Assembly (NCBI RefSeq): GCF_017591665.1
Contig: NZ_JAAKGC010000002.1
Location: 126,487-150,486, forward strand
Reading direction: 5' to 3'
Source of the DNA: Aetokthonos hydrillicola CCALA 1050
GTDB taxonomy: Bacteria > Cyanobacteriota > Cyanobacteriia > Cyanobacteriales > Nostocaceae
Length of the DNA: 24,000 nucleotides
Shown here: piece after piece, positions 1 to 24,000 of the stretch
How the letters are laid out: each line of letters begins with the position of its first letter
How positions within the stretch are numbered: the stretch's first letter is position 1
Made by a program: the position numbers and the translations under genes
The notes under the pieces: model-generated
The model's input: only the letters and a program-made list of their open reading frames with translations
What the model was told of the DNA's origin: nothing
The model's database searches: none

Positions 1-456
1 GTTCCGAACTACAGTCACATCATAGCTAACCAATGTCATGAAATGCATGGTCTGCCAGAATGTTTTGGTACAGGAGGGTTAATTAGAACTGGTGACGCTT
101 GGATTGGTAGAGTTGTAAAGCAAATTACAAGTTCTAGTCTCTGGAATTCGCCCGGCAACAATGCGATTATTATTACATGGGACGAGGATAACAATCCACG
201 AGACAAAACAGGGACTCAAGGATGCTGTGGATTTGACCCCAAAAGTTATGCTAACTTTGGTGGTGGACAGATCCCTACGATTGTCATTACCAATCATGGA
301 CCGCGTGGGGTGGTAGATAACACTCCTTACAATCACTACTCTTTGCTACGAACAACTGAAGACGCTTTTGGAATTAGCGAATACCTTAATGAAGCGGGTA
401 ACACAAAGAATGGAGTTAAGCCAATGACCGCTCTATTTGCTACCAAATCTAAATAG
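1..456 (+). CDS. Phosphoesterase-family protein (PlcN/AcpA type), C-terminal part; 5' end lies outside the window
   Basis: Frame 1 is open from base 1 (VPNYSHIIANQCHEMHG...) to the TAG at 454-456. Motifs NYSxIxxNxCxxMHG, GDAWIG and IIITWDEDN resemble the Pfam PF04185 phosphoesterase family as I remember it. The listed ORF 43-456 is the same frame from an internal Met. Confidence 0.55.
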   Translation, partial: VPNYSHIIANQCHEMHGLPECFGTGGLIRTGDAWIGRVVKQITSSSLWNSPGNNAIIITWDEDNNPRDKTGTQGCCGFDPKSYANFGGGQIPTIVITNHGPRGVVDNTPYNHYSLLRTTEDAFGISEYLNEAGNTKNGVKPMTALFATKSK

Positions 457-779
457 ATTGATTAAGTTAGAATAGAAATATATTCTAGAAGAAATTTAAT
501 TCCCAAACCCCAAGCGGAGAATATCATGAAAACATGAATGCTTATGCGCGAATGGGAGTTTTGTATTTTGTTATTTACAATCCTGATTTTTGGCGCAGAG
601 ATTCAGTCACTGCAAGTTGTAACAGCACATCCCACATTGGTGCCGAATATAAAGTATTGGCATCAAGAAGGGCGGAATCATGAGATGGCGATGCCAAAGG
701 CGGGCTACGCCTACGCTACCTGGGGACTTTCCACGCAAGGCAAGCCAGTGTACACATATTTCCGCAACTGGCGCTCATG

Positions 780-1170
780 TCGGGACATGATGCGATCGCG
801 TTCTGTGCTAAGCTATCTCAACGGACAGGTAAAACCTATCGTTTACCAAGTGAAGCAGAGTGGGAATATGCTTGTTGTGCTGGGATAACTACCCCGTTTT
901 ATTTTGGCGAGACGATTACTACTGATTTAGCGAATTATAACGGTGACTGTATTGGTCTATTTTTATTATTAAAAATTTACAATACTTATCCAAAAGGCGT
1001 TTACCGCCAGCAAACAACCGAAGTAGGAAAATTTCCACCAAATGCTTGCGGTTTATATGATATGCATGGTAATGTATGGGGACGTTGTTAAGATACCTGG
1101 TATTATAAATATCAAGGTGCGTCAGATGACAGCGGTGCATGGATGAACGATACTAATAATAATTATTAAT
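780..1170 (+). pseudogene. Decayed fragment of an FGE-sulfatase (SUMF1/EgtB/PvdO-type, C-type-lectin fold) domain gene; third paralogous copy
   Basis: Nucleotide-level similarity to about 10300-10661 and 3565-3920 (translated DAIAFCAKLSQRTGKTYRLPSEAEWEYAC...GVYRQQTTEVGKFPPNACGLYDMHGN). It lacks the N-terminal half and the C-terminal end. It carries a ~24-nt longer replacement around 949-990 and a premature TAA at 1089-1091 (WEWCQD became WGRC*). Confidence 0.8.
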
Positions 1171-1173
1171 AAT

Positions 1174-2841
1174 ATGTTTTTGATCCTTACAGGCACTCCG
1201 CAACCGATAGGCTCGGCATCAGCTAAACTACAACAACCATTATTCTTAATTCCTACTTCGGGAGAAATTACCTCTTTTGGAAGCACCTTGGTGATTTCTC
1301 TGCTCATAGCGTTGTTGAGCTACGTGGCAATATTTTATGGGTTGCGCCTACTATTTCGTCGATGGCAAAACGAAATAGGGCTTGTCACTTTAAATATTTC
1401 GCAAATTCCTGTATTAGCAATCCTGATACTTTTTAGCCTCAAAACCTCTTTTCAGAGATTGTCTCAAACGATAGTTCTTGAGTGGACTGACCGTCTATTA
1501 ACGGCTTTGATGGTAGCAGCGGTAAGTTATTGGGTTGCTCAGCTATTTACTCAAGTTATTGGTTACTACTTGAAAAAGTATGCACAACAAAGTGAGGCAA
1601 TGTGGGATGATGTCTTGATTCCACTTTTAGAAGGTGTCGTTCCAGTTATAGTATACTTGTTCGGTATCTTCTTGTTCTTACAATCATTTAATATTGATTT
1701 AACTGGAATTTGGGTAGCTTTGGGTGGTGCTACATTTGTAATAGGTTTTGCACTTAAGGATATCTTAGCCAATTTCTTTAGTGGTTTAGTCTTGTTAATT
1801 GATACACCCTTTCAATTCGGAGATGTCATCTCTCTACCAAACGGTTCACTCGCAGTTATTAAAAAAGTTGGTATTCGATTAACCAACTTATTTCTTATTG
1901 AGAACCATTGTGAGTTATTCATACCAAATGGTTCTTTAGAAAGCCAAAACATCATGAATCTGAGTCGTCCTGGACCTTTTTATTACTATTCTCTTCATTT
2001 GCCTCTTAGAGCAGATACTGCTCCAGATAAAGCAAAGAAAATTATTAGCGAAGTTATCTTGGCACATCCAGATACTTTGGGGAATATTGATGAGAAGCTT
2101 AGAGTCTTAGATACTTATTATGAATTTGAAAATAACGAGTTTAGTGACTATAAACGGTCTAAGAAAGAAGCCGGAAAGCGACGATTAATAGCAGAAAGAC
2201 ATTTGAATAATAAGCTTATAGAAATCAAACAAACACTTCAAGATTTAGCAGATAAAATTCAAATGTTTGAAAAGGGTGGATTGGATATAGAAGAATCAAG
2301 AACAATTCAAAATTACTATCTGGATATTACCACAAGTATTGGTTTAGAAGTGATGAAAGAGCGTTCTGGCAAACGGCGTTTGTTGAGCCTCGAAGAATCG
2401 CAGATCCTAGAAAATACACTCATAGGGTTGGTGAGAAATTGGTATAAAATTTGGTCACAAGATCCAGATTTAATAGAGGAAGATCCCTATTTCTTGGAGG
2501 AAGAATGGGAGAGAAAAATTCAGTTACTTAAGCGAAGAATAAATAAAGTCTTTATCAAAATTTCGCAACCAAGTATTGATGAACAAAGACTAGATGATTA
2601 TACATTGAGTATAATCAGATGGCTGAATCAAAATTTCAAAAGTACCCAACCAGTTTGGCAGGATCCTAAAGTTTGGGCTGATGGAATAAGAATAGCAGAC
2701 ACTATCGCCACTATGGACTACGTCGTGAAATTTTACGTTGATAATATTAAGTTAGAACAATGTCAACGTGGAAACCGAATCAAAAGTGAAGTTCAAGGAG
2801 AACTGATTCGGCAAATGAAACAACTCTATATCTATCGTTAA
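1174..2841 (+). CDS. Mechanosensitive ion channel family protein (MscS-like) with a long C-terminal extension
   Basis: 555-aa ORF with several N-terminal hydrophobic helices, then the MscS pore/beta-domain signature GGATFVIGFALKDILANFFSGLVLLIDTPFQFGDVI (PF00924-like). The exact start is uncertain. Confidence 0.8.
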   Translation: MFLILTGTPQPIGSASAKLQQPLFLIPTSGEITSFGSTLVISLLIALLSYVAIFYGLRLLFRRWQNEIGLVTLNISQIPVLAILILFSLKTSFQRLSQTIVLEWTDRLLTALMVAAVSYWVAQLFTQVIGYYLKKYAQQSEAMWDDVLIPLLEGVVPVIVYLFGIFLFLQSFNIDLTGIWVALGGATFVIGFALKDILANFFSGLVLLIDTPFQFGDVISLPNGSLAVIKKVGIRLTNLFLIENHCELFIPNGSLESQNIMNLSRPGPFYYYSLHLPLRADTAPDKAKKIISEVILAHPDTLGNIDEKLRVLDTYYEFENNEFSDYKRSKKEAGKRRLIAERHLNNKLIEIKQTLQDLADKIQMFEKGGLDIEESRTIQNYYLDITTSIGLEVMKERSGKRRLLSLEESQILENTLIGLVRNWYKIWSQDPDLIEEDPYFLEEEWERKIQLLKRRINKVFIKISQPSIDEQRLDDYTLSIIRWLNQNFKSTQPVWQDPKVWADGIRIADTIATMDYVVKFYVDNIKLEQCQRGNRIKSEVQGELIRQMKQLYIYR

Positions 2842-3038
2842 TGAATTCTTCAGAGTTTAGCAATGCATAGCCACGGCTAATGTCTAATTCTTCCGTGACT
2901 TCAGCCAAGGAGGTTTGACGGAAGAATTCTGATAGTTTAGTTGGTTGATCTGAGTGGGTGTTTTTATTATGAAATGCTAATTCGATACTTTCCCTCTTAT
3001 CACGAAGAGCATCTGAAGGTAGTCCATTACGAGATCAC

Positions 3039-4061
3039 TTGTTGTTAAGCTTTATGACAGAACAGCCAAAACTCGCTGTTGAGGTGCTAGATAGTTTCGG
3101 TCATTTACTAGAAAACCAAAAAAGAAGCACTCCACAGACTAGAAAATTAACTCGCCGACAGTTTATCAAAGGGGTTGGTTTTGCTAGTGCAGGATTGCTA
3201 GGAGTAATAACGCTGCAGCGAGTGTTTCAGGAGAATCTGCAGCAGTTTGAATTTCAGGTAGTGAAGGTGGATGCAACAGGAAAAATTATCAAGAGCAACA
3301 CTAGTAGCGCAAATTTCTTTACTGAAGATTTGGGCAATGGTGTCACTTTGGATATGGTGGAAATTCCTGGGGGTAAGTTTGTTATGGGTTCCCCGTCAAC
3401 AGAAAAGGATAGATCTGATTCTGAACGTCCACAGCACAATGTTACAATTAAACCTTTTTATATAGGCAAGTTTACCATTACCCAACAGCAATATCAGGCA
3501 GTTATGGGGAAAAATCCCTCCAACTTCAAAGGAGAAAAACGACCTGTTGAACAAGTAAGCTGGGATGATGCGATCGCGTTCTGTGATAAACTATCTCAAA
3601 GGACAGGTAAAACCTATCGGCTACCAAGTGAAGCTGAGTGGGAATATGCTTGTCGTGCTCTTACAACTACCCCGTTTTATTTTGGTGAGACAATTACTAC
3701 GGATTTAGCGAATTATTACGGTAGCTCAACTTATGCATCTGAACCAAAAGGCGTTTACCGTCAGCAAACAACCGAAGTAGGAAAATTTCCACCAAACGCT
3801 TGGGGTTTATATGATATGCATGGTAATATATGGGAGTGGTGTCAAGATACCTGGCATGATAGCTATGAAGGTGCGCCGGTTGACGGCACTGCATGGGTGA
3901 GCGATGATAAAAATAATACACTACATCTGCTGCGGGGTGGTGCTTGGAACAACGTTCCGAGAATATGCCGAACAATAGATCGCGATTGGTTCGCGCGCGA
4001 CTACTCGGACAGCAATGTAGGTTTTCGCGTGGTTGCGGTTAGTGCAGCCAGGACTGTTTAG
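3039..4061 (+). CDS. Standalone FGE-sulfatase-domain protein with Tat-like signal/anchor; paralog of the C-terminal module of the 956-aa protein
   Basis: 340-aa ORF. RLPSEAEWEYACR, GLYDMHGNIWEWCQD and LLRGGAW...GFRVV are typical of PF03781/CLec-fold domains. TRRQFIKGVGFASAGLLGV fits the twin-arginine consensus (S/T-R-R-x-F-L-K plus a hydrophobic stretch). The start is either TTG 3039 or ATG 3054, and an in-frame TGA lies at 2970-2972. Confidence 0.8.
   Translation: MLLSFMTEQPKLAVEVLDSFGHLLENQKRSTPQTRKLTRRQFIKGVGFASAGLLGVITLQRVFQENLQQFEFQVVKVDATGKIIKSNTSSANFFTEDLGNGVTLDMVEIPGGKFVMGSPSTEKDRSDSERPQHNVTIKPFYIGKFTITQQQYQAVMGKNPSNFKGEKRPVEQVSWDDAIAFCDKLSQRTGKTYRLPSEAEWEYACRALTTTPFYFGETITTDLANYYGSSTYASEPKGVYRQQTTEVGKFPPNAWGLYDMHGNIWEWCQDTWHDSYEGAPVDGTAWVSDDKNNTLHLLRGGAWNNVPRICRTIDRDWFARDYSDSNVGFRVVAVSAARTV
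3927..4061 (+). other. VR-like hypervariable 3' end of the standalone paralog
   Basis: It corresponds to 10670-10804. In the 24 codons between W and GFR, 14 differ from the other copy, mostly in codon positions 1-2. This copy keeps more AAC/AAT codons (aac aac ... aat). Confidence 0.6.
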
Positions 4062-4184
4062 CACTTTATTAATTCTTCCAAGCGGCTAAACTTCTCTAGT
4101 AAACCTAACATTGTTACTGCTCCAACATTCCTTTAATTTTAACTATGAAGTGATGCACCTATCTTTCTGTTAGGTAAACTTGAC

Positions 4185-4547
4185 GCGATCGCTCCCAACA
4201 TAGATATTCGTGGTAAAATACAGCAAGCTGACCTCAAACGCTCAGCAAAAAGTCTCAATCCTGACGGATGGCGACGAGTTAACAACAGCCCGAATCCTTT
4301 TAAAAGCTTGCAGCGCTACTTGGGAGTAATACCGTTTCTTTATGAAGCTGCATTTATGAACCCCCCGGCTGCGCCGTCCCCCCTTACCAAGGGGGGACTA
4401 CAGGGGGGTAAAGTTATGTGCGTCTTCATATAAAATTGGGAGTAGCACCAGAGCAAGGGGAAAAAGCTGTTTCGGTGATTGGGTTTTGAAGAGAAACAGA
4501 CAGAAGATTGCGGAAAATTGTATGCTCAGCTTGTATTAAGGCTTGAA
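4185..4547. repeat. Left copy of a 198-bp direct repeat (4185-4299 + 4465-4547), interrupted by a 165-bp insertion
   Basis: gcgatcgctcccaacatagatattcgtggt.aaatacagcaagctgacctcaaacg... and ...agctgtttcggtgattgggttttgaa.agaaacagacagaagattgcggaaaa...cttgtattaaggcttgaa recur, near-identical, at 15983-16180. Confidence 0.9.
4329..4435. mobile_element. MITE-like palindromic element (copy A), possibly flanked by a 9-bp duplication TTGGGAGTA
   Basis: Imperfect terminal inverted repeats (tttatgaagctgcat / atgtgcgtcttcata) and a G/C palindromic core (ccccttaccaagggg). ttgggagta occurs at 4320-4328 and 4436-4444. The element is absent from the other copy of the 198-bp repeat. A related element lies at 5583-5688. 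Confidence 0.6.
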
Positions 4548-4570
4548 CGTTAGTAAATTTTCCTATCTTC

Positions 4571-5563
4571 ATGAAACCCGCGAAAAAAATATTAATGTTA
4601 TCAGCAAATCCTAAGAACACAAATCCTTTACGCTTAGGGGAAGAAGCACGGAAAATTCAAGAAGCGTTGAAACTAGCTAAACATCGAGATGAGTTTGAAA
4701 TTGCGACTTCTTGGGCAGTACGAGTAGAAGATTTACGCCGTGCAATGATAGACTATCAACCGAATATCATTCATTTTTCCGGACATGGAGTGGGAGCAGA
4801 GGGTTTGGCATTTGAAGATAATTCTGGGATGACGCAGTTGGTGAGCAGCGAGGCTATAGCAAGTTTATTTGAATTGTTTCGTGGAACAGTTGAGTGTGTC
4901 CTACTTAACGCCTGCTATAGCGAAGTTCAAGCACAAGCAATTCACCAGCACGTTGATCACGTAATTGGGATGAATCAGTCAATTGGGGACGTAGCTGGAA
5001 TTGAATTTACTATTGGCTTTTATGATGCTTTGGGTGCTGGAGAAAGCTATGACTATGCTTTTAGGATGGGGTGTAATGCTATTCAGCTAAAAGCTAGCCA
5101 GGAAAATTCAACACCAGTCATTAAATCTAGACCATCTTCTGTTTCTGTTAAAAAAGCTGTAAAATCCGATGTTATGTCTGAAAAAAAATCACAACAAAAA
5201 TCCAGTGAGGGAATTGTCTTTAACATTAGCGGTGCTAAAATAGGCGGTGGGATACAAGCTGTACAGGGTGATAACAATCTACAAAGCATGACTAACTATG
5301 CAGCTATTGAACAAAAGTTAAATCTTGCAGAAGTTGCAAAAGAAATTCAACAACTTTTGCAAAAAATAGAAAATTCAAATCCTGCCACAACGAGATTAGA
5401 AAAACTAATGATTGTTACTAAAGCTGTTGAACACATTGAAAATAATTCAGCCTTGAAAGCGCGTGTATTAGAATTAATCAACGCAGATAGAAAAGAAGCT
5501 TTAAAAAAAGAAATTAACCACCCGTTAGCAAAGATTGTACTAGAATCTATAGAAGATTTGTAA
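4571..5563 (+). CDS. Caspase/CHAT-like protease-fold protein (predicted effector) with a Ser/Lys-rich linker and helical C-terminus
   Basis: 330-aa ORF. The N-terminal ~170 aa carry the His...Cys arrangement of clan-CD peptidases: NIIHFSGHG (H68/H72), then ~40 residues later VLLNACYS (C115). This is the widespread cyanobacterial ILxLxANP...RL..E.R.I...L N-terminal module. It is the first gene of a co-directional cluster. Confidence 0.6.
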   Translation: MKPAKKILMLSANPKNTNPLRLGEEARKIQEALKLAKHRDEFEIATSWAVRVEDLRRAMIDYQPNIIHFSGHGVGAEGLAFEDNSGMTQLVSSEAIASLFELFRGTVECVLLNACYSEVQAQAIHQHVDHVIGMNQSIGDVAGIEFTIGFYDALGAGESYDYAFRMGCNAIQLKASQENSTPVIKSRPSSVSVKKAVKSDVMSEKKSQQKSSEGIVFNISGAKIGGGIQAVQGDNNLQSMTNYAAIEQKLNLAEVAKEIQQLLQKIENSNPATTRLEKLMIVTKAVEHIENNSALKARVLELINADRKEALKKEINHPLAKIVLESIEDL

Positions 5564-5582
5564 AAAATCAGTGTTTATACCA

Positions 5583-5688
5583 ATTTTCTGTGAAGCTGCA
5601 CATTATTTTTACCCCTCCTAACCTCCCCTTTCCAAGGGGAGGAAAGAAGGCGGTGGGTTTCTTTCTACACGTCTTCACATAAAAATGG
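5583..5688. mobile_element. MITE-like palindromic element (copy B), same family as 4329-4435
   Basis: ataccaattttctgtgaagctgcac...cccctttccaagggg...gtcttcacataaaaatggtat. The termini and core are similar to copy A. It lies in the intergenic space after the protease gene and could also act as a hairpin terminator. Confidence 0.55.
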
Positions 5689-5730
5689 TATTAAGTGATA
5701 ACTGCTAACTGTTGACGAGTGGTGCATTCT

Positions 5731-5758
5731 GACTCCTGACTCCTGACTCCTGACTCCT
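5731..5758. repeat. Heptamer tandem repeat (GACTCCT)x4
   Basis: Read directly from the sequence. The same heptamer forms the arms of the hairpin element at 11092-11310. It is an STRR-like cyanobacterial repeat class. Confidence 0.9.
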
Positions 5759-5820
5759 TTTTATACTATATCTCTCATCAATTATCTTGAGTTTCTAGTA
5801 TCTTTAACGCAAACTGATAA

Positions 5821-6960
5821 ATGAGTAACAATTTACCCCCTGAAGATAATTTACCACTCATTAAAGACTCAAATATTGAATTCCAGGCAAAAAATTCCAC
5901 AATTGATGGTGGAGTAAAAGTTATTCAGGGGAACGACAATATCCAGATTCACCAGGTTGTTGTTGGAAAGGTCACCTTTGAAAGTAGTATTCGGAAGCAT
6001 GTAAAACGACCTCGTTCTGAACAGGAACCTCCCTCTCTGCTGCCATATTTAGTAAATAGAAAAGAACAGGAAGAGGAGTTAGAAAACGCAGTTAAACTGT
6101 TGTTGAAACAAGTCCATCCTCGCCCTCTAGTTTGCATTATTCATGGTAGCGAATTTCAAGGTCATTATCAATTTTTAAAGCGGTTGCAAAAATCCTTTCT
6201 GCCAAGATTTTTAAAATTAGATCCAACCCAGAAGGTACAGGAATACTGTCTCGAGTGGCCGACTGGATTAAAAAATTTAGATCTACTGAAGGATCGGTTA
6301 TGCAAAAATCTAGTAACCAAAGTTCTAGGTCATGATTTTGATTGTCCGGAAGAAATTAATGCTACTTTAAAAGAAATAAATGCAAGCTTCTGCAAATACC
6401 CTAGTCCAATTGTCATTGATACTCATATACGTACTCAAGACTGGCAGCAGCAAGGATTTGAAATATTAAATAAACTGTTGGAGTTTTGGGACAATTGGCC
6501 TGATCTTATTCCAGGACAGAGACTCATAGTCTGTGTATTTATTAAATACACTATCTATCTGCACAAACATACTGAAGAATTTTCGTTTCCACGGATTTTC
6601 AATTGCTTGCCCAGTTTGTACAAGCGGCATTACTATCAAAGTATAAATAAAAAGATTTCAAAAGTACTTAATAAATCAAAAAATAAACATTTTAATCGCT
6701 TATCGTATACTATCTTGTCAGAATTGAAAAATATTAACATAATGCATGTTGAACACTGGGTACGCGATAAAGAAACGAAACAGTTTGTTGGTGAGGAGAA
6801 GACTCAGAAACTGATTAATGACGTAACACTTATGTTTAATCATTGGGGAAAGGACACAATTCCTATGGATGATTTAGCTGATGAGTTAACTCGCCTACTA
6901 AAGTCACTAAAAGTTACTAATTATACTCATGATAAGAAAAAGCCTAATAGGAGCAAATAG
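5821..6960 (+). CDS. Hypothetical protein; possible inactive STAND-like / vWA-MoxR-associated adaptor
   Basis: 379-aa ORF. LPYLVNRKEQEEELENAV...RPLVCIIHGSEFQGHYQFLKRL sits where a STAND NTPase would have its Walker A, but no GxxxxGK[ST] is present. It ends 2 nt before the AAA+ gene, with an AGGAG 10 nt upstream of that start. The family assignment is inference only. Confidence 0.35.
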   Translation: MSNNLPPEDNLPLIKDSNIEFQAKNSTIDGGVKVIQGNDNIQIHQVVVGKVTFESSIRKHVKRPRSEQEPPSLLPYLVNRKEQEEELENAVKLLLKQVHPRPLVCIIHGSEFQGHYQFLKRLQKSFLPRFLKLDPTQKVQEYCLEWPTGLKNLDLLKDRLCKNLVTKVLGHDFDCPEEINATLKEINASFCKYPSPIVIDTHIRTQDWQQQGFEILNKLLEFWDNWPDLIPGQRLIVCVFIKYTIYLHKHTEEFSFPRIFNCLPSLYKRHYYQSINKKISKVLNKSKNKHFNRLSYTILSELKNINIMHVEHWVRDKETKQFVGEEKTQKLINDVTLMFNHWGKDTIPMDDLADELTRLLKSLKVTNYTHDKKKPNRSK

Positions 6961-6962
6961 AT

Positions 6963-7949
6963 ATGAAATTTCCATTCTACAGAGGTGATGGAACTCGACA
7001 GCAGTATGAATCGCCAGCAAAACTACCTATCTCTAGGCGTTCTCTACTACTGAAGCCAGAATATTACATTGCTGATCTAGGACTTAAAGATGCTTGTAAT
7101 GTAGCCCTCTTATTGGGACAACCCCTTCTGCTTACGGGAGAACCCGGAACTGGAAAGACTCAATTTGCCTACAGTCTTGCATGGGAACTTGGTTTCGATC
7201 CACCATTAAAGTTTGAAACTAAGTCTACTAGTACCGCTCGGGATCTTTTCTATACCTATGATGCATTGAAACGTTTCCAAGATGCCCAAAGCGGTGTTTT
7301 ATCAAGCCCCTTGGATTATATCACCTACCAAGCTCTGGGGCTGGCGATTTTACTAACCCGAGATCCGGCTGAGGTTGAGCAAATCTTACCATCAAATTTC
7401 GCACATCCTGGCAAAGTACGCTCTGTTATTTTAATTGATGAAATTGATAAAGCTCCTCGTGACTTCCCAAATGATCTGCTCAATGAACTGGAACACATGT
7501 ATTTTCGTATTCCAGAGTTAGGAAATAAAATAATTGAAACTGATCCAGCACTCCAACCCATTGTAATTATTACCAGCAATACTGAAAAGGATTTGCCAGA
7601 TGCCTTTCTACGGCGTTGCATTTATTATGATATTCCCTTCCCAGAGCATGAGAGACTTGCAGAAATTATTGCCAACCGCCTTGGACTTTATAATGGTAGC
7701 AGCAATCCATTTTTACAAGATGCTCTTGACTTATTTTATCAATTACGTTCCCCTCAAAGTGGTTTAAGGAAAAAACCTGCAACAGCTGAACTATTAGGTT
7801 GGCTCTTGGCTCTAAAAACCGTTGCTGGTGATACACCTAATCCCTTAGATAAATTAGATCTGGTTCAAGCTACCCTCAGTAGCTTAGTCAAAACTTCCGA
7901 AGATCAAGAAAAAGCTAGACAACTTGTAAAGCAATGGATGCTGCAATAG
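6963..7949 (+). CDS. MoxR-like AAA+ ATPase (AAA_5-type)
   Basis: 328-aa ORF with Walker A LLLTGEPGTGKT, Walker B VILIDEIDKA and sensor region IVIITSNTEKDLPDAFLRRC. It overlaps the downstream gene by 16 nt. Confidence 0.8.
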   Translation: MKFPFYRGDGTRQQYESPAKLPISRRSLLLKPEYYIADLGLKDACNVALLLGQPLLLTGEPGTGKTQFAYSLAWELGFDPPLKFETKSTSTARDLFYTYDALKRFQDAQSGVLSSPLDYITYQALGLAILLTRDPAEVEQILPSNFAHPGKVRSVILIDEIDKAPRDFPNDLLNELEHMYFRIPELGNKIIETDPALQPIVIITSNTEKDLPDAFLRRCIYYDIPFPEHERLAEIIANRLGLYNGSSNPFLQDALDLFYQLRSPQSGLRKKPATAELLGWLLALKTVAGDTPNPLDKLDLVQATLSSLVKTSEDQEKARQLVKQWMLQ

Positions 7950-10804
7950 AAATAAATATCCCTGACTGGTTAAATCGCAATGTTCTAACCGATTTTATTG
8001 ATGAACTCAGAGATGCAGGCTATAACATTGGCATTGCTCAGTATATTGCAGCTTATGATTTAATCTTAGCACTAACGGCTCAGGGTGAACCCTTGAATAA
8101 ACCAGAGCGTCTCAAAACTCTGCTTGGACCAATCTTTTGTAGTTCACCAGCTGAGCAGGAAGATTTTCAGCAACGCTTTGACCGTTGGGTTGAGTTGGTT
8201 TGTCAAACTGGTCGCGCAACGGAGGGAGCAGATGTAAAAGCTCAAGCATTATCAGAAGAATTAGGAAAGATCGAAAGGCGTTTGCCTCAGTTAAATAGAA
8301 GACTTATTCTAATTGCTCTAACAGGAATCATTCTACCCTTGTTCTTGGAACAGTCTATAAAAGATGAGAGTACTAGGCCAAAACAACCTTCTGCGAAACA
8401 ACCTTCCGCAAAACAACCTTCTACAACACAACCTTCTACAACACAACCTTCTACAACACAACCTTCTACAACACAACCTTCTACAACATTTGTAACGCCA
8501 CGCAATCGAGACTTTCCACAGGATTGGCAGATATATTTGTTCTCTTTTTTGCTTACTTCTGGTATTATTTTTATAGTGTGGCGTTTATGGTGGTTATGGC
8601 GTGCTCGCCTGTTCTTACAGCGTCATGGAACTACGAAACAGCCTGAGCTATATAAGATTGCTTTCCGTGAATTTGAGCAAAACTTATTCCCTACAATTAT
8701 ATTGATACATGCTGCTCAGAGTTTAAGGTATCGAATCCGTATCCCATCCGATGAACTTGATATTGATAAAACCATTGATGCAACTTTTCGCCAAGGAGGA
8801 TGGCTGACACCAGTATACGGTATTCGTCAAGTTCTTCCCGAGTATCTGTTTCTTATTGATCGTGCTAGCTACTCTGATCATCAGGCTAAATTTATAGAAG
8901 AGATGGTTGAGCGCCTTAAACACAATGGAGTTTTTATCACAAGCTATTTCTTTGATGATGATCCGCGAATTTGCTTTCCTAGTGATGGTATAAGCTCTCC
9001 ACAGAAACTTAACGAAATAGCAGCAAAATTTGCTCAACATCGCCTTGTTATCGTCTCAGATATAGAGAAGCTATTTAGTTCTCAAACTGGTGAGCTAGAA
9101 TCTTGGGTGAGTCAAATGACAAGCTGGGAGCATAGAGCTATTTTAACCCCAAAACCTTTCGAAAGTTGGGGATATCAAGAGTTAGAACTCGCACGCCAGT
9201 TTATTGTTTTACCCGCAACTCCTCAAGGGGTGCGATCGCTTAGCCAAGTTTTACATCACGGATCTGCAACCTACGTTCTCTCTGAAAAAGACCAAAATCC
9301 TCTACCGGAAACGTTGCGTACTCAACCCCATTACTGGATTGAGCGCAACCCGCCAAAACCTGAGCAGATCAATACAATGTTAAACTCATTGCAGGAATAT
9401 CTCGGCGAAGACGGTTTTTACTGGCTCAGCGCTTGTGCTGTTTTTCCGGAGTTACATTGGAACATTACAATCTATCTGGGTAATGCTCTCAAAACAGAGG
9501 ACAGTCAAAGTCTTTTGGAGGTTTGTTCACTAACTAATCTGGCTCGCTTACCCTGGTTTCGTTATGGTTACATACCAGATTGGTTGCGTTCTCGTCTCAT
9601 TGCAACCCTTACATACGAACAGAAGCATACAATCCGCACTGCACTTCAAGATTTACTCATCACTGCTGTTCAGGGATCTGTAGGTAGACAGCAATTAGAA
9701 GTTGCACAAAAGCATCACAGTTTTCTACCTAAACTTGCTAATTCGATACTTTCCCTGTTATCTAGAAGAGCGACTGAAGGTAGTCCATTACGAGACTACT
9801 TGTTTTTAAGCTTTATGACGGGACAGCCAAAACTCGCTGTTGAGGTGCTAGATACTTTCAGTCATTTACTACAAAAGCCACAAAGAATCACTCGGCGACA
9901 GTTTATCAAATGGGCTGGTTTTGTTAGTGCAGGATTCGTAGGAGCAATAGCGCTGCAGCAACTGTTTCAGGAGAATCTGCAGCAGTTTGAATTTCCGGTA
10001 GTGAAGGTGGATGCAACAGGAAAAATTACCAACCGCACGAATAAACAAGCAAATTTCTTTACTGAAGATTTGGGTAATGGTGTGACTTTAGATATGGTAG
10101 AAATTCCTGGGGGTAAGTTTGTTATGGGTTCCCCGTCAACAGAAAAGGATAGATCTGATTCTGAAGGTCCACAGCACAATGTGACGATTAAACGTTTTTT
10201 CATGGGCAAGTTTACCATTACCCAGCAGCAATATCAGGCAGTTATGGGGAAAAATCCCTCGAACTTCAAAGGAGAAAAACGACCTGTTGAAGGAGTAAGT
10301 TGGGATGATGCGATCGCTTTCTGTGCTAAACTATCTCAAAGGACAGGTAAAACCTATCGGCTACCAAGTGAAGCTGAGTGGGAATATGCTTGTCGTGGTT
10401 GGACTACTACGCCGTTTTATTTTGGTGAGACGATTACAACGGATTTAGCAAATTATAACGGTGACTATACTTATGCATCTGAACCAAAAGGCGTTTACCG
10501 TCAGCAAACAACCGAAGTAGGAAAATTTCCACCAAACGCTTGCGGTTTATATGATATGCATGGTAATATATGGGAGTGGTGTCAAGATACCTGGCATGAT
10601 AACTACCAAGGTGCGCCAGATGACGGCACTGCATGGGTGAGCGATAATAATGTTAATAATTCTCGACGTCTGCTGCGTGGCGGTTCGTGGGTCAACGATC
10701 CGAGGTTCTGTCGTTCGGCGTTTCGCGTCAGGCTCGCGCGCGCCTTCTCGAACGACCTTGTGGGTTTTCGCGTGGTCGTGGTTGGTGCAGCCAGGACTCA
10801 TTAG
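7934..10804 (+). CDS. Membrane protein: CoxE-like N-domain, TM hairpin with PST repeat, vWA-like domain (degenerate MIDAS), Tat-like anchor, FGE-sulfatase/CLec domain carrying a DGR variable region
   Basis: 956-aa ORF. The N-terminus FIDELRDAGYNIG...EDFQQRFDRWV and the middle ELDIDKTIDATFRQGG...EYLFLIDRASYSD...VFITSYFFDDD are collinear with CoxE-type vWA proteins (PF05762) as I remember them. Hydrophobic segments are LILIALTGIILPLFL, IYLFSFLLTSGIIFIVWRLWWLW and WAGFVSAGFVGAIAL (the last preceded by TRRQFIK). The C-terminus has RLPSEAEWEYACR, GLYDMHGNIWEWCQD and LLRGGSW...GFRVV. Confidence 0.75.
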   Translation: MDAAIEINIPDWLNRNVLTDFIDELRDAGYNIGIAQYIAAYDLILALTAQGEPLNKPERLKTLLGPIFCSSPAEQEDFQQRFDRWVELVCQTGRATEGADVKAQALSEELGKIERRLPQLNRRLILIALTGIILPLFLEQSIKDESTRPKQPSAKQPSAKQPSTTQPSTTQPSTTQPSTTQPSTTFVTPRNRDFPQDWQIYLFSFLLTSGIIFIVWRLWWLWRARLFLQRHGTTKQPELYKIAFREFEQNLFPTIILIHAAQSLRYRIRIPSDELDIDKTIDATFRQGGWLTPVYGIRQVLPEYLFLIDRASYSDHQAKFIEEMVERLKHNGVFITSYFFDDDPRICFPSDGISSPQKLNEIAAKFAQHRLVIVSDIEKLFSSQTGELESWVSQMTSWEHRAILTPKPFESWGYQELELARQFIVLPATPQGVRSLSQVLHHGSATYVLSEKDQNPLPETLRTQPHYWIERNPPKPEQINTMLNSLQEYLGEDGFYWLSACAVFPELHWNITIYLGNALKTEDSQSLLEVCSLTNLARLPWFRYGYIPDWLRSRLIATLTYEQKHTIRTALQDLLITAVQGSVGRQQLEVAQKHHSFLPKLANSILSLLSRRATEGSPLRDYLFLSFMTGQPKLAVEVLDTFSHLLQKPQRITRRQFIKWAGFVSAGFVGAIALQQLFQENLQQFEFPVVKVDATGKITNRTNKQANFFTEDLGNGVTLDMVEIPGGKFVMGSPSTEKDRSDSEGPQHNVTIKRFFMGKFTITQQQYQAVMGKNPSNFKGEKRPVEGVSWDDAIAFCAKLSQRTGKTYRLPSEAEWEYACRGWTTTPFYFGETITTDLANYNGDYTYASEPKGVYRQQTTEVGKFPPNACGLYDMHGNIWEWCQDTWHDNYQGAPDDGTAWVSDNNVNNSRRLLRGGSWVNDPRFCRSAFRVRLARAFSNDLVGFRVVVVGAARTH
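8381..8485 (+). repeat. In-frame 15-nt tandem repeat, 7 units, encoding (KQPSA)2-KQPST-(TQPST)4
   Basis: Units aaacaaccttctgcg / aaacaaccttccgca / aaacaaccttctaca / acacaaccttctaca x4, read directly. It lies between the first two hydrophobic segments of the 956-aa protein. Confidence 0.95.
10670..10804 (+). other. DGR variable region (VR) at the 3' end of the 956-aa gene
   Basis: Its 5' 18 nt (ctgctgcgtggcggttcg) are repeated exactly at 12427-12444 just after the RT gene. The segment is the only strongly divergent part between two otherwise ~85-90% identical paralogs. It occupies the canonical LLRGGSW...GFRV position of CLec-fold DGR targets, and avd and RT are immediately downstream. Confidence 0.7.
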
Positions 10805-10855
10805 CCCTTTACTCTCTTGCACTTTTGCACTCTACCCTCTATTATTTACCTTTAC

Positions 10856-10882
10856 TCCGCCGCAGGCGGATCGATTTTTTTT
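10856..10882 (+). terminator. Hairpin plus T-run downstream of VR (intrinsic terminator; possibly also the DGR target-site hairpin)
   Basis: tccgcc-gca-ggcgga (6-bp GC-rich stem, 3-nt loop) at 10856-10870, followed by tcga and tttttttt (10875-10882). Confidence 0.6.
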
Positions 10883-10894
10883 GAGTTTTTTAAG

Positions 10895-11091
10895 ATGAGC
10901 GATTTGCCTATTATACAGAAAACCTACGATTTGATCAAGTGGTATGTCCCAATTTTAAACCGCGTGCCGAGAGAACATAAATTTTTATTGGCAAACCGGA
11001 TGATTACAGGACTGTACGATATTCGGGATGCTCTGATCGTAGCACGGTATTCCACCAAAGACAAGTTAGCTCAGTTAGAATCTTTGAAGAA
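10895..11091 (+). pseudogene. avd: DGR accessory variability determinant (Avd), 3'-truncated
   Basis: MSDLPIIQKTYDLIKWYVPILNRVPREHKFLLANRMITGLYDIRDALIVARYSTKDKLAQLESL matches the N-terminal half of cyanobacterial Avd proteins as I recall them. From 11092 the frame runs into a GAATTCAGGAGTCA-repeat hairpin element and ends at 11173. No second half of avd follows before the RT start. ATG 10895 is preferred over the listed 10817 start, which lies upstream of the terminator. Confidence 0.6.
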
Positions 11092-11310
11092 GAATTCAGG
11101 AGTCAGAATTCAGGAGTCAGAACAAGAGCGTAAGGGATTCGATTCAAACCTGCCACTAATTGCAGACCGCTAAATCTTCTCCTATCGGAGACGCTACGCG
11201 TAGCTTGCTTCCCCAAAGGGGTACGATTTAGCCGGGGTCTTAAGCCCCTTAACTCATCTGCCAGTCGTACAGAATTCATGCGCTCATTCTGACTCCTGAT
11301 TCCTGAGTTC
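11092..11310. mobile_element. ORF-less hairpin element with inverted heptamer-repeat arms, replacing the 3' half of avd
   Basis: The left arm is (gaattcaggagtca)x2 at 11092-11119. The right arm ttctgactcctgattcctgagttc at 11287-11310 is its imperfect reverse complement. The interior contains further palindromes (gctaaatc...gatttagc). Confidence 0.55.
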
Positions 11311-11329
11311 TATTTAATAAGACAACAGC

Positions 11330-12391
11330 ATGAAACGACATGGTAATCTGTGGAAGGACGTTATCGCGTTTGAGAATTTACTAACAGCTAGCCGGAAAGC
11401 ACAACGGGGCAAACGTTTTCGAGACAATGTTCTGTCGTTCAATTACAATCTAGAGAAAGAGCTATTTCAACTACAAGCAGAATTACAGTCAAAAACATAC
11501 AATCCCGGTTTATATACAACATTTCGGATTTTTGAACCAAAGCCACGTCTGATTTCTGCTGCTCCTTATCGCGATAGAGTAGTACATCACGCTCTTTGCA
11601 ACATTATTGCTCCTATTTTTGAAAGAACATTCATTCATGATTCCTACGCTAACCGCGTTGGTTTTGGCAGTCACCGCGCGTTACGTCGTTTTACAAGCTT
11701 TGCGCGCTCAAGTCGCTACATTCTGCAATGCGATATTCGCAAATATTTTCCCAGCATCGACCATGAAATTTTAAGGTCACTGGTACGCCGTAAAATCAAA
11801 TGCCGTGATACACTCTGGCTAATCGACAATATTATTGATGCAAGTAACCCTCAAGAACCAGTTATCGATTACTTCCCTGGTGATGATTTACTTATGCCTT
11901 TGGAACGACGAAGAGGCTTGCCAATTGGTAATTTAACCAGCCAATTCTTTGCGAATGTATACCTTAACAGTTTAGATCATTTTGTTAAAGAACAAATCAA
12001 AGCGACCAAATATGTTCGCTACGTTGATGATTTTGCTTTGTTTTCAGATGACCGAGAATTTTTAGAAAACGCAAGACGAGAAATCGAAGAACACCTTGCT
12101 AGTCTGAGGCTCAAGCTTCATCCTGTTAAGAGCCAATTATTTCAGACAAAACACGGTGCCAATTTTGTTGGTTTTCGCATCTTACCAAATCGGATTCGAG
12201 TAAGGAACGATAATCTGCGTCTCGCAAGGCGAAGATTACGAAAGATGGTTTTAGACTATAGAGAGGGCAAAATTACCCAACAGGAAGTATCTCAGTCAAT
12301 TCGGAGTTGGATTGGTCACTTAAAACATGGAGATACTTGGCGATTGCGCCAGGAAATATTTAGTTCTCTCGTGTTTTCAAAAAAACCCTAA
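11330..12391 (+). CDS. DGR-type reverse transcriptase
   Basis: 353-aa intact ORF beginning MKRHGNLW. It has the RT motifs [26 protein letters not shown] (the [I/L]GxxxSQ motif typical of DGR RTs) and the catalytic [11 protein letters not shown]. Confidence 0.85.
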
Positions 12392-12426
12392 TATGTTATC
12401 CTCAACTGTGGGGTAGGCAATACCGA

Positions 12427-12444
12427 CTGCTGCGTGGCGGTTCG
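12427..12444 (+). other. 5' stub of the DGR template repeat (TR)
   Basis: An 18-nt exact match to the start of VR (10670-10687), located 36 nt after the RT stop. The match stops at the edge of the inserted cassette (12445). A tgg that would continue the match follows the cassette at 12881-12883. Confidence 0.55.
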
Positions 12445-12880
12445 AATTCAGTTATCAGTTATCAGTTATCAGTTATCAGTCGATTATGAATAGTTTAGTT
12501 TATGAGAAAGCGTATAAATTTGCCATTCGCATTGTAAACGCATACAAATATCTTTCTGAAGAGAAGAAAGAATATATTTTATCAAAGCAATTAATTAGAA
12601 GCGGAACCTCAATTGGAGCTAATATCGCTGAAGCTAATGGAGCAATATCTCAAGCAGATTTTTGCTGCAAAATTTCTATTGCTTATAAAGAATGCTTGGA
12701 AACGAAATATTGGCTTTCTTTGTTAAAAGATACAGCATACATTGAGCAGAAAGCATTTGATAGCATTTATGAAGATGCAGATGAAATAGGAAAAATTCTA
12801 TTTTCAATCCTTAAAAAAACAAAAATTAAACAACAATCAATAGAATGATAACTGATAACTGATAACTGATAACTGATAAG
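12445..12880. mobile_element. IVS-like cassette: four-helix-bundle gene flanked by inverted heptamer arrays, inserted in the TR
   Basis: (cagttat)x4 at 12449-12476 and (gataact)x4 at 12847-12874 are reverse complements of each other. The interior is visibly more AT-rich than the flanks. Like the element in avd, it starts with gaattcag. Confidence 0.65.
12486..12848 (+). CDS. Four helix bundle protein (23S rRNA intervening-sequence protein / Avd superfamily)
   Basis: 120-aa ORF. LIRSGTSIGANIAEANGAISQADFCCKISIAYKECLETKYWLSLL is the hallmark of the TIGR02436/PF05635 family. Confidence 0.8.
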   Translation: MNSLVYEKAYKFAIRIVNAYKYLSEEKKEYILSKQLIRSGTSIGANIAEANGAISQADFCCKISIAYKECLETKYWLSLLKDTAYIEQKAFDSIYEDADEIGKILFSILKKTKIKQQSIE

Positions 12881-12976
12881 TGGGGTTGGAAACAATCTTC
12901 GAAAATAAAACTGAGTCGGATAGCTTAGTAGGCTGCAAAGTCGAACGGTTTGTCTGACTTATTGAAGTTTATAGGT

Positions 12977-13124
12977 CAATATGGTTCAGTTAAAGCCTAA
13001 AGTTGTGTAGTTGTGTAGTTGTGTAGGTTGGGCTGAGGGACGAAGACCAACATTTTTAGAATTTCGTTGGGCAACACGAGCGTTCAACCCAACCTACCAC
13101 TAAGCCTTAACTGAACCGTATTGG
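12977..13124. mobile_element. MITE-like nested palindromic element, including an (agttgtgt)x3 octamer repeat
   Basis: Outer inverted repeats caatatggttcagttaaagcctaaag (12977-13002) and ctaagccttaactgaaccgtattg (13100-13123). Inner inverted repeats gtaggttgggctgagg / gttcaacccaacctac. Confidence 0.6.
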
Positions 13125-13218
13125 GTTATAGATCTGCAATCAGTCAACCAAAAAGTTTTTCTCCAAAGAGCAATGCCTGCGGCGGGCTGCGCCTACGCTA
13201 ATTTGTTTGTAGCCTATG

Positions 13219-13443
13219 TTACTGTATTTCCCAATCTTCAATCAGCAAGTTATTAACACGCTTAAATTCTCTAGTATTATGGGTAATGAGAGTTAAATTA
13301 TTTGTCAGCGCGATCGCAGCAATTTGTAAGTCATAAGCTCCGATGGGAGTGCCTAATGCTTCTAGCCCAGATCGAATCGTTCCAAATGTCATACTTACTA
13401 GATCATCAAACGGTAGTGATGTGAATTGGGCTAAAAATTTTTG
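13219..13443 (-). pseudogene. VapC-type PIN toxin, C-terminal fragment only
   Basis: The minus-strand frame reads QKFLAQFTSLPFDDLVSMTFGTIRSGLEALGTPIGAYDLQIAAIALTNNLTLITHNTREFKRVNNLLIEDWEIQ*. It has no N-terminal PIN half and no start, and an in-frame stop lies at 13444-13446. Confidence 0.65.
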
Positions 13444-13454
13444 CTATATAAAAC

Positions 13455-13604
13455 CTATTTTAACTGAGATAAAATAGAAATTGAGAATATGAGAACGCCA
13501 ATATCCTGAGCTAGATCTAATGCTTGACGTGGCTTGCTTTGACTAAACAAAAATGCACTAATCACCACATTAGTATCAAAAACAAACCGTTGTTTATTCG
13601 TCAT
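13455..13604 (-). pseudogene. PIN-domain toxin, N-terminal 49 codons only (truncated)
   Basis: MTNKQRFVFDTNVVISAFLFSQSKPRQALDLAQDIGVLIFSISILSQLK*. The FDTNV acidic motif is typical of PIN. The start overlaps the upstream antitoxin stop (ATGACGAATAA). It appears to belong to a different PIN subfamily from the fragment at 13219-13443. Confidence 0.55.
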
Positions 13605-13842
13605 CGTTTAAAATCGATTCTAAGATTTCAGGCGTTAATCCTCGCTGTTGTGCTTCAAAGCTTGCTTTATCCATCGTGTTTCTCAGGCGTGAAATTGCCT
13701 CAGGTTGAGGTATTGTAAATGAAGACTGCATAATTGCTGCAATTTTGATCTGCAATTGTTCGCGCTCTTCTTCTGTAGCATCGCGGTATGCTTGTGCTAC
13801 CTCAGAGGGAACTTTAATAGTAATTTCTTCTTTAATAGTCAT
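13594..13842 (-). CDS. Putative type II antitoxin (partner of the truncated PIN gene)
   Basis: 82-aa ORF, small and acidic. Its stop overlaps the PIN start codon region, and its position is upstream of the toxin. The assignment rests on context, not on a recognised domain. Confidence 0.45.
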   Translation of the reverse strand: MTIKEEITIKVPSEVAQAYRDATEEEREQLQIKIAAIMQSSFTIPQPEAISRLRNTMDKASFEAQQRGLTPEILESILNDDE

Positions 13843-13937
13843 GGGCTATTGGCGTAAATAATTTTGTGTGAGTACTTGTAAGCTGTTGCGCATTTAATTT
13901 GTATATGGGACGCGGGCAAGATGCCTGCAATACATTG

Positions 13938-14528
13938 TCATAACTTTTCACTTTCATGTTGTTCAGGAAGTGCAATACGTCCATGATAGTCATGATAACG
14001 ATGCGAAAAGTGTTCTAAATATGGACATTCAAGAACTGTGCGTCGTCTAGCAGTATGCTGACTGATTTGGTGATACAAAAATCCGGCATCTATTGCAAAA
14101 ACTTTTTTGAAATCTACTGTTAATTCTGGTAACCCTTCCTGACTTAATTCGCAATTTGAAGGTACTTTTTCAAAGAAATGAAATTGCTGATGACGGTTAG
14201 ATTTCACCAAGTTCCAATCAGATGAGTTTATCCGCAGAGTTTTATCATAACGAATATCTTGCGCTGTATAAACTTCACAAAGAATGACTGAATTTAACAA
14301 TTTATATATTTTATCTTGATTTTGCCTAGCTGTATAATCCCAATCTAAATCGCAATCTTGCGTCACAATAATTGCGTAAGGATGAATTATCGGTCGAAAC
14401 TGGGTTTTATCTAGCTCTGGAGATGATTCGTCAGGAACAGGTCTAAACTGTATTACTCCCGTTAAAATTTCTCCCTGCCTAAGAGCCTCTTTTTCATCCG
14501 AGGCTCGATAAATCAAACTTTTGGGCAT
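13938..14528 (-). CDS. Hypothetical protein (third gene of an AT-rich operon)
   Basis: 196-aa ORF, 8 nt after the upstream gene. It is Cys/His/Asp-rich (HPYAIIVTQDCDLDWDY, ECPYLEHFSHRYHDYHGR). I recognise no family. Confidence 0.5.
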   Translation of the reverse strand: MPKSLIYRASDEKEALRQGEILTGVIQFRPVPDESSPELDKTQFRPIIHPYAIIVTQDCDLDWDYTARQNQDKIYKLLNSVILCEVYTAQDIRYDKTLRINSSDWNLVKSNRHQQFHFFEKVPSNCELSQEGLPELTVDFKKVFAIDAGFLYHQISQHTARRRTVLECPYLEHFSHRYHDYHGRIALPEQHESEKL

Positions 14529-14536
14529 GATGAAAG

Positions 14537-14944
14537 CTATTCAAAATTAAGAATTAAAGGTGGTCTGACTTCTGTTGGTAACACGCTATTAGTAATAACT
14601 TCTAAATTTTGGGGTAAGCTAGTTTGTTGCAAATCAGAGGTACTATCCTTATAGTATTCCACCATGCTTTCAAGGGCTTCCGATGCTTCTTGTAAGCCTT
14701 CTGTTTTAGAATTCCCAAAAAGAATACTAATTAAAGTTAAACATTTGATTAATAGAACGCTGTTTTGATGTACTTGGTTTGTCAATTCGTCAGCGAAAGG
14801 TGATTCTATCGAAAATGTAATTTTTAAATTGGATATATTAGGCGATAAAGTTTGCCAATTATGTGTTTGGGCAGGGGTTGATATTAGTTCGTACCTTTGC
14901 CCGATTATATGATTACTTTGAGTTACACCAGTTATTCTTTGCAT
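14537..14944 (-). CDS. Hypothetical protein (second gene of an AT-rich operon)
   Basis: 135-aa ORF, 4 nt after the upstream gene. I recognise no family. Confidence 0.45.
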   Translation of the reverse strand: MQRITGVTQSNHIIGQRYELISTPAQTHNWQTLSPNISNLKITFSIESPFADELTNQVHQNSVLLIKCLTLISILFGNSKTEGLQEASEALESMVEYYKDSTSDLQQTSLPQNLEVITNSVLPTEVRPPLILNFE

Positions 14945-14948
14945 ATAT

Positions 14949-15734
14949 CTATATAGTTTGAGGTCGCATTGTGTTGTGTAATTCTTCTGTGATACTCCAG
15001 CGAAAAAGATTTCTGGCTACACGATTTGCTTTGTCGAATGTATTCCAGACATTTTCACCTTTTTCTATCTTTTGTTCTGTAAAAAAATCAGCATCTAACA
15101 AATAAGATGTTTCATCAAGATTTTTTTCTATATCTCTGACTTGAACAAGTCCATGATTAAAATTGACCTGACCAAATTCGGTTCGTAATTGTAAATTTTT
15201 AAGTAAATTTATTATTGATTCTTCTAGCTCTGGAGTATATAGCTCATACGCGATATGTTTAGGGATTAATTCAATCCATTTTTTGTTGGTAATGTTCAGT
15301 TTTGACCTAATAATTAAATCCCGATATCTTAAACCTATTCTTGAATAAAAAGATGGATTATATATTTGCTCAAAAATTTCTACAGCATATTTGAATCTTC
15401 CAATGAATTTTTCATATCTTTCATATTTATTAGTCACAAGTGTGATAGAGTTTTTATCTACAGAAATCTGCCAACTTAAATCTTCTGATTTAAATTGATA
15501 CATTAAATCACTAGCAATACTTGAATTAAATTGGGTTAAAACATTTGACAACTCAACTGGTACTTGCAAGTTTTTAGAAGCTTCAAAAATAGGGTATTCA
15601 AATCTTAACCTATCTTGAAAATCTACAGGTTCTTGACTTGTAATTTTCAAAATAGTTGGAAATCTAATCTGAGCAATCACCTCGATTAGAGGATTATACT
15701 CATAAATAACTCTTTCATAATCTGGGAGCTTCAT
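14949..15734 (-). CDS. Hypothetical protein, possibly TIGR04255 family (first gene of an AT-rich operon)
   Basis: 261-aa ORF. The N-terminus YEYNPLIEVIAQIRFPTILKI...FQDRLRFEYP resembles the conserved start of the uncharacterised TIGR04255 family as I recall it. Confidence 0.5.
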   Translation of the reverse strand: MKLPDYERVIYEYNPLIEVIAQIRFPTILKITSQEPVDFQDRLRFEYPIFEASKNLQVPVELSNVLTQFNSSIASDLMYQFKSEDLSWQISVDKNSITLVTNKYERYEKFIGRFKYAVEIFEQIYNPSFYSRIGLRYRDLIIRSKLNITNKKWIELIPKHIAYELYTPELEESIINLLKNLQLRTEFGQVNFNHGLVQVRDIEKNLDETSYLLDADFFTEQKIEKGENVWNTFDKANRVARNLFRWSITEELHNTMRPQTI

Positions 15735-15982
15735 CTTTAAAAAATGCTATGACCGAGTGAGATAACCTTTCATCTTATAGATTAGCCTAATTCCGAGCAT
15801 TAGTCAGTAATGTTTCCCACACTTAAAAATAATAGCAGGGAATCTTATTGCTGACTATAGGGAAAACTTATGTCCCTGCCGCATCTCCCAACCGGAGCCA
15901 CAAGGACTATATACTAATGTGGGTTTGAACCACATAGGCAATTCTCGCCCCAAAGTGAAGTTTCCCACCAGACTTATTAGGT

Positions 15983-16180
15983 GCGATCGCTCCCAACATA
16001 GATATTCGTGGTCAAATACAGCAAGCTGACCTCAAACGAGCAGCAAAAAGTCTCAATCGTGACTGATGGGGACGAGTTAACAACAGCATAAATCCTTAGC
16101 TGTTTCGGTGATTGGGTTTTGAACAGAAACAGACAGAAGATTGCGGAAAATAGTCTAGCCAGCTTGTATTAAGGCTTGAA
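15983..16180. repeat. Right copy of the 198-bp direct repeat
   Basis: Near-identical to 4185-4299 + 4465-4547. It lies just downstream of the mutS stop. In one frame it ends a start-less open frame ...FPPDLLGAIAPNIDIRGQIQQADLKRAAKSLNRD*. Confidence 0.9.
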
Positions 16181-16252
16181 AGTCAAAGGACTTGAAAGGT
16201 TTGTTGTTGTGCTTGAGTGCGCTAAAGCGCAACTACGAACGAACGAGTACAA

Positions 16253-18829
16253 CTAATCTAAACTTTGTAAGCCGATCGCTATCTTACTATGTTTCTCAAT
16301 TTGACCCATGACTTGTTTTGCTCGTTGAATCACTACCGCAGGTAAACCGGCTAAACGTCCTGCTTCAATTCCATAGGATTTATCAGCACCACCTGGTTGA
16401 ACGGAGTGCAAAAAGATAATCTGGTCTGGTAACTCTTTCACTGTTACTTGATAGTTAGCGACATTTGGTAAAATTGACGCTAACTCATTCAACTCATGGT
16501 AGTGCGTTGCAAAAATTGTTCGCGCCCGAATTTCTGTTGCAATATACTCTGCTACAGCCCAAGCAATTGAAAGTCCATCAAATGTTGCTGTTCCGCGCCC
16601 AATTTCATCTAATAACACCAAGGATCTTGAAGTTGCATGGTTGAGAATATTTGCTGTCTCATTCATCTCCACCATAAATGTTGATTGACCAGTCGCCAAG
16701 TCATCCACTGCACCGACACGAGTGAAAATGCGATCGCACACCCCCAACTTAGCAGACTTAGCAGGCACAAAACTACCAATCTGTGCCATCAACTGAATCA
16801 ATCCCACCTGTCTTAAATAACAACTCTTACCACTTGCATTAGGTCCAGTCAAGATAATTAAATCAGGTGATACCTCATATAAGTTCTCCTCTACCAACCC
16901 TAGCTGAGTAGAATTTGGCACAAAAAACCCTGCTGGTAAAGACTTTTCTACTACCGGATGACGCCCATCGACTATCCTAATTTCTCGTCCTGGTATCATT
17001 TCCGGACGACAGTAACCTTGATAAACCGCCAATTCTGCCAAACCAGCCAACACGTCAGCCGCAGCAACTGCACGAGAAATATTGCGAATGCTCTCCGCGT
17101 GTTTTCCTACCTCTTCGCGCAACACTGCAAAAATTTCATACTCCAACTTATTTAAATCATCCCGCGCTGTGAGAATTCGGGCTTCTCTTTCCTTCAATTC
17201 AGGTGTGATGTAGCGCTCCTCGTTGGTCAATGTTTGCTTGCGGATGTAATTAGAAGGTACAGAATCAGCTTTTGCACGAGAAATACTGATATAATACCCG
17301 AAGGTTTTGTTAAACCCTACTTTTAAATTGGGTATTGCCGTCCTTGCTCTCTCATCAACTTCTAAATTAGCAATCCACTGTTGATCTTCTTCTACAGTAA
17401 CGCGCCTCTGATCTAACTGAGGATTAATTCCAGGGCGAATCAAACCACCTTCTGTTAAATGTATTGGTGGTGACTCCACAATATGAGCTTGTAATTTTTG
17501 TGCTAAATCTTGCAGCAGAGGTGGTGCTTTTTGTAGAGCCTTTAAAAACGGAGACTCAGCCTCACTGACTAAGTGAGATAATTCTGGTAGACGAGATAAC
17601 GAATCCGCCAATGCGACTAAATCTTTTGCATTAGCAGTACCAGAACCAGCACGTCCCGCCAAGCGTTCCAAGTCATAAATTTGCTTTAACAGTTTCCGCA
17701 ATTCTTGGCGGAGGTTAGTGTTTTCTACGAGTTCTTGGATCGTGTCTTGTCGAGCGCTAATACCTTTTATATCAAGTAGAGGTTGCAATAACCAGCGCCG
17801 TAAAGCGCGACTCCCCATTGTTGTACAGGTGTTATCTAACGCCCAAAGCAGAGAACCATGAAAACTACCATCACGAACTGTTTGGGTAATTTCTAAGTTA
17901 CGGCGGGTTTGATGATCAACAATTAAGAAGTCACTGAGGGTGTAGGTGCGGAGTAGTTGTAGAGGAACGGTGTTTTCTTTTTGTGTATCTTCTATGTATT
18001 CTAAAAGCCCACCAGCAGCGCGAACTGCTAACGGTAGGTGATCGCAACCGAGCCCTTCAAGCGATCGCACTTTAAACGTTTGCAATAATCTTGCTCTTGC
18101 TTCACCTGCGCTGAACCGATTTTGCGATCTTAAAGAATAACAGAACGATGGTGGTAAACAATCTGGTAAATGTTCTGATTTTTCACCCGGACGTAGTAAA
18201 GTTCCCAAATCAGGAGCATTGGTAGGAACCAGTACCTCTGAAGGTTGCAACCGCATTAATTCTTGGGTGAGATGTTCTAAAGGAGTTCCTTGAGTTGTGA
18301 GAAATTCACCAGTAGAGATATCTGCATAAGCTAAACCCCAATGATCTCCCGCAATAACCACAGCAGCTAGATAGTTATTATGACTCCCCTTGAGCATTCC
18401 TTCTTCTAGCAAAGTACCAGGAGTGAGGATGCGGGTTACTTCACGTCGCACCAAACCAACAGCGTCAGCAGCGTCTTCCACTTGATCGCAAATCACCACT
18501 GCATAGCCTTTTTCTACCAACTGGGTAGTATAACGCTCCCATGCATGATGTGGTACACCTGTCATGCATACCCTACCGACTTCTCCCCCGTGTTTACTTG
18601 TTAAAACTAATTCCAGTTCTCTGGAGATAGTAACCGCGTCTTGAAAAAAAGTTTCAAAAAAATCTCCTACCCGATACAGCAGCAGTGCGTGAGGATACTT
18701 ATCCTTCATTTCCACGTAGTGCTGATACATTTTACTGAGCCTACTGCGATCCACTAGTCGATGATCAGCATGAGGTGCAGTCGAGTTATTAGGTTCGTTT
18801 GTTTGGGACGCAGAGTCAGAAGCCGTCAT
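16253..18829 (-). CDS. mutS: DNA mismatch repair protein MutS
   Basis: 858-aa ORF with the N-terminal mismatch-binding region [14 protein letters not shown], Walker [15 protein letters not shown], Walker [10 protein letters not shown], and THYHEL. Confidence 0.95.
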
Positions 18830-18880
18830 GGTTACTAAGTTACAAGCTGCTAATACTCGATGATAACGGAAATTCAGAGA

Positions 18881-19486
18881 TTATTTCATGGAAGTGTCAA
18901 TTATTTGTACGAGTGTTCTAAAAAGTCGGTCACAGTGAAGTGACGCTTTGCGGACTTGATCAGCATTCAAGCTTGCCAAAAGCAGTGAAGCATGTTTTAT
19001 TTTGTGATACTCACCTTTAGAAGTGTTACAAGTAGCAGCTTTCAGTTTTTTGTTTAAAATATCTTTATCAAGACTCTCCACATCTTGACTTCTCTTAATT
19101 GCATTTTCTTTGAACCCTTGACCATAAAACTTTCTAAGAGTTTCAATGTCAGCAATAAACCATGCTTCCATAACTTGAACCATTAAGTGACAATGAATAT
19201 CATCAACATCTGGTAAATCCCAATTATCCCTCGACTTTAAATGCTCCCAAGGAGACAATTTAACTGGAGCTTCAGCATCTACAAGCAACAAGTTAAAGGC
19301 ATCTTGGTGAGATTTTAAAGCATTTTTAAAGTCCCGAAAAGCGTCATTACGCTTACCGCACATAGTAATGTTTATTCGTCGCTCGCGTGATACTTGTAGA
19401 AATTTATGAAATCCTTCCCGAAGTTTAGCTTTTGACTCTTTACCATCACCACCACCTTCAATATAAATACGGATCTCCTTTACCAT
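18881..19486 (-). CDS. DUF4276-family protein (Toprim-like predicted nuclease partner of the upstream ATPase)
   Basis: 201-aa ORF. IRIYIEGGGDGK..., LLVDAE and MEAWFIAD are the conserved acidic motifs of DUF4276 as I recall them. Its start overlaps the ATPase stop by 7 nt. Confidence 0.6.
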   Translation of the reverse strand: MVKEIRIYIEGGGDGKESKAKLREGFHKFLQVSRERRINITMCGKRNDAFRDFKNALKSHQDAFNLLLVDAEAPVKLSPWEHLKSRDNWDLPDVDDIHCHLMVQVMEAWFIADIETLRKFYGQGFKENAIKRSQDVESLDKDILNKKLKAATCNTSKGEYHKIKHASLLLASLNADQVRKASLHCDRLFRTLVQIIDTSMK

Positions 19487-20661
19487 CGGGTTCCTCCAAT
19501 TTCACCCATCCGCCAGAGATCTCCTAGAGTATAATTTTCTAGCCAGTCTTTCAATTTTTCAGGATCAAGACGACGTAAATGGCTTCCTTGTTCATCTCGC
19601 TCAAATACCAGCACAGCTTCAGGGGGGAGCGAAGAAACTAAAGCATCAGAATGAGTTGTTACAATCAGCTGTGTCCTCTGAGATGCTTCAATTAGCATCT
19701 CAGCAATCGTGGGGAGAATATCTGGATGTAAACCGATTTCTGGTTCTTCAATACAAATAAGTGGTGGTGGTGTTGGATCTAGAAGTAAAGCCATTAAAAA
19801 TAAATAACGGAGAGTACCATCAGATAAACGAGTTGCGGGAATAGGTTGTGCAAGATTTTCTTCACGAATAAATATTTGTACTGTACCACCATAGATTTTT
19901 ATACTTAATTCTTCTGCTGCATCATAAAATTTCTTAAGTTTTTCTATGATTTGTCTATTGCCTAGTTGATATTGTAAGTTATTTAAAAATAAACCTAAGT
20001 TACTACCGTTTTCTAGAAGAGGATGCTCTGGCAAGTCTGTTTTTTGAGGATTTCTAGGTTCTGAGTCTCGCCCAATATTCCAAATTCTATATAAACTAAT
20101 ATTAGAAAATTGAGTTGCTAAATATGAAAGTTCCGGATACAAATCGGGATCTTTTCTTTGCGATAGAACTGATTGATCAGGAATCATGTCCTCACGGCGG
20201 AGTTCTCTTTGTTTCACCACACCGTCTAGTTTTACATTTAAAACAGGACGACCACGTTGATAACGATAGTAAAAATAAACATCATCTTCACCAGGAAATG
20301 GTTGTTCATTTTCCACAAATTCGTCTATCAACTCTAATTTTTGACCAGCCATAGATAAGCTAATTTGATAGCTTAGTGTCTGTATTCTGGGATAGTCTAC
20401 AATAGCTTGTATTTCTGCTACAGTGTTACTATGTTGACCTTTCCACAAAAATTCACTAATCCCTCCCGCTTGACGAATAAACGCAGGTAAATCTGTAGGT
20501 GTTGCTTTAAGAAGCGCGATCGCCTCAATTAAATTAGATTTGCCGGATGCATTTGAACCAATTAATATATTCAAAGGTCGCAGTTCAATTTCTTCTCCCT
20601 CACTTCCGTAGGAAAGGAAGTTTTCTAATCGTAAGCGACGGATAAAGGTTTTTCCGTTCAA
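19480..20661 (-). CDS. ABC-type (AAA_15/AAA_21-like) ATPase
   Basis: 393-aa ORF with Walker A ILIGSNASGKSNL, signature-like LSDGTLRYLFL, Walker B/D-loop LICIEEPEIGLHPD and H-loop VTTHS. It has a TTG start with AAGGAGA 6-7 nt upstream. Confidence 0.8.
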   Translation of the reverse strand: MNGKTFIRRLRLENFLSYGSEGEEIELRPLNILIGSNASGKSNLIEAIALLKATPTDLPAFIRQAGGISEFLWKGQHSNTVAEIQAIVDYPRIQTLSYQISLSMAGQKLELIDEFVENEQPFPGEDDVYFYYRYQRGRPVLNVKLDGVVKQRELRREDMIPDQSVLSQRKDPDLYPELSYLATQFSNISLYRIWNIGRDSEPRNPQKTDLPEHPLLENGSNLGLFLNNLQYQLGNRQIIEKLKKFYDAAEELSIKIYGGTVQIFIREENLAQPIPATRLSDGTLRYLFLMALLLDPTPPPLICIEEPEIGLHPDILPTIAEMLIEASQRTQLIVTTHSDALVSSLPPEAVLVFERDEQGSHLRRLDPEKLKDWLENYTLGDLWRMGEIGGTRW

Positions 20662-21718
20662 GTAATTCTCCTTTTATCTGATAATCTTAATTCTATAGAA
20701 TTTATGATGGAGTAACTAAAATAACAATACTAGCATCACCCATAGAAGTCTTTTGTGCATCTTCAATCCGTATTTTTTTACTATGGCTTCGCGCTTTAAA
20801 GGAGTGCGATCGCGTTTCCTACTTTAGACCTATTGACAAAGTTGGCACAGCTTTAATTTGTTACCAATGATCTCCAACAGCGAAGGAGGTGGTATTCTCC
20901 GGTCGCTGATGTCTATGCTCATTTAATTGTGTCAAATAATACTTTATTACTTAAGTAAGTTGGTTTTTCGCGATCGCCTGCTTTCACTGTTAGAGCGTTG
21001 CTCCCGGTGGAACTTTCTCCAAAAAGCATAAAGTTTTATAAAGAAAGTTCTACGACGATTGTGCTTTAACCAAGTCTGAGATACAAAAGAATGAGTGAGC
21101 AAATTTCGGTTTGACTCAACTATTGACGAGCCTTCGGGCAAGGCAGCTATGCAGAAGGCAAAAGGCAGAAAAACGAGAGAAGATTGAGAAAAATAAGGGT
21201 AAAGCATAGCTGCCCAACTTTGCCCATAATCGGTTCAGGTTTCCGGATAAAACCGGAACAGAAAATAAAACCTGTTGCGAGGCGCGCAGCGCGTTCGCGT
21301 AAAGCCCTGCGGGCATAGCTGCGCGTCGGGCGAAGCCTCTCCGTCAGGAGAAGCGTCTCTACTTGGGAGAGGGATAGGGTGTCATTATTAGAATACTCTG
21401 TCTTCAACCTTATGGTATACACATAGGTGGCTCTTTTAGAGCCCGAAATGCCCAAACTTTGGCGGAATTGAAAATCTATGCCTGTGACTAGTCTTAGGAT
21501 TAAGACAAAGAAACCAAGTTTCAGGTGGTGATTTCAAGACTTGTGTATATACCACAAGGCTTTAGGCAACGATCATCAATCGCTTCTGTCCTCTAGCTTC
21601 TTACTTGAAAATCAGTTTTTCTGATTTTTACAAATTTTCCCCATAATTACTTGTAGATTAATCTGCAATTTTCGATGAGGTTATACTCATCTCCATTTCG
21701 TAAACAAAATAATCAATT

Positions 21719-21911
21719 ATAGGACTTACGCACTATACAAATCGAATATGATGTCTATCAACAGATCATGGTTGTTTTAGACTTGTAGGGGCGCTCATGC
21801 TTGCCCCCCTACAATGGACGAGAACACCCTCATTTGCGGAAAAATCTTTGGTCGAGGTGCTATTAATTAGTGCCCCATATCTAATGATTTCTGTCAATGG
21901 GTAAGTCCTAA
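21719..21911. mobile_element. MITE-like element with aggacttac / gtaagtcct termini
   Basis: The inverted termini are ataggacttacgcac (about 21719) and gggtaagtcct (to 21909), with an internal palindrome gtaggggcgctcatgcttgcccccctac. This matches a repeat class common in Nostocales intergenic regions, from memory. Confidence 0.4.
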
Positions 21912-21963
21912 ATTCCTTTGGCGGTTCAGATTTTTATAGGGAAAATTTCCAAATAACATAACT

Positions 21964-23427
21964 TTGACAAAAGGAAAACAAATGGAGAATGACATCATTT
22001 TTGAGCCTCTAACGTTTCGGAACCTAACCGTCAAAAATCGGATCTTTCGTTCTAATATCTCCGGTAGATTTGATAACTACGATGGTTCAGGAAACCAGGC
22101 AAGGATTAATTGGGAGGAGAAGTTTGCCAGAGGTGGTGTAGGGGCGATTGTTTCTTCCTTCGTTCCCGTGACTATCAAAGGAAGAATTGTGCCCAATTAT
22201 GCGACGATTCACAGCGATGATCGCATTCCTTTCTGGCACAAAGTGGGCGAAAAAGTCCACGAATACGGCTGCAAATTTCTTATGCAGCTGAGCCATTCCG
22301 GTCGCCAGCAAGATATCCAAGGCGTTGAGAACAGTTATATACGCCAGAGTTCGACCAACCATACCGAGTCATTTCACGGATTAGAGTGTCGGGCGATGAC
22401 AAAAGAAGAGATTGGGGATACAGTCCGGGCTTTTGCCAATGGTGCTAGACGCGCCCGCGAAGCAGGACTCGATGGGGTAGAACTACATAGTGCCAATGGT
22501 TATTTATTTACTCAATTTCTTAGCTCCGGGATCAACGACCGCACCGACGAATATGGAGGTTCTCTAGAAAATAGAGCGCGTTTTTTACTAGAGGTTATCC
22601 AAGCAATTCGCAAGGAGGTGGGAAATGATTTTCACCTGCAAGCTAAAATCAGTGCCGTGGAATATAACAATGCTGTAATTCCTTGGGAAAAACCAGGAAA
22701 TACCTTAGAAGAGTCCATTCAAGTCTGCAAGTGGGTAGAGGAAGCTGGGGCTGATGCGATTCATGTGTCCACTGGAAGTTTATTTCCCCATCCCCTGAAC
22801 CCTGCTGGGACTTTTCCCCTAGAAGGTAAGTTTTCAACGGATAAAGCCAGTAGTTCTTACGACACCATGCTTTCTAGTGGTAACCAAACCTTCCGCAACT
22901 ATCTGCTCTTTCGCTATAAGTTCTTACATCCGGTTTTTCTGTGGTTCTGGTATCGGGTTCAGCGACAGAGGCAGAATGAAACTAACCCAATTCAAGGGTT
23001 AGAGGTAAAAGCTGAGGCTTTAGACCAATCGTTTCGTGAATTTGTGTCGTCCCAAGAGATGCAGAAACTGCTACACACTTACCAAGGAATTAGTCTGAGT
23101 CATGCAGGAGAGATTAAGAAAAACGTCAAGATTCCGGTAATTTGCACAGGGGGATTTCAACAGGCTTCTTACATTCGTAAAGCAATTGAGGAGCAATTTT
23201 GCGATGCAGTAAGTATCGCTCGTCCTCTAGTAGCTAATAACGATCTAGTTCAGCAATTTGCCAAAGGAAAAGATATTCCAGAACGACCCTGTATTTATTG
23301 CAATAAATGCTTACTTAATACCTTAGAAAACCCTTTGGGATGCTACGAAAGCTCCCGTTACGGCGGCGACTATGATGAAATGGTTAAAGAAGTCATGACT
23401 GTATTTAACCCGCCACCATTTACATAA
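21964..23427 (+). CDS. NADH:flavin oxidoreductase, Old Yellow Enzyme family
   Basis: 487-aa ORF with HSANGYLFTQFLSSGINDRTDEYGGSLENRARFLLEV (PF00724 signature) and the C-terminal VSIARPLVANNDL. The listed start is TTG 21964. ATG 21982 (MENDIIFEPL) is an equally plausible start. Confidence 0.85.
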   Translation: MTKGKQMENDIIFEPLTFRNLTVKNRIFRSNISGRFDNYDGSGNQARINWEEKFARGGVGAIVSSFVPVTIKGRIVPNYATIHSDDRIPFWHKVGEKVHEYGCKFLMQLSHSGRQQDIQGVENSYIRQSSTNHTESFHGLECRAMTKEEIGDTVRAFANGARRAREAGLDGVELHSANGYLFTQFLSSGINDRTDEYGGSLENRARFLLEVIQAIRKEVGNDFHLQAKISAVEYNNAVIPWEKPGNTLEESIQVCKWVEEAGADAIHVSTGSLFPHPLNPAGTFPLEGKFSTDKASSSYDTMLSSGNQTFRNYLLFRYKFLHPVFLWFWYRVQRQRQNETNPIQGLEVKAEALDQSFREFVSSQEMQKLLHTYQGISLSHAGEIKKNVKIPVICTGGFQQASYIRKAIEEQFCDAVSIARPLVANNDLVQQFAKGKDIPERPCIYCNKCLLNTLENPLGCYESSRYGGDYDEMVKEVMTVFNPPPFT

Positions 23428-23448
23428 TTTTAGATTTTGGATTAATTT

Positions 23449-24000
23449 ATGAGCCAACAAGATAAACCAATACTAATTCAAACAGTTTTCAAACGCATTT
23501 GGGTGTTTGTTATTGGAACTGTCTTAGCTGTGGTACTACTTCTAGCTTGGCCCTTCCTTTGGAATAATGGTTCGGTCAGATATGCAGACATTAACGAACA
23601 TTTTAAATATGGGTCGATTGGCGGTGAAAAGGCGAATGGCATTCCTTATTGGGTCTGGAAAGTTCTCCCCGTCGTGTTTGCTGATAAATTACCAGGGAAA
23701 GGGTATACCTCTTTAGGTTTTATTCAAGAACCAGGGAAGGATCTCCCAATAGGCTTTTCCCAAAGCAAGATTGGCTTTGAACGGGTCGGTCAAAATTGCG
23801 CCACCTGTCATGCTGGATCCGTGCGCGAGACACCCAATAGTCAACCGCAAATTATTACTACTATGCCCTCTAATACGGTCAATTTAGGGGCGTATATCCG
23901 GTTTCTCTCAGATATCGCCATTGACGAGCGGTTCAATGCTAGGGAAATGATGCCACATATTGAAGCGATGGGAGCCAAACTCAACCCGCTTGAAAAATTA
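23449..24000 (+). CDS. Membrane-anchored CxxCH (c-type heme motif) protein, N-terminal part; continues beyond the window
   Basis: The frame is open from ATG 23449 to the window end: MSQQDKPILIQTVFKRIWVFVIGTVLAVVLLLAW (TM helix) ... GQNCATCHAGS (CxxCH). It is not in the ORF track because no stop lies inside the window. Confidence 0.6.
   Translation, partial: MSQQDKPILIQTVFKRIWVFVIGTVLAVVLLLAWPFLWNNGSVRYADINEHFKYGSIGGEKANGIPYWVWKVLPVVFADKLPGKGYTSLGFIQEPGKDLPIGFSQSKIGFERVGQNCATCHAGSVRETPNSQPQIITTMPSNTVNLGAYIRFLSDIAIDERFNAREMMPHIEAMGAKLNPLEKL

Follow-up and report, generated by a model that had tools for sequence, protein, structure and literature searches.

A partial duplicate of a DGR target gene, very probably orphaned from its retroelement, near an iSTAND operon of Aetokthonos hydrillicola

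How the sensor end of a large gene came to be present a second time, as a short gene of its own, is the question raised by the window, a stretch of 24,000 nucleotides from contig NZ_JAAKGC010000002.1 of the cyanobacterium Aetokthonos hydrillicola CCALA 1050. The original prediction held that positions 2976 to 4061 are a near-copy of positions 9737 to 10804 and that the copy begins inside the coding sequence of a 956-aa parent, right after an in-frame TGA (2970-2972), and both points were borne out. MAFFT and BLAST returned one colinear match of about 1.09 kb, and the dot-plot/alignment check of the two intervals confirmed a duplication of 9736-10811 at 2975-4068 (Table 1). Identity between the copies is 87 to 90% (87% in the MAFFT and BLAST match, with gaps counted), and a repeat finder reported blocks of 89% (2975-3132 and 9736-9893), 90% (3143-3442 and 9883-10182), and, in the variable region (VR), 80% (3980-4068 and 10723-10811). 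The similarity is far beyond chance. Two indels separate the copies, one of 21 nt that is extra in the short copy at about 3130-3150 and one of 3 nt at the edge of the VR, and both are in frame.

Table 1. Coordinates of the features discussed in the text, numbered from the first letter of the window
Feature	Position	Strand	Detail
Third FGE-module partial copy	785..1167	+	Broken: 24-nt insertion, premature stop
Antitoxin gene 3' remnant	2874..2971	-	Truncated precisely where the copy begins on the left
Duplicated segment	2975..4068	+	Scaffold tail, RR-anchor, FGE-sulfatase/CLec domain, VR, stop + 7 nt
Short ORF	3054..4061	+	335 aa from ATG 3054 (340 aa from TTG 3039); PF03781, E = 1.4e-56
Twin-arginine-like signal/anchor (predicted)	3147..3215	+	Residues 32-54: TRRQFIK + 15-residue hydrophobic region, then R, no AxA
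Short-copy VR	3927..4021	+	Backbone diverged: 15/92 mismatches, 8 clustered in 12 nt
CHAT gene upstream of parent	4571-5563		
iSTAND gene upstream of parent	5821-6960		
MoxR-type AAA+ gene upstream of parent	6963-7949		
956-aa parent gene	7934..10804	+	Scaffold (aa 1 to ~650, two TM segments), internal RR-anchor, FGE-sulfatase/CLec domain, VR
Parental segment	9736..10811	+	Residues 601-956 of the 956-aa gene + 7 nt
Conserved 3' element downstream of parent VR	10805..10882	+	Hairpin CCGCC-GCA-GGCGG at 10857-10869, T-run
avd	10895..11173	+	First ~64 residues Avd-like (paralogues 112-120 aa), rest replaced by heptamer-repeat element
DGR reverse transcriptase	11330..12391	+	Intact ORF
Sole surviving template repeat piece	12424..12444	+	21 nt
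23S_rRNA_IVP gene	12486-12848		In repeat-flanked cassette replacing rest of template repeat

How the piece was moved is suggested by its borders. Both ends of the copy are abrupt (2975/9736 and 4068/10811), microhomology amounts to at most 3 nt, and on the right the homology ends 7 nt past both stop codons. On the left the copy meets the stump of an antitoxin gene, the intact homologue of which adjoins a PIN gene on contig C350. An illegitimate, junction-type event thus placed a copy of a 1,094-bp piece of a DGR target (codons 601 to 956 and the next 7 nt) 6.7 kb upstream, at a landing site that abuts the truncated antitoxin gene. Comparison with an empty site by way of the neighboring MscS gene was given up, as its best orthologues are 44 to 45% identical and too distant for synteny, and a lookup of the exact 335-aa protein on other contigs returned no record. 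Recent gene conversion between the copies was considered and rejected. The identical runs between them are 58 to 74 nt, and the two checkable ones (from 10469 and 10544, in 60-nt windows) overlap a window that is kept in a caspase-FGE paralogue, so that they look like constraint and not conversion. No conversion tract between the short and the long copy was seen.

The parent lies in an operon of recognizable type. Genes for CHAT, iSTAND, and MoxR-type AAA+ proteins precede it, its 3' neighbors are avd, the DGR reverse transcriptase (RT), and the stump of a template repeat, and Pfam matches at the locus are CHAT, iSTAND, and AAA_5/AAA; the 956-aa protein is without a Pfam vWA match at E ≤ 0.01. 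The order of CHAT, iSTAND, MoxR-AAA, large FGS-ended protein, Avd, and RT resembles that of the iSTAND MoxR-vWA ternary systems that have an FGS end and a DGR; no effector of iSTAND systems is commoner than FGS, and extra domains are always N-terminal to it in the architectures described from cyanobacteria (Kaur, Burroughs, Iyer, and Aravind, 2020, eLife, PMC7159879). Unlike that ternary architecture, the short copy lies outside the operon and is without the vWA/scaffold part, and it contains no iSTAND, MoxR, or protease-effector part either. Both genes end in an FGE-sulfatase domain of C-type-lectin fold (PF03781, E ~1e-56). Its best relatives of solved structure are TvpA (Treponema denticola variable protein 1, PDB 2Y3C) and PvdO (5HHA), with E values of 5e-25 and 1.5e-39, and both combine an FGE-type C-type-lectin fold with a C-terminal VR, as does the module here. 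TvpA is a spirochaete DGR lipoprotein, however, and PvdO is an enzyme-like periplasmic protein, and neither is a truncated larger sensor.

Which gene gave rise to the other can be read from the first codons of the copy. About 650 residues at the N terminus of the long protein make up a scaffold that is widespread in cyanobacteria and is joined at its C terminus to FGE, CVNH, MORN, TPR, WD40, pentapeptide, PhnD, CHASE2, lysozyme, trypsin, or amidase partners. In an alignment of 19 scaffold proteins, the opening of the short copy (ANSILSLLSRRA.EGSPLRD..FLSFMT.QPKLAVEV) was conserved whatever the C-terminal domain, and this conserved tail of the scaffold, not the FGE module, accounts for roughly the first 50 codons of the copy. 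Thus, because the copied piece begins inside the tail, the direction ran from the long gene to the short copy, as had been predicted. The converse is that a standalone Tat-signal FGE gene came first and that the 956-aa gene is its later fusion to the scaffold. Standalone RR-FGE proteins do exist in other cyanobacteria, and the RR signal and the FGE domain co-travel across scaffold fusions, such that a fusion of this sort could plausibly have happened in the deep past. As an account of the present pair, however, it is hardly credible. The tail that the short copy carries is found also in scaffold proteins without FGE, and part of it sits upstream of the start codon of the short ORF. Moreover, full-length fused homologues of 45 to 58% identity occur in many genera and are much older than a copy pair of 87 to 90%. 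The order iSTAND-MoxR-scaffold::FGE-Avd is syntenic in two other genera (G013 and G017), and G013 has the CHAT, RT, and template repeat as well. A standalone gene without the fused form had been named as the observation that would reverse the direction; these two genomes show the fused operon and, within the stretches of 17 to 19 kb examined, no standalone copy. We therefore reject a fusion at this site on the scaffold-tail alignment and synteny. A tree of the module copies grouped the long gene, the short gene, and the caspase-FGE paralogue in a supported clade (96/87) without fixing the order inside it, and the case for parentage therefore comes from the tail and anchor and not from the FGE core. 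Finally, metagenome contig P0166, on which the long gene looks naturally split at the Met that opens the short ORF, was discarded, as the gap there is a run of N and an assembly artefact.

What the short copy encodes is an FGE module behind a predicted export signal. The frame from 3039 or 3054 to 4061 is open, and an identical 335-aa gene call starting at ATG 3054 is present in the protein collection. That ATG corresponds to the conserved Met of FLSFMT, a motif inside the scaffold tail, and copying turned an internal Met into a start codon and the internal RR-anchor of the parent into an N-proximal one. The Pfam score of the short copy equals that of the parent, and an AF2 model of the protein (mean pLDDT of 66, pTM of 0.71) has a confident FGE core and an extension at the N terminus that is all-beta and typical of TvpA-like FGS domains. 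A consensus scan of the plus strand from 2700 to 3786 found neither promoter nor terminator, and no Shine-Dalgarno sequence is obvious upstream of the ORF. The MscS gene, 200 nt upstream in the same orientation and with no predicted terminator, could supply transcription by read-through.

How the short protein would be exported was part of the original prediction, which placed a twin-arginine motif some 35 residues from the start and took the product to be a free periplasmic protein. The motif TRRQFIK indeed occupies residues 32 to 38 counted from ATG 3054, behind a long n-region of 33 aa and before a hydrophobic region of mild Kyte-Doolittle value (1.84). The NCBI model TAT_signal_seq (TIGR01409) scored 17.6 bits over the whole protein and 20.6 bits over the N-terminal 69 aa, above its cut-off of 16.7 bits and, if anything, above the score of the parent. 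The twin-arginine reading is thus supported from sequence, by the model and by the company that the motif keeps in related proteins. A free periplasmic protein is less well supported. An AxA signal-peptidase site after the hydrophobic region (LQRVFQEN) is absent, and therefore an uncleaved N-in/C-out membrane anchor is expected and seems the more likely form. In cyanobacteria, the target membrane could be either the plasma membrane or the thylakoid membrane.

The export signal can be followed across the scaffold family. An RRxF[LIM] motif precedes the last TM segment in all 36 FGE fusions but in 9 of 56 other scaffold proteins, counts that overstate independence since the sequences are mutually related, and the domains identified among the nine are of the PhnD, lysozyme, or amidase types. 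Proteins of the RR class have the milder hydrophobic region (1.87 versus 2.29). Judged by these motif counts, the RR signal and the FGE domain travel as one unit across the scaffold family, and so strict an association suggests Tat export of these sensors. Standalone RR-FGE proteins of about 333 aa are found in Dolichospermum/Anabaena in housekeeping surroundings, and the short copy therefore recreates a naturally occurring architecture. The parent in turn resembles Tat signal anchors and dual Sec-Tat proteins, such as the actinobacterial Rieske protein Sco2149 (Keller 2012, PMC3471235; Tooke 2017, PMC5449189), in having an even number of TM segments (two), an RR motif, a last TM segment of low hydrophobicity, and a folded outer domain, and the short copy keeps the last RR-TM by itself, like a classical uncleaved Tat anchor. 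The likeness is incomplete, however: no cofactor is known for the FGE domain here, and the parent is without positive charges directly after the TM segment, where the short copy has one R.

Whether the copy could still be diversified is best judged from its VR. The genome contains six other VRs of one common backbone, in the long gene, in the caspase-FGE gene (C158:114375-116483), and at loci on C182, C263, C36, and C90. The variable columns of the six fall at adenines of related DGR template repeats (25 of 30 adenine columns vary, versus 7 of 60 other columns; p = 2e-11), and since the six vary almost only at template adenines, they were written by a DGR. Their backbones differ at 0 to 5 of about 93 positions, versus 15 of 92 in the short copy (Fisher p = 6e-8). 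The eight clustered changes there turn the near-invariant CRSAxR into CRTIDR, replacing S307 and A308, residues at least 90% conserved in an alignment of 30 sequences. Moreover, an element of about 75 nt, with a hairpin and a T-run, follows the six VR loci, and nothing similar follows the short copy, which is cut 7 nt past the stop codon and therefore never had it. The short copy is thus like DGR variable proteins in its FGE/C-type-lectin fold with the VR at the extreme C terminus and unlike them in that it has no template-repeat match with differences confined to template adenines and no downstream cis inverted repeat. We propose that, without the element, the retroelement was unable to rewrite the copy, such that its VR would have preserved an earlier state and drifted, with the other VRs meanwhile being homogenized to the template backbone. 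The backbone divergence of 16% is about what the synonymous divergence between the copies (dS of 0.14 to 0.16) would lead one to expect, if both the template and the orphan VR drifted after the split.

How the 3' element might act is suggested by phage BPP-1, whose efficient homing depends on a GC-rich inverted repeat downstream of the VR (Guo et al. 2011, PLoS Genet, PMC3240598). The six VR loci carry such a downstream element and the short copy does not, and this difference points to the element as a candidate homing determinant for this cyanobacterial DGR clade. The phage set has stems of 7 to 10 bp, GRNA loops, and a distance of 4 to 34 bp from the VR, however, whereas the element here, with a T-run behind it, has a 5-bp stem, a 3-nt loop, and a spacing from the stop codon of about 52 nt. 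Because it departs from BPP-1 in stem, loop, and distance and also resembles a terminator, a role in homing is a candidate function.

The local DGR is itself broken, with avd truncated and the template repeat almost entirely deleted. Homology to the locus of G013 resumes about 200 nt beyond the template repeat of that genome. A search of the whole assembly (9.0 Mb, 457 contigs) for a matching template repeat found none, although it did find the VR copies inside FGE genes. The other DGRs of the genome (C17 and C282) have template repeats of different backbones, and a template repeat on C264 was rejected as the cognate, as it belongs to an unrelated, RT-less DGR remnant. We infer that the local DGR broke later than the copy was orphaned. 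The original prediction allowed that the short gene could be a second specificity or a donor for recombination into the main VR. Either role, with maintenance by the DGR, is weakened: the 3' element is absent, the VR has drifted at 15 of 92 positions, no conversion tract was seen, and the local DGR is broken. Absence of the element, VR drift, replacement of fold residues, and the broken DGR together indicate that the copy is, by its sequence features, a frozen, DGR-orphaned paralog under relaxed constraint. We consider the structural and evolutionary part of this explanation, namely, the copying, its direction, and the orphaning, to be very probable. The explanation as a whole, in which the partial duplicate most likely still encodes a Tat-anchored binder, we regard as probable.

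The same divergence could instead have been inherited from elsewhere. The short copy might be the last remnant of an older, related island that once occupied the same site and was mostly deleted, in which case the divergence of 10 to 13% and the odd backbone of the VR would stem from another island lineage with a template repeat of its own. Consistent with such a history, the copy lies 117 nt outside the left one of two 201-nt direct repeats that bracket the present island, and the repeats (partner at 15983-16183) are 92% identical and of an age similar to that of the copy pair. Parts of the short VR backbone, moreover, match the template repeat of the C264 remnant and not the local VR family, and four-taxon site patterns are mosaic, with five sites uniting long and short and five uniting short and the caspase paralogue. 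The older island would need two precise deletions, however, no other part of the genome matches the 116 nt that separate the copy from the direct repeat, and the tail and anchor are 89 to 91% identical to the only scaffold gene that the genome has, the 956-aa gene. We consider the older island unlikely and retain direct copying from the long gene.

Whether the directly copied gene still works is a separate matter, and that it is still made and functional is, on its sequence, an even question. The copy could be a dead relic of rearrangement in a decaying accessory region, its frame open by chance. With the caspase-FGE paralogue as third sequence to assign changes to branches, the short branch carries 6 synonymous and 11 nonsynonymous codon changes, which fits neutrality (not rejected, p = 0.20), and the long branch carries 11 and 6, indicating purifying selection (p = 4e-4). 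The relic would also account for a dN/dS of 0.94 between the copies in the tail and anchor region, for the replacement of near-invariant S307 and A308, for the negative promoter scan upstream, and for the wrecks all around, namely, the third FGE fragment (785-1167), what is left of the antitoxin gene, an avd cut short, and a template repeat that has been deleted. It fits less well with 335 open codons, as simulated neutral change of the parental sequence (60 to 80 substitutions) left the frame open with a probability of 0.04 to 0.08. Moreover, both indels are multiples of three, dN/dS in the FGE core is 0.42 and thus below 1, and the Tat-model score is, if anything, better than that of the parent. 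A relic is quite possible, if short of an even chance. The reading that we prefer is that the gene most likely encodes a Tat-inserted, N-in/C-out anchored, lectin-like binder under relaxed selection, which would have a fixed specificity and no signaling scaffold. We speculate further, and think it rather improbable, that the duplication acts as an archive: copied without the 3' homing element, the sensor end would preserve one retroelement-written specificity, withdrawn from mutagenesis, in a binder that has a Tat anchor and no output. Such a binder could compete with the diversifying iSTAND sensor or screen ligands ahead of it. If so, the adaptive receptor would have a hard-wired memory or decoy at its side.

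How far the case goes beyond what is known is limited. CLec targets of DGRs are already known to have been duplicated in cyanobacteria, and loss of diversification once a variant is fixed has been proposed (Vallota-Eastman et al. 2020, BMC Genomics, PMC7517822); because the pattern is known, the general significance is modest. The "CLec-only" paralogues and remote VPs described there are alike in being recent intragenomic duplications of the C-terminal CLec/FGE module with a VR remnant and, in the case of the "CLec-only" paralogues, in standing as single-domain proteins next to multidomain ones. They differ from the present copy in that here the parent is identifiable, a scaffold tail left on the copy polarizes the direction, the junctions are placed at single-base precision, a predicted export signal is carried along, and the 3' element of the other VRs is absent. 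New in this case are thus a parent and direction that the sequence fixes, junctions at base resolution, a predicted export signal that came with the copy, and a comparison of one orphan with six maintained VRs. That comparison is an unusually clean natural one of a DGR target once it may be beyond the reach of the element, with 16% backbone drift in the orphan versus near-identity in six dispersed sister VRs and with the missing 75-nt 3' element as the sole obvious cis difference. It also shows a route by which single-domain "CLec-only" paralogues can arise from large conflict-system sensors. Finally, we note that the third copy of the FGE module in the window stops at the 5' edge of its would-be VR and that further, more distant FGE modules are dispersed across the genome.

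The RR motif of the long (956-aa) gene goes with the kind of domain that the gene carries at its C terminus. Among homologues of the scaffold, the N-terminal part of the long gene (P0002 to P0120 of the protein collection), all 36 FGE fusions have RRxF[LIM] and a mildly hydrophobic last TM segment. The motif is found in 9 of the 56 non-FGE fusions, where the domains that could be identified are PhnD, lysozyme or amidase, and it is absent from the fusions to WD40, TPR, CVNH, MORN and pentapeptide domains. The layout of the FGE fusions, two earlier TM segments followed by RR and the last TM segment, is that of dual Sec-Tat membrane proteins (PMC5449189). Between TM segments 1 and 2, the 956-aa protein has a Pro/Ser/Thr/Gln repeat, encoded by seven 15-nt units in tandem. 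We note that the gene is present in the protein collection solely as a 562-aa call, P0001.

A second, decayed DGR locus lies on another contig, C264, of the host genome. The RT is missing, the template repeat and the last RT codons remain, and the template repeat resembles parts of the backbone of VR_short, the variable region of the short copy of the FGE module. Moreover, the remnant adjoins a gene of 936 aa that ends in FGE and a standalone FGE gene of 270 aa, and thus the pairing of a long and a short target recurs. Separately, a scaffold::FGE gene seemed to be split, at the Met that starts the short copy, into 584-aa and 332-aa ORFs on an ENA metagenome scaffold (L024), but a run of N at 5910-5925 accounts for the split, which we rejected as an assembly artefact.

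VR_short carries eight substitutions in 12 nt, reading CGAACAATAGAT where the sister VRs read CGTTCGGCGTAT. The changes are mostly to A, and through them the near-invariant Ser-Ala of CRSAxR is replaced. They lie too close together to be put down to random drift. A conserved element of ~75 nt, terminating in a hairpin (CCGCCGCAGGCGG) and a T-run, follows each of six dispersed VRs in the genome, and the genes upstream of these VRs are only 65 to 85% identical. The version on C36 is a variant. The element may be a homing determinant or a terminator of the DGR target cassette.

Coordinates of features in the window and elsewhere in the host genome (G000)
Feature	Location	Strand	Detail
RR motif and last TM segment, long gene	window 9890-9955
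15-nt tandem repeat	window 8364-8503
Second decayed DGR locus	G000 C264:103300-107616	minus	template repeat, RT 3' codons
Substitution cluster, VR_short	window 3966-3977
3' element	window 10805-10882; G000 C158:114.3k, C182:34.2k, C263:132.4k, C90:29.7k, C36:129.1k
Antitoxin gene, C-terminal half	window 2874-2971	minus
Third FGE-module fragment	window 785-1167		24-nt insertion, premature stop
MITE-like insert	window 4300-4464

The window holds other fragments. The truncation point of the antitoxin gene coincides exactly with the left junction of the copied piece, and the homologue of this gene adjoins a PIN/VapC gene (C350:21598-22250). The third FGE-module fragment breaks off on reaching the 5' edge of the VR position. 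The tree places it as sister to the clade of the long, short and caspase-FGE genes, and it has states in common with the long gene at 10602-10654. Finally, the left 201-nt direct repeat is split by a MITE-like insert of ~165 nt, many copies of which, at 77 to 88% identity, lie on other contigs.

Follow-up and report, generated by a model that had tools for sequence, protein, structure and literature searches.

A composite pseudogene repeat bracketing defence genes beside mutS in Aetokthonos hydrillicola CCALA 1050 is probably a scar of intrachromosomal duplication

Introduction

The analysed stretch of the Aetokthonos hydrillicola CCALA 1050 genome (24,000 nt of contig NZ_JAAKGC010000002.1, hereafter the window, whose numbering is used throughout) carries two direct repeats, R1 and R2, that bracket about 11.4 kb of accessory defence genes beside the core gene mutS. 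A sequence-only reading had proposed that this is an integrated island with a duplicated attachment sequence, or a segment that can loop out by homologous recombination. The question raised by this locus is whether the repeats are attachment sites or have some other origin.

Results

Extent and copy number of the repeats

R1 comprises positions 4185–4299 and 4465–4550 of the plus strand, split by a 165-nt insert, and R2 comprises positions 15983–16183 of the same strand (part A, 15983–16097; part B, 16098–16183). Repeat search and blastn align them in direct orientation, gapless except for the insert in R1, with 185 of 201 bases identical and 16 mismatches: 4185–4299 corresponds to 15983–16097 at 92.2%, and 4465–4550 to 16098–16183 at 91.9%. 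This similarity is far above chance expectation, and none was found just outside R1 and R2, where Smith-Waterman scores were below the shuffle means. The longest usable identical run is 30 nt at an overall identity of 92%. The repeats announced at 4185 and 15983 are therefore real, with only their ends displaced from the true 4550 and 16183 to 4547 and 16180 (198 bp).

The 9.02-Mb genome contains only two full copies of the repeat, along with three partial matches to paralogous genes (blastn), and no further copy turned up in exact-pattern scans of metagenome and genome collections. A high-copy dispersed element, considered beforehand as a possible refutation, and a MITE origin of the repeat are both rejected by this count, as opposed to 29 genomic matches for the MITE inside R1 and 82 BLAST matches for the element at 16184–16252. 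The suggested Rfam check gave no match at the gathering threshold. The repeat likewise contains no fold exceeding shuffles in stability (z-scores from 0.03 to -1.11) and no promoter- or terminator-like site above shuffle expectation.

Sources of the repeat unit

Part A of R1 (4185–4299) consists of a HIP1 octamer (4185–4192), an internal fragment of a TPR-CHAT gene and about 15 nt of filler. It is a pseudogene fragment with stops, 79–82% identical to two paralogous TPR+CHAT genes (1153 and 1196 aa) on contig C402, and its homologues in other genomes also lie inside TPR-CHAT genes. Part B (4465–4550 in R1) consists of the last eight codons of an integrase (AVSVIGF*) and a conserved 62-nt spacer, with a native run-on into the CHAT gene; it matches the tails of int205 genes on contigs C451 and C199, loci different from those matched by part A. 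In 388 other Nostocaceae species genomes the two parts are found only apart. Judged by these homologues, the repeat unit is a chimera of an internal TPR-CHAT gene fragment with the 3' tail and 3' spacer of int205. The earlier suggestion of a duplicated 3' end of a lost gene was right as to gene remnants, and a 3' end is indeed present, but it comes from the small integrase, whereas the APNIDIRG.IQQADLKR frame is an internal TPR-CHAT gene piece.

The int205 genes encode tyrosine recombinases of about 183–205 aa comprising the catalytic domain only. The intact paralogue on C199 matches PF00589 (E 5e-23) and the catalytic halves of XerA/XerC/XerD, and has the R..HxxR..Y residues of this domain, seen in HSFRRT and LQRY. 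One cassette made up of int205, the same spacer and the CHAT, iSTAND, AAA and fourth genes is found in four further genera of Nostocaceae. In the window, this conflict-system cassette (4571–10804, plus strand; Pfam and PADLOC chat) comprises the CHAT gene (4571–5563; Pfam and PADLOC chat), the iSTAND gene (5821–6960; PF19995), the AAA gene (6963–7949; AAA_5/AAA) and a gene for a 956-aa protein with an FGE-sulfatase C-terminus (7934–10804; Pfam), in whose N-terminal 600 aa no Pfam match to a vWA domain was obtained even at E<=1. Nucleotide homology of 82–87% to the cassettes of genomes G090, G390 and G007 ends at 9871–9884. Since the int205-spacer-CHAT arrangement is common to other genera, R1 is best identified, from this synteny, as the in-place relic of the cassette's own integrase.

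Further integrase codons are found in the insert of R1. Its first segment (4300–4326, plus strand) contains 8 nt of filler and codons (LQRYLG..) that align with the LQRYLEV codons of intact int205, and its last segment (4440–4464, plus strand; ..PEQGEK) aligns with the PEQRKK codons of int205 genes. The codons at 4308–4326 and 4440–4464 (LQRYLGV..PEQGEK) belong to the integrase and continue into the AVSVIGF* tail, which implies an additional internal deletion in R2; about 21 integrase codons are left in R1 and eight in R2. The MITE proper, of about 113 nt (4327–4439), is inserted within the integrase relic and flanked by an imperfect duplication, TTGGGAGTAATACC / TTGGGAGTAGCACC. About 20 related genomic copies match insert positions 27/30–140 only, and 4300–4326 lies outside the MITE-family matches. 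The insertion of a MITE into the left copy is thus confirmed for about 4327–4439, while the other 52 nt of the insert are integrase codons absent from R2. Besides this relic, no PF00589 match was detected among the listed ORFs of the interval, and no integrase- or transposase-like frame among the stop-to-stop ORFs of 12850–13950. The bracketed DNA therefore lacks an intact integrase, as had been observed, but the integrase 3' end within the repeat indicates that it once had one.

Junctions of R1 and R2

Homology to the int-spacer-CHAT loci of five genomes (G090, G348, G390, G007 and G092) passes position 4550 into the CHAT ORF, and the left flank of R1 aligns with the TPR-CHAT genes of G092, G390, G093 and G348 from 4172–4176. 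This leftward continuation of the TPR-CHAT relic (4172–4184, plus strand), just outside the repeat, is short, reaching 13–14 nt beyond the repeat edge at R1 and not at R2; by manual count on the alignment, 11 of 14 bases match the C402a gene at R1 versus 5 of 14 at R2, whose left flank is unrelated to TPR-CHAT genes. The left junction of R2 falls exactly on the HIP1 octamer GCGATCGC. On the right, homology of R2 to the native spacer-CHAT arrangement ends at about 16181–16183, adjoining a dispersed 69-nt palindromic element (16184–16252) whose family matches start at element position 1–2. These alignments indicate that R1 passes uninterrupted into native sequence to its left and right and that new junctions occur at R2 only, R2 being a secondary relic copy.

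The palindromic element separates R2 from mutS (16253–18829, minus strand), the stop codon of which is at 16253, so the right copy does not directly abut this gene as had been described. MutS contains all five of its domains (Pfam) and is 77–87% identical in amino-acid sequence to full-length or near-full-length orthologues of other genera. All relatives used for comparison belong to other genera (MutS identity not above 87%), and synteny downstream of mutS is not conserved among them.

Other modules in and around the bracketed DNA

Pfam and PADLOC bear out that the repeats bracket accessory genes. Downstream of the cassette are parts of a DGR (10817–12848, plus strand; Pfam): a weak bAvd-like ORF below the Pfam cutoff (10817–11173), a reverse transcriptase (11330–12391; Pfam), a TR stub (12423–12444) in which only these approximately 22 nt after the RT match the VR, and an IVP-family ORF (12486–12848; Pfam). 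The minus strand carries a broken PIN-domain (VapC-like) toxin with an upstream 82-aa ORF (13219–13845), recognised in stop-to-stop ORFs with PIN matches on two separate fragments; the 82-aa ORF has no Pfam family and is a putative antitoxin by position only. Next, also on the minus strand, is a three-gene operon (13938–15734) for proteins of 261 aa (NCBIfam TIGR04255), 135 aa and 196 aa, a portable module: positions 13945–15909 are 81–89% identical to loci in G390, G078 and G162. The cassette (to 9884) and the three-gene operon (13945–15909) occur apart, in different genomes, and by such distributions the bracketed DNA is a mosaic of modules found separately elsewhere.

Partial copies of the cassette lie nearby in the same orientation, outside the bracket. 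F1 (2975–4068, plus strand) duplicates the 3' portion of the 956-aa gene (9736–10811) at 86.9% identity. Because its first 149 nt have their homologue in the fourth gene of the relatives, outside the FGE part, the fusion gene is the indicated source of the copy. Between F1 and F2 the non-VR divergence (about 8.5%, pS 0.125) resembles that between R1 and R2 (8%). F0 (787–1167, plus strand), an older truncated pseudogene fragment of the FGE module that abuts the mscS start, is 80–82% identical to 3565–3917 and 10305–10661; the tblastn alignment covers aa 173–289 only and contains an in-frame stop. The left edge of F0 is 5 nt before a HIP1 octamer at 792, which makes it the second duplication breakpoint near HIP1 in this locus, at a HIP1 density of one per 1.8 kb.

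Discussion

Attachment sites and excision elements

Duplication of an attachment sequence predicts hybrid junctions at both ends of an island. R1 is continuous to the left and to the right and only R2 has such junctions, which counts against this reading. Direct repeats are present, but in place of a functional integrase there are relics of about 21 codons in R1 and eight in R2, and the cassette and the three-gene operon are not inherited as one unit. The native state of R1, the relic integrase and the mosaic interior speak against R1/R2 being the duplicated att site of an integrated island, and this part of the original proposal is not supported. The finding named in advance as its refutation, relatives carrying the same genes without the flanking repeat, was made at the genus level: the int-CHAT-iSTAND-AAA-fourth-gene cassette occurs in G390, G007 and G090, and in the two relatives scanned (G007 and G090) no flanking repeat was found. 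The locus resembles tyrosine-integrase islands with attL and attR in its direct repeats around about 11.4 kb of accessory defence genes beside a core gene, and in an integrase gene once present at the left end, adjoining the repeat. It differs in that only 21 codons of the integrase are left, the 201-bp repeat is a chimera made of two pseudogene fragments, novel junctions are confined to one copy, there is no restored 3' end of a target gene, and the contents do not travel together in other genomes.

The developmentally excised nifD, fdxN and hupL elements (XisA/XisF/XisC) of heterocystous cyanobacteria interrupt a gene that is restored by excision and have identical repeats of 5–16 bp and an intact large recombinase. 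The present locus shares with them the bacterial family, direct-repeat bounds and a recombinase gene at one border; the restored gene, the short identical repeats and the intact recombinase are all absent. An excision element of this type is rejected, since the flanks are the 3' region of an FGE-domain gene and the 3' flank of mutS, and no split ORF or intact recombinase was found at the locus.

Origin of the repeat pair

R1 and R2 are probably two copies of a composite pseudogene scar that arose by intrachromosomal duplication and is now essentially inert. Comparison with other Nostocaceae genera shows that the int205-spacer-CHAT-iSTAND-AAA-fourth gene cassette sits here as it does there, and that the local integrase has been deleted to its last approximately 21 codons and joined to a piece from within a neighbouring TPR-CHAT gene, the fusion in place being R1. 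A later intrachromosomal event would then have produced R2 by copying part of this scar to a position 11.8 kb away on the downstream side, an order of events read from one genome. The event was most likely a tandem duplication of the approximately 11.8-kb unit 4185–15982 through illegitimate exchange at HIP1 (GCGATCGC), after which the second tandem copy would have collapsed, possibly via the dispersed palindromic element at 16184; this route needs at least two events, with intermediates that are not observed. Alternatively, R2 could be an ectopic templated patch made during break repair. R2 would afterwards have lost a further 52–165 nt or so internally, and both copies diverged by 8%.

A circle carrying one repeat and the interval from the CHAT gene to the three-gene operon might instead have integrated, reversibly, by Campbell-type homologous recombination into a resident relic of the repeat beside mutS, which corresponds to the second option of the sequence-only reading. 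The direct repeats around accessory genes fit this geometry, and the outgroup-polarised derived substitutions (part A, five in R1 and one in R2; part B, one in R1 and five in R2) might be the trace of one crossover in which a decayed resident copy met a conserved incoming one. Such a mosaic would fit recombination between fast- and slow-evolving copies, but it is statistically weak (Fisher value about 0.08 by our own estimate, and of less weight if adjacent changes are one event), and constraint on the R1 spacer could explain its part B half. Both partners must, moreover, already have held the same one-off fusion of part A to the integrase, and hence share a recent common origin in the lineage, which makes this scenario nearly equivalent to intrachromosomal duplication. 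Integration of a circle is rather unlikely, as the modules of the mosaic interior have separate distributions and fragments of the cassette are found beyond the bracket as well. Its reversal should be rare, given 92% identity, the MITE-split R1 and identical runs of not more than 30 nt; looping-out looks inefficient at this identity and run length, and RecA-type deletion of the interval, though conceivable, should seldom occur.

That the repeat holds a recombination site of the int205 family, through which the intact C199 paralogue could still excise the interval in trans, is very improbable. The intact gene, the integrase tail and conserved spacer within the repeat, and two independent spacer truncations within about 15 nt (C451 at about position 186, R2 at about 199) speak for such a site. 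The spacer, however, is kept only upstream of a CHAT gene; at other int205 loci similarity is lost immediately beyond the stop codon, so that the spacer is no site common to the int205 family. A conserved inverted-repeat core was not apparent, the scanned cassettes of G007 and G090 lack a flanking repeat, and the repeat is 201 bp long, 8% diverged and has its left edge in an unrelated pseudogene fragment at HIP1. There is only a slender chance that int205 represents a hitherto overlooked family of tyrosine recombinases, consisting of the catalytic domain only, by which conflict cassettes in filamentous cyanobacteria are mobilised or shuffled, with R1/R2 still recombinable in trans by a paralogue; if so, the whole DGR-linked defence cluster beside mutS could be excised or lost as a unit. 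Least of all should a functional element kept in two copies be expected, such as a promoter/5'-UTR module or a small RNA. R1 part B is non-coding, about 82% conserved across genera and has fewer derived changes than its R2 counterpart, suggesting a 5' region of the CHAT operon; against this stand the missing Rfam match, fold z-scores of about 0 to -1.1, no promoter- or terminator-like site above shuffle expectation, part A being a stop-bearing pseudogene fragment, and the decaying part B of R2, beyond which there are just a dispersed repeat and mutS in antisense orientation.

Significance

The main value of the duplication-scar reading is a correction, an "island with att repeats" becoming an ordinary rearrangement scar once the sources of the repeat are traced. 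The repeat pair itself is unsurprising. Elsewhere, DGR and conflict loci are documented to undergo duplication, recombination and decay by MITEs (Dore et al. 2024, PMC10907252). Shared with those loci are intragenomic duplications of target-gene modules with partial copies, MITE insertions, truncated DGR components and the setting in a conflict locus of a multicellular bacterium. The present locus differs in that two of its breakpoints fall at HIP1 octamers, an integrase tail is part of the duplicated scrap, and transposase relics were not found. It is best read as a rearrangement-prone defence locus, a worked example of how local duplication, deletion and MITE insertion reshape the defence loci of filamentous cyanobacteria.

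An association of HIP1 with both site-specific and illegitimate recombination has been described (Elhai 2015, PMC4390886). A rearrangement junction exactly at GCGATCGC agrees with this association, although the cases in print concern recombination of plasmids and excision, at low frequency, between HIP1 sites that had been cloned. The present evidence that HIP1 octamers can be junctions of illegitimate recombination is positional only and comes from two breakpoints at a single locus.

With a CHAT effector, iSTAND, a MoxR-like AAA protein, an FGE/FGS-ended fourth protein and a nearby avd-like ORF and RT, the genes inside the bracket resemble iSTAND ternary conflict systems whose FGS sensors are DGR-diversified (Kaur et al. 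2020, PMC7159879; 2021, PMC8195603); for the vWA component, Pfam gave no match in the N-terminal 600 aa of the fourth protein. The difference is a small recombinase gene directly before the cassette, here and in four other genera; text searches of the two papers turned up no discussion of an integrase or recombinase. That a small integrase recurs immediately ahead of CHAT-iSTAND-AAA cassettes across several genera may deserve study of its own.

Structure and Sources of the Repeat Pair

The direct repeat pair of the window is real but is best read as an ordinary rearrangement scar. Two direct copies of a unit of about 201 nt, with 16 mismatches over 201 bases, were recovered by blastn and a repeat search, bearing out the 198-bp repeats that the sequence-only reading had described at 4185–16180. 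The left copy, R1 (4185–4299 and 4465–4550), is interrupted by a 165-nt insert, the sole indel in the alignment, and the right copy, R2 (15983–16183), is uninterrupted. No homology was detected past the repeat edges, the Smith-Waterman local scores of both flank pairs being lower than the shuffle means. A search of the whole genome (9.02 Mb, 457 contigs) revealed no full copies other than R1 and R2. The window corresponds to contig C158 of this genome, which HIP1 density and the gene content of related genomes mark as a Nostocaceae-type cyanobacterium. This rules out a high-copy dispersed element, so that the objection to an island that the sequence-only reading had attached to such an element does not apply. 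The unit has no Rfam match and no fold signal indicative of an RNA gene or riboswitch, it contains no promoter or terminator exceeding shuffle expectation, and no tRNA or tmRNA target is present within the window. The joined unit is absent from the genomes of 388 other species in the family, where its two parts, A and B, were found only apart. Exact-pattern scans of metagenome contigs and species-representative genomes for the A–B junction and for part A gave no match; the Logan contigs found are 100% identical to the window and represent the same strain.

The two halves of the unit match separate loci within the same genome. Part A (positions ~4–100) shares 79–84% identity with part of the interior of two paralogous TPR+CHAT genes (1153 and 1196 aa) on contig C402, the in-frame translation being APNIDIRGQIQQADLKRAAKSLN against VPNLEIPAQIQQAEIKQAARSFN, and the fragment corresponds to a position about 215 codons before the gene end. 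The start-less reading frame in the repeat, previously taken as a possible 3' end of a lost gene, is thus an internal gene fragment rather than a 3' end, so that the earlier remark on remnants of lost genes is half right. Part B (positions 116–201) carries the end of a small tyrosine recombinase gene, of a family named here int205: its final eight codons (AVSVIGF*) and 62 nt past the stop codon. An intact int205 paralogue on contig C199 is encoded by an ORF of 205 aa (183 aa from the first Met); it consists of the catalytic domain only (PF00589, E 5e-23) and contains HSFRRT and LQRY motifs. Other genomic copies are frameshifted (C451) or more distant (C275, 4049–4708, and C37).

The proposal that R1 was hit by a MITE holds for ~4327–4439 and fails for the other 52 nt of the insert. 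Genomic copies of the MITE family align solely to insert positions 27/30–140, and the remaining 52 nt (4300–4326 and 4440–4464) are mostly integrase codons, aligning with intact int205 genes. The integrase frame across the MITE in R1 reads LQRYLGV(I/A)PEQGEKAVSVIGF*, where the intact gene has LQRYLEVTPEQRKKAVSVIGF*. R1 has kept about 21 integrase codons, interrupted by the MITE, and R2 only 8, which points to an additional internal deletion in R2; its size is about 52 nt for a later MITE insertion and 165 nt for an earlier one.

The order int205, conserved spacer of ~85 nt, CHAT, iSTAND, AAA ATPase and large fourth gene was found in five genomes (G390, G007, G090, G092, and G348), all belonging to other genera. 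The CHAT genes of these cassettes are orthologous to the window gene at 4571–5563, and nucleotide identity to the window is 81–87%. At R1 the cassette homology crosses the right edge (4550) unbroken and reaches the start codon of CHAT (4571); the homology at R2 ends at ~16181–16183. To the left of R1, four independent subject genes show TPR-CHAT homology for a further 13–14 nt outside the repeat, as far as 4172, and 11 of 14 left-flank bases match the C402 gene at R1 vs. 5 of 14 at R2. These alignments indicate that R1 is the original copy in place, with native sequence continuous on both sides, and that R2 has two novel junctions, unlike an att duplication by integration, which would give a hybrid junction at each end. 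A 69-nt palindromic element (16184–16252), with a weak fold (z −0.9) and 82 BLAST hits genome-wide, occupies precisely the space from R2 to the mutS stop codon (16253).

Genes Between and Around the Repeats

The gene content of the interval is consistent with the accessory character ascribed to it. It includes conflict genes coding for CHAT, iSTAND and AAA proteins and for a 956-aa protein with an FGE-sulfatase C-terminus; parts of a DGR, namely a weak bAvd-like ORF (below the Pfam cutoff), a reverse transcriptase and an IVP-family ORF; a broken PIN toxin; and a three-gene operon (13945–15909), the first product of which belongs to the TIGR04255 family. The interior gene set matches that published for ternary conflict systems of the iSTAND type, in which FGS/FGE sensors are diversified by a DGR (PMC7159879, PMC8195603), with the caveat that Pfam found no vWA match in the fourth protein here.

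Cassette homology to other genera stops at 9871–9884, inside the 956-aa gene, just before an internal TRRQFIK/Tat-like motif; the fourth gene of G007 carries instead a different, repeat-rich C-terminus with 102-nt tandem repeats. Judging from the stop at ~9884, an older fourth gene seems to have gained the FGE/DGR-target module by fusion. The TIGR04255-family operon shows nucleotide identities of 89% to G390, 84% to G078 and 81% to G162, and these matches indicate that it is a separate conserved portable module. Only ~22 nt past the reverse transcriptase (12423–12444) match the variable region (VR), and no VR-like sequence was found after the 436-bp inverted-repeat cassette; the template repeat thus seems to be truncated, which would make the DGR probably inactive.

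Two partial copies of the FGE end of the 956-aa gene are located outside the bracket. The first, F1 (2975–4068), is a copy of 9736–10811 and begins with 149 nt from the fusion gene's non-FGE part, indicating that it was copied from that gene; the same 149 nt rule out F1 as an ancestral stand-alone target with F2, the equivalent part of the 956-aa gene, as its copy. The second, F0 (787–1167), is an older, truncated pseudogene fragment adjoining the mscS start. Since the modules differ in distribution and cassette pieces (F1 and F0) lie outside the bracket, the interval is not one island, and the neighbourhood as a whole has been rearranged and is rich in defence genes, rather than being a discrete insert bounded by R1 and R2.

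Origin of the Right Copy

R2 probably originated by local intrachromosomal duplication of the R1 stretch. Its left junction coincides exactly with the HIP1 octamer GCGATCGC at 15983 (4185 in R1). F0 has its left edge 5 nt before the HIP1 octamer at 792, with no protein-level homology upstream. At the HIP1 density of this genome (1 per 1.8 kb), two of ~6 duplication edges within a few bases of an octamer are unlikely to occur by chance (rough estimate < 1e-3). The octamers listed with duplication edges lie at 792, 3570, 4185, 10310, and 15983. Evidence linking HIP1 to site-specific recombination, as well as to low-frequency illegitimate recombination, has been summarised (Elhai, 2015; PMC4390886). 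The divergence of F1 and F2 outside the variable region is ~8.5% (pS 0.125) and that of R1 and R2 is 8%, a similarity compatible with one local duplication episode. A single tandem duplication producing both F1 and R2 was ruled out by the 116 nt that separate F1 from R1 (4069–4184), which are continuous with part A.

In the most economical route proposed, unequal exchange at HIP1 would have duplicated the ~11.8-kb unit 4185–15982 in tandem, the second copy would have been lost downstream of position ~201, perhaps via the dispersed palindromic element at 16184, and the leftover relic would have decayed. A templated patch during break repair would lead to an identical end state. Comparable duplication, recombination and MITE-driven decay were described at DGR/conflict loci of another multicellular bacterium (Doré et al., 2024; PMC10907252).

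The sequence-only reading proposed either a duplicated attachment sequence or a segment able to loop out. R1 and R2 resemble island att sites and heterocyst excision elements in geometry only: the att reading is unsupported, as there is no intact recombinase, pair of hybrid junctions, restored target gene or co-travelling contents. No empty site was found in the 12 best relatives, where synteny downstream of mutS is not conserved. Looping-out should be rare, because R1 and R2 are 92% identical, R1 is split by 165 nt, and the longest usable identical runs are 30, 27, 26, and 25 nt. Identical runs of 25–30 nt are about the lower limit of efficient processing in RecA-dependent recombination, and mismatch repair acts against diverged partners. 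In favour of the recombination model, a crossover between a decayed and a conserved copy of the repeat would leave the mosaic seen in the outgroup-polarised differences, with five derived changes in R1 and one in R2 in part A, and one and five, respectively, in part B. However, these counts are small (Fisher estimate ~0.08, weaker if adjacent changes count once), and the part B half could be due to constraint on the R1 spacer in its role as 5' region for the CHAT operon. A Campbell-type partner would also need the same unique fusion of part A to the integrase, and this model therefore collapses into intrachromosomal duplication in this lineage. The mosaic itself may reflect chance, R1 spacer constraint or an old crossover of unequal copies.

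The int205 Family

Recombinases of the int205 family were found in 48 of 120 Nostocaceae genomes, often in multiple copies and often on small replicons. The genes for its members (183–205 aa, PF00589, catalytic domain only) immediately precede conflict genes of various kinds, in the same orientation. The cargo is CHAT-TRADD-N-pentapeptide-NTP-transferase after the int205 gene at C199 13693–14310, EAD1-NACHT after that at C37 34–297, a dynamin-like pair after that at C451 ~49865–50411, and the CHAT-iSTAND-AAA cassette in G390, G007, and G090. A function as an invertible switch was rejected, no conserved inverted repeats being present around the integrase and spacer (G390, G007, and C199), and the spacer is conserved only ahead of CHAT, which rules it out as a general int205 site. 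Text searches of PMC7159879, PMC8195603, and PMC10907252 turned up neither an integrase nor a recombinase.

The mutS Neighbourhood

Upstream of mutS, an AAA_21/DUF4276 gene pair (18881–20661) was identified by PADLOC as candidate HEC-01A/B (E 1e-183 and 1e-82), placing mutS between defence loci on both sides. In another genus (L013, G064:C3:3646595-3666500), FGE-domain and AAA genes, with 40–60% amino acid identity to those of the window, are convergent to mutS and lie within ~125 nt of the mutS 3' end. FGE/AAA systems may recur on this side of mutS. In seven relatives (G020, G062, G011, G024, G030, G012, and G021) MutS matches in two pieces (~1–650 and ~653–858), 60–220 nt apart within one open frame, which suggests an in-frame MutS insertion in their lineages.

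Follow-up and report, generated by a model that had tools for sequence, protein, structure and literature searches.

A very probable iSTAND-type MoxR-vWA ternary conflict system with a lectin-like end beside a broken retroelement in Aetokthonos hydrillicola

The iSTAND class of MoxR-vWA 'ternary' conflict systems was predicted by comparative genomics and defined by Kaur et al. in 2020 (PMC7159879), who give the sensing role to the iSTAND protein. A model in which a sensor acts through MoxR/vWA on a protease was already proposed by Dore et al. in 2024 (PMC10907252). Among related pathways, the Esr MoxR-vWA pathway of Actinobacteria has transcription and secretion, not suicide, as its output, and a MoxR-vWA beta-propeller pathway is now backed by experiments described in a 2026 preprint (10.64898/2026.09.08.750141). 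No expression, interaction or phenotype data for any iSTAND system were found in the literature searched. The novelty implied by the original prediction cannot be upheld, as the class (2020), the coupling to a DGR and the sensor-MoxR/vWA-protease model (PMC10907252) were all published earlier. The gene set described here is a further member of the class, typical of those in filamentous cyanobacteria, and its iSTAND subtype is itself a predicted system.

The window analysed comprises 24,000 nucleotides of the genome of the filamentous cyanobacterium Aetokthonos hydrillicola. Four ORFs on its plus strand, 4571-5563 (330 aa), 5821-6960 (379 aa), 6963-7949 (328 aa) and 7934-10804 (956 aa), are co-directional and tightly packed, with the 2-nt gap (6960/6963) and the 16-nt overlap (7934/7949) that had been described, and the peptides quoted for them (IIHFSGHG, VLLNACYS, RPLVCIIHGSEFQGHYQF and DRASYS) were each found in the translations. 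The locus shows the features by which Kaur et al. 2020 define the iSTAND subtype, and it is very probably an iSTAND-type MoxR-vWA ternary conflict system, in agreement with the class that had been suggested. Its parts would be a membrane-anchored CoxE-like vWA/vWA-L protein with a DGR-diversified FGE/C-type-lectin domain, a MoxR AAA+ ATPase, an inactive STAND scaffold and a separate CHAT protease. Domain calls back the component identities originally claimed, except that of the vWA.

The conservation of this neighbourhood, which the original prediction had left to be checked, was assessed in 66 informative related loci from other genomes, each reaching 2.3 kb or more upstream. Upstream of the large-protein gene, an adjacent MoxR gene was found in 64 of the 66 loci, an iSTAND gene in 62 and both in 61. 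The iSTAND-MoxR-large-protein arrangement is thus far beyond chance, and its order spans cyanobacteria, Beggiatoa-like Gammaproteobacteria, Chloroflexota and others.

The first gene (4571-5563, plus strand) encodes a CHAT/caspase-fold cysteine protease of 330 aa (Pfam CHAT, E 2.5e-10; PADLOC 'chat', 1e-17), consisting of a protease domain (residues 1-186), a disordered linker and a C-terminal helical bundle (residues 250-330). The caspase/CHAT-like His...Cys arrangement that had been noticed is well founded: H72 and C115 are invariant among 40 homologues, and a Foldseek search with the AF2 model, in which segment 190-249 has a pLDDT below 50, returned SAVED-CHAT 8tl0 (E 5e-12), followed by caspase-9/-11, DdvA, separase and MALT1.

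The second gene (5821-6960, plus strand) encodes the system-specific third component, an inactive STAND (iSTAND) protein of 379 aa (Pfam PF19995, E 3.2e-22, residues 75-241). An alignment of 58 sequences revealed a conserved IIHGDExQ(C/S)HD at the Walker A site and no acidic Walker B, so the replacement of the P-loop noted in this protein is family-wide. The idea of a non-catalytic adaptor draws support from this loss and from an N-terminal motif in common with the CHAT protein. The motif, about 24 residues long and rich in Q/N/G, lies in the disordered linker of the protease (residues 215-238, IVFNISGAKIGGGIQAVQGDNNLQ; 5213-5284, plus strand) and at the iSTAND N-terminus (residues 19-42, IEFQAKNSTIDGGVKVIQGNDNIQ; 5875-5946, plus strand). 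The local alignment of the CHAT protein with the iSTAND N-terminus scores 55, a value reached by 3 of 2000 shuffles and modest when taken alone. In a six-frame translation of the window, QG[DN][DNE]N is confined to the CHAT and iSTAND proteins. Of 32 related loci, about 29 likewise have partner and iSTAND modules that match (z 6-32), and the best partners of the iSTAND N-terminus among 33 upstream ORFs were the CHAT protein of L001 and its own. As part of the very probable identity of the locus, the protease would be coupled to the iSTAND scaffold via this motif. Against such coupling, the motif is internal to the CHAT protein, with a helical tail of 90 residues C-terminal to it.

The third gene (6963-7949, plus strand) encodes a MoxR-type AAA+ ATPase of 328 aa, as proposed (Pfam AAA_5 and AAA, E 7e-10), with intact Walker A (GEPGTGKT) and Walker B (ILIDEID) motifs; among solved sequences it is closest to midasin AAA modules and to CbbQ/NorQ.

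The 956-aa membrane protein encoded by the fourth gene (7934-10804, plus strand; domain calls, AF2, hydropathy) is composed of a CoxE-type N-domain, a TM segment, a Pro/Ser/Thr-rich loop, a second TM segment, a vWA-like domain, a helical vWA-L domain, a Tat-like segment and an FGE/CLec domain with a variable region. Its N-module family counts about 3300 representatives, in which hypervariable C-terminal domains are joined to a constant N-module. The four-helix N-terminal domain (residues 15-88; 7976-8197, plus strand) is homologous to CoxE itself, whose gene adjoins coxD: tblastn against plasmids retrieved CoxE of pHCG3, where that adjacency is found (E 2e-3, 38.6% identity), pairwise BLASTP gave E 2e-8, and hhalign against the CoxE family gave a probability of 86% (E 5e-6). 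Two strongly hydrophobic TM segments (residues 124-142 and 200-221; 8303-8596, plus strand; Kyte-Doolittle scan) enclose the Pro/Ser/Thr-rich loop, whose coding sequence is a tandem repeat (15 nt x 7.3; 8379-8488, TRF); residues 143-195 have a pLDDT below 50 in the AF2 model.

Residues 250-445 (8681-9268, plus strand) form an alpha/beta domain without MIDAS that AF2 models confidently in the element order bA-a1-bB/bC hairpin-a-bD-a-bE-a-bF-a. This topology is vWA-like, and Foldseek placed the NorD VWA chains 9qhe_G and 9qh6_G among its top matches (probability 0.98-0.99, E 3e-3), level with PRTases. None of the HMM libraries run detected a vWA domain in the 956-aa protein; Pfam VWA_CoxE gave a faint signal (best E 0.046, in 5 of 40 family members), and hhalign found the domain collinear with CoxE over 148 columns at a probability of 6.9%. 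The identity of the vWA domain originally proposed, with weaker evidence behind it than the other domain calls have, is likely, though unproven. The sequence DRASYS had been read as a degraded DxSxS of the MIDAS; it is probably not, as alignment to the CoxE profile instead places a 5-residue deletion in the MIDAS loop. Since the domain has no MIDAS, the usual ligand-capture chemistry of vWA domains cannot apply. It is followed by a conserved helical linker domain (residues 459-630; 9308-9823, plus strand; AF2 helices), the 'vWA-L' of Kaur et al. 2021 (PMC8195603), with the invariant motifs WLSACAVFPELHWNITIYLG and LPWFRYGYxPDWLR.

The protein ends in the expected FGE-sulfatase/C-type-lectin-fold domain (Pfam PF03781, E 2.8e-57, residues 720-948; 10091-10777, plus strand), preceded by a Tat-signal-like segment (RITRRQFIKWAGFVSAGFVGAIALQQ; 9884-9961, plus strand; Pfam TAT_signal, E 0.13) that holds RRQFIK and lies C-terminal to the two strong TM segments. 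The homologous segment of a 340-aa paralog passes the TIGR01409 Tat-signal profile (17.6 bits against a cut-off of 16.7), and the segment in the large protein is predicted to mediate translocation of the FGE domain. The extracytoplasmic ligand binder of the original prediction is thus plausible from the two TM segments and the Tat-like one; however, this third membrane segment is weakly hydrophobic, below the Kyte-Doolittle cut-off of 1.6, so the lectin domain could also be cytoplasmic.

The 3' end of the gene for this protein carries a variable region, VR1 (10667-10797, plus strand), which aligns with the template repeats (TRs) of related DGR loci and differs from the related-TR consensus at 20 of 27 adenine columns and 12 of 78 other columns. 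A GC-rich hairpin with a T-run, the best terminator-like site in 4000-13000, lies shortly after the stop codon (10856-10880, plus strand) and may represent either a terminator or the kind of hairpin found behind variable regions in DGRs. Further downstream, the adjacent DGR that was said to target the lectin domain has an apparently intact reverse transcriptase of 353 aa (11330-12391, plus strand; Pfam RVT_1, E 2.5e-23), with IGNLTSQ and YVDD motifs and 67-75% identity to the enzymes of seven DGR-linked relatives, but its avd gene and TR are broken. The avd gene (10895-11173, plus strand) is truncated and Avd-like only for its first ~63 residues (NF033474, 65.5 bits where the cut-off is 80, over positions 1-60 of a 104-position profile); compared with the seven relatives its C-terminal half is replaced, and an inverted repeat (11091-11129/11280-11311) lies on either side of the break. 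The sole TR-like match to VR1 in the whole window is a 21-nt stub (12424-12444, plus strand), at the same place, 25-30 nt past the reverse transcriptase stop, where the full TR of 125-140 nt begins in the seven relatives, whose complete DGRs occupy the corresponding position. The TR was cut to this stub by an inserted cassette (12445-12885, plus strand) that lies between inverted heptamer arrays (inverted repeats of 32 nt, 97% complementary; TRF), is absent from 78 of 78 related loci and carries a four-helix-bundle/23S-rRNA-IVP gene (12486-12848; PF05635, 1.5e-31; TIGR02436, 8e-33).

A second target (2975-4061, plus strand) duplicates part of the 956-aa gene, namely its 3' third in incomplete form (direct repeats, 80-90% identity), and contains the ORF of the 340-aa paralog (3039-4061) with Tat signal, FGE domain and VR2 (about 3924-4054; Pfam, NCBIfam). 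The differences between VR1 and VR2 are concentrated at TR-adenine columns (15/27 vs 20/93, p = 0.0014), and the variable regions still bear the signature of adenine mutagenesis. A third FGE-module copy (777-1167, plus strand; repeat families D1 and D2; overlapping ORFs 538-888 and 777-1091) is decayed, with a broken frame and without the VR end. On this sequence evidence, a neighbouring retroelement, no longer intact in this genome, formerly diversified the lectin-like end; with TR and avd both broken, that DGR cannot now retarget the variable region in cis.

Such damage, together with the inserted small repeat elements, the duplicated target fragments, the pseudogene state of the third copy and a public record of the large protein (P0041) that begins only at residue ~395, would also suit a decaying relic whose four genes are no longer functional or expressed. 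We consider this very unlikely, given that each of the four genes retains its full-length ORF, that the catalytic residues and those invariant in the family are unaltered, and that the gene junctions are kept as in relatives. Moreover, no reverse transcriptase match was detected within the fetched flanks of 71 of the 78 related loci, which argues that the system is independent of a DGR.

The receptor-gated direction of signalling, from lectin through vWA/MoxR to protease, was overstated in the original prediction; we infer each step of it, and as a whole the mechanism is put forward tentatively, as falling somewhat short of probable. The lectin domain would be held outside the cytoplasmic membrane by the two TM segments and the Tat-like third one, and would bind a non-self ligand with a specificity written by adenine mutagenesis. 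Binding may change the cytoplasmic vWA/vWA-L/N-domain module, which the MoxR hexamer would remodel with ATP, by analogy with the CoxD-CoxE and NorQ-NorD pairs. Remodelling may release or assemble iSTAND oligomers, and a homotypic, possibly beta-templated contact of the common motif would recruit and concentrate the CHAT protease, whose activation by proximity would lead to cleavage of cellular targets and arrest or death of the affected filament cell.

The published interpretation of the class runs the opposite way: the iSTAND protein would be a cytoplasmic sensor of an invader-derived signal, e.g., nucleic acid, MoxR-vWA remodelling would license CHAT as a signalling protease with a cleavage site in the large protein, within vWA-L or close to it, and the freed or activated C-terminal FGS/lectin module would be a diversified effector that binds an invader component and neutralises it. 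In relatives, the iSTAND end swaps effectors, fused or as motif-matched neighbours (caspase/CHAT, TIR, trypsin, DUF4062), which speaks for the sensor-to-protease explanation. The opposite flow accords with the placement of the caspase, TIR and trypsin modules on the iSTAND side, where VMAPs have their 'signalling' domains, and with the clear effectors at the C-terminal position of some large proteins (lysozyme, amidase, VanY, SLT, trypsin), where peptidoglycan hydrolases look like effectors more than sensors. Yet typical sensors of the extracytoplasmic kind (CHASE2, periplasmic binding-protein folds, CVNH lectin) take up that C-terminal position too, in line with sensing by the C-terminal module, and no killing activity is evident for a ligand-binding lectin fold whose pocket was written by a DGR. 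The iSTAND protein moreover lacks nucleotide-binding motifs and a recognisable sensor repeat, and the membrane probably separates the lectin domain, on its outer side, from the cytoplasmic protease. We regard the opposite flow as possible but rather unlikely.

A regulatory or developmental role in a multicellular cyanobacterium, with the tunable lectin domain as a receptor for an environmental or self ligand, would turn the locus away from invaders and towards envelope or neighbour-cell surveillance, kin recognition or programmed cell death in differentiation. The output of the Esr pathway and the regulatory tuning of cyanobacterial DGR targets proposed by Vallota-Eastman et al., as far as it is reported in PMC10907252, are in keeping with such a role, as are the housekeeping surroundings (mutS, OYE reductase, MscS-like channel) and the lack of mobile-element hallmarks around the four genes. 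The effectors of relatives (caspase, CHAT, TIR, trypsin, small Bell-like membrane proteins) nonetheless form a death/immunity set, arms races typically show such hypervariation and exchange of modules, and 20 or more randomised positions would be needless in a receptor for a self ligand; we judge this role distinctly improbable.

Together, the identity of the locus and the sensor-to-protease mechanism, taken as one best explanation, are in our assessment moderately probable. In A. hydrillicola, the truncated avd and interrupted TR would leave the specificity of the receptor frozen unless another DGR acts in trans.

All four genes of the predicted cluster were found exactly where the original prediction had placed them, as co-directional open reading frames on the + strand: a CHAT protease of 330 aa (4571-5563; Pfam CHAT, E 2.5e-10; PADLOC 'chat', 1e-17), an iSTAND protein of 379 aa (5821-6960; Pfam PF19995, E 3.2e-22, above the cut-off), a MoxR-type AAA+ ATPase of 328 aa (6963-7949; Pfam AAA_5/AAA, E 7e-10) and a large membrane protein of 956 aa (7934-10804), whose residues 720-948 match FGE-sulfatase (Pfam, E 3e-57). 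The tight packing is likewise present, with a 2-nt gap between the second and third frames and a 16-nt overlap of the third and fourth. No convincing terminator was detected between the four frames, and the best terminator-like hairpin of the region lies at 10856-10880, past the last stop codon.

To analyze the conservation of this arrangement, 78 loci were fetched from species-representative genomes with the most conserved peptides of the large-protein family, and relatives of every window protein were located in them; the counts that follow rest on the 66 loci with sufficient upstream sequence. The neighbourhood scan placed the MoxR gene directly upstream of the large-protein gene in 64 of these 66 loci. 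iSTAND was found in 62, and both genes lay upstream on the same strand in 61, so that chance adjacency is ruled out. Co-occurrence therefore held for the three core genes iSTAND, MoxR and large protein, but not for the proposed set of four, as the protease gene varies from locus to locus. The hosts are mostly filamentous cyanobacteria, as is the true-branching Aetokthonos hydrillicola itself, joined by Beggiatoa-like Gammaproteobacteria, Chloroflexota, Bacteroidota, Acidobacteriota and others.

At the variable end, the genes neighbouring iSTAND in relatives encode caspase C14 (10 loci), CHAT (5), TIR (2), trypsin and other proteins, and N-terminal fusions to iSTAND itself involve DUF4062 (10), C14 (4), CHAT (3), TIR (2) and trypsin (2). 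Such effector swapping at the iSTAND end is exactly what has been described for the iSTAND type of MoxR-vWA ternary conflict systems (Kaur, Burroughs, Iyer and Aravind 2020, eLife, PMC7159879).

An alignment of 58 iSTAND family members from related loci revealed a conserved IIHGDExQ(C/S)HD motif at the P-loop/Walker A position and no conserved acidic residue at the Walker B position. The 379-aa protein had been suspected of being non-catalytic on account of its replaced P-loop; this alignment and the name of the Pfam family extend that property to the iSTAND family as a whole. The adjacent ATPase retains both Walker A (GEPGTGKT) and Walker B (ILIDEID) intact, and its nearest solved sequences are midasin and CbbQ/NorQ. 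Together with the AAA_5/AAA match and the neighbouring gene for the vWA component, these motifs bear out the reading of 6963-7949 as a MoxR-like protein and point to an AAA+ ATPase of the MoxR clade.

The caspase-like fold proposed for 4571-5563 was recovered as well. His72 and Cys115 are invariant across an alignment of 40 CHAT homologues, down to 42% identity. The AlphaFold model (mean pLDDT 74.6) is confident for an α/β domain (residues 1-186) and a helical bundle (250-330), which are joined by a disordered stretch (190-249), and a Foldseek search against the PDB returned activated SAVED-CHAT as the top match (8tl0, E 5e-12, 27% identity), followed by caspase-9, caspase-11, the CHAT anti-sigma factor DdvA, separase and MALT1. 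The protein is thus a predicted peptidase of the clan CD caspase-hemoglobinase fold with a conserved His...Cys dyad. SAVED-CHAT, its best structural match, has this dyad too and becomes active when it oligomerises on a sensor scaffold. The window protein, in contrast, lacks a SAVED domain or other cyclic-oligonucleotide sensor and is presumably activated by recruitment to iSTAND. The C-terminal bundle (window 5320-5560), with the consensus …IENNxxLKxRVxxALKxxGxEAxKExxNHP…, is kept in many cyanobacterial CHAT proteins of ~330 aa (up to 2330 matches overall), occurs detached in the related locus L017 and has no Pfam match.

The CHAT and iSTAND proteins share a short motif, I.F......I.GG....QG(D/N)(D/N)N.Q, located at residues 215-238 of the former and 19-42 of the latter. 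Its local alignment score of 55, reached by 3 of 2000 shuffles, is modest taken alone; in all six reading frames of the window, the core QG[DN][DNE]N was found at these two places only. Of 32 related loci in which iSTAND has a short N-terminal extension, ~29 have a segment of that extension in common with the upstream ORF (z 6 to 32), and for 19 iSTAND N-termini the cognate partner was among the top three of 33 candidates. The shared segments belong to several unrelated classes: some are α-helical domains, among them Pfam EAD9, and others are short Q/N/G-rich motifs of several kinds. Effector domains thus appear to be either fused to the iSTAND N-terminus or coupled to it by a duplicated adaptor, as in the EAD coupling principle of Kaur et al. 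(PMC7159879).

The window motif spans ~24 residues rich in G, N, Q, I and V within a segment that AlphaFold leaves disordered, and a Pfam search detected no named EAD in it. In filamentous bacteria, BASS motifs join Bell-domain and CHAT effectors to STAND proteins of the NLR type (Dyrka et al. 2020). The window resembles such NLR-associated amyloid signalling (fungal HET-s/PP; bacterial BASS) in several respects: a motif of ~25 aa rich in G, N, Q, V and I is present both in an effector and at the N-terminus of the STAND protein encoded next to it, composition, length and adjacency are similar, and CHAT is among the BASS-linked effectors. Unlike in BASS, the partner here is an inactive STAND protein without NACHT/NB-ARC or repeats, and the motif is internal in CHAT rather than C-terminal, whereas BASS pairs join the C-terminus of a Bell-type effector to the N-terminus of a NACHT/NB-ARC protein. 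The motif strings were absent from the literature searched and from the BASS supplementary tables; the core strings do not occur in the published BASS1-10 pair tables, whose class examples differ, and the motif is not a member of these classes.

Other related loci display comparable layouts. In seven of them (L003, L012, L013, L020, L029, L037 and L070), ORFs of ~147 aa just upstream of iSTAND encode proteins that open with a hydrophobic helix, continue as a helical body and end in an NQGQxIGQMxGG motif, which recurs at the N-terminus of the adjacent iSTAND. This layout recalls Bell-domain/BASS pairs, except that the partner is an inactive STAND. Three further loci (L005, L014 and L015) have the reverse layout, with an N-terminal (VQGDNN)n motif and a C-terminal TM helix. 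It is conceivable, though we consider it rather improbable, that iSTAND systems use short prion-like, amyloid-templating Q/N/G-rich motifs, beside globular EADs, to couple the nucleotide-dead STAND scaffold to caspase-like effectors and small Bell-like membrane effectors, with MoxR/vWA acting as a chaperone that gates motif exposure or nucleation. If true, NLR-amyloid signalling and MoxR-vWA ternary systems, so far separate paradigms, would merge, and an AAA+ unfoldase would directly control a bacterial signalling amyloid.

Residues 1-700 of the 956-aa protein define a large family, with 173 word-indexed matches and 3300 representatives at E ≤ 1e-3 in an exhaustive search. In the AlphaFold model of residues 1-720 (mean pLDDT 68.8), four helices at the N-terminus (residues 15-90) precede a long helix that continues into a hydrophobic segment. 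A disordered Pro/Ser/Thr loop separates this segment from another hydrophobic helix, after which come a confidently modeled α/β domain (250-445) and a conserved helical domain (459-630). The elements of the α/β domain, βA-α-βB/βC hairpin-α-βD-α-βE-α-βF-α, follow one another as in a vWA domain. Kaur and colleagues, who defined the iSTAND class, name this component vWA (PMC7159879) and the helical domain vWA-L (PMC8195603).

The N-terminal helices link the protein to CoxE. A tblastn search of residues 1-105 against 72,556 plasmids identified CoxE of plasmid pHCG3 from Afipia (Oligotropha) carboxidovorans (E 2e-3, 38.6% identity), whose gene sits immediately downstream of the MoxR ATPase gene coxD. 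Pairwise BLASTP of the N-domain against CoxE gave E 2e-8, and hhalign of the family profile against a profile of eight CoxE proteins gave 86% probability (E 5e-6, residues 15-88). E. coli YehP, used as the CoxE-type reference, had returned no match with the large-protein family in profile-profile comparison; it is a poor reference because it lacks the CoxE N-domain, and the match was obtained once genuine CoxE sequences from plasmids took its place. Sequence and model thus agree in assigning a predicted CoxE-type four-helix domain to the N-terminus of the 956-aa protein.

Searches of Pfam, NCBIfam and PADLOC detected no vWA domain in the 956-aa protein, 40 close and 35 distant homologues or eight proteins of other phyla, apart from a faint Pfam VWA_CoxE signal in 5 of 40 members (best E 0.046) that covers the stretch just before and including the first β-strand; a PDB profile search of the 956-aa protein matched the FGE part alone. 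In the profile alignment the α/β domain shares 148 collinear columns with the CoxE vWA at a probability of 6.9%, and the two have several landmarks in common (LDxxxTI..GG, the β1 strand, 'SDG', and 'WLNP' vs 'LTPKP'). The canonical DxSxS...T...D MIDAS is absent from the protein. The sequence DRASYS had been taken for a degraded DxSxS, a reading that the family makes improbable: the consensus of the region is LIDRxSYxDHQ, in which R310, D315 and Q317 are invariant instead of the DxSxS serines and N or E stands in place of D309 in members, and the SGSMT of the CoxE MIDAS loop DVSGSMT faces a 5-residue gap. The proposal of a CoxE-type vWA partner stands for the CoxE-like N-domain; in the collinear α/β domain, no HMM library detects a vWA. 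Judging from the landmarks and the modeled element order, we consider it likely that the α/β domain adopts a vWA fold and derives from CoxE with its metal site lost.

A Kyte-Doolittle scan revealed two strong TM segments (residues 124-142 and 200-221) and a weaker third hydrophobic stretch (651-676) opening with RITRRQFIK, which fits the twin-arginine consensus; the corresponding Tat segment of a 340-aa paralog in the window passes the NCBIfam cut-off (17.6 vs 16.7 bits). The simplest topology that we infer has the N-domain in the cytoplasm, the Pro/Ser/Thr-rich loop outside, the vWA and vWA-L domains in the cytoplasm, as is MoxR, and the lectin domain outside. The predicted periplasmic inter-TM loop, disordered and of varying length among homologues, is encoded in part by a 15-nt tandem repeat at 8379-8488 (7.3 copies, 93% matches) specifying (K/T)QPS(A/T) units, a candidate for length variation by slippage. 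A public record of the 956-aa protein (P0041, MAG CCALA 1050) comprises 562 aa and begins near residue 395, an annotation that leaves out the N-domain, both TM segments and the greater part of the vWA-like domain.

On this topology, the external lectin domain would bind a ligand, MoxR would remodel the cytoplasmic CoxE-like module, iSTAND would assemble, and the shared motif would recruit CHAT, which would then fire by proximity. The same sensor-to-protease model has been proposed for the sister VMAP systems (Doré et al. 2024, PMC10907252). In the main rival, the original model of Kaur et al., sensing falls to iSTAND and the effector role to the C-terminal module, while the protease signals by cutting the large protein. 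The family bears on both, since the constant vWA/vWA-L core is followed by a highly variable C-terminal module and swapping therefore occurs at this end of the system too. Homologues carry FGE, WD40, TPR, pentapeptide repeats, cyanovirin-N (CVNH), CHASE2, periplasmic binding-protein folds and PEGA, as well as lysozyme, amidase, VanY, SLT and trypsin domains. The peptidoglycan hydrolases among them are classic effectors, as the model of Kaur et al. expects, whereas CHASE2, the binding-protein folds and the lectins are classic sensors, as expected of a receptor. As the repertoire contains both, it does not choose between the two models.

The receptor model had also drawn on an adjacent diversity-generating retroelement (DGR) targeting the lectin domain. 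Downstream of the large gene lie an avd-like ORF, the RT gene (11330-12391) and a gene for a four-helix bundle. The RT is full length (RVT_1, E 2.5e-23), contains IGNLTSQ and YVDD and shares 67-75% identity with the RTs of complete DGRs; it is of DGR type and, from its sequence, looks intact. Seven related loci display the same target–avd–RT order, with a template repeat (TR) of 125-140 nt beginning 25-30 nt past the RT stop and 13-23 mismatches between TR and variable region (VR), almost entirely at TR adenines. In the window, the TR begins at the equivalent site and ends after 21 nt (12424-12444). BLAST and two custom adenine-tolerant scans for a full TR, covering the entire window on both strands, recovered this 21-nt stub alone, and no TR/VR pair differing at TR adenines is present within the window. 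A degenerate 20-nt candidate for the TR continuation at 12886-12906 was rejected as not significant, its score being reached by 29-63 of 500 shuffles.

The TR is interrupted by a cassette (12445-12885) inserted exactly within it, 21 nt past its start, and absent from all 78 related loci. Its intact gene (12486-12848) encodes a 120-aa '23S rRNA intervening-sequence protein' (TIGR02436), a four-helix bundle distantly related to Avd (bAvd, E 7e-4), and is enclosed by 32-nt inverted arrays of the heptamer CAGTTAT/ATAACTG. The cassette resembles an rRNA-type intervening sequence inserted into the TR. The avd frame is damaged as well: it covers positions 1-60 of the 104 of profile NF033474 with a score under the cut-off, and after ~63 codons it is cut by an element with imperfect inverted repeats and a 14-nt tandem unit, AGAATTCAGGAGTC x 2.3 (window 11091-11311), its C-terminal half being replaced. 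No intact Avd was found in the window.

Nevertheless, the VR retains the imprint of a working element. It occupies the last ~45 codons of the FGE-sulfatase protein, i.e., the C-terminus of a target with the C-type-lectin/FGE fold. Compared with the consensus of related TRs, the VR of the 956-aa gene (VR1) differs at 20 of 27 adenine columns and at 12 of 78 other columns. Its differences from VR2, the VR of the 340-aa paralog (ORF 3039-4061), likewise favour TR-adenine columns (15/27 vs 20/93, p = 0.0014). This adenine bias argues that the lectin pocket was written by a DGR in the past, while the broken TR makes ongoing hypermutation unlikely; to judge from its sequence, the local DGR can no longer rewrite the pocket. 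The predicted targeting of the lectin domain accordingly agrees with the intact RT and the adenine signature of the VRs, but not, as a present activity, with a 21-nt TR stub and a truncated avd.

Two further copies of the FGE/VR module lie in the window. The stand-alone 340-aa copy (within 2975-4061) is intact, with a Tat signal and its own diverged VR; as its homology to the big gene begins upstream of its start codon, it represents a segmental duplicate of the 3' third of that gene. The other copy (777-1167) is frame-broken, and an MscS-like channel gene (1174-2841) is located between the two. Between the VR-bearing gene and avd, 52 nt past the stop codon of the former, the GC-rich hairpin at 10856-10880 (TCCGCC-GCA-GGCGGA) is followed by a T-run. 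It may represent either a terminator or the kind of DNA hairpin found next to the VRs of certain DGRs; none comparable was detected behind VR2.

Elsewhere in the window, an overlapping gene pair on the - strand (18881-20661), encoding an AAA_21/AbiEii-like ATPase (393 aa) and a DUF4276 protein (201 aa), sits directly beside mutS (16253-18829) and may represent a separate small defence-type module. Short tandem heptamers and octamers occur in intergenic DNA at 5729-5758, 13001-13026 and 12970-13130, along with hairpin-forming inverted repeats; the 257-nt CHAT-iSTAND spacer contains (CTGACTC)x4.3, and (AGTTGTGT)x3.2 is also present. Such small repeat elements are typical of heterocystous cyanobacteria. 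Scans of the window with Rfam at gathering thresholds and for tRNAs yielded no match.

Among known MoxR partnerships, the CoxD-CoxE, NorQ-NorD and RavA-ViaA pairs serve to load enzymes with metals or cofactors, and their DxSxS MIDAS is intact. The window shares with them a MoxR gene immediately upstream of a partner with a CoxE-homologous N-domain and, with CoxD-CoxE, an α/β domain collinear with the CoxE vWA. In contrast to these pairs, the large protein of the window has lost the MIDAS loop and gained TM segments and a sensor/linker extension of 500 residues, and its partners are a dead STAND protein and a protease.

The closest correspondence is with the iSTAND system of Kaur et al., whose three core genes and their order are those of the window. 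Also common to both are the CoxE-type four-helix N-domain of the vWA component, TM segments, FGS/FGE as C-terminal module, the commonest one in the class, a caspase-like peptidase tied to the iSTAND N-terminus via a duplicated adaptor, a multicellular cyanobacterial host and coupling to a DGR. The proposed assignment to the vWA-MoxR 'ternary' conflict systems is thereby supported, as the defining features of the iSTAND type that were tested are present, the vWA fold as a probable one only. The window departs from the published system in that coupling relies on a short disordered Q/N/G-rich motif instead of a named globular EAD, CHAT has an extra C-terminal helical bundle, and the DGR has decayed.

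DGR-diversified C-type-lectin 'antigen sensors' have been reported in VMAP/MoxR ternary systems of Thiohalocapsa PB-PSB1 and cyanobacterial clade 5E (Doré et al. 2024, PNAS, PMC10907252). There, as in the window, a vWA-plus-CLec fusion encoded next to a MoxR ATPase and a peptidase effector is the target, and another, short target consists of CLec only; signalling from the sensor through MoxR to the effector was proposed, and the predicted localisation varies and includes the periplasm. Their third component is VMAP, where the window has iSTAND, and the TR of the window is broken.

The original prediction held that none of the ternary systems had been characterised experimentally. This stands for the iSTAND subtype, for which the literature searched contained no experimental work, but needs qualifying for the class: the Esr MoxR-vWA β-propeller threat-sensing pathway of oral Actinobacteria, the sole experimentally studied relative found there, mediates a defensive response (bioRxiv 2026, 10.64898/2026.09.08.750141). 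As predicted for the window, a conserved MoxR-vWA pair links sensing by a variable domain exposed at the surface to a defensive output. Esr is of a different subtype, with its β-propeller sensor on a separate filamentous protein and a kinase/phosphatase/FHA relay to Esx secretion, and lacks iSTAND, protease and DGR.

Together, our results indicate a locus of an already known kind, its class described in 2020 and the DGR-sensor reading in 2024. Because the class, its coupling to DGRs and the proposed logic have all been published, it adds little as a discovery; the new points, motif-level coupling and a decayed DGR, are modest. Its value lies in exemplifying, cleanly and compactly, an immune-like pathway predicted for multicellular bacteria, with separate genes for protease, scaffold, ATPase and receptor in a cultivable toxic cyanobacterium. 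Since the diversifier is broken, the receptor sequence is fixed, which is convenient for biochemistry, as it offers one defined lectin pocket, a protease dyad and a 24-residue coupling motif. The locus could serve to decide which end of these systems senses and which kills, and whether the coupling motif works by amyloid-like templating.

Follow-up and report, generated by a model that had tools for sequence, protein, structure and literature searches.

In cyanobacteria, diversity-generating retroelements (DGRs) of RT clade 5E act on the FGE/CLec sensors of MoxR-vWA ternary conflict systems, the iSTAND subtype among them (PMC7159879, PMC7517822, PMC10907252). For multicellular bacteria, it has been proposed that the CLec sensors which DGRs diversify on MoxR, iSTAND and VMAP conflict systems serve to sense antigens (PMC10907252). 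Degenerate DGR loci, in which MITE-like repeat arrays stand in place of the template repeat (TR) or of the reverse transcriptase (RT) gene, have been described in Thiohalocapsa PB-PSB1 (PMC10907252). In the prototype, the DGR of Bordetella phage BPP-1, a C-terminal variable repeat (VR) is rewritten from the TR by adenine-directed mutagenic retrohoming involving Avd and RT, and a structured RNA 3' of the TR is needed for cDNA synthesis. TvpA of Treponema denticola (PDB 2Y3C) is a stand-alone lipoprotein with an FGE-type CLec fold and a VR at its extreme C-terminus.

We analyzed a 24,000-nt stretch of the genome of Aetokthonos hydrillicola CCALA 1050 (hereafter the window; Table 1). Like the RT clade 5E DGRs, the window locus has a CHAT effector, an iSTAND protein, a MoxR-like AAA+ ATPase and a large FGE-sulfatase-ended protein with a C-terminal VR, adjoined by avd and RT genes, as well as one long and one short CLec-only target in a multicellular cyanobacterial host; it differs from them in lacking the TR body, the hairpin H1 and half of avd, and no vWA domain of Pfam is found in its target. 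The family to which it belongs shares with BPP-1 the adenine-directed retrohoming to a C-terminal VR, the Avd and RT proteins and the structured RNA 3' of the TR, but its gene order is target-avd-RT-TR-structured RNA, rather than mtd-avd-TR-brt. The target resembles TvpA in fold and VR position, whereas its domain is fused to a membrane-associated module of about 700 aa within a conflict operon. As in Thiohalocapsa PB-PSB1, stem-loop repeats replace DGR components, and complete and degenerate loci coexist in one genome; unlike there, the replacing element in the window carries a protein gene, for an Avd-like IVP, whose closest relatives lie beside DGR parts in several cyanobacterial genera. 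The system is thus of a known kind, here defunct.

Table 1. Features of the window (positions numbered from its first letter)
Feature	Position	Strand	Remarks
Third FGE-sulfatase copy	787-1167	+	Degenerate, with in-frame stop; ends just before VR; repeat families D1, D2
Short FGE-sulfatase paralog	3039-4061	+	340 aa, Tat-like N-terminus; carries VR-B (~3928-4052)
CHAT peptidase	4571-5563	+	Pfam PF12770
iSTAND	5821-6960	+	PF19995, E=3.2e-22
MoxR-like AAA+ ATPase	6963-7949	+	PF07728/PF00004 (AAA_5, AAA), E ~7e-10
Target gene	7934-10804	+	ORF for 956-aa protein WP_390691839.1; PF03781, E=2.8e-57
VR-A, variable repeat at target C-terminus	10670-10795	+	Stop codon 10802-10804
GC hairpin TCCGCCGCAGGCGGA and T-run	10856-10880	+	55 nt after VR; terminator-like
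avd remnant	10895-11092	+	Only residues 1 to ~64 homologous to the 112-116-aa Avd of relatives
MITE-like insert	11093-11329	.	Imperfect inverted repeats GAATTCAGGAGTCAGAA.../...TTCTGACTCCTGA (I3, I6)
DGR-type RT	11330-12391	+	353 aa, intact ORF; RVT_1, E=2.5e-23; IGNLTSQ and YVDD motifs
TR stump	12412-12444	+	Conserved GGTAGGCAA leader and first ~21 nt of TR (12424-12444)
IVP cassette	12445-12885	+	441 nt; Pfam E=1.5e-31; inverted repeats
Distal 3' structured RNA	12886-12964	+	H2 remnant and H3; nhmmer E=3.4e-16 against post-TR profile, positions 75-150

The variable repeat of the conflict-system sensor

Pfam domains follow one another along the operon in the order CHAT, iSTAND, AAA/AAA_5, FGE-sulfatase, bAvd and RVT_1, so that the MoxR-like AAA+ and iSTAND components of an iSTAND-type MoxR-vWA ternary conflict system (PMC7159879, PMC10907252) are both present. 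No vWA domain was matched by Pfam in the 956-aa target, even at E<=1; by its gene context, the target would be the vWA component of the system. The N-terminal module of this protein contains hydrophobic stretches and has homologs with many different C-terminal domains; at about residues 652-675 there is a Tat-like motif, RRQFIK, with a hydrophobic stretch behind it (the TAT_signal match being only weak), and the C-terminal FGE-sulfatase (CLec-fold) domain occupies residues 720-948. An identical A. hydrillicola protein exists and the sequence is the same in all assemblies, but since the assemblies at hand all go back to a single culture lineage, the identity of VR-A among them is uninformative on population variation.

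The original prediction had proposed that the C-terminal tail of this sensor is the variable region of a DGR, and we found this to be so: region 10670-10795 is a DGR variable repeat on the CLec/FGE-sulfatase tip of a conflict-system sensor. The tail (LLRGGSW...CRSAFR...VGFRV) aligns with the VR of TvpA (2Y3C) with an E value of 6.9e-28, and the target thus combines the CLec/FGE fold with a C-terminal VR, as DGR targets do. The diversified codons, 13 in number, all fall within 10691-10762, and the core of VR-A is depleted of adenine (11%, compared to 30% in the remaining gene). When VR-A was compared with the consensus of related TRs, differences were found at 18 of the 25 adenine sites and at 11 of the 47 other sites (p=1e-4).

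The adjacent RT has both the (I/L)GxxxSQ and YxDD motifs of the DGR clade and shares 65-81% identity with 80 cyanobacterial DGR RTs, including those of loci with TR/VR pairs. In these relatives the TR is located 25-60 nt after the RT stop codon, and where TR and VR disagree, the TR base is nearly always an adenine; in about 70 of the 80 related DGRs, a full TR (120-135 nt) and a 3' element that forms a covarying structured RNA lie just after the RT gene.

A GC hairpin downstream of the target gene, already pointed out in the original prediction, is present with its T-run. Counterparts occur at the same place in related loci and after remote VRs of the same organism (see below), with both arms changed and the position conserved. 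Of the cis elements of a DGR at the VR 3' end, the downstream hairpin is present and conserved; as to the homing-initiation sequence (IMH), which differs slightly between VR and TR, its counterpart IMH* is missing at this locus together with the TR 3' end.

Sibling variable repeats and the inferred template

The DGR reading had been built on a comparison of VR-A with the corresponding region (VR-B) of the short FGE-sulfatase paralog. Its count of residue differences, 14 of the 24 residues between the conserved W (10688-10690) and GFRV, was reproduced. The third base is indeed unchanged in 10 of the 14 variable codons, as had been stated; the DNA differences, on the other hand, number 10, 9 and 8 at the first, second and third codon positions, so the third is not spared. 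The pattern of differences is adenine-linked (adenine is present in one of the copies at 22 of the 27 differences), but not strictly confined to codon positions 1-2.

The difference between the two copies could be ascribed to ordinary divergence of paralogs, by relaxed or positive selection on a surface loop, with no retroelement involved. The paralogs share 79% identity at the protein level over 340 aa including the VR and 92% at the DNA level outside the VR. In favor of this explanation, about 8 copy-specific changes in VR-B, most of them to A, are at non-adenine positions, which together with the lack of adenine depletion in VR-B (31% A) indicates that part of the contrast is not of the DGR type. 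Against this explanation, 27 differences are packed in the 72 nt of 10691-10762, versus 61 in the 756 aligned nt upstream (37% vs 8%; Fisher p=1.3e-10), the changes in VR-A follow the adenine positions of related TRs (see above), and VR-A is adjoined by an RT gene, an Avd remnant and a TR stump. One scaffold, moreover, is shared by three VRs whose genes are otherwise only 59-70% identical, with variation almost only at adenine positions. For VR-A, ordinary paralog divergence is already contradicted, and we regard it as extremely improbable as the source of the difference.

The three VRs are VR-A and two remote VRs (L085 and L086) on other contigs of the same organism. The columns that vary among them comprise 19 of the 25 TR-adenine positions (A in related TRs) and 3 of the 65 others (p=1.5e-11), and it is these remote VRs, not VR-B, that provide the best proof of DGR origin. 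The check that had been called for, a comparison of the VRs with an intact TR, was made indirectly with the three sibling VRs, the window containing no intact TR. From VR-A, L085, L086 and relatives we built an inferred TR, TGGAACAACAATCCGAGGAACTGTCGTTCGGCGTATCGCAACAGGAACGCGCGCGACAACAAGAACAACAATGTGGGTTTTCGCGTGGTC, the cognate TR itself never having been seen; its scaffold at non-adenine positions is TGGAACAACAATCCGAGG..CTGTCGTTCGGCGTATCGC. The target of L086 contains a VWA_CoxE domain.

VR-B falls short of a clean sibling written from the template of VR-A, because it shows 16 non-adenine mismatches to the inferred TR (besides 12 at adenine sites), no adenine depletion, and neither the pyrimidine tract nor the hairpin downstream. 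Nor can VR-B be the TR of VR-A, as this is ruled out by 11 non-adenine mismatches. The chances are about even that VR-B is either a sibling VR written from a different, lost TR or a former VR that was duplicated without its downstream cis elements and then drifted. It looks diversified, being altered at 12 of the 25 TR-adenine positions; the 16 non-adenine mismatches counted against the inferred TR also fit such an origin, as does the homology with VR-A, which stops right after the stop codon, the downstream 75 nt being unrelated. Drift alone is at odds with the clustering of its non-adenine changes in about 20 nt (3960-3980; CGAACAATAGAT), a patch that alters the conserved CRSA motif and exceeds what uniform drift at the 8% background would give, and a different TR is disfavored in that no second TR was found.

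Inserts in place of the template repeat and of half of avd

The prediction that the first 18 nt of the variable segment recur after the RT gene was confirmed: CTGCTGCGTGGCGGTTCG has exactly two occurrences, at 10670-10687 and 12427-12444, with none expected (100 shuffles). The match between stump and VR-A extends to 20 of 21 nt, the single mismatch being an A in the stump against a T in the VR, and a profile constructed from the relatives' TRs aligns with the stump over profile positions 2-30. What recurs behind the RT gene is thus the stump of a TR whose remainder is gone, so that the locus is without an intact TR. Another contig, assembled separately (run SRR12347192), contains the same junction of stump and cassette. 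In the window, a TR/VR pair with adenine mismatches is represented by this stump of about 30 nt with its one A/T mismatch only. Because no intact TR/VR pair is present and adenine-directed variation is seen indirectly, among sibling VRs, the locus is a DGR remnant rather than a complete DGR.

Searches for the rest of the TR gave the following results. An ungapped slide of VR-A and VR-B along both strands of the window, scoring non-A mismatches, found nothing above chance except the match of VR-A and VR-B to each other, and the profile of the relatives' TRs detected only VR-A, VR-B and the 5' stump in the window. A stretch past the cassette in which the TR appeared by eye to resume (12884-12930) had no match to the TR profile at maximum sensitivity and belongs to the distal 3' RNA element. 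In metagenome contigs, a collection with part of the assembly, a pattern search with the exact scaffold returned no match to a cognate TR; a search with the pattern of the VR 3' end returned the two remote VRs and no TR, in a collection that missed the window's own VRs too. No Rfam family was matched anywhere in the window.

Two inserts were identified at the locus. The MITE-like insert stands in place of the C-terminal half of avd, as seen in an alignment to intact avd-RT junctions, and a repeat of the same type also follows the remote VR in L086. The avd remnant matches bAvd of Pfam at profile positions 3-58 of 107 with 33 bits, below the 40-bit cut-off, and the Avd accessory protein encoded at this locus is truncated. 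The second insert, the IVP cassette, occupies the place of the adenine-rich TR body and H1 (about 182 nt). Since the retained distal 3' element, in which hairpin H3 still folds, lies on its far side, the replaced segment is bracketed.

The cassette is bounded by arms of (CAGTTAT)4 and (ATAACTG)4 at 12448-12480 and 12846-12882, which form a stem of about 31 bp and are paired in the RNA fold (z=-6.7). Its ORF (12486-12848) encodes a 120-aa four-helix-bundle protein, an Avd-like "23S rRNA IVP" protein that matches PF05635 over profile positions 3-105 of 106 (E=1.5e-31), and thus belongs to this family, with a weak match to bAvd (PF22296) as well. The cassette resembles the 23S rRNA intervening sequences with PF05635 proteins in having a long stem-loop around an ORF of about 120 aa for a four-helix bundle, placed in a structured region of a non-coding RNA; it differs in that it sits not in rRNA but in a DGR template RNA, within the 3' domain, and in that the stem is made of heptamer repeats.

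In at least 5 other cyanobacterial genera, close relatives of the cassette are likewise found at TR, VR or RT ends, and among the 80 relatives an IVP gene lies beside the RT gene only in L037. More distant IVP homologs adjoin genes ending in a GUN4 domain or sit in a type I-D CRISPR-cas operon and have no link to DGRs, so the association of IVP and DGR is limited to the closest subclade of the cassette. In other relatives, the spacer between RT and TR contains unrelated insertions, namely an IS605-type OrfB, an additional target gene or AT-rich DNA. We tentatively suggest, as a possibility of low probability, that the cassette may be, rather than a random insertion, a DGR-associated mobile element, i.e. 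an IVS-like stem-loop encoding an Avd paralog, which would settle in the structured RNA just 3' of the TR, replacing H1, and spread between DGR loci and to VR ends, possibly via TR/VR recombination or DGR reverse transcription; deletions starting at its left arm might then represent a recurrent switch-off of DGRs in cyanobacteria. If the recurrence of the cassette beside DGR parts is not due to shared ancestry, a small mobile element would be interacting with DGR template RNAs in a way not yet described.

Present state of the DGR

By analogy with the family, the template would have been an RNA that comprised a TR of about 125 nt, encoded just behind the RT gene, and a structured 3' domain (H1-H3); RT-Avd would have reverse transcribed it with random misincorporation opposite adenines, and about 13 AAY-type codons would have been rewritten as the cDNA took the place of the VR. 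At least 2 remote VRs on other contigs would have been written from this TR as well. At present, the 441-nt inverted-repeat cassette with its Avd-like IVP gene stands in place of the TR body and H1, and the MITE-like insert in place of the C-terminal half of avd. What survives of the DGR downstream of VR-A is the RT ORF, the stump of about 30 nt and H2/H3.

It is quite probable that VR-A was written by the DGR of the iSTAND-MoxR sensor and that, with the template and half of avd replaced by inserts, the VRs are frozen snapshots. Since there is no template, VR-A and its sibling VRs are no longer rewritable from the window locus, and the variation in the target tail is now probably frozen. The hypervariability originally attributed to this tail accordingly applies to its past, ongoing variation being without evidence at present. 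That the freeze is complete we infer from a TR search that covered the window and a partial assembly, and an intact duplicate TR may exist elsewhere.

The DGR could thus still be active on VR-A, if an intact cognate TR with its 3' RNA elsewhere were used in trans by the window RT, with Avd supplied by another DGR. The RT ORF is intact, with catalytic and DGR-signature motifs, the remote VRs show that the system has worked over a distance before, a second DGR locus of the genome codes for an intact Avd, and the TR search covered part of the genome. This second DGR (L082) is intact, its TR differing from its own VR at 18 adenine sites and at no other site inside the repeat (3 further mismatches are at the 3' boundary). 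No further DGR of this RT family was detected in the organism, and L082 does not provide the template in trans, its TR having 28 and 38 non-adenine mismatches to VR-A and VR-B, respectively, and a different 3' end. Furthermore, the exact-scaffold pattern search recovered no TR, and the place directly after the RT gene, where the TR lies in about 70 of the 80 relatives, is the one taken by the cassette at the window locus. Continued activity in trans is therefore unlikely, and a DGR that has lost its template remains the preferred reading.

The intact RT ORF, which counts against the frozen reading, may mean that the DGR was inactivated only very recently, or else that its RT continues to be used.

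The locus represents a natural template knockout in which the local VR and two remote ones are each frozen in a different state; the intact second DGR in the same genome is an internal control. Population sequencing of a single organism could therefore ask what becomes of a sensor repertoire after its diversification stops, as well as at what rate DGRs are lost.

Gene neighbourhood and target protein

Domain order was read from Pfam matches on the + strand of the window, all in Aetokthonos hydrillicola proteins. This order is that of the iSTAND variant among the MoxR-vWA ternary conflict systems; published accounts of these systems include an FGS (FGE-sulfatase) effector and linkage to diversity-generating retroelements (DGRs) (PMC7159879; PMC10907252). 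The window locus is a new, degenerate member of this described class. The variable repeat (VR) of TvpA (2Y3C), a solved DGR variable protein, aligns with the VR segment of the window (E=6.9e-28). In CLec-fold DGR proteins with solved structures, the variable residues are solvent-exposed and make up the binding site (PMC6328139).

Features of the conflict operon and DGR remnant (window positions)
Feature	Position	Strand	Basis
FGE-sulfatase paralog, 340 aa	3039-4061	+	Pfam
VR-B, in the 340-aa paralog	about 3928-4052		TR profile
CHAT	4571-5563	+	Pfam
iSTAND	5821-6960	+	Pfam
AAA/AAA_5 ATPase	6963-7949	+	Pfam
956-aa protein with terminal FGE-sulfatase	7934-10804	+	Pfam
VR-A, C-terminus of the 956-aa protein	10670-10795		TR profile
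GC hairpin with T-run	10856-10880		
bAvd, partial	10895-11173	+	Pfam
RVT_1 (RT)	11330-12391	+	Pfam
TR stump	12412-12443		TR profile
IVP cassette	12445-12885		
23S_rRNA_IVP four-helix-bundle protein	12486-12848	+	Pfam
H2 remnant and H3	12886-12964		post-TR profile

The N-terminal part of the target contains a low-complexity linker of the (K/T)QPS(A/T) type, encoded by seven 15-nt tandem units (8364-8503). In both FGE-sulfatase copies (9880-9960 and 3140-3220), the FGE domain is preceded by a Tat-signal-like RRQFIK and then a hydrophobic stretch, which suggests that the variable domain faces the periplasm; the motif is N-terminal in the short paralog, and the Pfam TAT_signal match to this stretch is weak (E=0.08). 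A third FGE-sulfatase copy (787-1167) is a pseudogene with an in-frame stop that ends just short of the would-be VR start, and a 555-aa ORF (1174-2841) lies directly 3' of it. Direct repeats of 92% identity (4185-4299 and 4465-4550 vs 15983-16183), the first copy interrupted by a 165-nt hairpin-rich insert, flank an 11.8-kb block containing the conflict operon, the DGR remnant, toxin-antitoxin-like genes and three unknown ORFs, and may be island boundaries. Three consecutive ORFs of 196, 261 and 135 aa downstream of the DGR (13938-15734, -), of which the two scanned (196 and 261 aa) gave no Pfam matches, and a pair of 393-aa and 201-aa genes beyond mutS (18881-20661, -) could be further defence genes.

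Loss of the template repeat and half of avd

Self-comparison of 80 loci with RTs 65-81% identical to that of the window revealed repeat pairs of 120-135 nt, with mismatches almost all at the adenines of one copy. The adenine-bearing copy, the template repeat (TR), is found 25-60 nt past the RT stop codon and the VR forms the end of the target gene, upstream of avd, so that the family order is target(VR)-avd-RT-TR. In about 70 of the 80 loci, an nhmmer profile of the relatives' TRs detected a complete TR, 3' flank included, downstream of the RT. The flank, compared among loci L001-L082, is a conserved structured RNA with three hairpins (H1, H2 and H3), supported by compensatory changes in 29 of 40 predicted pairs (26 sequences). 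Rfam gave no family match anywhere in the window, including the retained 3' part of this RNA. In Nodularia, about 70 dispersed copies of a transcribed DGR1 ncRNA element have been reported (Voss et al. 2013, PMC3610870).

The only TR profile matches in the window are VR-A, VR-B and a stump corresponding to profile positions 2-30, and the post-TR profile resumes at an H2 remnant and H3 (E=3.4e-16). From stump to H2, relatives have ~182 nt, comprising the whole adenine-rich TR body and H1, vs 441 nt in the window. This 441-nt insert has (CAGTTAT)4 and (ATAACTG)4 arms, which pair to form a ~31-bp stem around the IVP ORF. A contig of sequencing run SRR12347192, assembled separately, has the same stump/cassette junction, which is thus no artefact of a single assembly. 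Avd proteins of the relatives have 112-116 aa, with the avd stop codon overlapping the RT start; the window Avd is homologous to them up to ~residue 64 and is followed by ~235 nt within imperfect inverted repeats. The RT ORF is intact. The window locus therefore lacks the RT-linked TR body, H1 and half of avd.

Adenine footprint of the variable repeats

The original prediction identified the C-terminal segment of the target as a DGR VR by comparing it with the 340-aa paralog. The two FGE-sulfatase copies align over their full length, with 79% protein identity (VR counted in) and 92% DNA identity (VR left out). Recounting reproduced both the 14 differences among the 24 residues from the conserved Trp codon (10688-10690) to GFRV and the unchanged third base in 10 of the 14 variable codons. 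Over 72 nt (10691-10762) the copies differ at 27 positions, compared with 61 over the upstream 756 aligned nt (p=1.3e-10), and at 22 of the 27 one of the two copies has adenine. The 18-nt recurrence after the RT gene was confirmed, as CTGCTGCGTGGCGGTTCG occurs only at 10670-10687 and 12427-12444 (0 expected by chance), and the GC hairpin was found as described. The identity of the segment stands, but the choice of comparator and the view of the element's present state need correcting.

VR-B has 12 adenine-site and 16 non-adenine mismatches to the inferred TR. The positions of its changes are not associated with the adenine positions of related TRs (p=0.45), and its adenine content is 31%. Within its 3945-4019 stretch, 3960-3980 carries a cluster of some 8 substitutions specific to this copy, almost all to adenine at sites where the inferred TR is non-adenine; they convert CRSA, a conserved motif, to CRTI, and adenine-to-N mutagenesis fails to explain this patch. 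Homology between VR-A and VR-B stops at the stop codon, so VR-B is without the downstream tract and hairpin. VR-B is a poor comparator for VR-A. It may once have been a VR that later left the system, it may have been written by another TR, or it may be a converted patch.

Better siblings are two remote VRs (L085 and L086), which were found by pattern from the 3' end of the VR and assigned to other contigs of A. hydrillicola by exact protein look-up. One ends a 574-aa PNP_UDP-FGE fusion protein and the other a 907-aa vWA-FGE protein in a second PNP/iSTAND-like/MoxR operon; no avd or RT lies alongside either, and downstream of L086 there is a MITE of the type that cut the window avd. Over the 300 nt preceding the VR, their genes are only 59-70% identical to the window target, and all three share the VR scaffold, stop-codon region, pyrimidine tract and hairpin. 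Variable columns among the three number 22 of 90, with 19 on the 25 adenine positions of related TRs (A in at least 60% of them) vs 3 on the other 65 (p=1.5e-11); two of these three are neighbouring positions, consistent with an AAG codon in the TR of this lineage. Compared with the family TR consensus, VR-A is changed at 18 of 25 adenine sites vs 11 of 47 others (p=1e-4), and its core has 11% A vs 30% elsewhere in the gene. VR-A is a variable repeat written by a DGR. The sibling VRs vary mostly at adenine sites of related TRs, the pattern expected of one TR writing several VRs, and the lost TR can thus be reconstructed. We infer that the missing TR was the template of VR-A and the two remote VRs, all now frozen.

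The same genome contains another DGR with an RT of the window's family (L082, on a 631-kb contig; RT 76% identical); it is apparently intact, with an EAD1-CHAT-FGE target, full Avd, RT and TR. Inside the repeat, all 18 mismatches of this TR to its own VR are at adenines. As a template of VR-A or VR-B it was rejected, with 28 and 38 non-adenine mismatches, respectively, and a different 3' end. An exact-scaffold search found 0 other TRs in a collection that holds only part of the assembly and did not return the window's own VRs; a duplicate TR may therefore lie elsewhere in the A. hydrillicola genome.

The IVP cassette and recurrent TR decay

The closest homologs of the IVP cassette, which encodes an Avd-like protein (PF05635), share at least 84% protein identity and 80-93% DNA identity with it, vs at most 79% DNA identity for the nearest RTs. 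They have the same heptamer arms ((CAGTTAT)n) and adjoin DGR parts in other genera. In Nodularia (L091-L094), the left arm lies directly against an intact TR or against a VR. In Aphanizomenon (L095-L097), there is no TR: the RT 3' end meets the left arm, and H2-H3 lie beyond the right arm. In Kalymmatonema and a related assembly (L088, L089), the arm borders either a truncated RT or a VR gene's stop codon, with H3 on the opposite side, and in Westiellopsis (L090) the order is VR remnant, cassette, H3. Two metagenomic contigs (L084, L087) also have the cassette adjoining DGR parts. Since every left junction falls at the left arm's outer edge but the DGR position it meets is a different one in each case, these arrangements look like cassette-adjacent deletions starting at the left arm.

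The cassette is absent from the closest RT relatives, and the RT of Aphanizomenon shares only 72% identity with that of the window. More distant IVP homologs adjoin genes ending in GUN4 domains or lie within a type I-D CRISPR-cas operon. Since the closest cassette contexts possibly share ancestry, the association of the cassette with DGR parts across cyanobacterial genera is a lead, not a result.

In Thiohalocapsa, degenerate DGR loci have been described whose TR or RT is replaced by MITE-like arrays (PMC10907252). Among the relatives of the window RT, the TR is absent from L037, which has IVP fragments within (GAAGTCA)n arms; a deletion in L058 fuses RT codon ~296 to the TR end; in L062 a heptamer array stands where the TR should be; and L075 has a TR without its 5' part. 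TR decay is thus recurrent in the cyanobacterial DGRs of this RT family.

Follow-up and report, generated by a model that had tools for sequence, protein, structure and literature searches.

The locus described here is very probably a decaying DGR that carries two insertion-plus-deletion lesions, one at the 3′ end of its avd gene and one at its template repeat (TR), with a selfish cassette of the IVS type sitting at the second. A decayed DGR is an outcome already known, whereas the causative agent has gone unreported. Our analysis covers a 24-kb window, the whole stretch of Aetokthonos hydrillicola DNA under study, to which all coordinates refer; features lie on the plus strand, save for two hairpins without an assigned strand. 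The initial annotation of this DNA had called the DGR disarmed and, as a unit acting in cis, it indeed cannot work, because a usable TR and an intact avd are both missing while the open reading frame (ORF) of the reverse transcriptase (RT) is intact. Nothing favours the accompanying suggestion that the disarming was deliberate, in the sense of a regulated switch-off.

Alignments to three related DGRs (L002, L004 and L006) reveal the ancestral layout in related cyanobacteria, which comprises target, avd, RT, TR, spacer and a 3′ RNA hairpin. The target gene (7934-10804) encodes 956 aa and ends in an FGE-sulfatase/CLec-type domain (PF03781, E = 2.8e-57, residues 720-948). This C-terminal domain holds the variable repeat VR1 (~10667-10800), whose mismatches to the TRs of related DGRs fall mainly on TR adenines. 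The CCALA 1050 assembly contains the same proteins and agrees fully over the last 557 aa of the target. Downstream of the VR, a GC hairpin followed by a T-run (CCGCC-GCA-GGCGG, 10857-10883) can be read from the sequence, and GCGCG..CGCGC hairpins occupy the aligned spot in L002, L006 and L008, a comparable feature in the same place of related DGR loci. A second FGE-sulfatase gene of 340 aa (3039-4061; PF03781, E = 1.4e-56) has a VR-like 3′ end (VR2, 3927-4061) that shares the end sequence GGTTTTCGCGTGGT..GTGCAGCCAGGACT with VR1, and is probably a second, former DGR target.

The RT (11330-12391) is full length at 353 aa, matches RVT_1 (E = 2.5e-23) and, as had been noted, keeps its catalytic motifs, including IGNLTSQ and YVDD. 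It belongs to the DGR clade, with 76-81% identity to the RTs of complete cyanobacterial DGRs, and its dN/dS relative to that of L006 is 0.10. Given an intact ORF without detectable relaxation of constraint, the lesions could be of recent date, or the RT could still be in use, for example with the Avd of another DGR of the genome (DGR2, below). The sparing of the RT had been offered as a signal in its own right. Two random hits in the ~1.74-kb core would, however, miss the RT with a chance of ~0.15, and elements inside the RT do exist in the related loci L160, L162 and L163, so this sparing is not statistically meaningful. As an independent check of the junctions, an exact look-up of the RT retrieved a 1.3-kb Logan contig from run SRR12347192 that is 100% identical over the right junction of the element in avd, the RT and the junction between TR remnant and cassette, so the structure is not an assembly artefact.

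The first lesion has removed the end of avd. What remains (10895-11090) spans codons 1 to ~65 of ~113-115, judged from NF033474, PF22296 and alignment to three full-length avd genes. The ORF matches only model positions 1-60 of the 104 in NF033474 (E = 2.3e-18, with a score under the cutoff) and positions 3-58 of the 107 in PF22296, and it can be aligned to orthologous avd genes only as far as ~11087-11094, in good agreement with the truncation at ~11092 first proposed. The open frame continues into the inserted element and reaches a stop at 11173; orthologous avd genes encode 112-115 aa and share 4 nt with the beginning of the RT gene. The locus lacks an intact avd accessory gene.

In place of ~140 nt of the avd 3′ end stands element A (11091-11314; no strand assigned), an ORF-less hairpin element (~226 bp) that was delimited by inverted-repeat and tandem-repeat searches and by ortholog alignment. 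Inverted GAATTCAGGAGTCA arrays at 11091-11122 and 11286-11311, composed of 14-mer/7-mer repeats, surround a structured core, which confirms the inverted repeat element reported at the avd break. Element A folds at −91.1 kcal/mol (z −6.68), and its long hairpin, like that of the cassette described below, beats its shuffles (0/200 shuffles as stable for element A and 0/100 for the cassette). A 13-kb stretch of another contig (L004) from the same genome has seven arrays of the element A type and again the subterminal motif GCCAGTCG[CT]AC..GAATTCAT, and no second copy of the core was found in the sequence examined. With regard to the criteria for a MITE, element A has inverted repeats and no ORF was seen; its core is single in the available DNA, and no target-site duplication was seen there or at the cassette. 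We also considered whether element A is a decayed S23p gene or carries a repeated core, and rejected both, as Pfam yielded nothing for its 58-aa minus-strand ORF and the available DNA contains just the one copy of the core.

The second lesion has taken almost the entire TR. Its first 21 nt survive as a remnant at 12424-12444 that is identical to VR1 at 20 of 21 positions (10667-10687) and lines up with the beginning of the TR in L002, L004 and L006; the 18-nt match recorded initially is the exact stretch within these 21 nt, which contain a single mismatch. Relative to the same three loci, 174-175 nt are missing between GGCGGTTCG and GTGgggTTGG, corresponding to the TR from position ~22 to its end plus ~60 nt of spacer. 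The ortholog comparison thus corrects the earlier view of a split TR: the repeat has been deleted. Where a TR of ~100-150 nt matching the VR save at adenines would be expected, 21 nt are left, and no VR-like repeat exists 3′ of the RT anywhere in the window.

The lost ~175 nt of TR body and spacer are replaced by cassette B, a 438-bp S23p cassette of the IVS type (12445-12882) whose inverted arrays, (TCAGTTA)x4.7 and (TGATAAC)x4.9, had been recognized from the start. The left array (12445-12480) reads AATTCAG and then four units of TTATCAG, ending 6 nt 5′ of the ATG of the cassette ORF, and the right array (12846-12882) consists of 4.9 units of TGATAAC and contains the stop codon of that ORF. 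The two are 97-100% complementary, with 32-nt arms and a stem of ~31-33 bp, and pair with each other in the minimum-energy fold (z −6.25), so that a terminal inverted-repeat stem encloses the ORF. Between them lies an intact ORF (12486-12848), overlooked in the initial annotation, for a 120-aa four-helix-bundle protein that matches PF05635 (E = 1.5e-31), TIGR02436 (E = 8e-33) and PDB 2RLD (E = 2.9e-34), an entry with five chains. This protein is an S23p, a distant relative of Avd, and its ORF, with a dN/dS of 0.05-0.10, is under strong purifying selection. Gathering-threshold and permissive Rfam searches gave no match in 10800-13300, so that element A, cassette B and the 3′ hairpin all fall outside the curated RNA families, and Rfam detected no rRNA in the window; the cassette is bordered by the TR remnant on one side and the 3′ element of the DGR on the other and does not lie in a 23S rRNA helix. 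No defence-system model of PADLOC matches the cassette protein or the target.

Beyond the cassette, the DGR template transcript keeps its conserved 3′ RNA element intact (12883-12962, from ortholog alignment). It consists of a TTCGAAAATAAAAC motif and a hairpin at 12913-12960, and its aligned position in L002, L004 and L006 is ~175 nt beyond where the TR begins. The consensus hairpin from eight loci has 17 pairs, seven of them with compensatory changes, so a structured RNA is retained 3′ of the TR site. This stretch had been described as weakly VR-like, and we considered it as a degenerate TR; its counterpart in the orthologs is instead the spacer plus 3′ element, and the “tgg” with which it was said to resume is part of the spacer's GTGxGG. 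Just past the DGR, a third, MITE-like hairpin (12966-13135; no strand assigned) with 30-nt inverted ends, a (AGTTGTGT)x3.2 array and a nested 14-nt inverted repeat emerged from the inverted-repeat and tandem-repeat searches, and is not found in the aligned orthologs.

Each of the two lesions has its own repeat-bounded hairpin element, as first described. That both belong to the same class of element holds in part: the two have inverted heptamer arrays in an xxxTCAG register, but element A has no ORF whereas cassette B is a protein-coding S23p cassette. The window contains three copies of the sequence GAATTCAG where 0.93 would be expected, and all of them lie at the starts of elements A and B.

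On the reading we favour, the 226-bp ORF-less hairpin element would have replaced the last ~140 nt of avd, and the 438-bp S23p cassette ~175 nt made up of the TR from ~22 onward and ~60 nt of spacer. With neither template nor Avd, the RT would have nothing to copy into VR1, which would therefore be fixed unless served by another element. Loss of DGR activity at this locus is something we infer, as are the order and cause of both deletions. By analogy with the ORF-bearing IVSs of 23S rRNA, the cassette is probably a selfish unit of the same kind. Its arrays, once part of a transcribed host RNA, would pair into a stem of ~32 bp that RNase III would be expected to cut, thereby freeing the mRNA within and leaving the host RNA in unjoined pieces.

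To place the cassette in a wider context, we surveyed 80 loci with cassette homologues against 400 controls. Period-7 arrays are present in a flank of 75 of the 80 homologue loci (30 of 400 controls) and on both sides in 51 (1 of 400), and an inverted-complementarity score of at least 14 is reached in 62 (1 of 400). The array-ORF-array unit is thus conserved. The proteins are 72-93% identical across four phyla with inverted arrays kept, and one relative, in L035, has heptamers of the GACAGAT type, like Coxiella. Seven other loci have a relative of the cassette beside a DGR target or relic, and three other RT loci have one within them; in every one of these avd, RT or TR is damaged or absent. 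A cassette between RT and TR was found in none of the related DGR loci with a normal TR (~52 of 73 evaluable, an approximate figure from a looser reading, as the strict TR/VR caller passed 26 of 73, with local alignments running into the flanks). Nor does the intact TR of any related DGR harbour a cassette; a natural split of this kind in active DGRs, named initially as evidence that would count against disarming, was not seen.

These data raise the possibility that the S23p cassette lineage preferentially enters, or moves between, DGR loci, specifically at VR/TR 3′ ends and hairpins, and itself inactivates DGRs. We consider this plausible, although we would not call it probable; it is compatible with the decay described above, to which it adds a tropism. 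A DGR-type FGE-sulfatase target lies within 2.5 kb of the cassette in 7 of the 80 close-homologue loci as a raw count (L007, L008, L012, L014, L016, L041 and L086), and L083 has one further, weak match of 40 aa at the locus edge; an RT or avd is found at none of the 80. An array adjoins the end of the target ORF in L007, L012, L014, L016 and L086, and the DGR 3′ element is kept on the other side of the cassette in L007, L008 and L012. L007 and L008 have the junction GGATA|GCTTGGTAGG in common, with the cassette ORFs in opposite orientations. In L160 the RT is truncated by a cassette at ~codon 331 and the TR is gone, and in L110 and L118 another S23p subfamily, with GAAGTCA arrays, has taken 8-17 codons off the start of avd. 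Between the cassettes of the window, L007 and L008 dS is 0.2-0.3, and between the adjacent target domains it is at least 1.3, with 63-72% protein identity, which indicates that the cassettes are younger than the loci in which they reside. However, the survey is subject to ascertainment bias, because its query resides in a DGR and the closest relatives could owe the same residence to common descent or to transfer of an entire relic. A DGR signal is missing from most of the 80 loci, junction positions vary among loci, and the adjacency pattern fits preferential retention as well as it fits insertion preference.

A broader and more tentative idea, doubtful as it stands, is that S23p/IVS cassettes form one cross-phylum mobile family drawn to structured, highly transcribed RNA genes, 23S rRNA among others, with one lineage homing to DGRs. 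Such a lineage would target VR/TR 3′ ends and hairpins, deleting TR, avd or RT and turning diversification off. Its route of entry might be DGR-made breaks, cDNA or an Avd-like interaction between S23p and the RT, and the patchy distribution of TAACTGA arrays would find its missing vehicle in the cassette.

It is improbable that the DGR is served in trans, with a TR and Avd elsewhere keeping VR1 diversifying through this or another RT. The same assembly does hold at least two more DGRs, DGR2 (L004) and DGR3 (L124), that look intact and whose TRs differ from their own VRs at A only; one has a full-length avd of 115 aa, and the RT of the window is itself intact. The earlier suggestion of an intact TR/avd pair in trans is thus right that such parts exist. 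However, the TRs of L004 and L124 differ from VR1 at no fewer than 15 and at 38 non-adenine positions, respectively, and in their repeat-end sequences, so neither is a donor. We likewise rejected both as donors for VR2, given many non-adenine mismatches. The two other DGRs therefore contain no matching TR, in a search that covered ~44 kb of a multi-megabase genome (window, L004 and L124). VR1 is also identical in two assemblies, a weak argument as both probably derive from one culture.

We give still less credence to a takeover in which the four-helix-bundle protein of the cassette has replaced Avd, leaving the template alone missing. Avd and PF05635 proteins are structural homologues (PMC10053308), the best PDB match is to 2RLD with its five chains, and there are weak matches to bAvd and Avd models (E = 7e-4 and 5.6e-3). 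Against this, the protein scores 17 bits with the Avd equivalog NF033474, whose cutoff is 80, its gene lies 3′ of the RT, and BLASTP with the genome's own Avd gives an E value of 0.32, so it does not qualify as an Avd. It is moreover found at 72-93% identity in Acidobacteriota, Bacteroidota and Beggiatoaceae and in loci without an RT, and at a locus without a TR the question is moot. Least credible of all is that the elements are processed out of the RNA to rebuild a working template, as had also been proposed: RNase III does excise elements of the IVS type, but it leaves fragments without religation (PMC4990558), the avd coding sequence lost at element A is beyond RNA-level repair and, with the 174-175 nt that include the TR body absent from the DNA, removal of the cassette from the RNA cannot restore the template.

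Our findings have several implications. First, a four-helix-bundle gene beside a DGR RT need not be Avd, and calling Avd from PF05635-like matches could score a dead DGR locus as complete. Second, the locus shows concretely how diversification is switched off, through repeat-bounded hairpin elements and adjacent deletions, and this route recurs in unrelated cyanobacterial DGRs. Finally, the IVS problem gains an array-ORF-array unit conserved outside rRNA genes, with a protein 72-93% identical across four phyla, strong purifying selection on its ORF and closely related copies in far more diverged DGR loci. Together, these properties make mobility and site choice directly testable.

Degraded cyanobacterial DGRs have been reported before, including an RT alone in Anabaena sp. 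90 and a remnant of TR-VR homology at all3226 of Nostoc PCC 7120, and a switch-off of diversification after fixation of a variant has been proposed (PMC7517822). The Aetokthonos locus resembles these relics in its FGE-sulfatase/CLec-type regulatory target and partial loss of machinery, but here the agents of the lesions, repeat-bounded hairpins with deletions, are visible and the RT and 3′ RNA element are intact.

The closest parallel to cassette B is the 23S rRNA IVS of Coxiella burnetii, Leptospira and Brucella (PMC4990558). The Coxiella IVS, which RNase III excises, measures 428 nt and has a 28-bp terminal stem, with tandem heptamers preceding the S23p ATG. Cassette and IVS are alike in size (438 versus 428-444 nt), in an ORF for an S23p/PF05635 four-helix bundle, in terminal inverted repeats that form a ~28-32-bp stem around it and in a variable number of tandem heptamers directly 5′ of its ATG. 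However, the cassette lies outside an rRNA gene, at a DGR template repeat site, its arrays are long with TAACTGA-type units on both sides, and its ORF is intact and strongly purified whereas that of Coxiella is decaying. The role of the S23p protein, the origin of IVSs and their route to new sites were left open in that work (PMC4990558).

Both element A and the third hairpin are short non-coding elements bounded by repeats, and arrays of the element A type are numerous in L004. In these respects they recall the STRR heptamer repeats and MITE-like hairpins reportedly described in Nostocales by Mazel in 1990 and Elhai in 2008, from which element A differs in that its core has no second copy in the available sequence and no target-site duplication is seen.

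Finally, MacGregor described direct-repeat TAACTGA arrays in Beggiatoaceae, Cyanobacteria and Bacteroidetes in 2015, with no vehicle for their horizontal transfer and no mention of S23p (PMC4679880). The cassette arrays share with them the TGATAAC/TAACTGA heptamer, an odd phylogenetic spread, a position right before start codons and stops in all three frames. The arrays of that study are direct, whereas those of the cassette are inverted pairs around a highly conserved S23p gene. Our data thus tie the S23p cassette to these unexplained cross-phylum arrays, for which the inverted-array unit is a candidate vehicle.

The diversity-generating retroelement (DGR) in the window has lost both its template repeat (TR) and its accessory gene, avd. 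Its target gene, encoding 956 aa with an FGE-sulfatase domain and a C-terminal variable repeat (VR; 7934–10804), is followed by the start of avd (10895), a hairpin element that we call element A (11091–11314), the RT (11330–12391), a 21-nt match to the VR start (12424–12444) and a second insertion, cassette B (12445–12882). The RT has 100% protein identity to an RT of Aetokthonos hydrillicola Thurmond2011. The locus structure is real, because the long hairpin folds in element A and cassette B far exceed the stability of dinucleotide shuffles (z = -6.68 and -6.25); because GAATTCAG, with three occurrences versus 0.93 expected, is restricted to the starts of these two elements; because a Logan contig (run SRR12347192) is identical through the RT, from the right end of element A to the TR-remnant/array junction; and because the target C-terminus and cassette protein are the same in the CCALA 1050 assembly. 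Repeat analysis likewise bore out the arrays, inverted repeats and coordinates of the initial annotation.

Three complete related loci served for comparison: L002, which belongs to a cyanobacterial metagenome assembly and whose RT carries the name Cyanobacteria bacterium UBA8543; L006, from Nostoc sp. CENA67; and L004, a second DGR of Aetokthonos itself. In all three, the target precedes a 112–115-aa avd with a 4-nt overlap onto the RT start, the TR starts 21–48 nt past the RT stop, and about 175 nt past the first 18–21 nt of the TR lies a conserved block, TCCGAAAATnAAAC, with a hairpin after it. This hairpin is a structure of the template transcript that is conserved at the RNA level: across eight loci it has 17 pairs, 7 with compensatory changes. 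All three relatives also carry 174–175 nt that are missing from the window after GGCGGTTCG, and the window picks up again at GTGgggTTGG, the spacer just before the 3′ element; the TR has therefore been deleted and not, as first proposed, split. What had been taken for weak resemblance to the VR past the cassette is, by alignment to the relatives, the DGR 3′ element. Directly 3′ of its hairpin sits a third hairpin element (12966–13135), with 30-nt inverted ends, a (AGTTGTGT)x3.2 array and a nested inverted repeat, which is not present in the orthologs compared.

In avd, alignment to orthologs ends at about nt 190, element A stands in place of roughly the last 140 nt, and the match to the orthologs returns about 15 nt ahead of the RT ATG. 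No ORF of element A matches a protein family. The 14-mer arrays of the element occur in seven copies within 13 kb of a different contig from this genome, where they enclose different cores but have a subterminal motif in common; no second copy of the element A core was found in the DNA examined. The avd–RT spacer of related DGRs often holds cargo, such as a PIN-domain gene pair or hairpin repeats, with avd intact, and it is the avd truncation that sets the window apart from them. The gene pair, which may be a toxin–antitoxin pair, spans about 700 nt between intact flanking genes in L110, L125, L128, L160 and L162; its second gene encodes a PIN_2-domain protein (Pfam) in L160, the other four being matched by sequence reading only.

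Cassette B contains an ORF overlooked initially (12486–12848, 120 aa), whose product belongs to the S23p family (PF05635, E 1.5e-31; TIGR02436, E 8e-33; PDB 2RLD, E 2.9e-34). This family was first discovered in intervening sequences (IVSs) of 23S rRNA genes, and Avd is a structural relative (PMC10053308). The cassette protein itself reaches only 17 bits against the Avd model and has no detectable similarity to its own genome's Avd. A scan of one genome per species returned 231 relatives; the matches did not include the locus of the window, though two Aetokthonos assemblies have a record of the protein. The best 80 of the 231, with 72–93% identity to the window protein, come from Cyanobacteria, Acidobacteriota (Pyrinomonadaceae chromosomes), Bacteroidota (Runella, Emticicia) and Beggiatoaceae. 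Period-7 arrays adjoin 75 of these 80 versus 30 of 400 random positions in the same loci, and lie on both sides in 51 (versus 1/400); the flanks show inverted complementarity in 62 (versus 1/400 controls). The heptamer is CAGTTAT, CATTTAT or CAATTAT by lineage, and the ORF is under strong purifying selection (dN/dS 0.05–0.10). TAACTGA arrays with this patchy distribution have been reported, their vehicle not known (PMC4679880).

Within 2.5 kb of the cassette, an RT or avd is absent from all 80 loci and a DGR-type target is present in seven (L007, L008, L012, L014, L016, L041 and L086); L083 has one weak 40-aa target match at its edge. The array adjoins the end of the target ORF in L007, L012, L014, L016 and L086. 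In L007, L008 and L012 the DGR 3′ element survives beyond the cassette, seen from the target, which means that avd, the RT and the TR (entirely or for the most part) have been lost. Sequence downstream of the 3′ element in L012 (Nostochopsis) matches L008 (Westiellopsis), making these relics orthologous. In L012, an IS with DDE_3 and HTH genes (1340–2400) separates the adjacent cassette from the TR end, spacer and 3′ element that survive there. Among the window, L007 and L008, dS is 0.2–0.3 for the cassettes but at least 1.3 for the target domains beside them; the cassettes are thus younger than the loci that hold them. These patterns suggest that the cassettes move and that they somewhat favour DGR sequence, a possible tropism to be read with the sample's seeding by a DGR-resident query in mind.

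We also surveyed 80 metagenome RT loci, 73 of them evaluable. About 52 of the 73 have a normal TR near the RT, and none of these has a cassette between the two. A cassette starts inside the RT of L160, at about codon 331, with no TR present. In L110 and L118 the first 8–17 avd codons have been removed by cassettes of another S23p subfamily, which have GAAGTCA arrays at their ends and lie in opposite orientations in the two loci. In L162 a GCGGTTT heptamer is expanded in place within the RT coding sequence (about 2880–2911), apparently grown from a native AAGCGGTTT, and in L163 an inverted-repeat-bounded element lies inside the RT (about 820–960, near codon 38). Arrays can form locally, and the RT can be hit as well; that it is spared in the window is not significant, and elements do lie inside RTs elsewhere.

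The same assembly holds two further DGRs. L004 has avd, RT and TR, and all 21 mismatches between its TR and own VR fall at adenines, as do all nine in L124 (JAESFG010000108.1, 107402–114457; order RT, TR, target), which has no avd within 3 kb upstream. Past the L124 target by about 230 nt lies a (CTGATAA)x3 array, then a DUF6825 gene. An intact Avd therefore exists in trans, as the initial annotation had allowed, but neither TR fits the VR of the 956-aa target (VR1, about 10667–10800) or the VR-like end of a second FGE-sulfatase gene (VR2, 3927–4061), and no donor template was found in the 44 kb of this genome that were examined. The locus cannot diversify VR1 in cis, and DGR activity has probably been lost.

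The second FGE-sulfatase gene (3039–4061, 340 aa) has a terminal block, GGTTTTCGCGTGGT..GTGCAGCCAGGACT, in common with VR1, from which its 3′ end differs at adenine-type positions and at others too; the gene is probably this DGR's second target, and an older one. The interval between the FGE genes (4571–7949) holds CHAT-domain, iSTAND and AAA ATPase genes, the last with its ORF end overlapped by the 956-aa target, and the setting looks like a conflict or signalling system. A one-sided (CTGACTC)x4.3 array at 5690–5760, with TAACTG-like units and GGTGCATTCTGA ahead, resembles the right end of small hairpin elements in L004 (770–913 and 10503–10655).

DGR decay is an already known outcome in cyanobacteria (PMC7517822); what is new is its agent, an IVS-type S23p cassette that lies outside rRNA and turns up repeatedly at DGR lesions. 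The Coxiella IVS, of 428 nt, has a terminal stem of 28 bp, carries tandem heptamers ahead of the S23p start codon, and is excised by RNase III with the rRNA left unjoined (PMC4990558). By analogy, cassette B transcripts may also be processed by RNase III. The anatomy of the two is alike, and the heptamers upstream of the Coxiella S23p ORF are of the GACAGAT type, as are those flanking a cassette homolog in Zarconia navalis (L035).

Follow-up and report, generated by a model that had tools for sequence, protein, structure and literature searches.

A heptamer-armed PF05635 cassette in a decayed DGR of Aetokthonos hydrillicola

In Aetokthonos hydrillicola CCALA 1050, a small gene enclosed by long complementary heptamer arrays lies between the RT gene of a DGR and the remains of the structured RNA that follows the template repeat (TR) in related elements. 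Is such a unit a working part of the retroelement or something that has settled in it? The 24,000-nt stretch of DNA analyzed here is referred to as the window, and positions are counted from its first letter. An earlier note on this DNA had offered three readings of the cassette: a selfish unit lodged in a structured RNA region, a replacement Avd supplied in cis, and a processing signal that fragments the TR RNA. On the evidence below, the cassette looks like a travelling passenger and not a spare part for the DGR.

The cassette and its heptamer arms

The cassette (12445–12880) contains a plus-strand gene (12486–12848) for a 120-aa protein, identified by both profile and homology matches. The gene, like the cassette as a whole, has a GC content of ~30%, compared to ~40% in the surroundings. 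The protein matches PF05635 (E 1.5e-31, 109.2 bits with a cut-off of 33.8, profile positions 3–105 of 106) and TIGR02436 (E 8e-33, 112.9 bits with a cut-off of 24, positions 1–109 of 109). These full-length matches bear out its assignment to the family first seen in 23S rRNA intervening sequences (IVSs). Residues 3–113 match PDB entry 2RLD at E 2.9e-34, and homology to this solved structure suggests a four-helix-bundle fold.

The left arm, (TCAGTTA)4.5 at 12448–12480 on the plus strand, can be read as (CAGTTAT)4.5 in another register. The right arm, (TGATAAC)4.5 at 12846–12879 on the same strand, is equivalent to (ATAACTG)4.5 and, in yet another register, is a tandem array of TAACTGA. The two arms are complementary over 24 nt at 100% and over 32 nt at 97%. 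The ORF fills the space between them exactly: its start codon lies 5 nt past the left arm, and the right arm opens with its stop codon, TGA. The RNA fold prediction that the earlier note had called for yields an uninterrupted, perfect 31-bp stem that closes around the entire ORF, with a dG of −119.9 kcal/mol compared to −81.4 ± 4.5 kcal/mol for shuffled sequences (z −8.6). The description of the architecture as IVS-like stands. On the basis of ~126 arrays of the cassette’s heptamer word in the 9.0-Mb genome, a second, inverted array within 400 nt is expected by chance in roughly 0.3% of cases. No Rfam family, rRNA included, is matched at 10600–13400, PADLOC returns no match, and no promoter-like site is found on the plus strand between the RT gene and the cassette ORF. 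The genome carries two RNase III genes.

The cassette subfamily (at least 73% identity at the DNA level) is present in 47 of 389 genomes of the family and 17 of 68 genera, and the 47 carriers nearly always have one copy each. The survey for further (CAGTTAT)n-flanked relatives suggested in the earlier note has two outcomes: relatives are found across the family, while the cassette is single-copy in its own genome. There, tblastn with the 120-aa protein returns no close paralogue and only a 33% relative, and a multi-copy element in this genome was accordingly rejected.

Complementary heptamer arms flank the gene in 30 of 34 genome loci and in 49 of the 63 metagenome loci with enough flanking sequence; the layout of gene plus inverted arms recurs in 16 further genome copies. 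The left arm word varies (CAGTTAT, CAGTTAC, CAATTAA, CAGTGAA, CAGTAAA, CAGTCAC, GTGACCA, and CATTTAA), and each variant is matched on the right by its reverse complement; therefore, both arms change jointly. These compensatory word variants are better evidence than a comparison of arm complementarity within and between loci (mean 24.9 for self versus 20.3 for cross), which was set aside as the main proof because most loci share the CAGTTAT word, making the test weakly discriminating. Sites of the same subfamily outside DGRs include positions upstream of a prepilin gene and after a histidine-kinase gene, among others.

The genome is rich in such repeats. It holds 1377 heptamer arrays of at least 21 nt, with GGGGCAT, GACTCCT, TAACTGA, AAAAGTC, and AATCCCC as the main words, and 72 perfect (CAGTTAT) arrays of at least three units. 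Array pairs 60–250 nt apart are inverted in 94 cases and direct in 6, and one cluster of 34 array pairs has a common inter-arm sequence. Besides the cassette gene, PF05635 is matched seven times in the genome, and inverted arms, each with a separate word, also flank three of these paralogues (AGGAGTC, GGGGATT, and AGGGAAC). The last word is also found in a ~1.9-kb unit with 90-bp inverted ends containing (AGGGAAC)n, which encloses a PF05635 gene together with a transposase of the ISL3 family (PF01610, E 1e-61); its two copies (C165:8467–10371, locus L001, and C239:21268–23171) are 88.5% identical.

The host DGR and the replaced template

The target gene of the DGR (7934–10804, plus strand) encodes 956 aa with a C-terminal FGE-sulfatase/CLec-type domain (PF03781, E 2.8e-57). 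Its VR spans approximately 10667–10790 on the plus strand, and sequence inspection places a GC hairpin 3′ of the gene at about 10858–10873. Paralogues of the target’s FGE-sulfatase domain are found at 846–1080 and 3267–3896 of the window. Elsewhere in the genome, C158:114279–114568 is 82% identical to the VR region and its downstream hairpin and is possibly a second target of the same DGR.

The avd gene that follows is truncated (10895–11090, plus strand). It matches the Avd profile NF033474 (E 2.3e-18) over positions 1–60 of 104 only and PF22296 over positions 3–58 of 107, in agreement with the earlier observation that avd is broken. The RT gene (11330–12391, plus strand) has an intact ORF of 353 aa (PF00078, E 2.5e-23) with the motifs IGNLTSQ and YVDD. 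Past the RT gene, the TR leader with its tggggtagg motif and the sole surviving stretch of the TR occupy 12402–12444 on the plus strand. The TR part, 21 nt at 12424–12444, matches VR positions 10667–10687 as direct repeat D1 and is identical to them at 20 of 21 positions, the sole mismatch falling at a TR adenine. On the far side of the cassette, 12880–12958 (plus strand) is a remnant of a conserved RNA 3′ of the TR, which retains hairpins H2 and H3, lacks H1, and is 83% identical to the post-TR element of the nearest intact DGR. Further downstream, 13023–13130 is a dispersed repeat with inverted ends (GTAGGTTGGGCTGA...TCAACCCAACCTAC) that is found at ~75–80% identity in many related genomes.

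That nearest intact DGR, in genome G016, has an RT with 77% nucleotide identity over its full length. Its order is RT, TR, ~80 nt, and then the equivalent of window positions 12879–12950 (83% identical). Judged against 16–17 intact related DGR loci, the cassette stands in for TR base 22 to the TR end plus H1, a stretch of ~178 nt in G016. All 21 surviving TR nucleotides are upstream of the cassette, and nothing TR-like is found downstream of it. The alignments show that the cassette has replaced the TR rather than inserted into an intact one. The earlier placement of the cassette inside the TR is thereby corrected. The cassette also no longer sits in RNA that the RT must copy, as the template is gone, and a signal that fragments the TR RNA would have no substrate. 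With an intact RT, a TR cut to 21 nt, and a truncated avd, the DGR of the window is dead, having neither a usable template nor a full Avd. Because the TR has been replaced and half of avd is missing, there is no working DGR for the cassette to serve.

The truncation of avd, at about codon 66, is caused by a second heptamer-armed element, which has no ORF (11091–11311, no strand assigned). Its arms consist of AGAATTC/AGGAGTC and their complement (inverted repeats I3 and I7). Homology to G016 ends at 11088; the counterpart there is 319 nt of avd and avd–RT spacer, and the ORF-less element stands where the 3′ half of avd and this spacer would be. The earlier note had taken it for a relative of the cassette. 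The two have the same architecture, but the heptamer words differ, and the interior of the avd element is a mosaic of dispersed repeats. True ORF-less derivatives of the cassette do exist elsewhere, at a site in genus g13 described below. A 50-nt core of the avd insert (11175–11229) has ~14 copies in the genome and is 92–98% identical in many other genera.

A comparable fate of DGRs is documented in Thiohalocapsa PB-PSB1, where MITE-like repeats have replaced the RT or TR (Dore et al. 2024, PMC10907252). In both cases, hairpin-forming repeats replaced the TR or other key parts, and the loci decayed. However, the Thiohalocapsa repeats come from IS inverted ends and are geneless, whereas the elements in the window have heptamer arms, and one of them has a conserved gene.

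Across the 17 aligned loci of this DGR family, a conserved ~170-nt stretch containing three hairpins (H1–H3) always lies directly 3′ of the TR. The consensus fold from 16 intact loci in other genomes has 42 pairs, 22 of them with compensatory changes; an intact example is L010:1134–1300 on the minus strand. Neither the intact element nor the window region is matched in Rfam. This RNA may be the counterpart of the spacer/priming region of the Bordetella phage DGR. An ACTGATA...TATCAG hairpin after the TR of G016 was considered as the footprint of an excised cassette. This was rejected because the hairpin is the inner stem of H1, which covaries and is present, with varying sequence, in all intact DGRs.

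Loss, exchange, and recurrence beside DGR debris

In genus g13, gain and loss of the cassette can be followed in the intergenic region preceding a prepilin gene (L094–L102), an orthologous site compared across eight genomes. Three have the full cassette, with a damaged ORF in each; two have only the arms; one has the arms and a 27-nt remnant of the ORF end; and two are empty, with no heptamers. Thus, the ORF can be lost while the arms persist. Where the cassette is present, it has replaced the native 35-nt spacer, and in two genomes, the stop codon of the upstream gene comes from the arm. No target-site duplication is found at this site or at the window, with host sequence being replaced. In addition, the G165 cassette is inverted relative to its flanks, and its right junction is shared with G335 and G005. 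The cassette thus has inverted ends like those of MITEs and insertion sequences; however, being single-copy in each genome and having no target-site duplication, it is unlike a typical mobile element.

The protein is conserved by purifying selection, with dN/dS values of 0.10–0.12 relative to its closest relatives. However, approximately 7 of 35 copies are broken, indicating that the gene is dispensable in some hosts. Between genera, the cassettes are much more similar than their hosts. The cassette dS is 0.30 between G000, the genome of the window, and G335 (recA 1.16, adjacent target gene 1.16), 0.32 between G000 and G165 (recA 1.12, target gene 2.1), 0.21 between G335 and G165 (recA 1.05, target gene 2.6), and 0.47 between G317 and G189 (recA 1.04, target gene 0.85). 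The dS between the two cassette clades is 1.7–4.5; thus, synonymous sites are not generally constrained. Since cassette values of 0.21–0.47 stand against recA values of 1.04–1.16 in the same genome pairs, these divergences show that the cassette lineage has been exchanged between genera later than the split of those genera. The high identity of cassettes within genera was rejected as evidence for transfer, as the downstream flanks are equally similar and only the fast-evolving target gene is lower.

The cassette is adjacent to DGR sequences at nine loci in five genera (G000, G335, G005, G338, G165, G319, G317, G323, and G189). In these nine genomes, which make up the two closest clades, it is always at the TR-3′ flank or beside VR, TR, or target debris. 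The DGR-adjacent copies occupy two clades of the cassette tree, and the tree is compatible with one origin or two for them. The junctions are not uniform. In the window, the left junction is at TR base 21, and the right junction is at the first base before H2; the right junction of G335, G005, and G165 falls 43 nt further on, inside H3, and the left junctions of G165, G189, and G338 are within ~10 nt of the H1 5′ strand. Among the DGR-adjacent loci tested, an RT gene adjoins the cassette only in the window. Four further loci of this kind were inspected across 14 kb, and neither an RT nor avd is present within 6 kb of them; the G317, G165, and G319 genomes contain no DGR RT. None of 80 metagenome relatives adjoins an RT (within 4 kb) or the TR-3′ module, and none of the remaining 37 genome copies is near a DGR RT or the TR-3′ module. 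A general targeting of DGRs was rejected because heptamer arrays are absent altogether from 14 of the 17 other DGR loci that were scanned.

The G189 locus (L065, G189:C1:5384000–5398000, at ~5850–6800) is an orphan unit composed of target gene, VR, hairpin, a 130-nt spacer, TR, and cassette. Its VR and TR differ at 16 positions over ~117 nt, all at TR adenines and none elsewhere. No RT or avd is found within 6 kb, and H1–H3 are absent. The two DGR RTs of G189 are megabases away and have different TRs.

In our reading, the DGR location belongs to one or two cassette lineages. Simple legacy does not account for its recurrence in nine genomes of five genera in the face of horizontal exchange; the location would be either maintained by replacement of resident copies or due to a preference for the hairpin region.

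Readings of the cassette and their significance

The cassette is probably a heptamer-armed four-helix-bundle unit with the design of an ORF-bearing 23S rRNA IVS; its host is a decayed DGR and not a helix of rRNA. Of the three readings in the earlier note, the selfish cassette lodged in a structured RNA region is the best fit. In the ORF-bearing IVSs of Coxiella burnetii and Leptospira (PMC4990558), an S23p/PF05635 gene likewise sits in the loop of a terminal stem of ~28–31 bp, part of the stem is made up of heptamers in tandem (in Coxiella, GACAGAT), the ORF begins a few bases past the arm, the unit is lodged in a structured RNA region, and the ORF is often decaying. The C. burnetii IVS has a 28-bp stem of GACAGAT heptamers with mapped RNase III cleavage, and the cut removes the ribosome-binding region (PMC4990558). 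In contrast to the IVSs, the host of the cassette is a DGR TR and its TR-3′ RNA, and the cassette lies between the RT gene and the TR-3′ RNA remnant rather than in a 23S rRNA helix. It has replaced host sequence, whereas an IVS extends its helix, and its protein is under purifying selection. RNase III excision, demonstrated for the IVS, would by analogy apply to the cassette. In this scheme, the cassette would be transcribed by read-through from the RT gene, its arms would pair into a 31-bp RNA duplex that RNase III could cut, and the cut would free the cassette RNA from the host transcript. At the DNA level, the same arms may be sites for exchange, flipping, or deletion of the unit. Because the words are specific to subfamilies, the protein, putatively ring-forming, may act on its own heptamer word. 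The DGR location would then be a lineage-specific legacy, retained through later exchange, with no functional partnership with the RT.

It is very unlikely that the four-helix-bundle protein acts in cis as a stand-in for the truncated Avd and assists the intact RT. PF05635-type proteins and Avd are linked at the superfamily level (PMC10053308), and the claim that the cassette protein belongs to the same superfamily as Avd is plausible in view of this link and of weak direct matches to PF22296 (E 7e-4, 20.5 bits, cut-off 40) and NF033474 (E 0.006, 17 bits, cut-off 80). Like Avd (bAvd), it would be a four-helix bundle of ~110–120 aa in a DGR locus; the RT ORF of the window is intact, and the pristine VR/TR pair of G189 directly adjoins a cassette with no avd nearby. 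However, the scores are far under both cut-offs, so that the curated models do not classify the protein as an Avd. Furthermore, it is heptamer-armed, with the window TR gone there is nothing for the RT to copy, and the closest match of the protein, BT_0352 (2RLD), is a non-DGR protein. The gene has no consistent association with a DGR RT, being present in genomes without one and mostly in non-DGR contexts. Even less credible is the idea that an ordinary small gene came by chance to be flanked by two heptamer microsatellites. The abundance of heptamer arrays in the genome, perfect (CAGTTAT) arrays among them, makes such a coincidence conceivable, but it is already contradicted by the conservation of the arms in genome and metagenome relatives and by the co-variation of their words, and the loop is exactly filled by an ORF whose stop codon lies inside the arm.

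Two further alternatives were weighed. In one, which is unlikely overall, the arms are the functional ends of a DNA element (recombination or cruciform sites), RNA processing is incidental, and the protein binds its own word and promotes the spread or maintenance of the heptamer arrays of the genome. The four armed PF05635 genes each have their own word (TCAGTTA, AGGAGTC, GGGGATT, and AGGGAAC), and three of the four words are among the most abundant heptamer families of the genome (126, 228, and 59 arrays). The excess of inverted over direct array pairs, the inversion and ORF loss that happen at the arms, and the paralogue that travels with an ISL3 transposase inside heptamer-containing inverted ends also favor this alternative. 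However, no gene in the assembly is cognate to the most abundant family, GGGGCAT (>300 arrays), the cassette is single-copy in each genome, the binding of heptamers by the protein is putative, and the same observations are compatible with an RNA-level role. In the other, which we consider improbable, the cassette homes to the H1 hairpin region 3′ of the TR and entered several DGRs independently. This would parallel the IVSs at the tips of rRNA helices and is consistent with the nine DGR-adjacent loci in five genera, with cassettes much younger than their hosts and the neighboring target genes, and with the left junctions of G165, G189, and G338 close to H1. Moreover, G165 and G335 share a right junction despite different H3 variants and a target dS of 2.6, and in the DGRs nearest to that of the window, the H1 stem (AACTGATA...TATCAG) resembles the arm word. 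However, this stem word differs among DGRs, most other DGR loci have no heptamer array, and no metagenome relative or other genome copy is near a DGR RT or TR module. The two clades of DGR-adjacent copies are compatible with a single origin, and recombinational replacement of a resident cassette would produce the same pattern.

The IVS-like passenger also has counterparts among known heptamer repeats. Short tandemly repeated repetitive (STRR) heptamers and small dispersed repeats are reportedly characteristic of heterocystous cyanobacteria, as described by Mazel in 1990 and Elhai in 2008. As in those repeats, the heptamer arrays here are genome-wide, and other small repeats lie between them, the avd insert being an example. 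To our knowledge, no protein family or inverted-arm cassette has been connected with STRR arrays. The TAACTGA direct repeats of Beggiatoaceae and cyanobacteria, of 2–6 units and mostly intergenic, have the identical heptamer unit (TGATAAC/TAACTGA), and their arrays also abut start codons (MacGregor 2015, PMC4679880). In contrast to the cassette, they are direct arrays upstream of genes, with one inverted case and no link to PF05635 (PMC4679880). In the searchable literature, a gene-in-heptamer-stem design is described only for rRNA IVSs, and none was found outside rRNA.

A broader reading is offered tentatively and at low confidence. PF05635 cassettes would be a class of elements that take over structured non-coding RNA hairpins, with 23S rRNA helices as the known case and the DGR TR-3′ priming region as the second; they would be exchanged between genera at their arms, and a pentameric protein would recognize about five tandem copies of its own 7-base word. 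If true, the long-unexplained heptamer repeats of bacteria (STRR and TAACTGA) would gain an identified protein partner.

For decades, explanations have been lacking for the 23S rRNA IVSs, for the “S23p” proteins of PF05635, and for the heptamer repeats found in cyanobacteria and Beggiatoa. The locus presents what is probably the same gene-in-heptamer-stem unit outside rRNA, where it has overwritten the template of a retroelement. It documents the death of a DGR whose parts were replaced by hairpin elements, and it brings to light an RNA structure, conserved and covarying, that lies 3′ of the TR and is absent from Rfam. With co-evolving arms, geneless derivatives, and exchange between genera, the binding of the repeats by the protein and the cutting of the stem become testable questions.

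Follow-up and report, generated by a model that had tools for sequence, protein, structure and literature searches.

Introduction

[quoted passage not shown] 2024, bioRxiv 10.1101/2024.01.29.577857). The HEC-01 homologue assayed by these authors failed to protect against the phages of their panel (10.1101/2024.01.29.577857); in a cold-seep study, which gives little detail, E. coli B carrying a single HEC-01 representative was protected from at least one of the phages T4, T5 and T7. Support for a defensive activity of HEC-01 is scant, and the results are mixed.

The nearest characterised relatives of HEC-01 are MAD3-MAD4 and PARIS, both explained only recently. MAD3-MAD4, part of the MADS of Pseudomonas aeruginosa, forms a 2:2 heterotetramer, and its assembly switches on ATPase activity and Mg-dependent DNA cleavage; MAD4 alone is insoluble, and the complex nicks and linearises plasmid DNA (NAR 2026, PMC13662399). 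For PARIS, the published account describes a sensor-scaffold model, with the Toprim nuclease retained by the ATPase until a trigger occurs and then degrading tRNA, and sets DUF4276 partners apart as another branch of the AAA_15/21 systems (Nature 2024, PMC11464382).

An earlier note on the DNA of Aetokthonos hydrillicola had described an ATPase and DUF4276 gene pair upstream of mutS as a PARIS/OLD-like candidate defence module, and had held the DUF4276 version to be predicted and uncharacterised. The latter view is superseded, as the type is catalogued by PADLOC as candidate system HEC-01, has been assayed twice with mixed results, and is related to the biochemically characterised MAD3-MAD4. 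The pair is not new, judging from the profile matches given below. We consider it probable that it represents HEC-01 in an intact and stand-alone form, as a two-gene module at a fixed slot, and that it would act in defence through a Toprim-nuclease complex.

Organization of the gene pair

Within the window, the whole 24,000-nt stretch of DNA that was analysed, the ATPase gene, the DUF4276 gene and mutS lie in a row on the minus strand, as established from a reading of the sequence and the ORF list:

20667..20673, minus strand: Shine-Dalgarno-like AAGGAGA, 5 nt before the ATPase TTG
19480..20661, minus strand: HEC-01A, ABC-type ATPase, 393 aa, TTG start at 20661-20659
19480..19486, minus strand: ATGGTAA, 7-nt overlap of the ATPase stop codon with the Toprim start codon
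18881..19486, minus strand: HEC-01B, DUF4276 protein, Toprim-like predicted nuclease, 201 aa
18830..18880, minus strand: gap of 51 nt between HEC-01B and the mutS ATG
16253..18829, minus strand: mutS (MutS1, housekeeping), 858 aa, a neighbour outside the module

The same reading bore out the overlap, the 51-nt gap and the shared strand reported previously, along with the TTG start and its AAGGAGA. The TTG is supported by homology, because seven orthologues have an ATG or GTG start at the aligned position (M-E-G-K-R-F-I), in agreement with the position proposed. The ATGGTAA overlap was the same in all eight orthologous pairs examined, and the two genes are presumably coupled translationally through it. 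The start of mutS is backed by a conserved MTAS N-terminus, and its product matched NCBIfam NF003810 (1072 bits) and TIGR01070 (948 bits) and contained all five MutS Pfam domains.

The ATPase matches HEC-01A

The ATPase matched the PADLOC HEC-01A profile PDLC04177 at 9.5e-183 (605.6 bits), residues 5-393 aligning with profile positions 3-393 of 393. Pfam searches returned AAA_21 (2.1e-36), AAA_15 and SMC_N, confirming the AAA_21/AAA_15 assignment that had been made from the letters; the N-terminus matched SMC_N, AAA_23 and AAA_29. The protein carries, in order, a Walker A motif (GSNASGKS, 35-42), a signature-like LSDGT (279-283), a Walker B motif (LICIEEPE, 301-308) and an H-loop (TTHS, 335-338), all invariant across eight orthologues, and this arrangement, together with an N-terminal head similar in sequence to SMC/RecF, places it in the ABC ATPase clade. 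Distant sequence matches in the PDB were to PtuA and SMC heads. All PADLOC models other than HEC-01A and HEC-01B scored far lower on the two proteins; for the ATPase these weaker matches were AriA (7e-35 and 7e-21), PDC-M07A (7e-30), AbiLi (1.7e-24) and GajA (~1e-16).

HEC-01B is a predicted Toprim-fold nuclease

The 201-aa protein matched the PADLOC profile PDLC04201 at 1.4e-82, its residues 1-196 aligning to positions 1-200 of the 202-position profile, and Pfam DUF4276 over its full length at 1.6e-25, in accordance with the DUF4276 call of the earlier note. With an ATPase of the HEC-01A type and a partner of the HEC-01B type in adjacent genes on one strand, the locus has the composition of HEC-01, and its standing as a candidate defence module is upheld by the PADLOC profile search.

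A confident AF2 model of HEC-01B (pLDDT 88.5, pTM 0.85), built from a rather shallow alignment of 58 sequences, has strands at 4-11, 38-44, 63-70 and 99-102 with helices between them. In that alignment the invariant residues include E10 and D70-x-E72; in the model topology E10 closes strand 1 and D70-x-E72 follows strand 3. Since the ends of these strands house the catalytic residues of Toprim domains, E10 and D70-x-E72 fit such positions. The modelled protein thus has a four-parallel-strand alpha/beta core, a conserved acidic residue closing strand 1 and a D-x-D/E after strand 3, the features of the Toprim superfamily, and is predicted to be a Toprim-fold nuclease. The top Foldseek matches of the model were 6nk8_B and 6njw, the C-terminal Toprim regions of OLD proteins, at a probability of 0.99, with modest E-values (~0.01) and a TM of ~0.5; strong matches were limited to these OLD regions, a result that agrees with the Toprim nature suggested previously.

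Sequence searches of the PDB gave only spurious matches to de novo TIM barrels by phmmer, with no valid stretch, and a HEC-01B profile found no match among PDB sequences. HEC-01B likewise had no match to the PADLOC mad4 model at E<=0.01. Its link to MAD4 therefore consists of a shared Pfam family and fold only.

Sequences upstream of mutS and of the ATPase

Two further features were considered in the non-coding DNA around the pair:

18867-18852, minus strand: conserved mutS upstream motif GTTATCATCGAGTATT, within the 51-nt gap
20689..20702, no strand: perfect 14-bp palindrome AATTCTATAGAATT, from the sequence read

A -10-like TATCAT hexamer (18865-18860) lies inside the conserved GTTATCATC motif of the gap. 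Almost every genome of the family has the mutS upstream motif, 25-50 nt ahead of the mutS start codon, whichever gene precedes it. A promoter-like match of ATGAAA/18 nt/TATCAT was identified at 18889-18860, the promoter-like matches of the region being no more frequent than expected from shuffled sequence. The conservation of the motif suggests that a proximal promoter element belonging to mutS itself has probably been retained in the gap, and the dependence on read-through raised in the earlier note would therefore not be required.

The palindrome upstream of the ATPase, proposed as an operator or promoter, does exist as a perfect 14-bp palindrome, and its operator role went unsupported. Two perfect 14-nt palindromes were observed in the window against 1.97 +/- 1.39 in dinucleotide-preserving shuffles, and the chance of at least one per 300-nt segment of this composition was 0.026. 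AATTCTATAGAATT occurs once in the genome and was absent upstream of the orthologous ATPase genes in seven of seven cases. An operator was rejected on these grounds (a count at shuffle level, uniqueness in the genome and lack of conservation before orthologues), and the palindrome is probably a chance or junction sequence.

Distribution, exchange and the slot before mutS

The pair was present in eight of 40 relatives, in 43 of 200 sampled genomes of the family (23 of 68 genera) and in 19 of the 300 genomes surveyed phylum-wide. All of the ~78% of sampled family genomes that were without the pair keep mutS, so that the accessory status claimed earlier, with the pair not universal alongside mutS, stands. 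About ten of the 43 family copies were decayed (truncated or with stops), and in one relative a deletion fuses the two genes.

Carriers in the family usually have the pair in the same slot as here: it immediately precedes mutS in 18 genomes and is no more than 7 kb away in 10 others. The slot is bounded by an AI-2E transporter gene and mutS, and in relatives it holds PDC-M07, PhoD, RPE65 or Uma2 genes. An isolated insertion of the pair in this genome is contradicted by this recurrence across the family: the position belongs to a variable slot and is shared family-wide, with no recent insertion in Aetokthonos hydrillicola. Against a defence role, the present copy has neither phage or mobile-element genes nor other known defence genes at its flanks, and homologues of HEC-01B were found neither in PHROGs nor in 72,556 plasmids (PLSDB). 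The same HEC-01 subfamily occurs just downstream of uvrA in Aerosakkonema/Floridanema, and in Microcoleus the pair is found beside ndhM, away from any repair gene.

A remnant of a different module lies upstream of the ATPase in the present genome:

20716..20763, minus strand: 48-nt remnant of the 3' part of PDC-M07B (13 aa, QKTSMGDASIVIL), found by blastn and tblastn

It matched two relatives (L013 and L031) at 85-87% by blastn and shares 12 of 13 residues by tblastn; the intact counterparts in relatives are PDC-M07A/B of PADLOC, a second candidate ATPase module. A search of 20662-21963 for more PDC-M07 remnants returned this 13-aa piece alone, the remainder being noise.

Four genera that are monophyletic for mutS were not so for the ATPase, for which monophyly was rejected by AU tests (p-AU 1e-5 to 1e-69). 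The trees of the ATPase and of mutS are in strong conflict, and versions have therefore been exchanged between genera; some species pairs of a single genus carry divergent versions. Purely vertical inheritance with loss had been suggested by a first set of six genomes, in which the identities of ATPase and mutS correlated at r=0.76; it was weakened by a larger set (r=0.36) and rejected by the tests on single-genus ATPase clades. Synonymous divergence of both genes resembles that of mutS, and both are under purifying selection, with dN/dS of 0.11-0.15 for the ATPase and 0.12-0.24 for HEC-01B (0.11-0.24 overall).

Patchy distribution, frequent decay and exchange between genera could also be expected of a selfish, addiction-type (toxin-antitoxin-like) cassette, or of a functionless relic, persisting at a site prone to recombination and of no benefit to the host. 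In Pfam, AAA_21 carries the name of an AbiEii toxin, but that label is a naming legacy and no evidence of toxin function. The absence of a defence phenotype for one assayed homologue (10.1101/2024.01.29.577857) would also suit such a cassette or relic; against it, both genes are under purifying selection with synonymous divergence near that of mutS, the catalytic motifs are invariant and the present copy is intact. We regard this explanation as improbable.

A role in DNA repair or genome maintenance with MutS, for instance as an ATP-dependent nicking nuclease for MutH-less mismatch repair instead of defence, is slightly more doubtful still. It draws on 18 other genomes that have the pair immediately ahead of mutS and in the same orientation (and 10 more with the pair nearby), on the neighbouring uvrA in another cyanobacterial lineage, on the lack of association with mobile elements or phages (PHROGs, PLSDB plasmids), and on the nicking and linearisation of plasmid DNA by MAD3-MAD4 (PMC13662399); recurrent placement by repair genes leaves room for a non-defence role. 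However, ~78% of sampled family genomes have mutS without the pair, many copies are decayed, and the conflict between the ATPase and mutS trees indicates that the two are therefore not co-inherited as a unit. Moreover, the Microcoleus pair has no repair gene nearby, the slot also carries unrelated cargo, and mutS has its own conserved upstream element whatever its neighbour.

It is also conceivable, if unlikely, that the interval separating the AI-2E transporter gene from mutS has long served Nostocaceae-type cyanobacteria as a chromosomal swap site and that HEC-01 has a functional tie to mismatch or excision repair. Divergent HEC-01 versions and PDC-M07 would then pass from genus to genus as their conserved flanks recombine, and placement beside ABC-type repair genes (mutS, uvrA) would reflect a tie of the ATPase-Toprim pair that goes beyond neighbourhood.

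Proposed mechanism

Under the preferred reading of the pair as a stand-alone HEC-01 defence module, an ATP-driven sensor complex likely controls a Toprim nuclease, by analogy with MAD3-MAD4 and PARIS. The ATGGTAA overlap may ensure that both proteins are made in fixed proportion, and HEC-01A and HEC-01B would then assemble into a hetero-oligomer in which an ATPase dimer serves as sensor and switch and the Toprim subunit as a Mg-dependent nuclease, active only in the assembled state. Upon phage infection the complex would cut nucleic acid and thereby block the phage, its target being either foreign DNA, as for OLD, Gabija and MAD3-MAD4, or host tRNA, as for PARIS. For Aetokthonos hydrillicola we infer each of these elements (complex formation, nuclease activity, substrate, trigger and defence role) from the relatives and from the features of the two proteins.

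Significance

The pair adds an intact, well-documented cyanobacterial example to HEC-01, a candidate defence type with unsettled activity. It also illustrates how, at one slot next to an essential repair gene, versions of a module have been swapped, lost or replaced across genera. Together these genomes form a natural set of strains that have the module, lack it or carry a variant of it, in which the defence function of HEC-01 against cyanophages could be tested. For annotation, the pair is settled as not PARIS, and the expression of mutS does not appear, from the conserved upstream motif, to depend obviously on the module.

Comparison with known systems

PARIS resembles the present pair as a two-gene combination of an ABC ATPase (AAA_15/21) and a Toprim effector. 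It differs in that AriB is a DUF4435 and not a DUF4276 protein, AriA (about 53-55 kDa) and AriB (35 kDa) are larger, and PARIS is often carried on phage satellites. It is very improbable that the pair is, strictly speaking, PARIS (AriA/AriB) or an OLD nuclease split in two. The shared architecture, the match of the ATPase to AriA PDLC02980 at 7e-35 and the likeness of the predicted HEC-01B fold to the OLD Toprim region speak for it, but the AriA model spans 304 profile positions, the length of Pfam AAA_21, and scores 119 bits against 606 for HEC-01A. Neither AriB nor DUF4435 was matched by the small protein (Pfam; PADLOC at E<=0.01), for which HEC-01B models alone gave PADLOC matches, and the PARIS paper gives DUF4276 partners a separate AAA_15/21 branch (PMC11464382). 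The family searches thus largely refute this reading and, with it, the PARIS identity that had been suggested.

The OLD and GajA proteins likewise couple an ABC ATPase to a Toprim nuclease, and HEC-01B finds its best structural matches in the C-terminal regions of OLD. OLD class 1 and GajA are fused proteins, whereas here the two domains are split over two overlapping genes, and Gabija requires in addition the UvrD-like helicase GajB, with no UvrD-like gene being present near the pair. A Gabija identity was rejected from the ~1e-16 match to GajA and the missing helicase.

MAD3-MAD4 shares with the pair a P-loop/ABC ATPase and a small DUF4276-type Toprim protein, including a D-x-E acidic pair after strand 3 (D81/E83 in MAD4, D70/E72 here). 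MADS, however, is an eight-gene, methylation-linked system, and the present locus comprises two genes with no methyltransferase. The MAD3 equivalog NF047739 scored 80.6 bits on the ATPase against a cutoff of 420, and an identity with MADS was rejected from this and the lack of a mad4 match. None of the MADS operon partners (methyltransferase, kinase, second ATPase module) was found nearby, the neighbours being mutS, repeat debris and an oxidoreductase cluster. There is scarcely any likelihood that the pair is a fragment of a larger, MADS-like or Hma-embedded system with its other parts nearby, as the discovery of HEC-01 inside Hma systems (10.1101/2024.01.29.577857), the homologous MAD3/MAD4 module type within MADS (PMC13662399) and the weak NCBIfam MAD3 match might suggest, because that match is far below its cutoff, no helicase, methylase or kinase gene lies beside the pair in the window or in any related locus examined, and the conserved unit is the two genes alone.

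AbiL (AbiLi and AbiLii) and PDC-M07 are also two-gene modules of an AAA_21 ATPase and a small partner. The partner in AbiL is from the RloB family, AbiLii being an RloB-type Toprim protein, an assignment partly supported by literature. In PDC-M07 the partner is an unrelated protein of ~170 aa, and the module occupies the same chromosomal slot in relatives. HEC-01 itself provides the closest likeness, with the gene for an ABC ATPase next to one for a small TOPRIM-like protein of the DUF4276 family on the same strand, and with the OLD-like metal-site residues conserved in the pair; the present copy differs in lying outside any Hma system, as a stand-alone chromosomal pair at a fixed slot beside mutS.

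Gene layout and family identity of the pair

Reading of the sequence and its open reading frames confirmed the positions previously reported for the ATPase/DUF4276 gene pair, its overlap, the gap before mutS and the upstream palindrome. Support for the TTG start of the ATPase comes from seven orthologues whose aligned start codon is ATG or GTG, and support for the start of mutS from the conservation of its MTAS N-terminus.

Features of the window in and around the pair
16253-18829, minus strand: mutS, 858 aa, starting 51 nt past the HEC-01B stop codon
18881-19486, minus strand: HEC-01B (DUF4276 protein), 201 aa, its ATG overlapping the HEC-01A stop codon
19480-19486, minus strand: 7-nt overlap of HEC-01A and HEC-01B, heptamer ATGGTAA
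19480-20661, minus strand: HEC-01A (ABC ATPase), 393 aa, TTG start at 20661-20659
20673-20667, minus strand: AAGGAGA, 5 nt upstream of the HEC-01A TTG
20689-20702: palindrome AATTCTATAGAATT
20716-20763, minus strand: remnant of PDC-M07B, 48 nt/13 aa, just upstream of the HEC-01 ATPase
11330-12391: reverse transcriptase of a retroelement
12486-12848: Avd/IVS-type gene of the same retroelement

The last two features lie within a region (3039-12848) that holds parts of a diversity-generating retroelement, with FGE-sulfatase/lectin-fold targets, and an iSTAND/MoxR-type cluster.

The ATPase matched the Pfam families AAA_21 (2.1e-36), AAA_15 and SMC_N, and the small protein matched DUF4276 over its full length (1.6e-25). 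The top PADLOC matches, both full length, were HEC-01A (PDLC04177, 9.5e-183) for the ATPase and HEC-01B (PDLC04201, 1.4e-82) for the small protein, which matched no PADLOC models besides those of HEC-01B. The model for AriA of PARIS reached only 7e-35 on the ATPase, and the MAD3 model of NCBIfam, whose cutoff is 420 bits, scored 80.6. By these family tests the pair is HEC-01, a PADLOC candidate defence type; PARIS, MADS, Gabija and a fused OLD nuclease were ruled out as its identity. The earlier note was thus right as to kind, an accessory ATPase and Toprim module that is a candidate defence system, but its likening of the pair to PARIS gives way to HEC-01 on the PADLOC matches.

Protein motifs and predicted fold

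The ATPase carries the following motifs, each invariant in eight orthologues. By sequence, the only solved structures related to it are distant ones, PtuA and SMC heads.

Motifs of HEC-01A
Residues 35-42: Walker A, GSNASGKS
Residues 279-283: signature-like motif, LSDGT
Residues 301-308: Walker B, LICIEEPE
Residues 335-338: H-loop, TTHS

In an alignment of 58 homologues of HEC-01B, residues E10, D70 and E72 were invariant, along with others. A confident AlphaFold2 model (pLDDT 88.5, pTM 0.85) consists of four strands with helices in alternation and, after these, a C-terminal part that is helical; it places E10 at the end of strand 1 and D70-x-E72 after strand 3, the positions described for Toprim catalytic residues (PMC12065111). 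Searches of the PDB by sequence alone gave nothing meaningful. The two best Foldseek matches there (both with probability 0.99 and TM ~0.5, full length) came from OLD proteins of Burkholderia and Xanthomonas, in each case the C-terminal Toprim region, with no other match near these two. A representative search recovered 1878 related clusters at E<=1e-3 and 249 at E<=1e-30; the closest homologues were all from filamentous cyanobacteria and annotated merely as "DUF4276 family".

A variable slot before mutS

Clustering of open reading frames across 27 mutS neighbourhoods revealed a conserved block up to a gene for an AI-2E transporter, then a variable slot, then mutS. What the slot contains varies among relatives: HEC-01, PDC-M07 (a PADLOC candidate comprising an ABC ATPase and a ~170-aa partner), PhoD, an RPE65-type oxygenase and Uma2 occur there, singly or together, as do genes that do not recur, and some slots have no gene that could be recognised. 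A Scytonema record, for instance, has the order FolD, NUDIX, AI-2E transporter, HEC-01A, HEC-01B and MutS, with the four from the AI-2E transporter to MutS sharing a strand. Several relatives carry an intact PDC-M07 pair in this slot (loci L013:8489-9724 and L014:7966-8475).

The coordinates of the HEC-01B and mutS searches were combined to place HEC-01B in the 43 further carriers of the family sample. In 18 of these it preceded mutS by less than 200 nt on the same strand, and in 10 more it lay 0.7-7 kb upstream; it was located elsewhere or on another contig in 13, and two were unplaced. In the window genome, the AI-2E transporter orthologue is 15.3 kb upstream of the ATPase, and the intervening space includes 1.3 kb of debris full of stops.

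Also in that space is an opposite-strand cluster of 15 kb (window 21964-24000 and beyond, L042:1351-15092) encoding an OYE flavin oxidoreductase, three RoxA-like di-haem cytochromes c, a lipoxygenase, a saccharopine-dehydrogenase-like protein, a patatin-like lipase and an SDR. It resembles a metabolic cluster of the oxylipin type, and the part within the window had no counterpart in the relatives' slots compared.

Palindrome and putative mutS promoter region

The earlier note overstated the palindrome AATTCTATAGAATT: the operator role suggested for it found no support, given that the window contains two perfect 14-nt palindromes against 1.97 on average in shuffles, that AATTCTATAGAATT occurs once in the genome, and that no counterpart was found upstream of any orthologous ATPase. 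Since only 16-71 nt separate the ATPase of relatives from the AI-2E transporter gene that precedes it, the region upstream of the ATPase in the window genome is secondary.

A motif of ~20 nt, cacatcacGTTATCATCggATATTGTGG, is situated 25-50 nt before the mutS ATG in nearly all family genomes, whichever gene precedes it, and may be a mutS promoter or regulator site. The core of this motif, GTTATCATCGAGTATT (18867-18852), is preserved in the window within the 51-nt gap, hence mutS probably retains a proximal promoter element. A simple promoter scan returned ATGAAA/18 nt/TATCAT ending at 18860, though promoter-like matches in this region are no commoner than in shuffles. Most genomes have a second, more distal conserved element, AAACCTTGAGCGATCGC, which is absent from the window and from G064, the closest relative by the ATPase tree with the adjacent arrangement; these two have the shortest gaps between HEC-01B and mutS (51 and 64 nt, respectively). 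Read-through from the module into mutS may occur but would not be required, and the earlier note made too much of mutS depending on the module.

The mutS genes of six genomes (G020, G011, G012, G021, G024 and G037; e.g. L011:14007-16823) contain an in-frame insert of ~70 aa near residue 645-655, in stop-free frames of 880-940 aa; that of the window is without it. The insert could be mini-intein-like or another insertion.

Distribution, decay and exchange

HEC-01B was present in 8 of 40 relatives, in 43 of 200 sampled family genomes (23 of 68 genera) and in 19 of 300 genomes sampled phylum-wide, 17 of which belonged to the window's own family. The pair is accessory, as previously proposed, and not universally conserved with mutS, a gene found in 195 of the 200 genomes sampled from the family.

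Approximately ten copies of the pair were degraded, with the ATPase missing or cut (G016, G171, G182, G134, G092 and G212) or HEC-01B truncated or interrupted by stops (G104, G079, G092 and G021). The genome G016 (L018:3405-4046) is a clear decay intermediate, in which a deletion joins the ~20 initial codons of HEC-01A to HEC-01B at about codon 33, giving a 213-aa chimeric reading frame directly before mutS. Among intact genes, dN/dS was 0.11-0.15 for HEC-01A, 0.12-0.24 for HEC-01B and 0.055-0.08 for mutS, with similar synonymous divergence for all three; these ratios indicate that the intact HEC-01 genes are under purifying selection.

Identities of the ATPase and mutS correlated with r=0.76 across 6 genomes and r=0.36 across 37 (Mantel p ~0.002), and single genera among the 37 held ATPase clusters more than 30% apart. 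In the maximum-likelihood ATPase tree, four genera (g48, g22, g62 and g5) were scattered over different clades, and mutS-adjacent copies appeared in every major clade. For the ATPase, AU tests rejected the grouping of these genera as single clades (p 1e-5 to 1e-69, values that are overstated as the groups were picked after viewing the tree; at 89-370 log units, however, the differences in likelihood are very large), and the same genera formed single clades in the mutS tree. The simplest reading of these trees is that versions of the module were exchanged between genera with the chromosomal address kept. Recombination through the conserved flanks would yield such exchange, and exchange at a fixed address is a common pattern for defence loci.

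Outside the family, the same HEC-01 subfamily adjoins ndhM in Microcoleus (L043, L096 and L098) and, in Aerosakkonema/Planktothrix FACHB-1355 and in Floridanema (L044:1322-6621 and L095:351-5621), comes shortly after uvrA on its downstream side, whilst HEC-01 of Rivularia keeps its AI-2E transporter neighbour. No Hma components, integrases or phage genes were identified at the loci of these organisms, nor were HEC-01B homologues found in PHROGs or the plasmid collection. Repeated adjacency to ABC-type repair genes (mutS and uvrA) is noted, in two lineages only.

Comparison with known systems

HEC-01 has been described as an ABC ATPase and TOPRIM protein with an OLD-like metal site, embedded in Hma systems, and an assayed homologue gave no protection against any phage used (Payne et al., bioRxiv 10.1101/2024.01.29.577857). 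In a cold-seep study, one HEC-01 representative shielded E. coli B from at least one of T4, T5 and T7. DUF4276 has been assigned to the Toprim superfamily and tied to Mad4 (PMC12065111); MAD4 is insoluble by itself, and its assembly with MAD3 into a 2:2 heterotetramer turns on ATPase activity and Mg-dependent DNA cleavage (PMC13662399). With the HEC-01 type already in the catalogue and characterisation of its relatives under way, the novelty of the pair itself is modest; the analysis adds an evolutionary picture, in which versions of the module are exchanged and decay at a fixed slot next to mutS.
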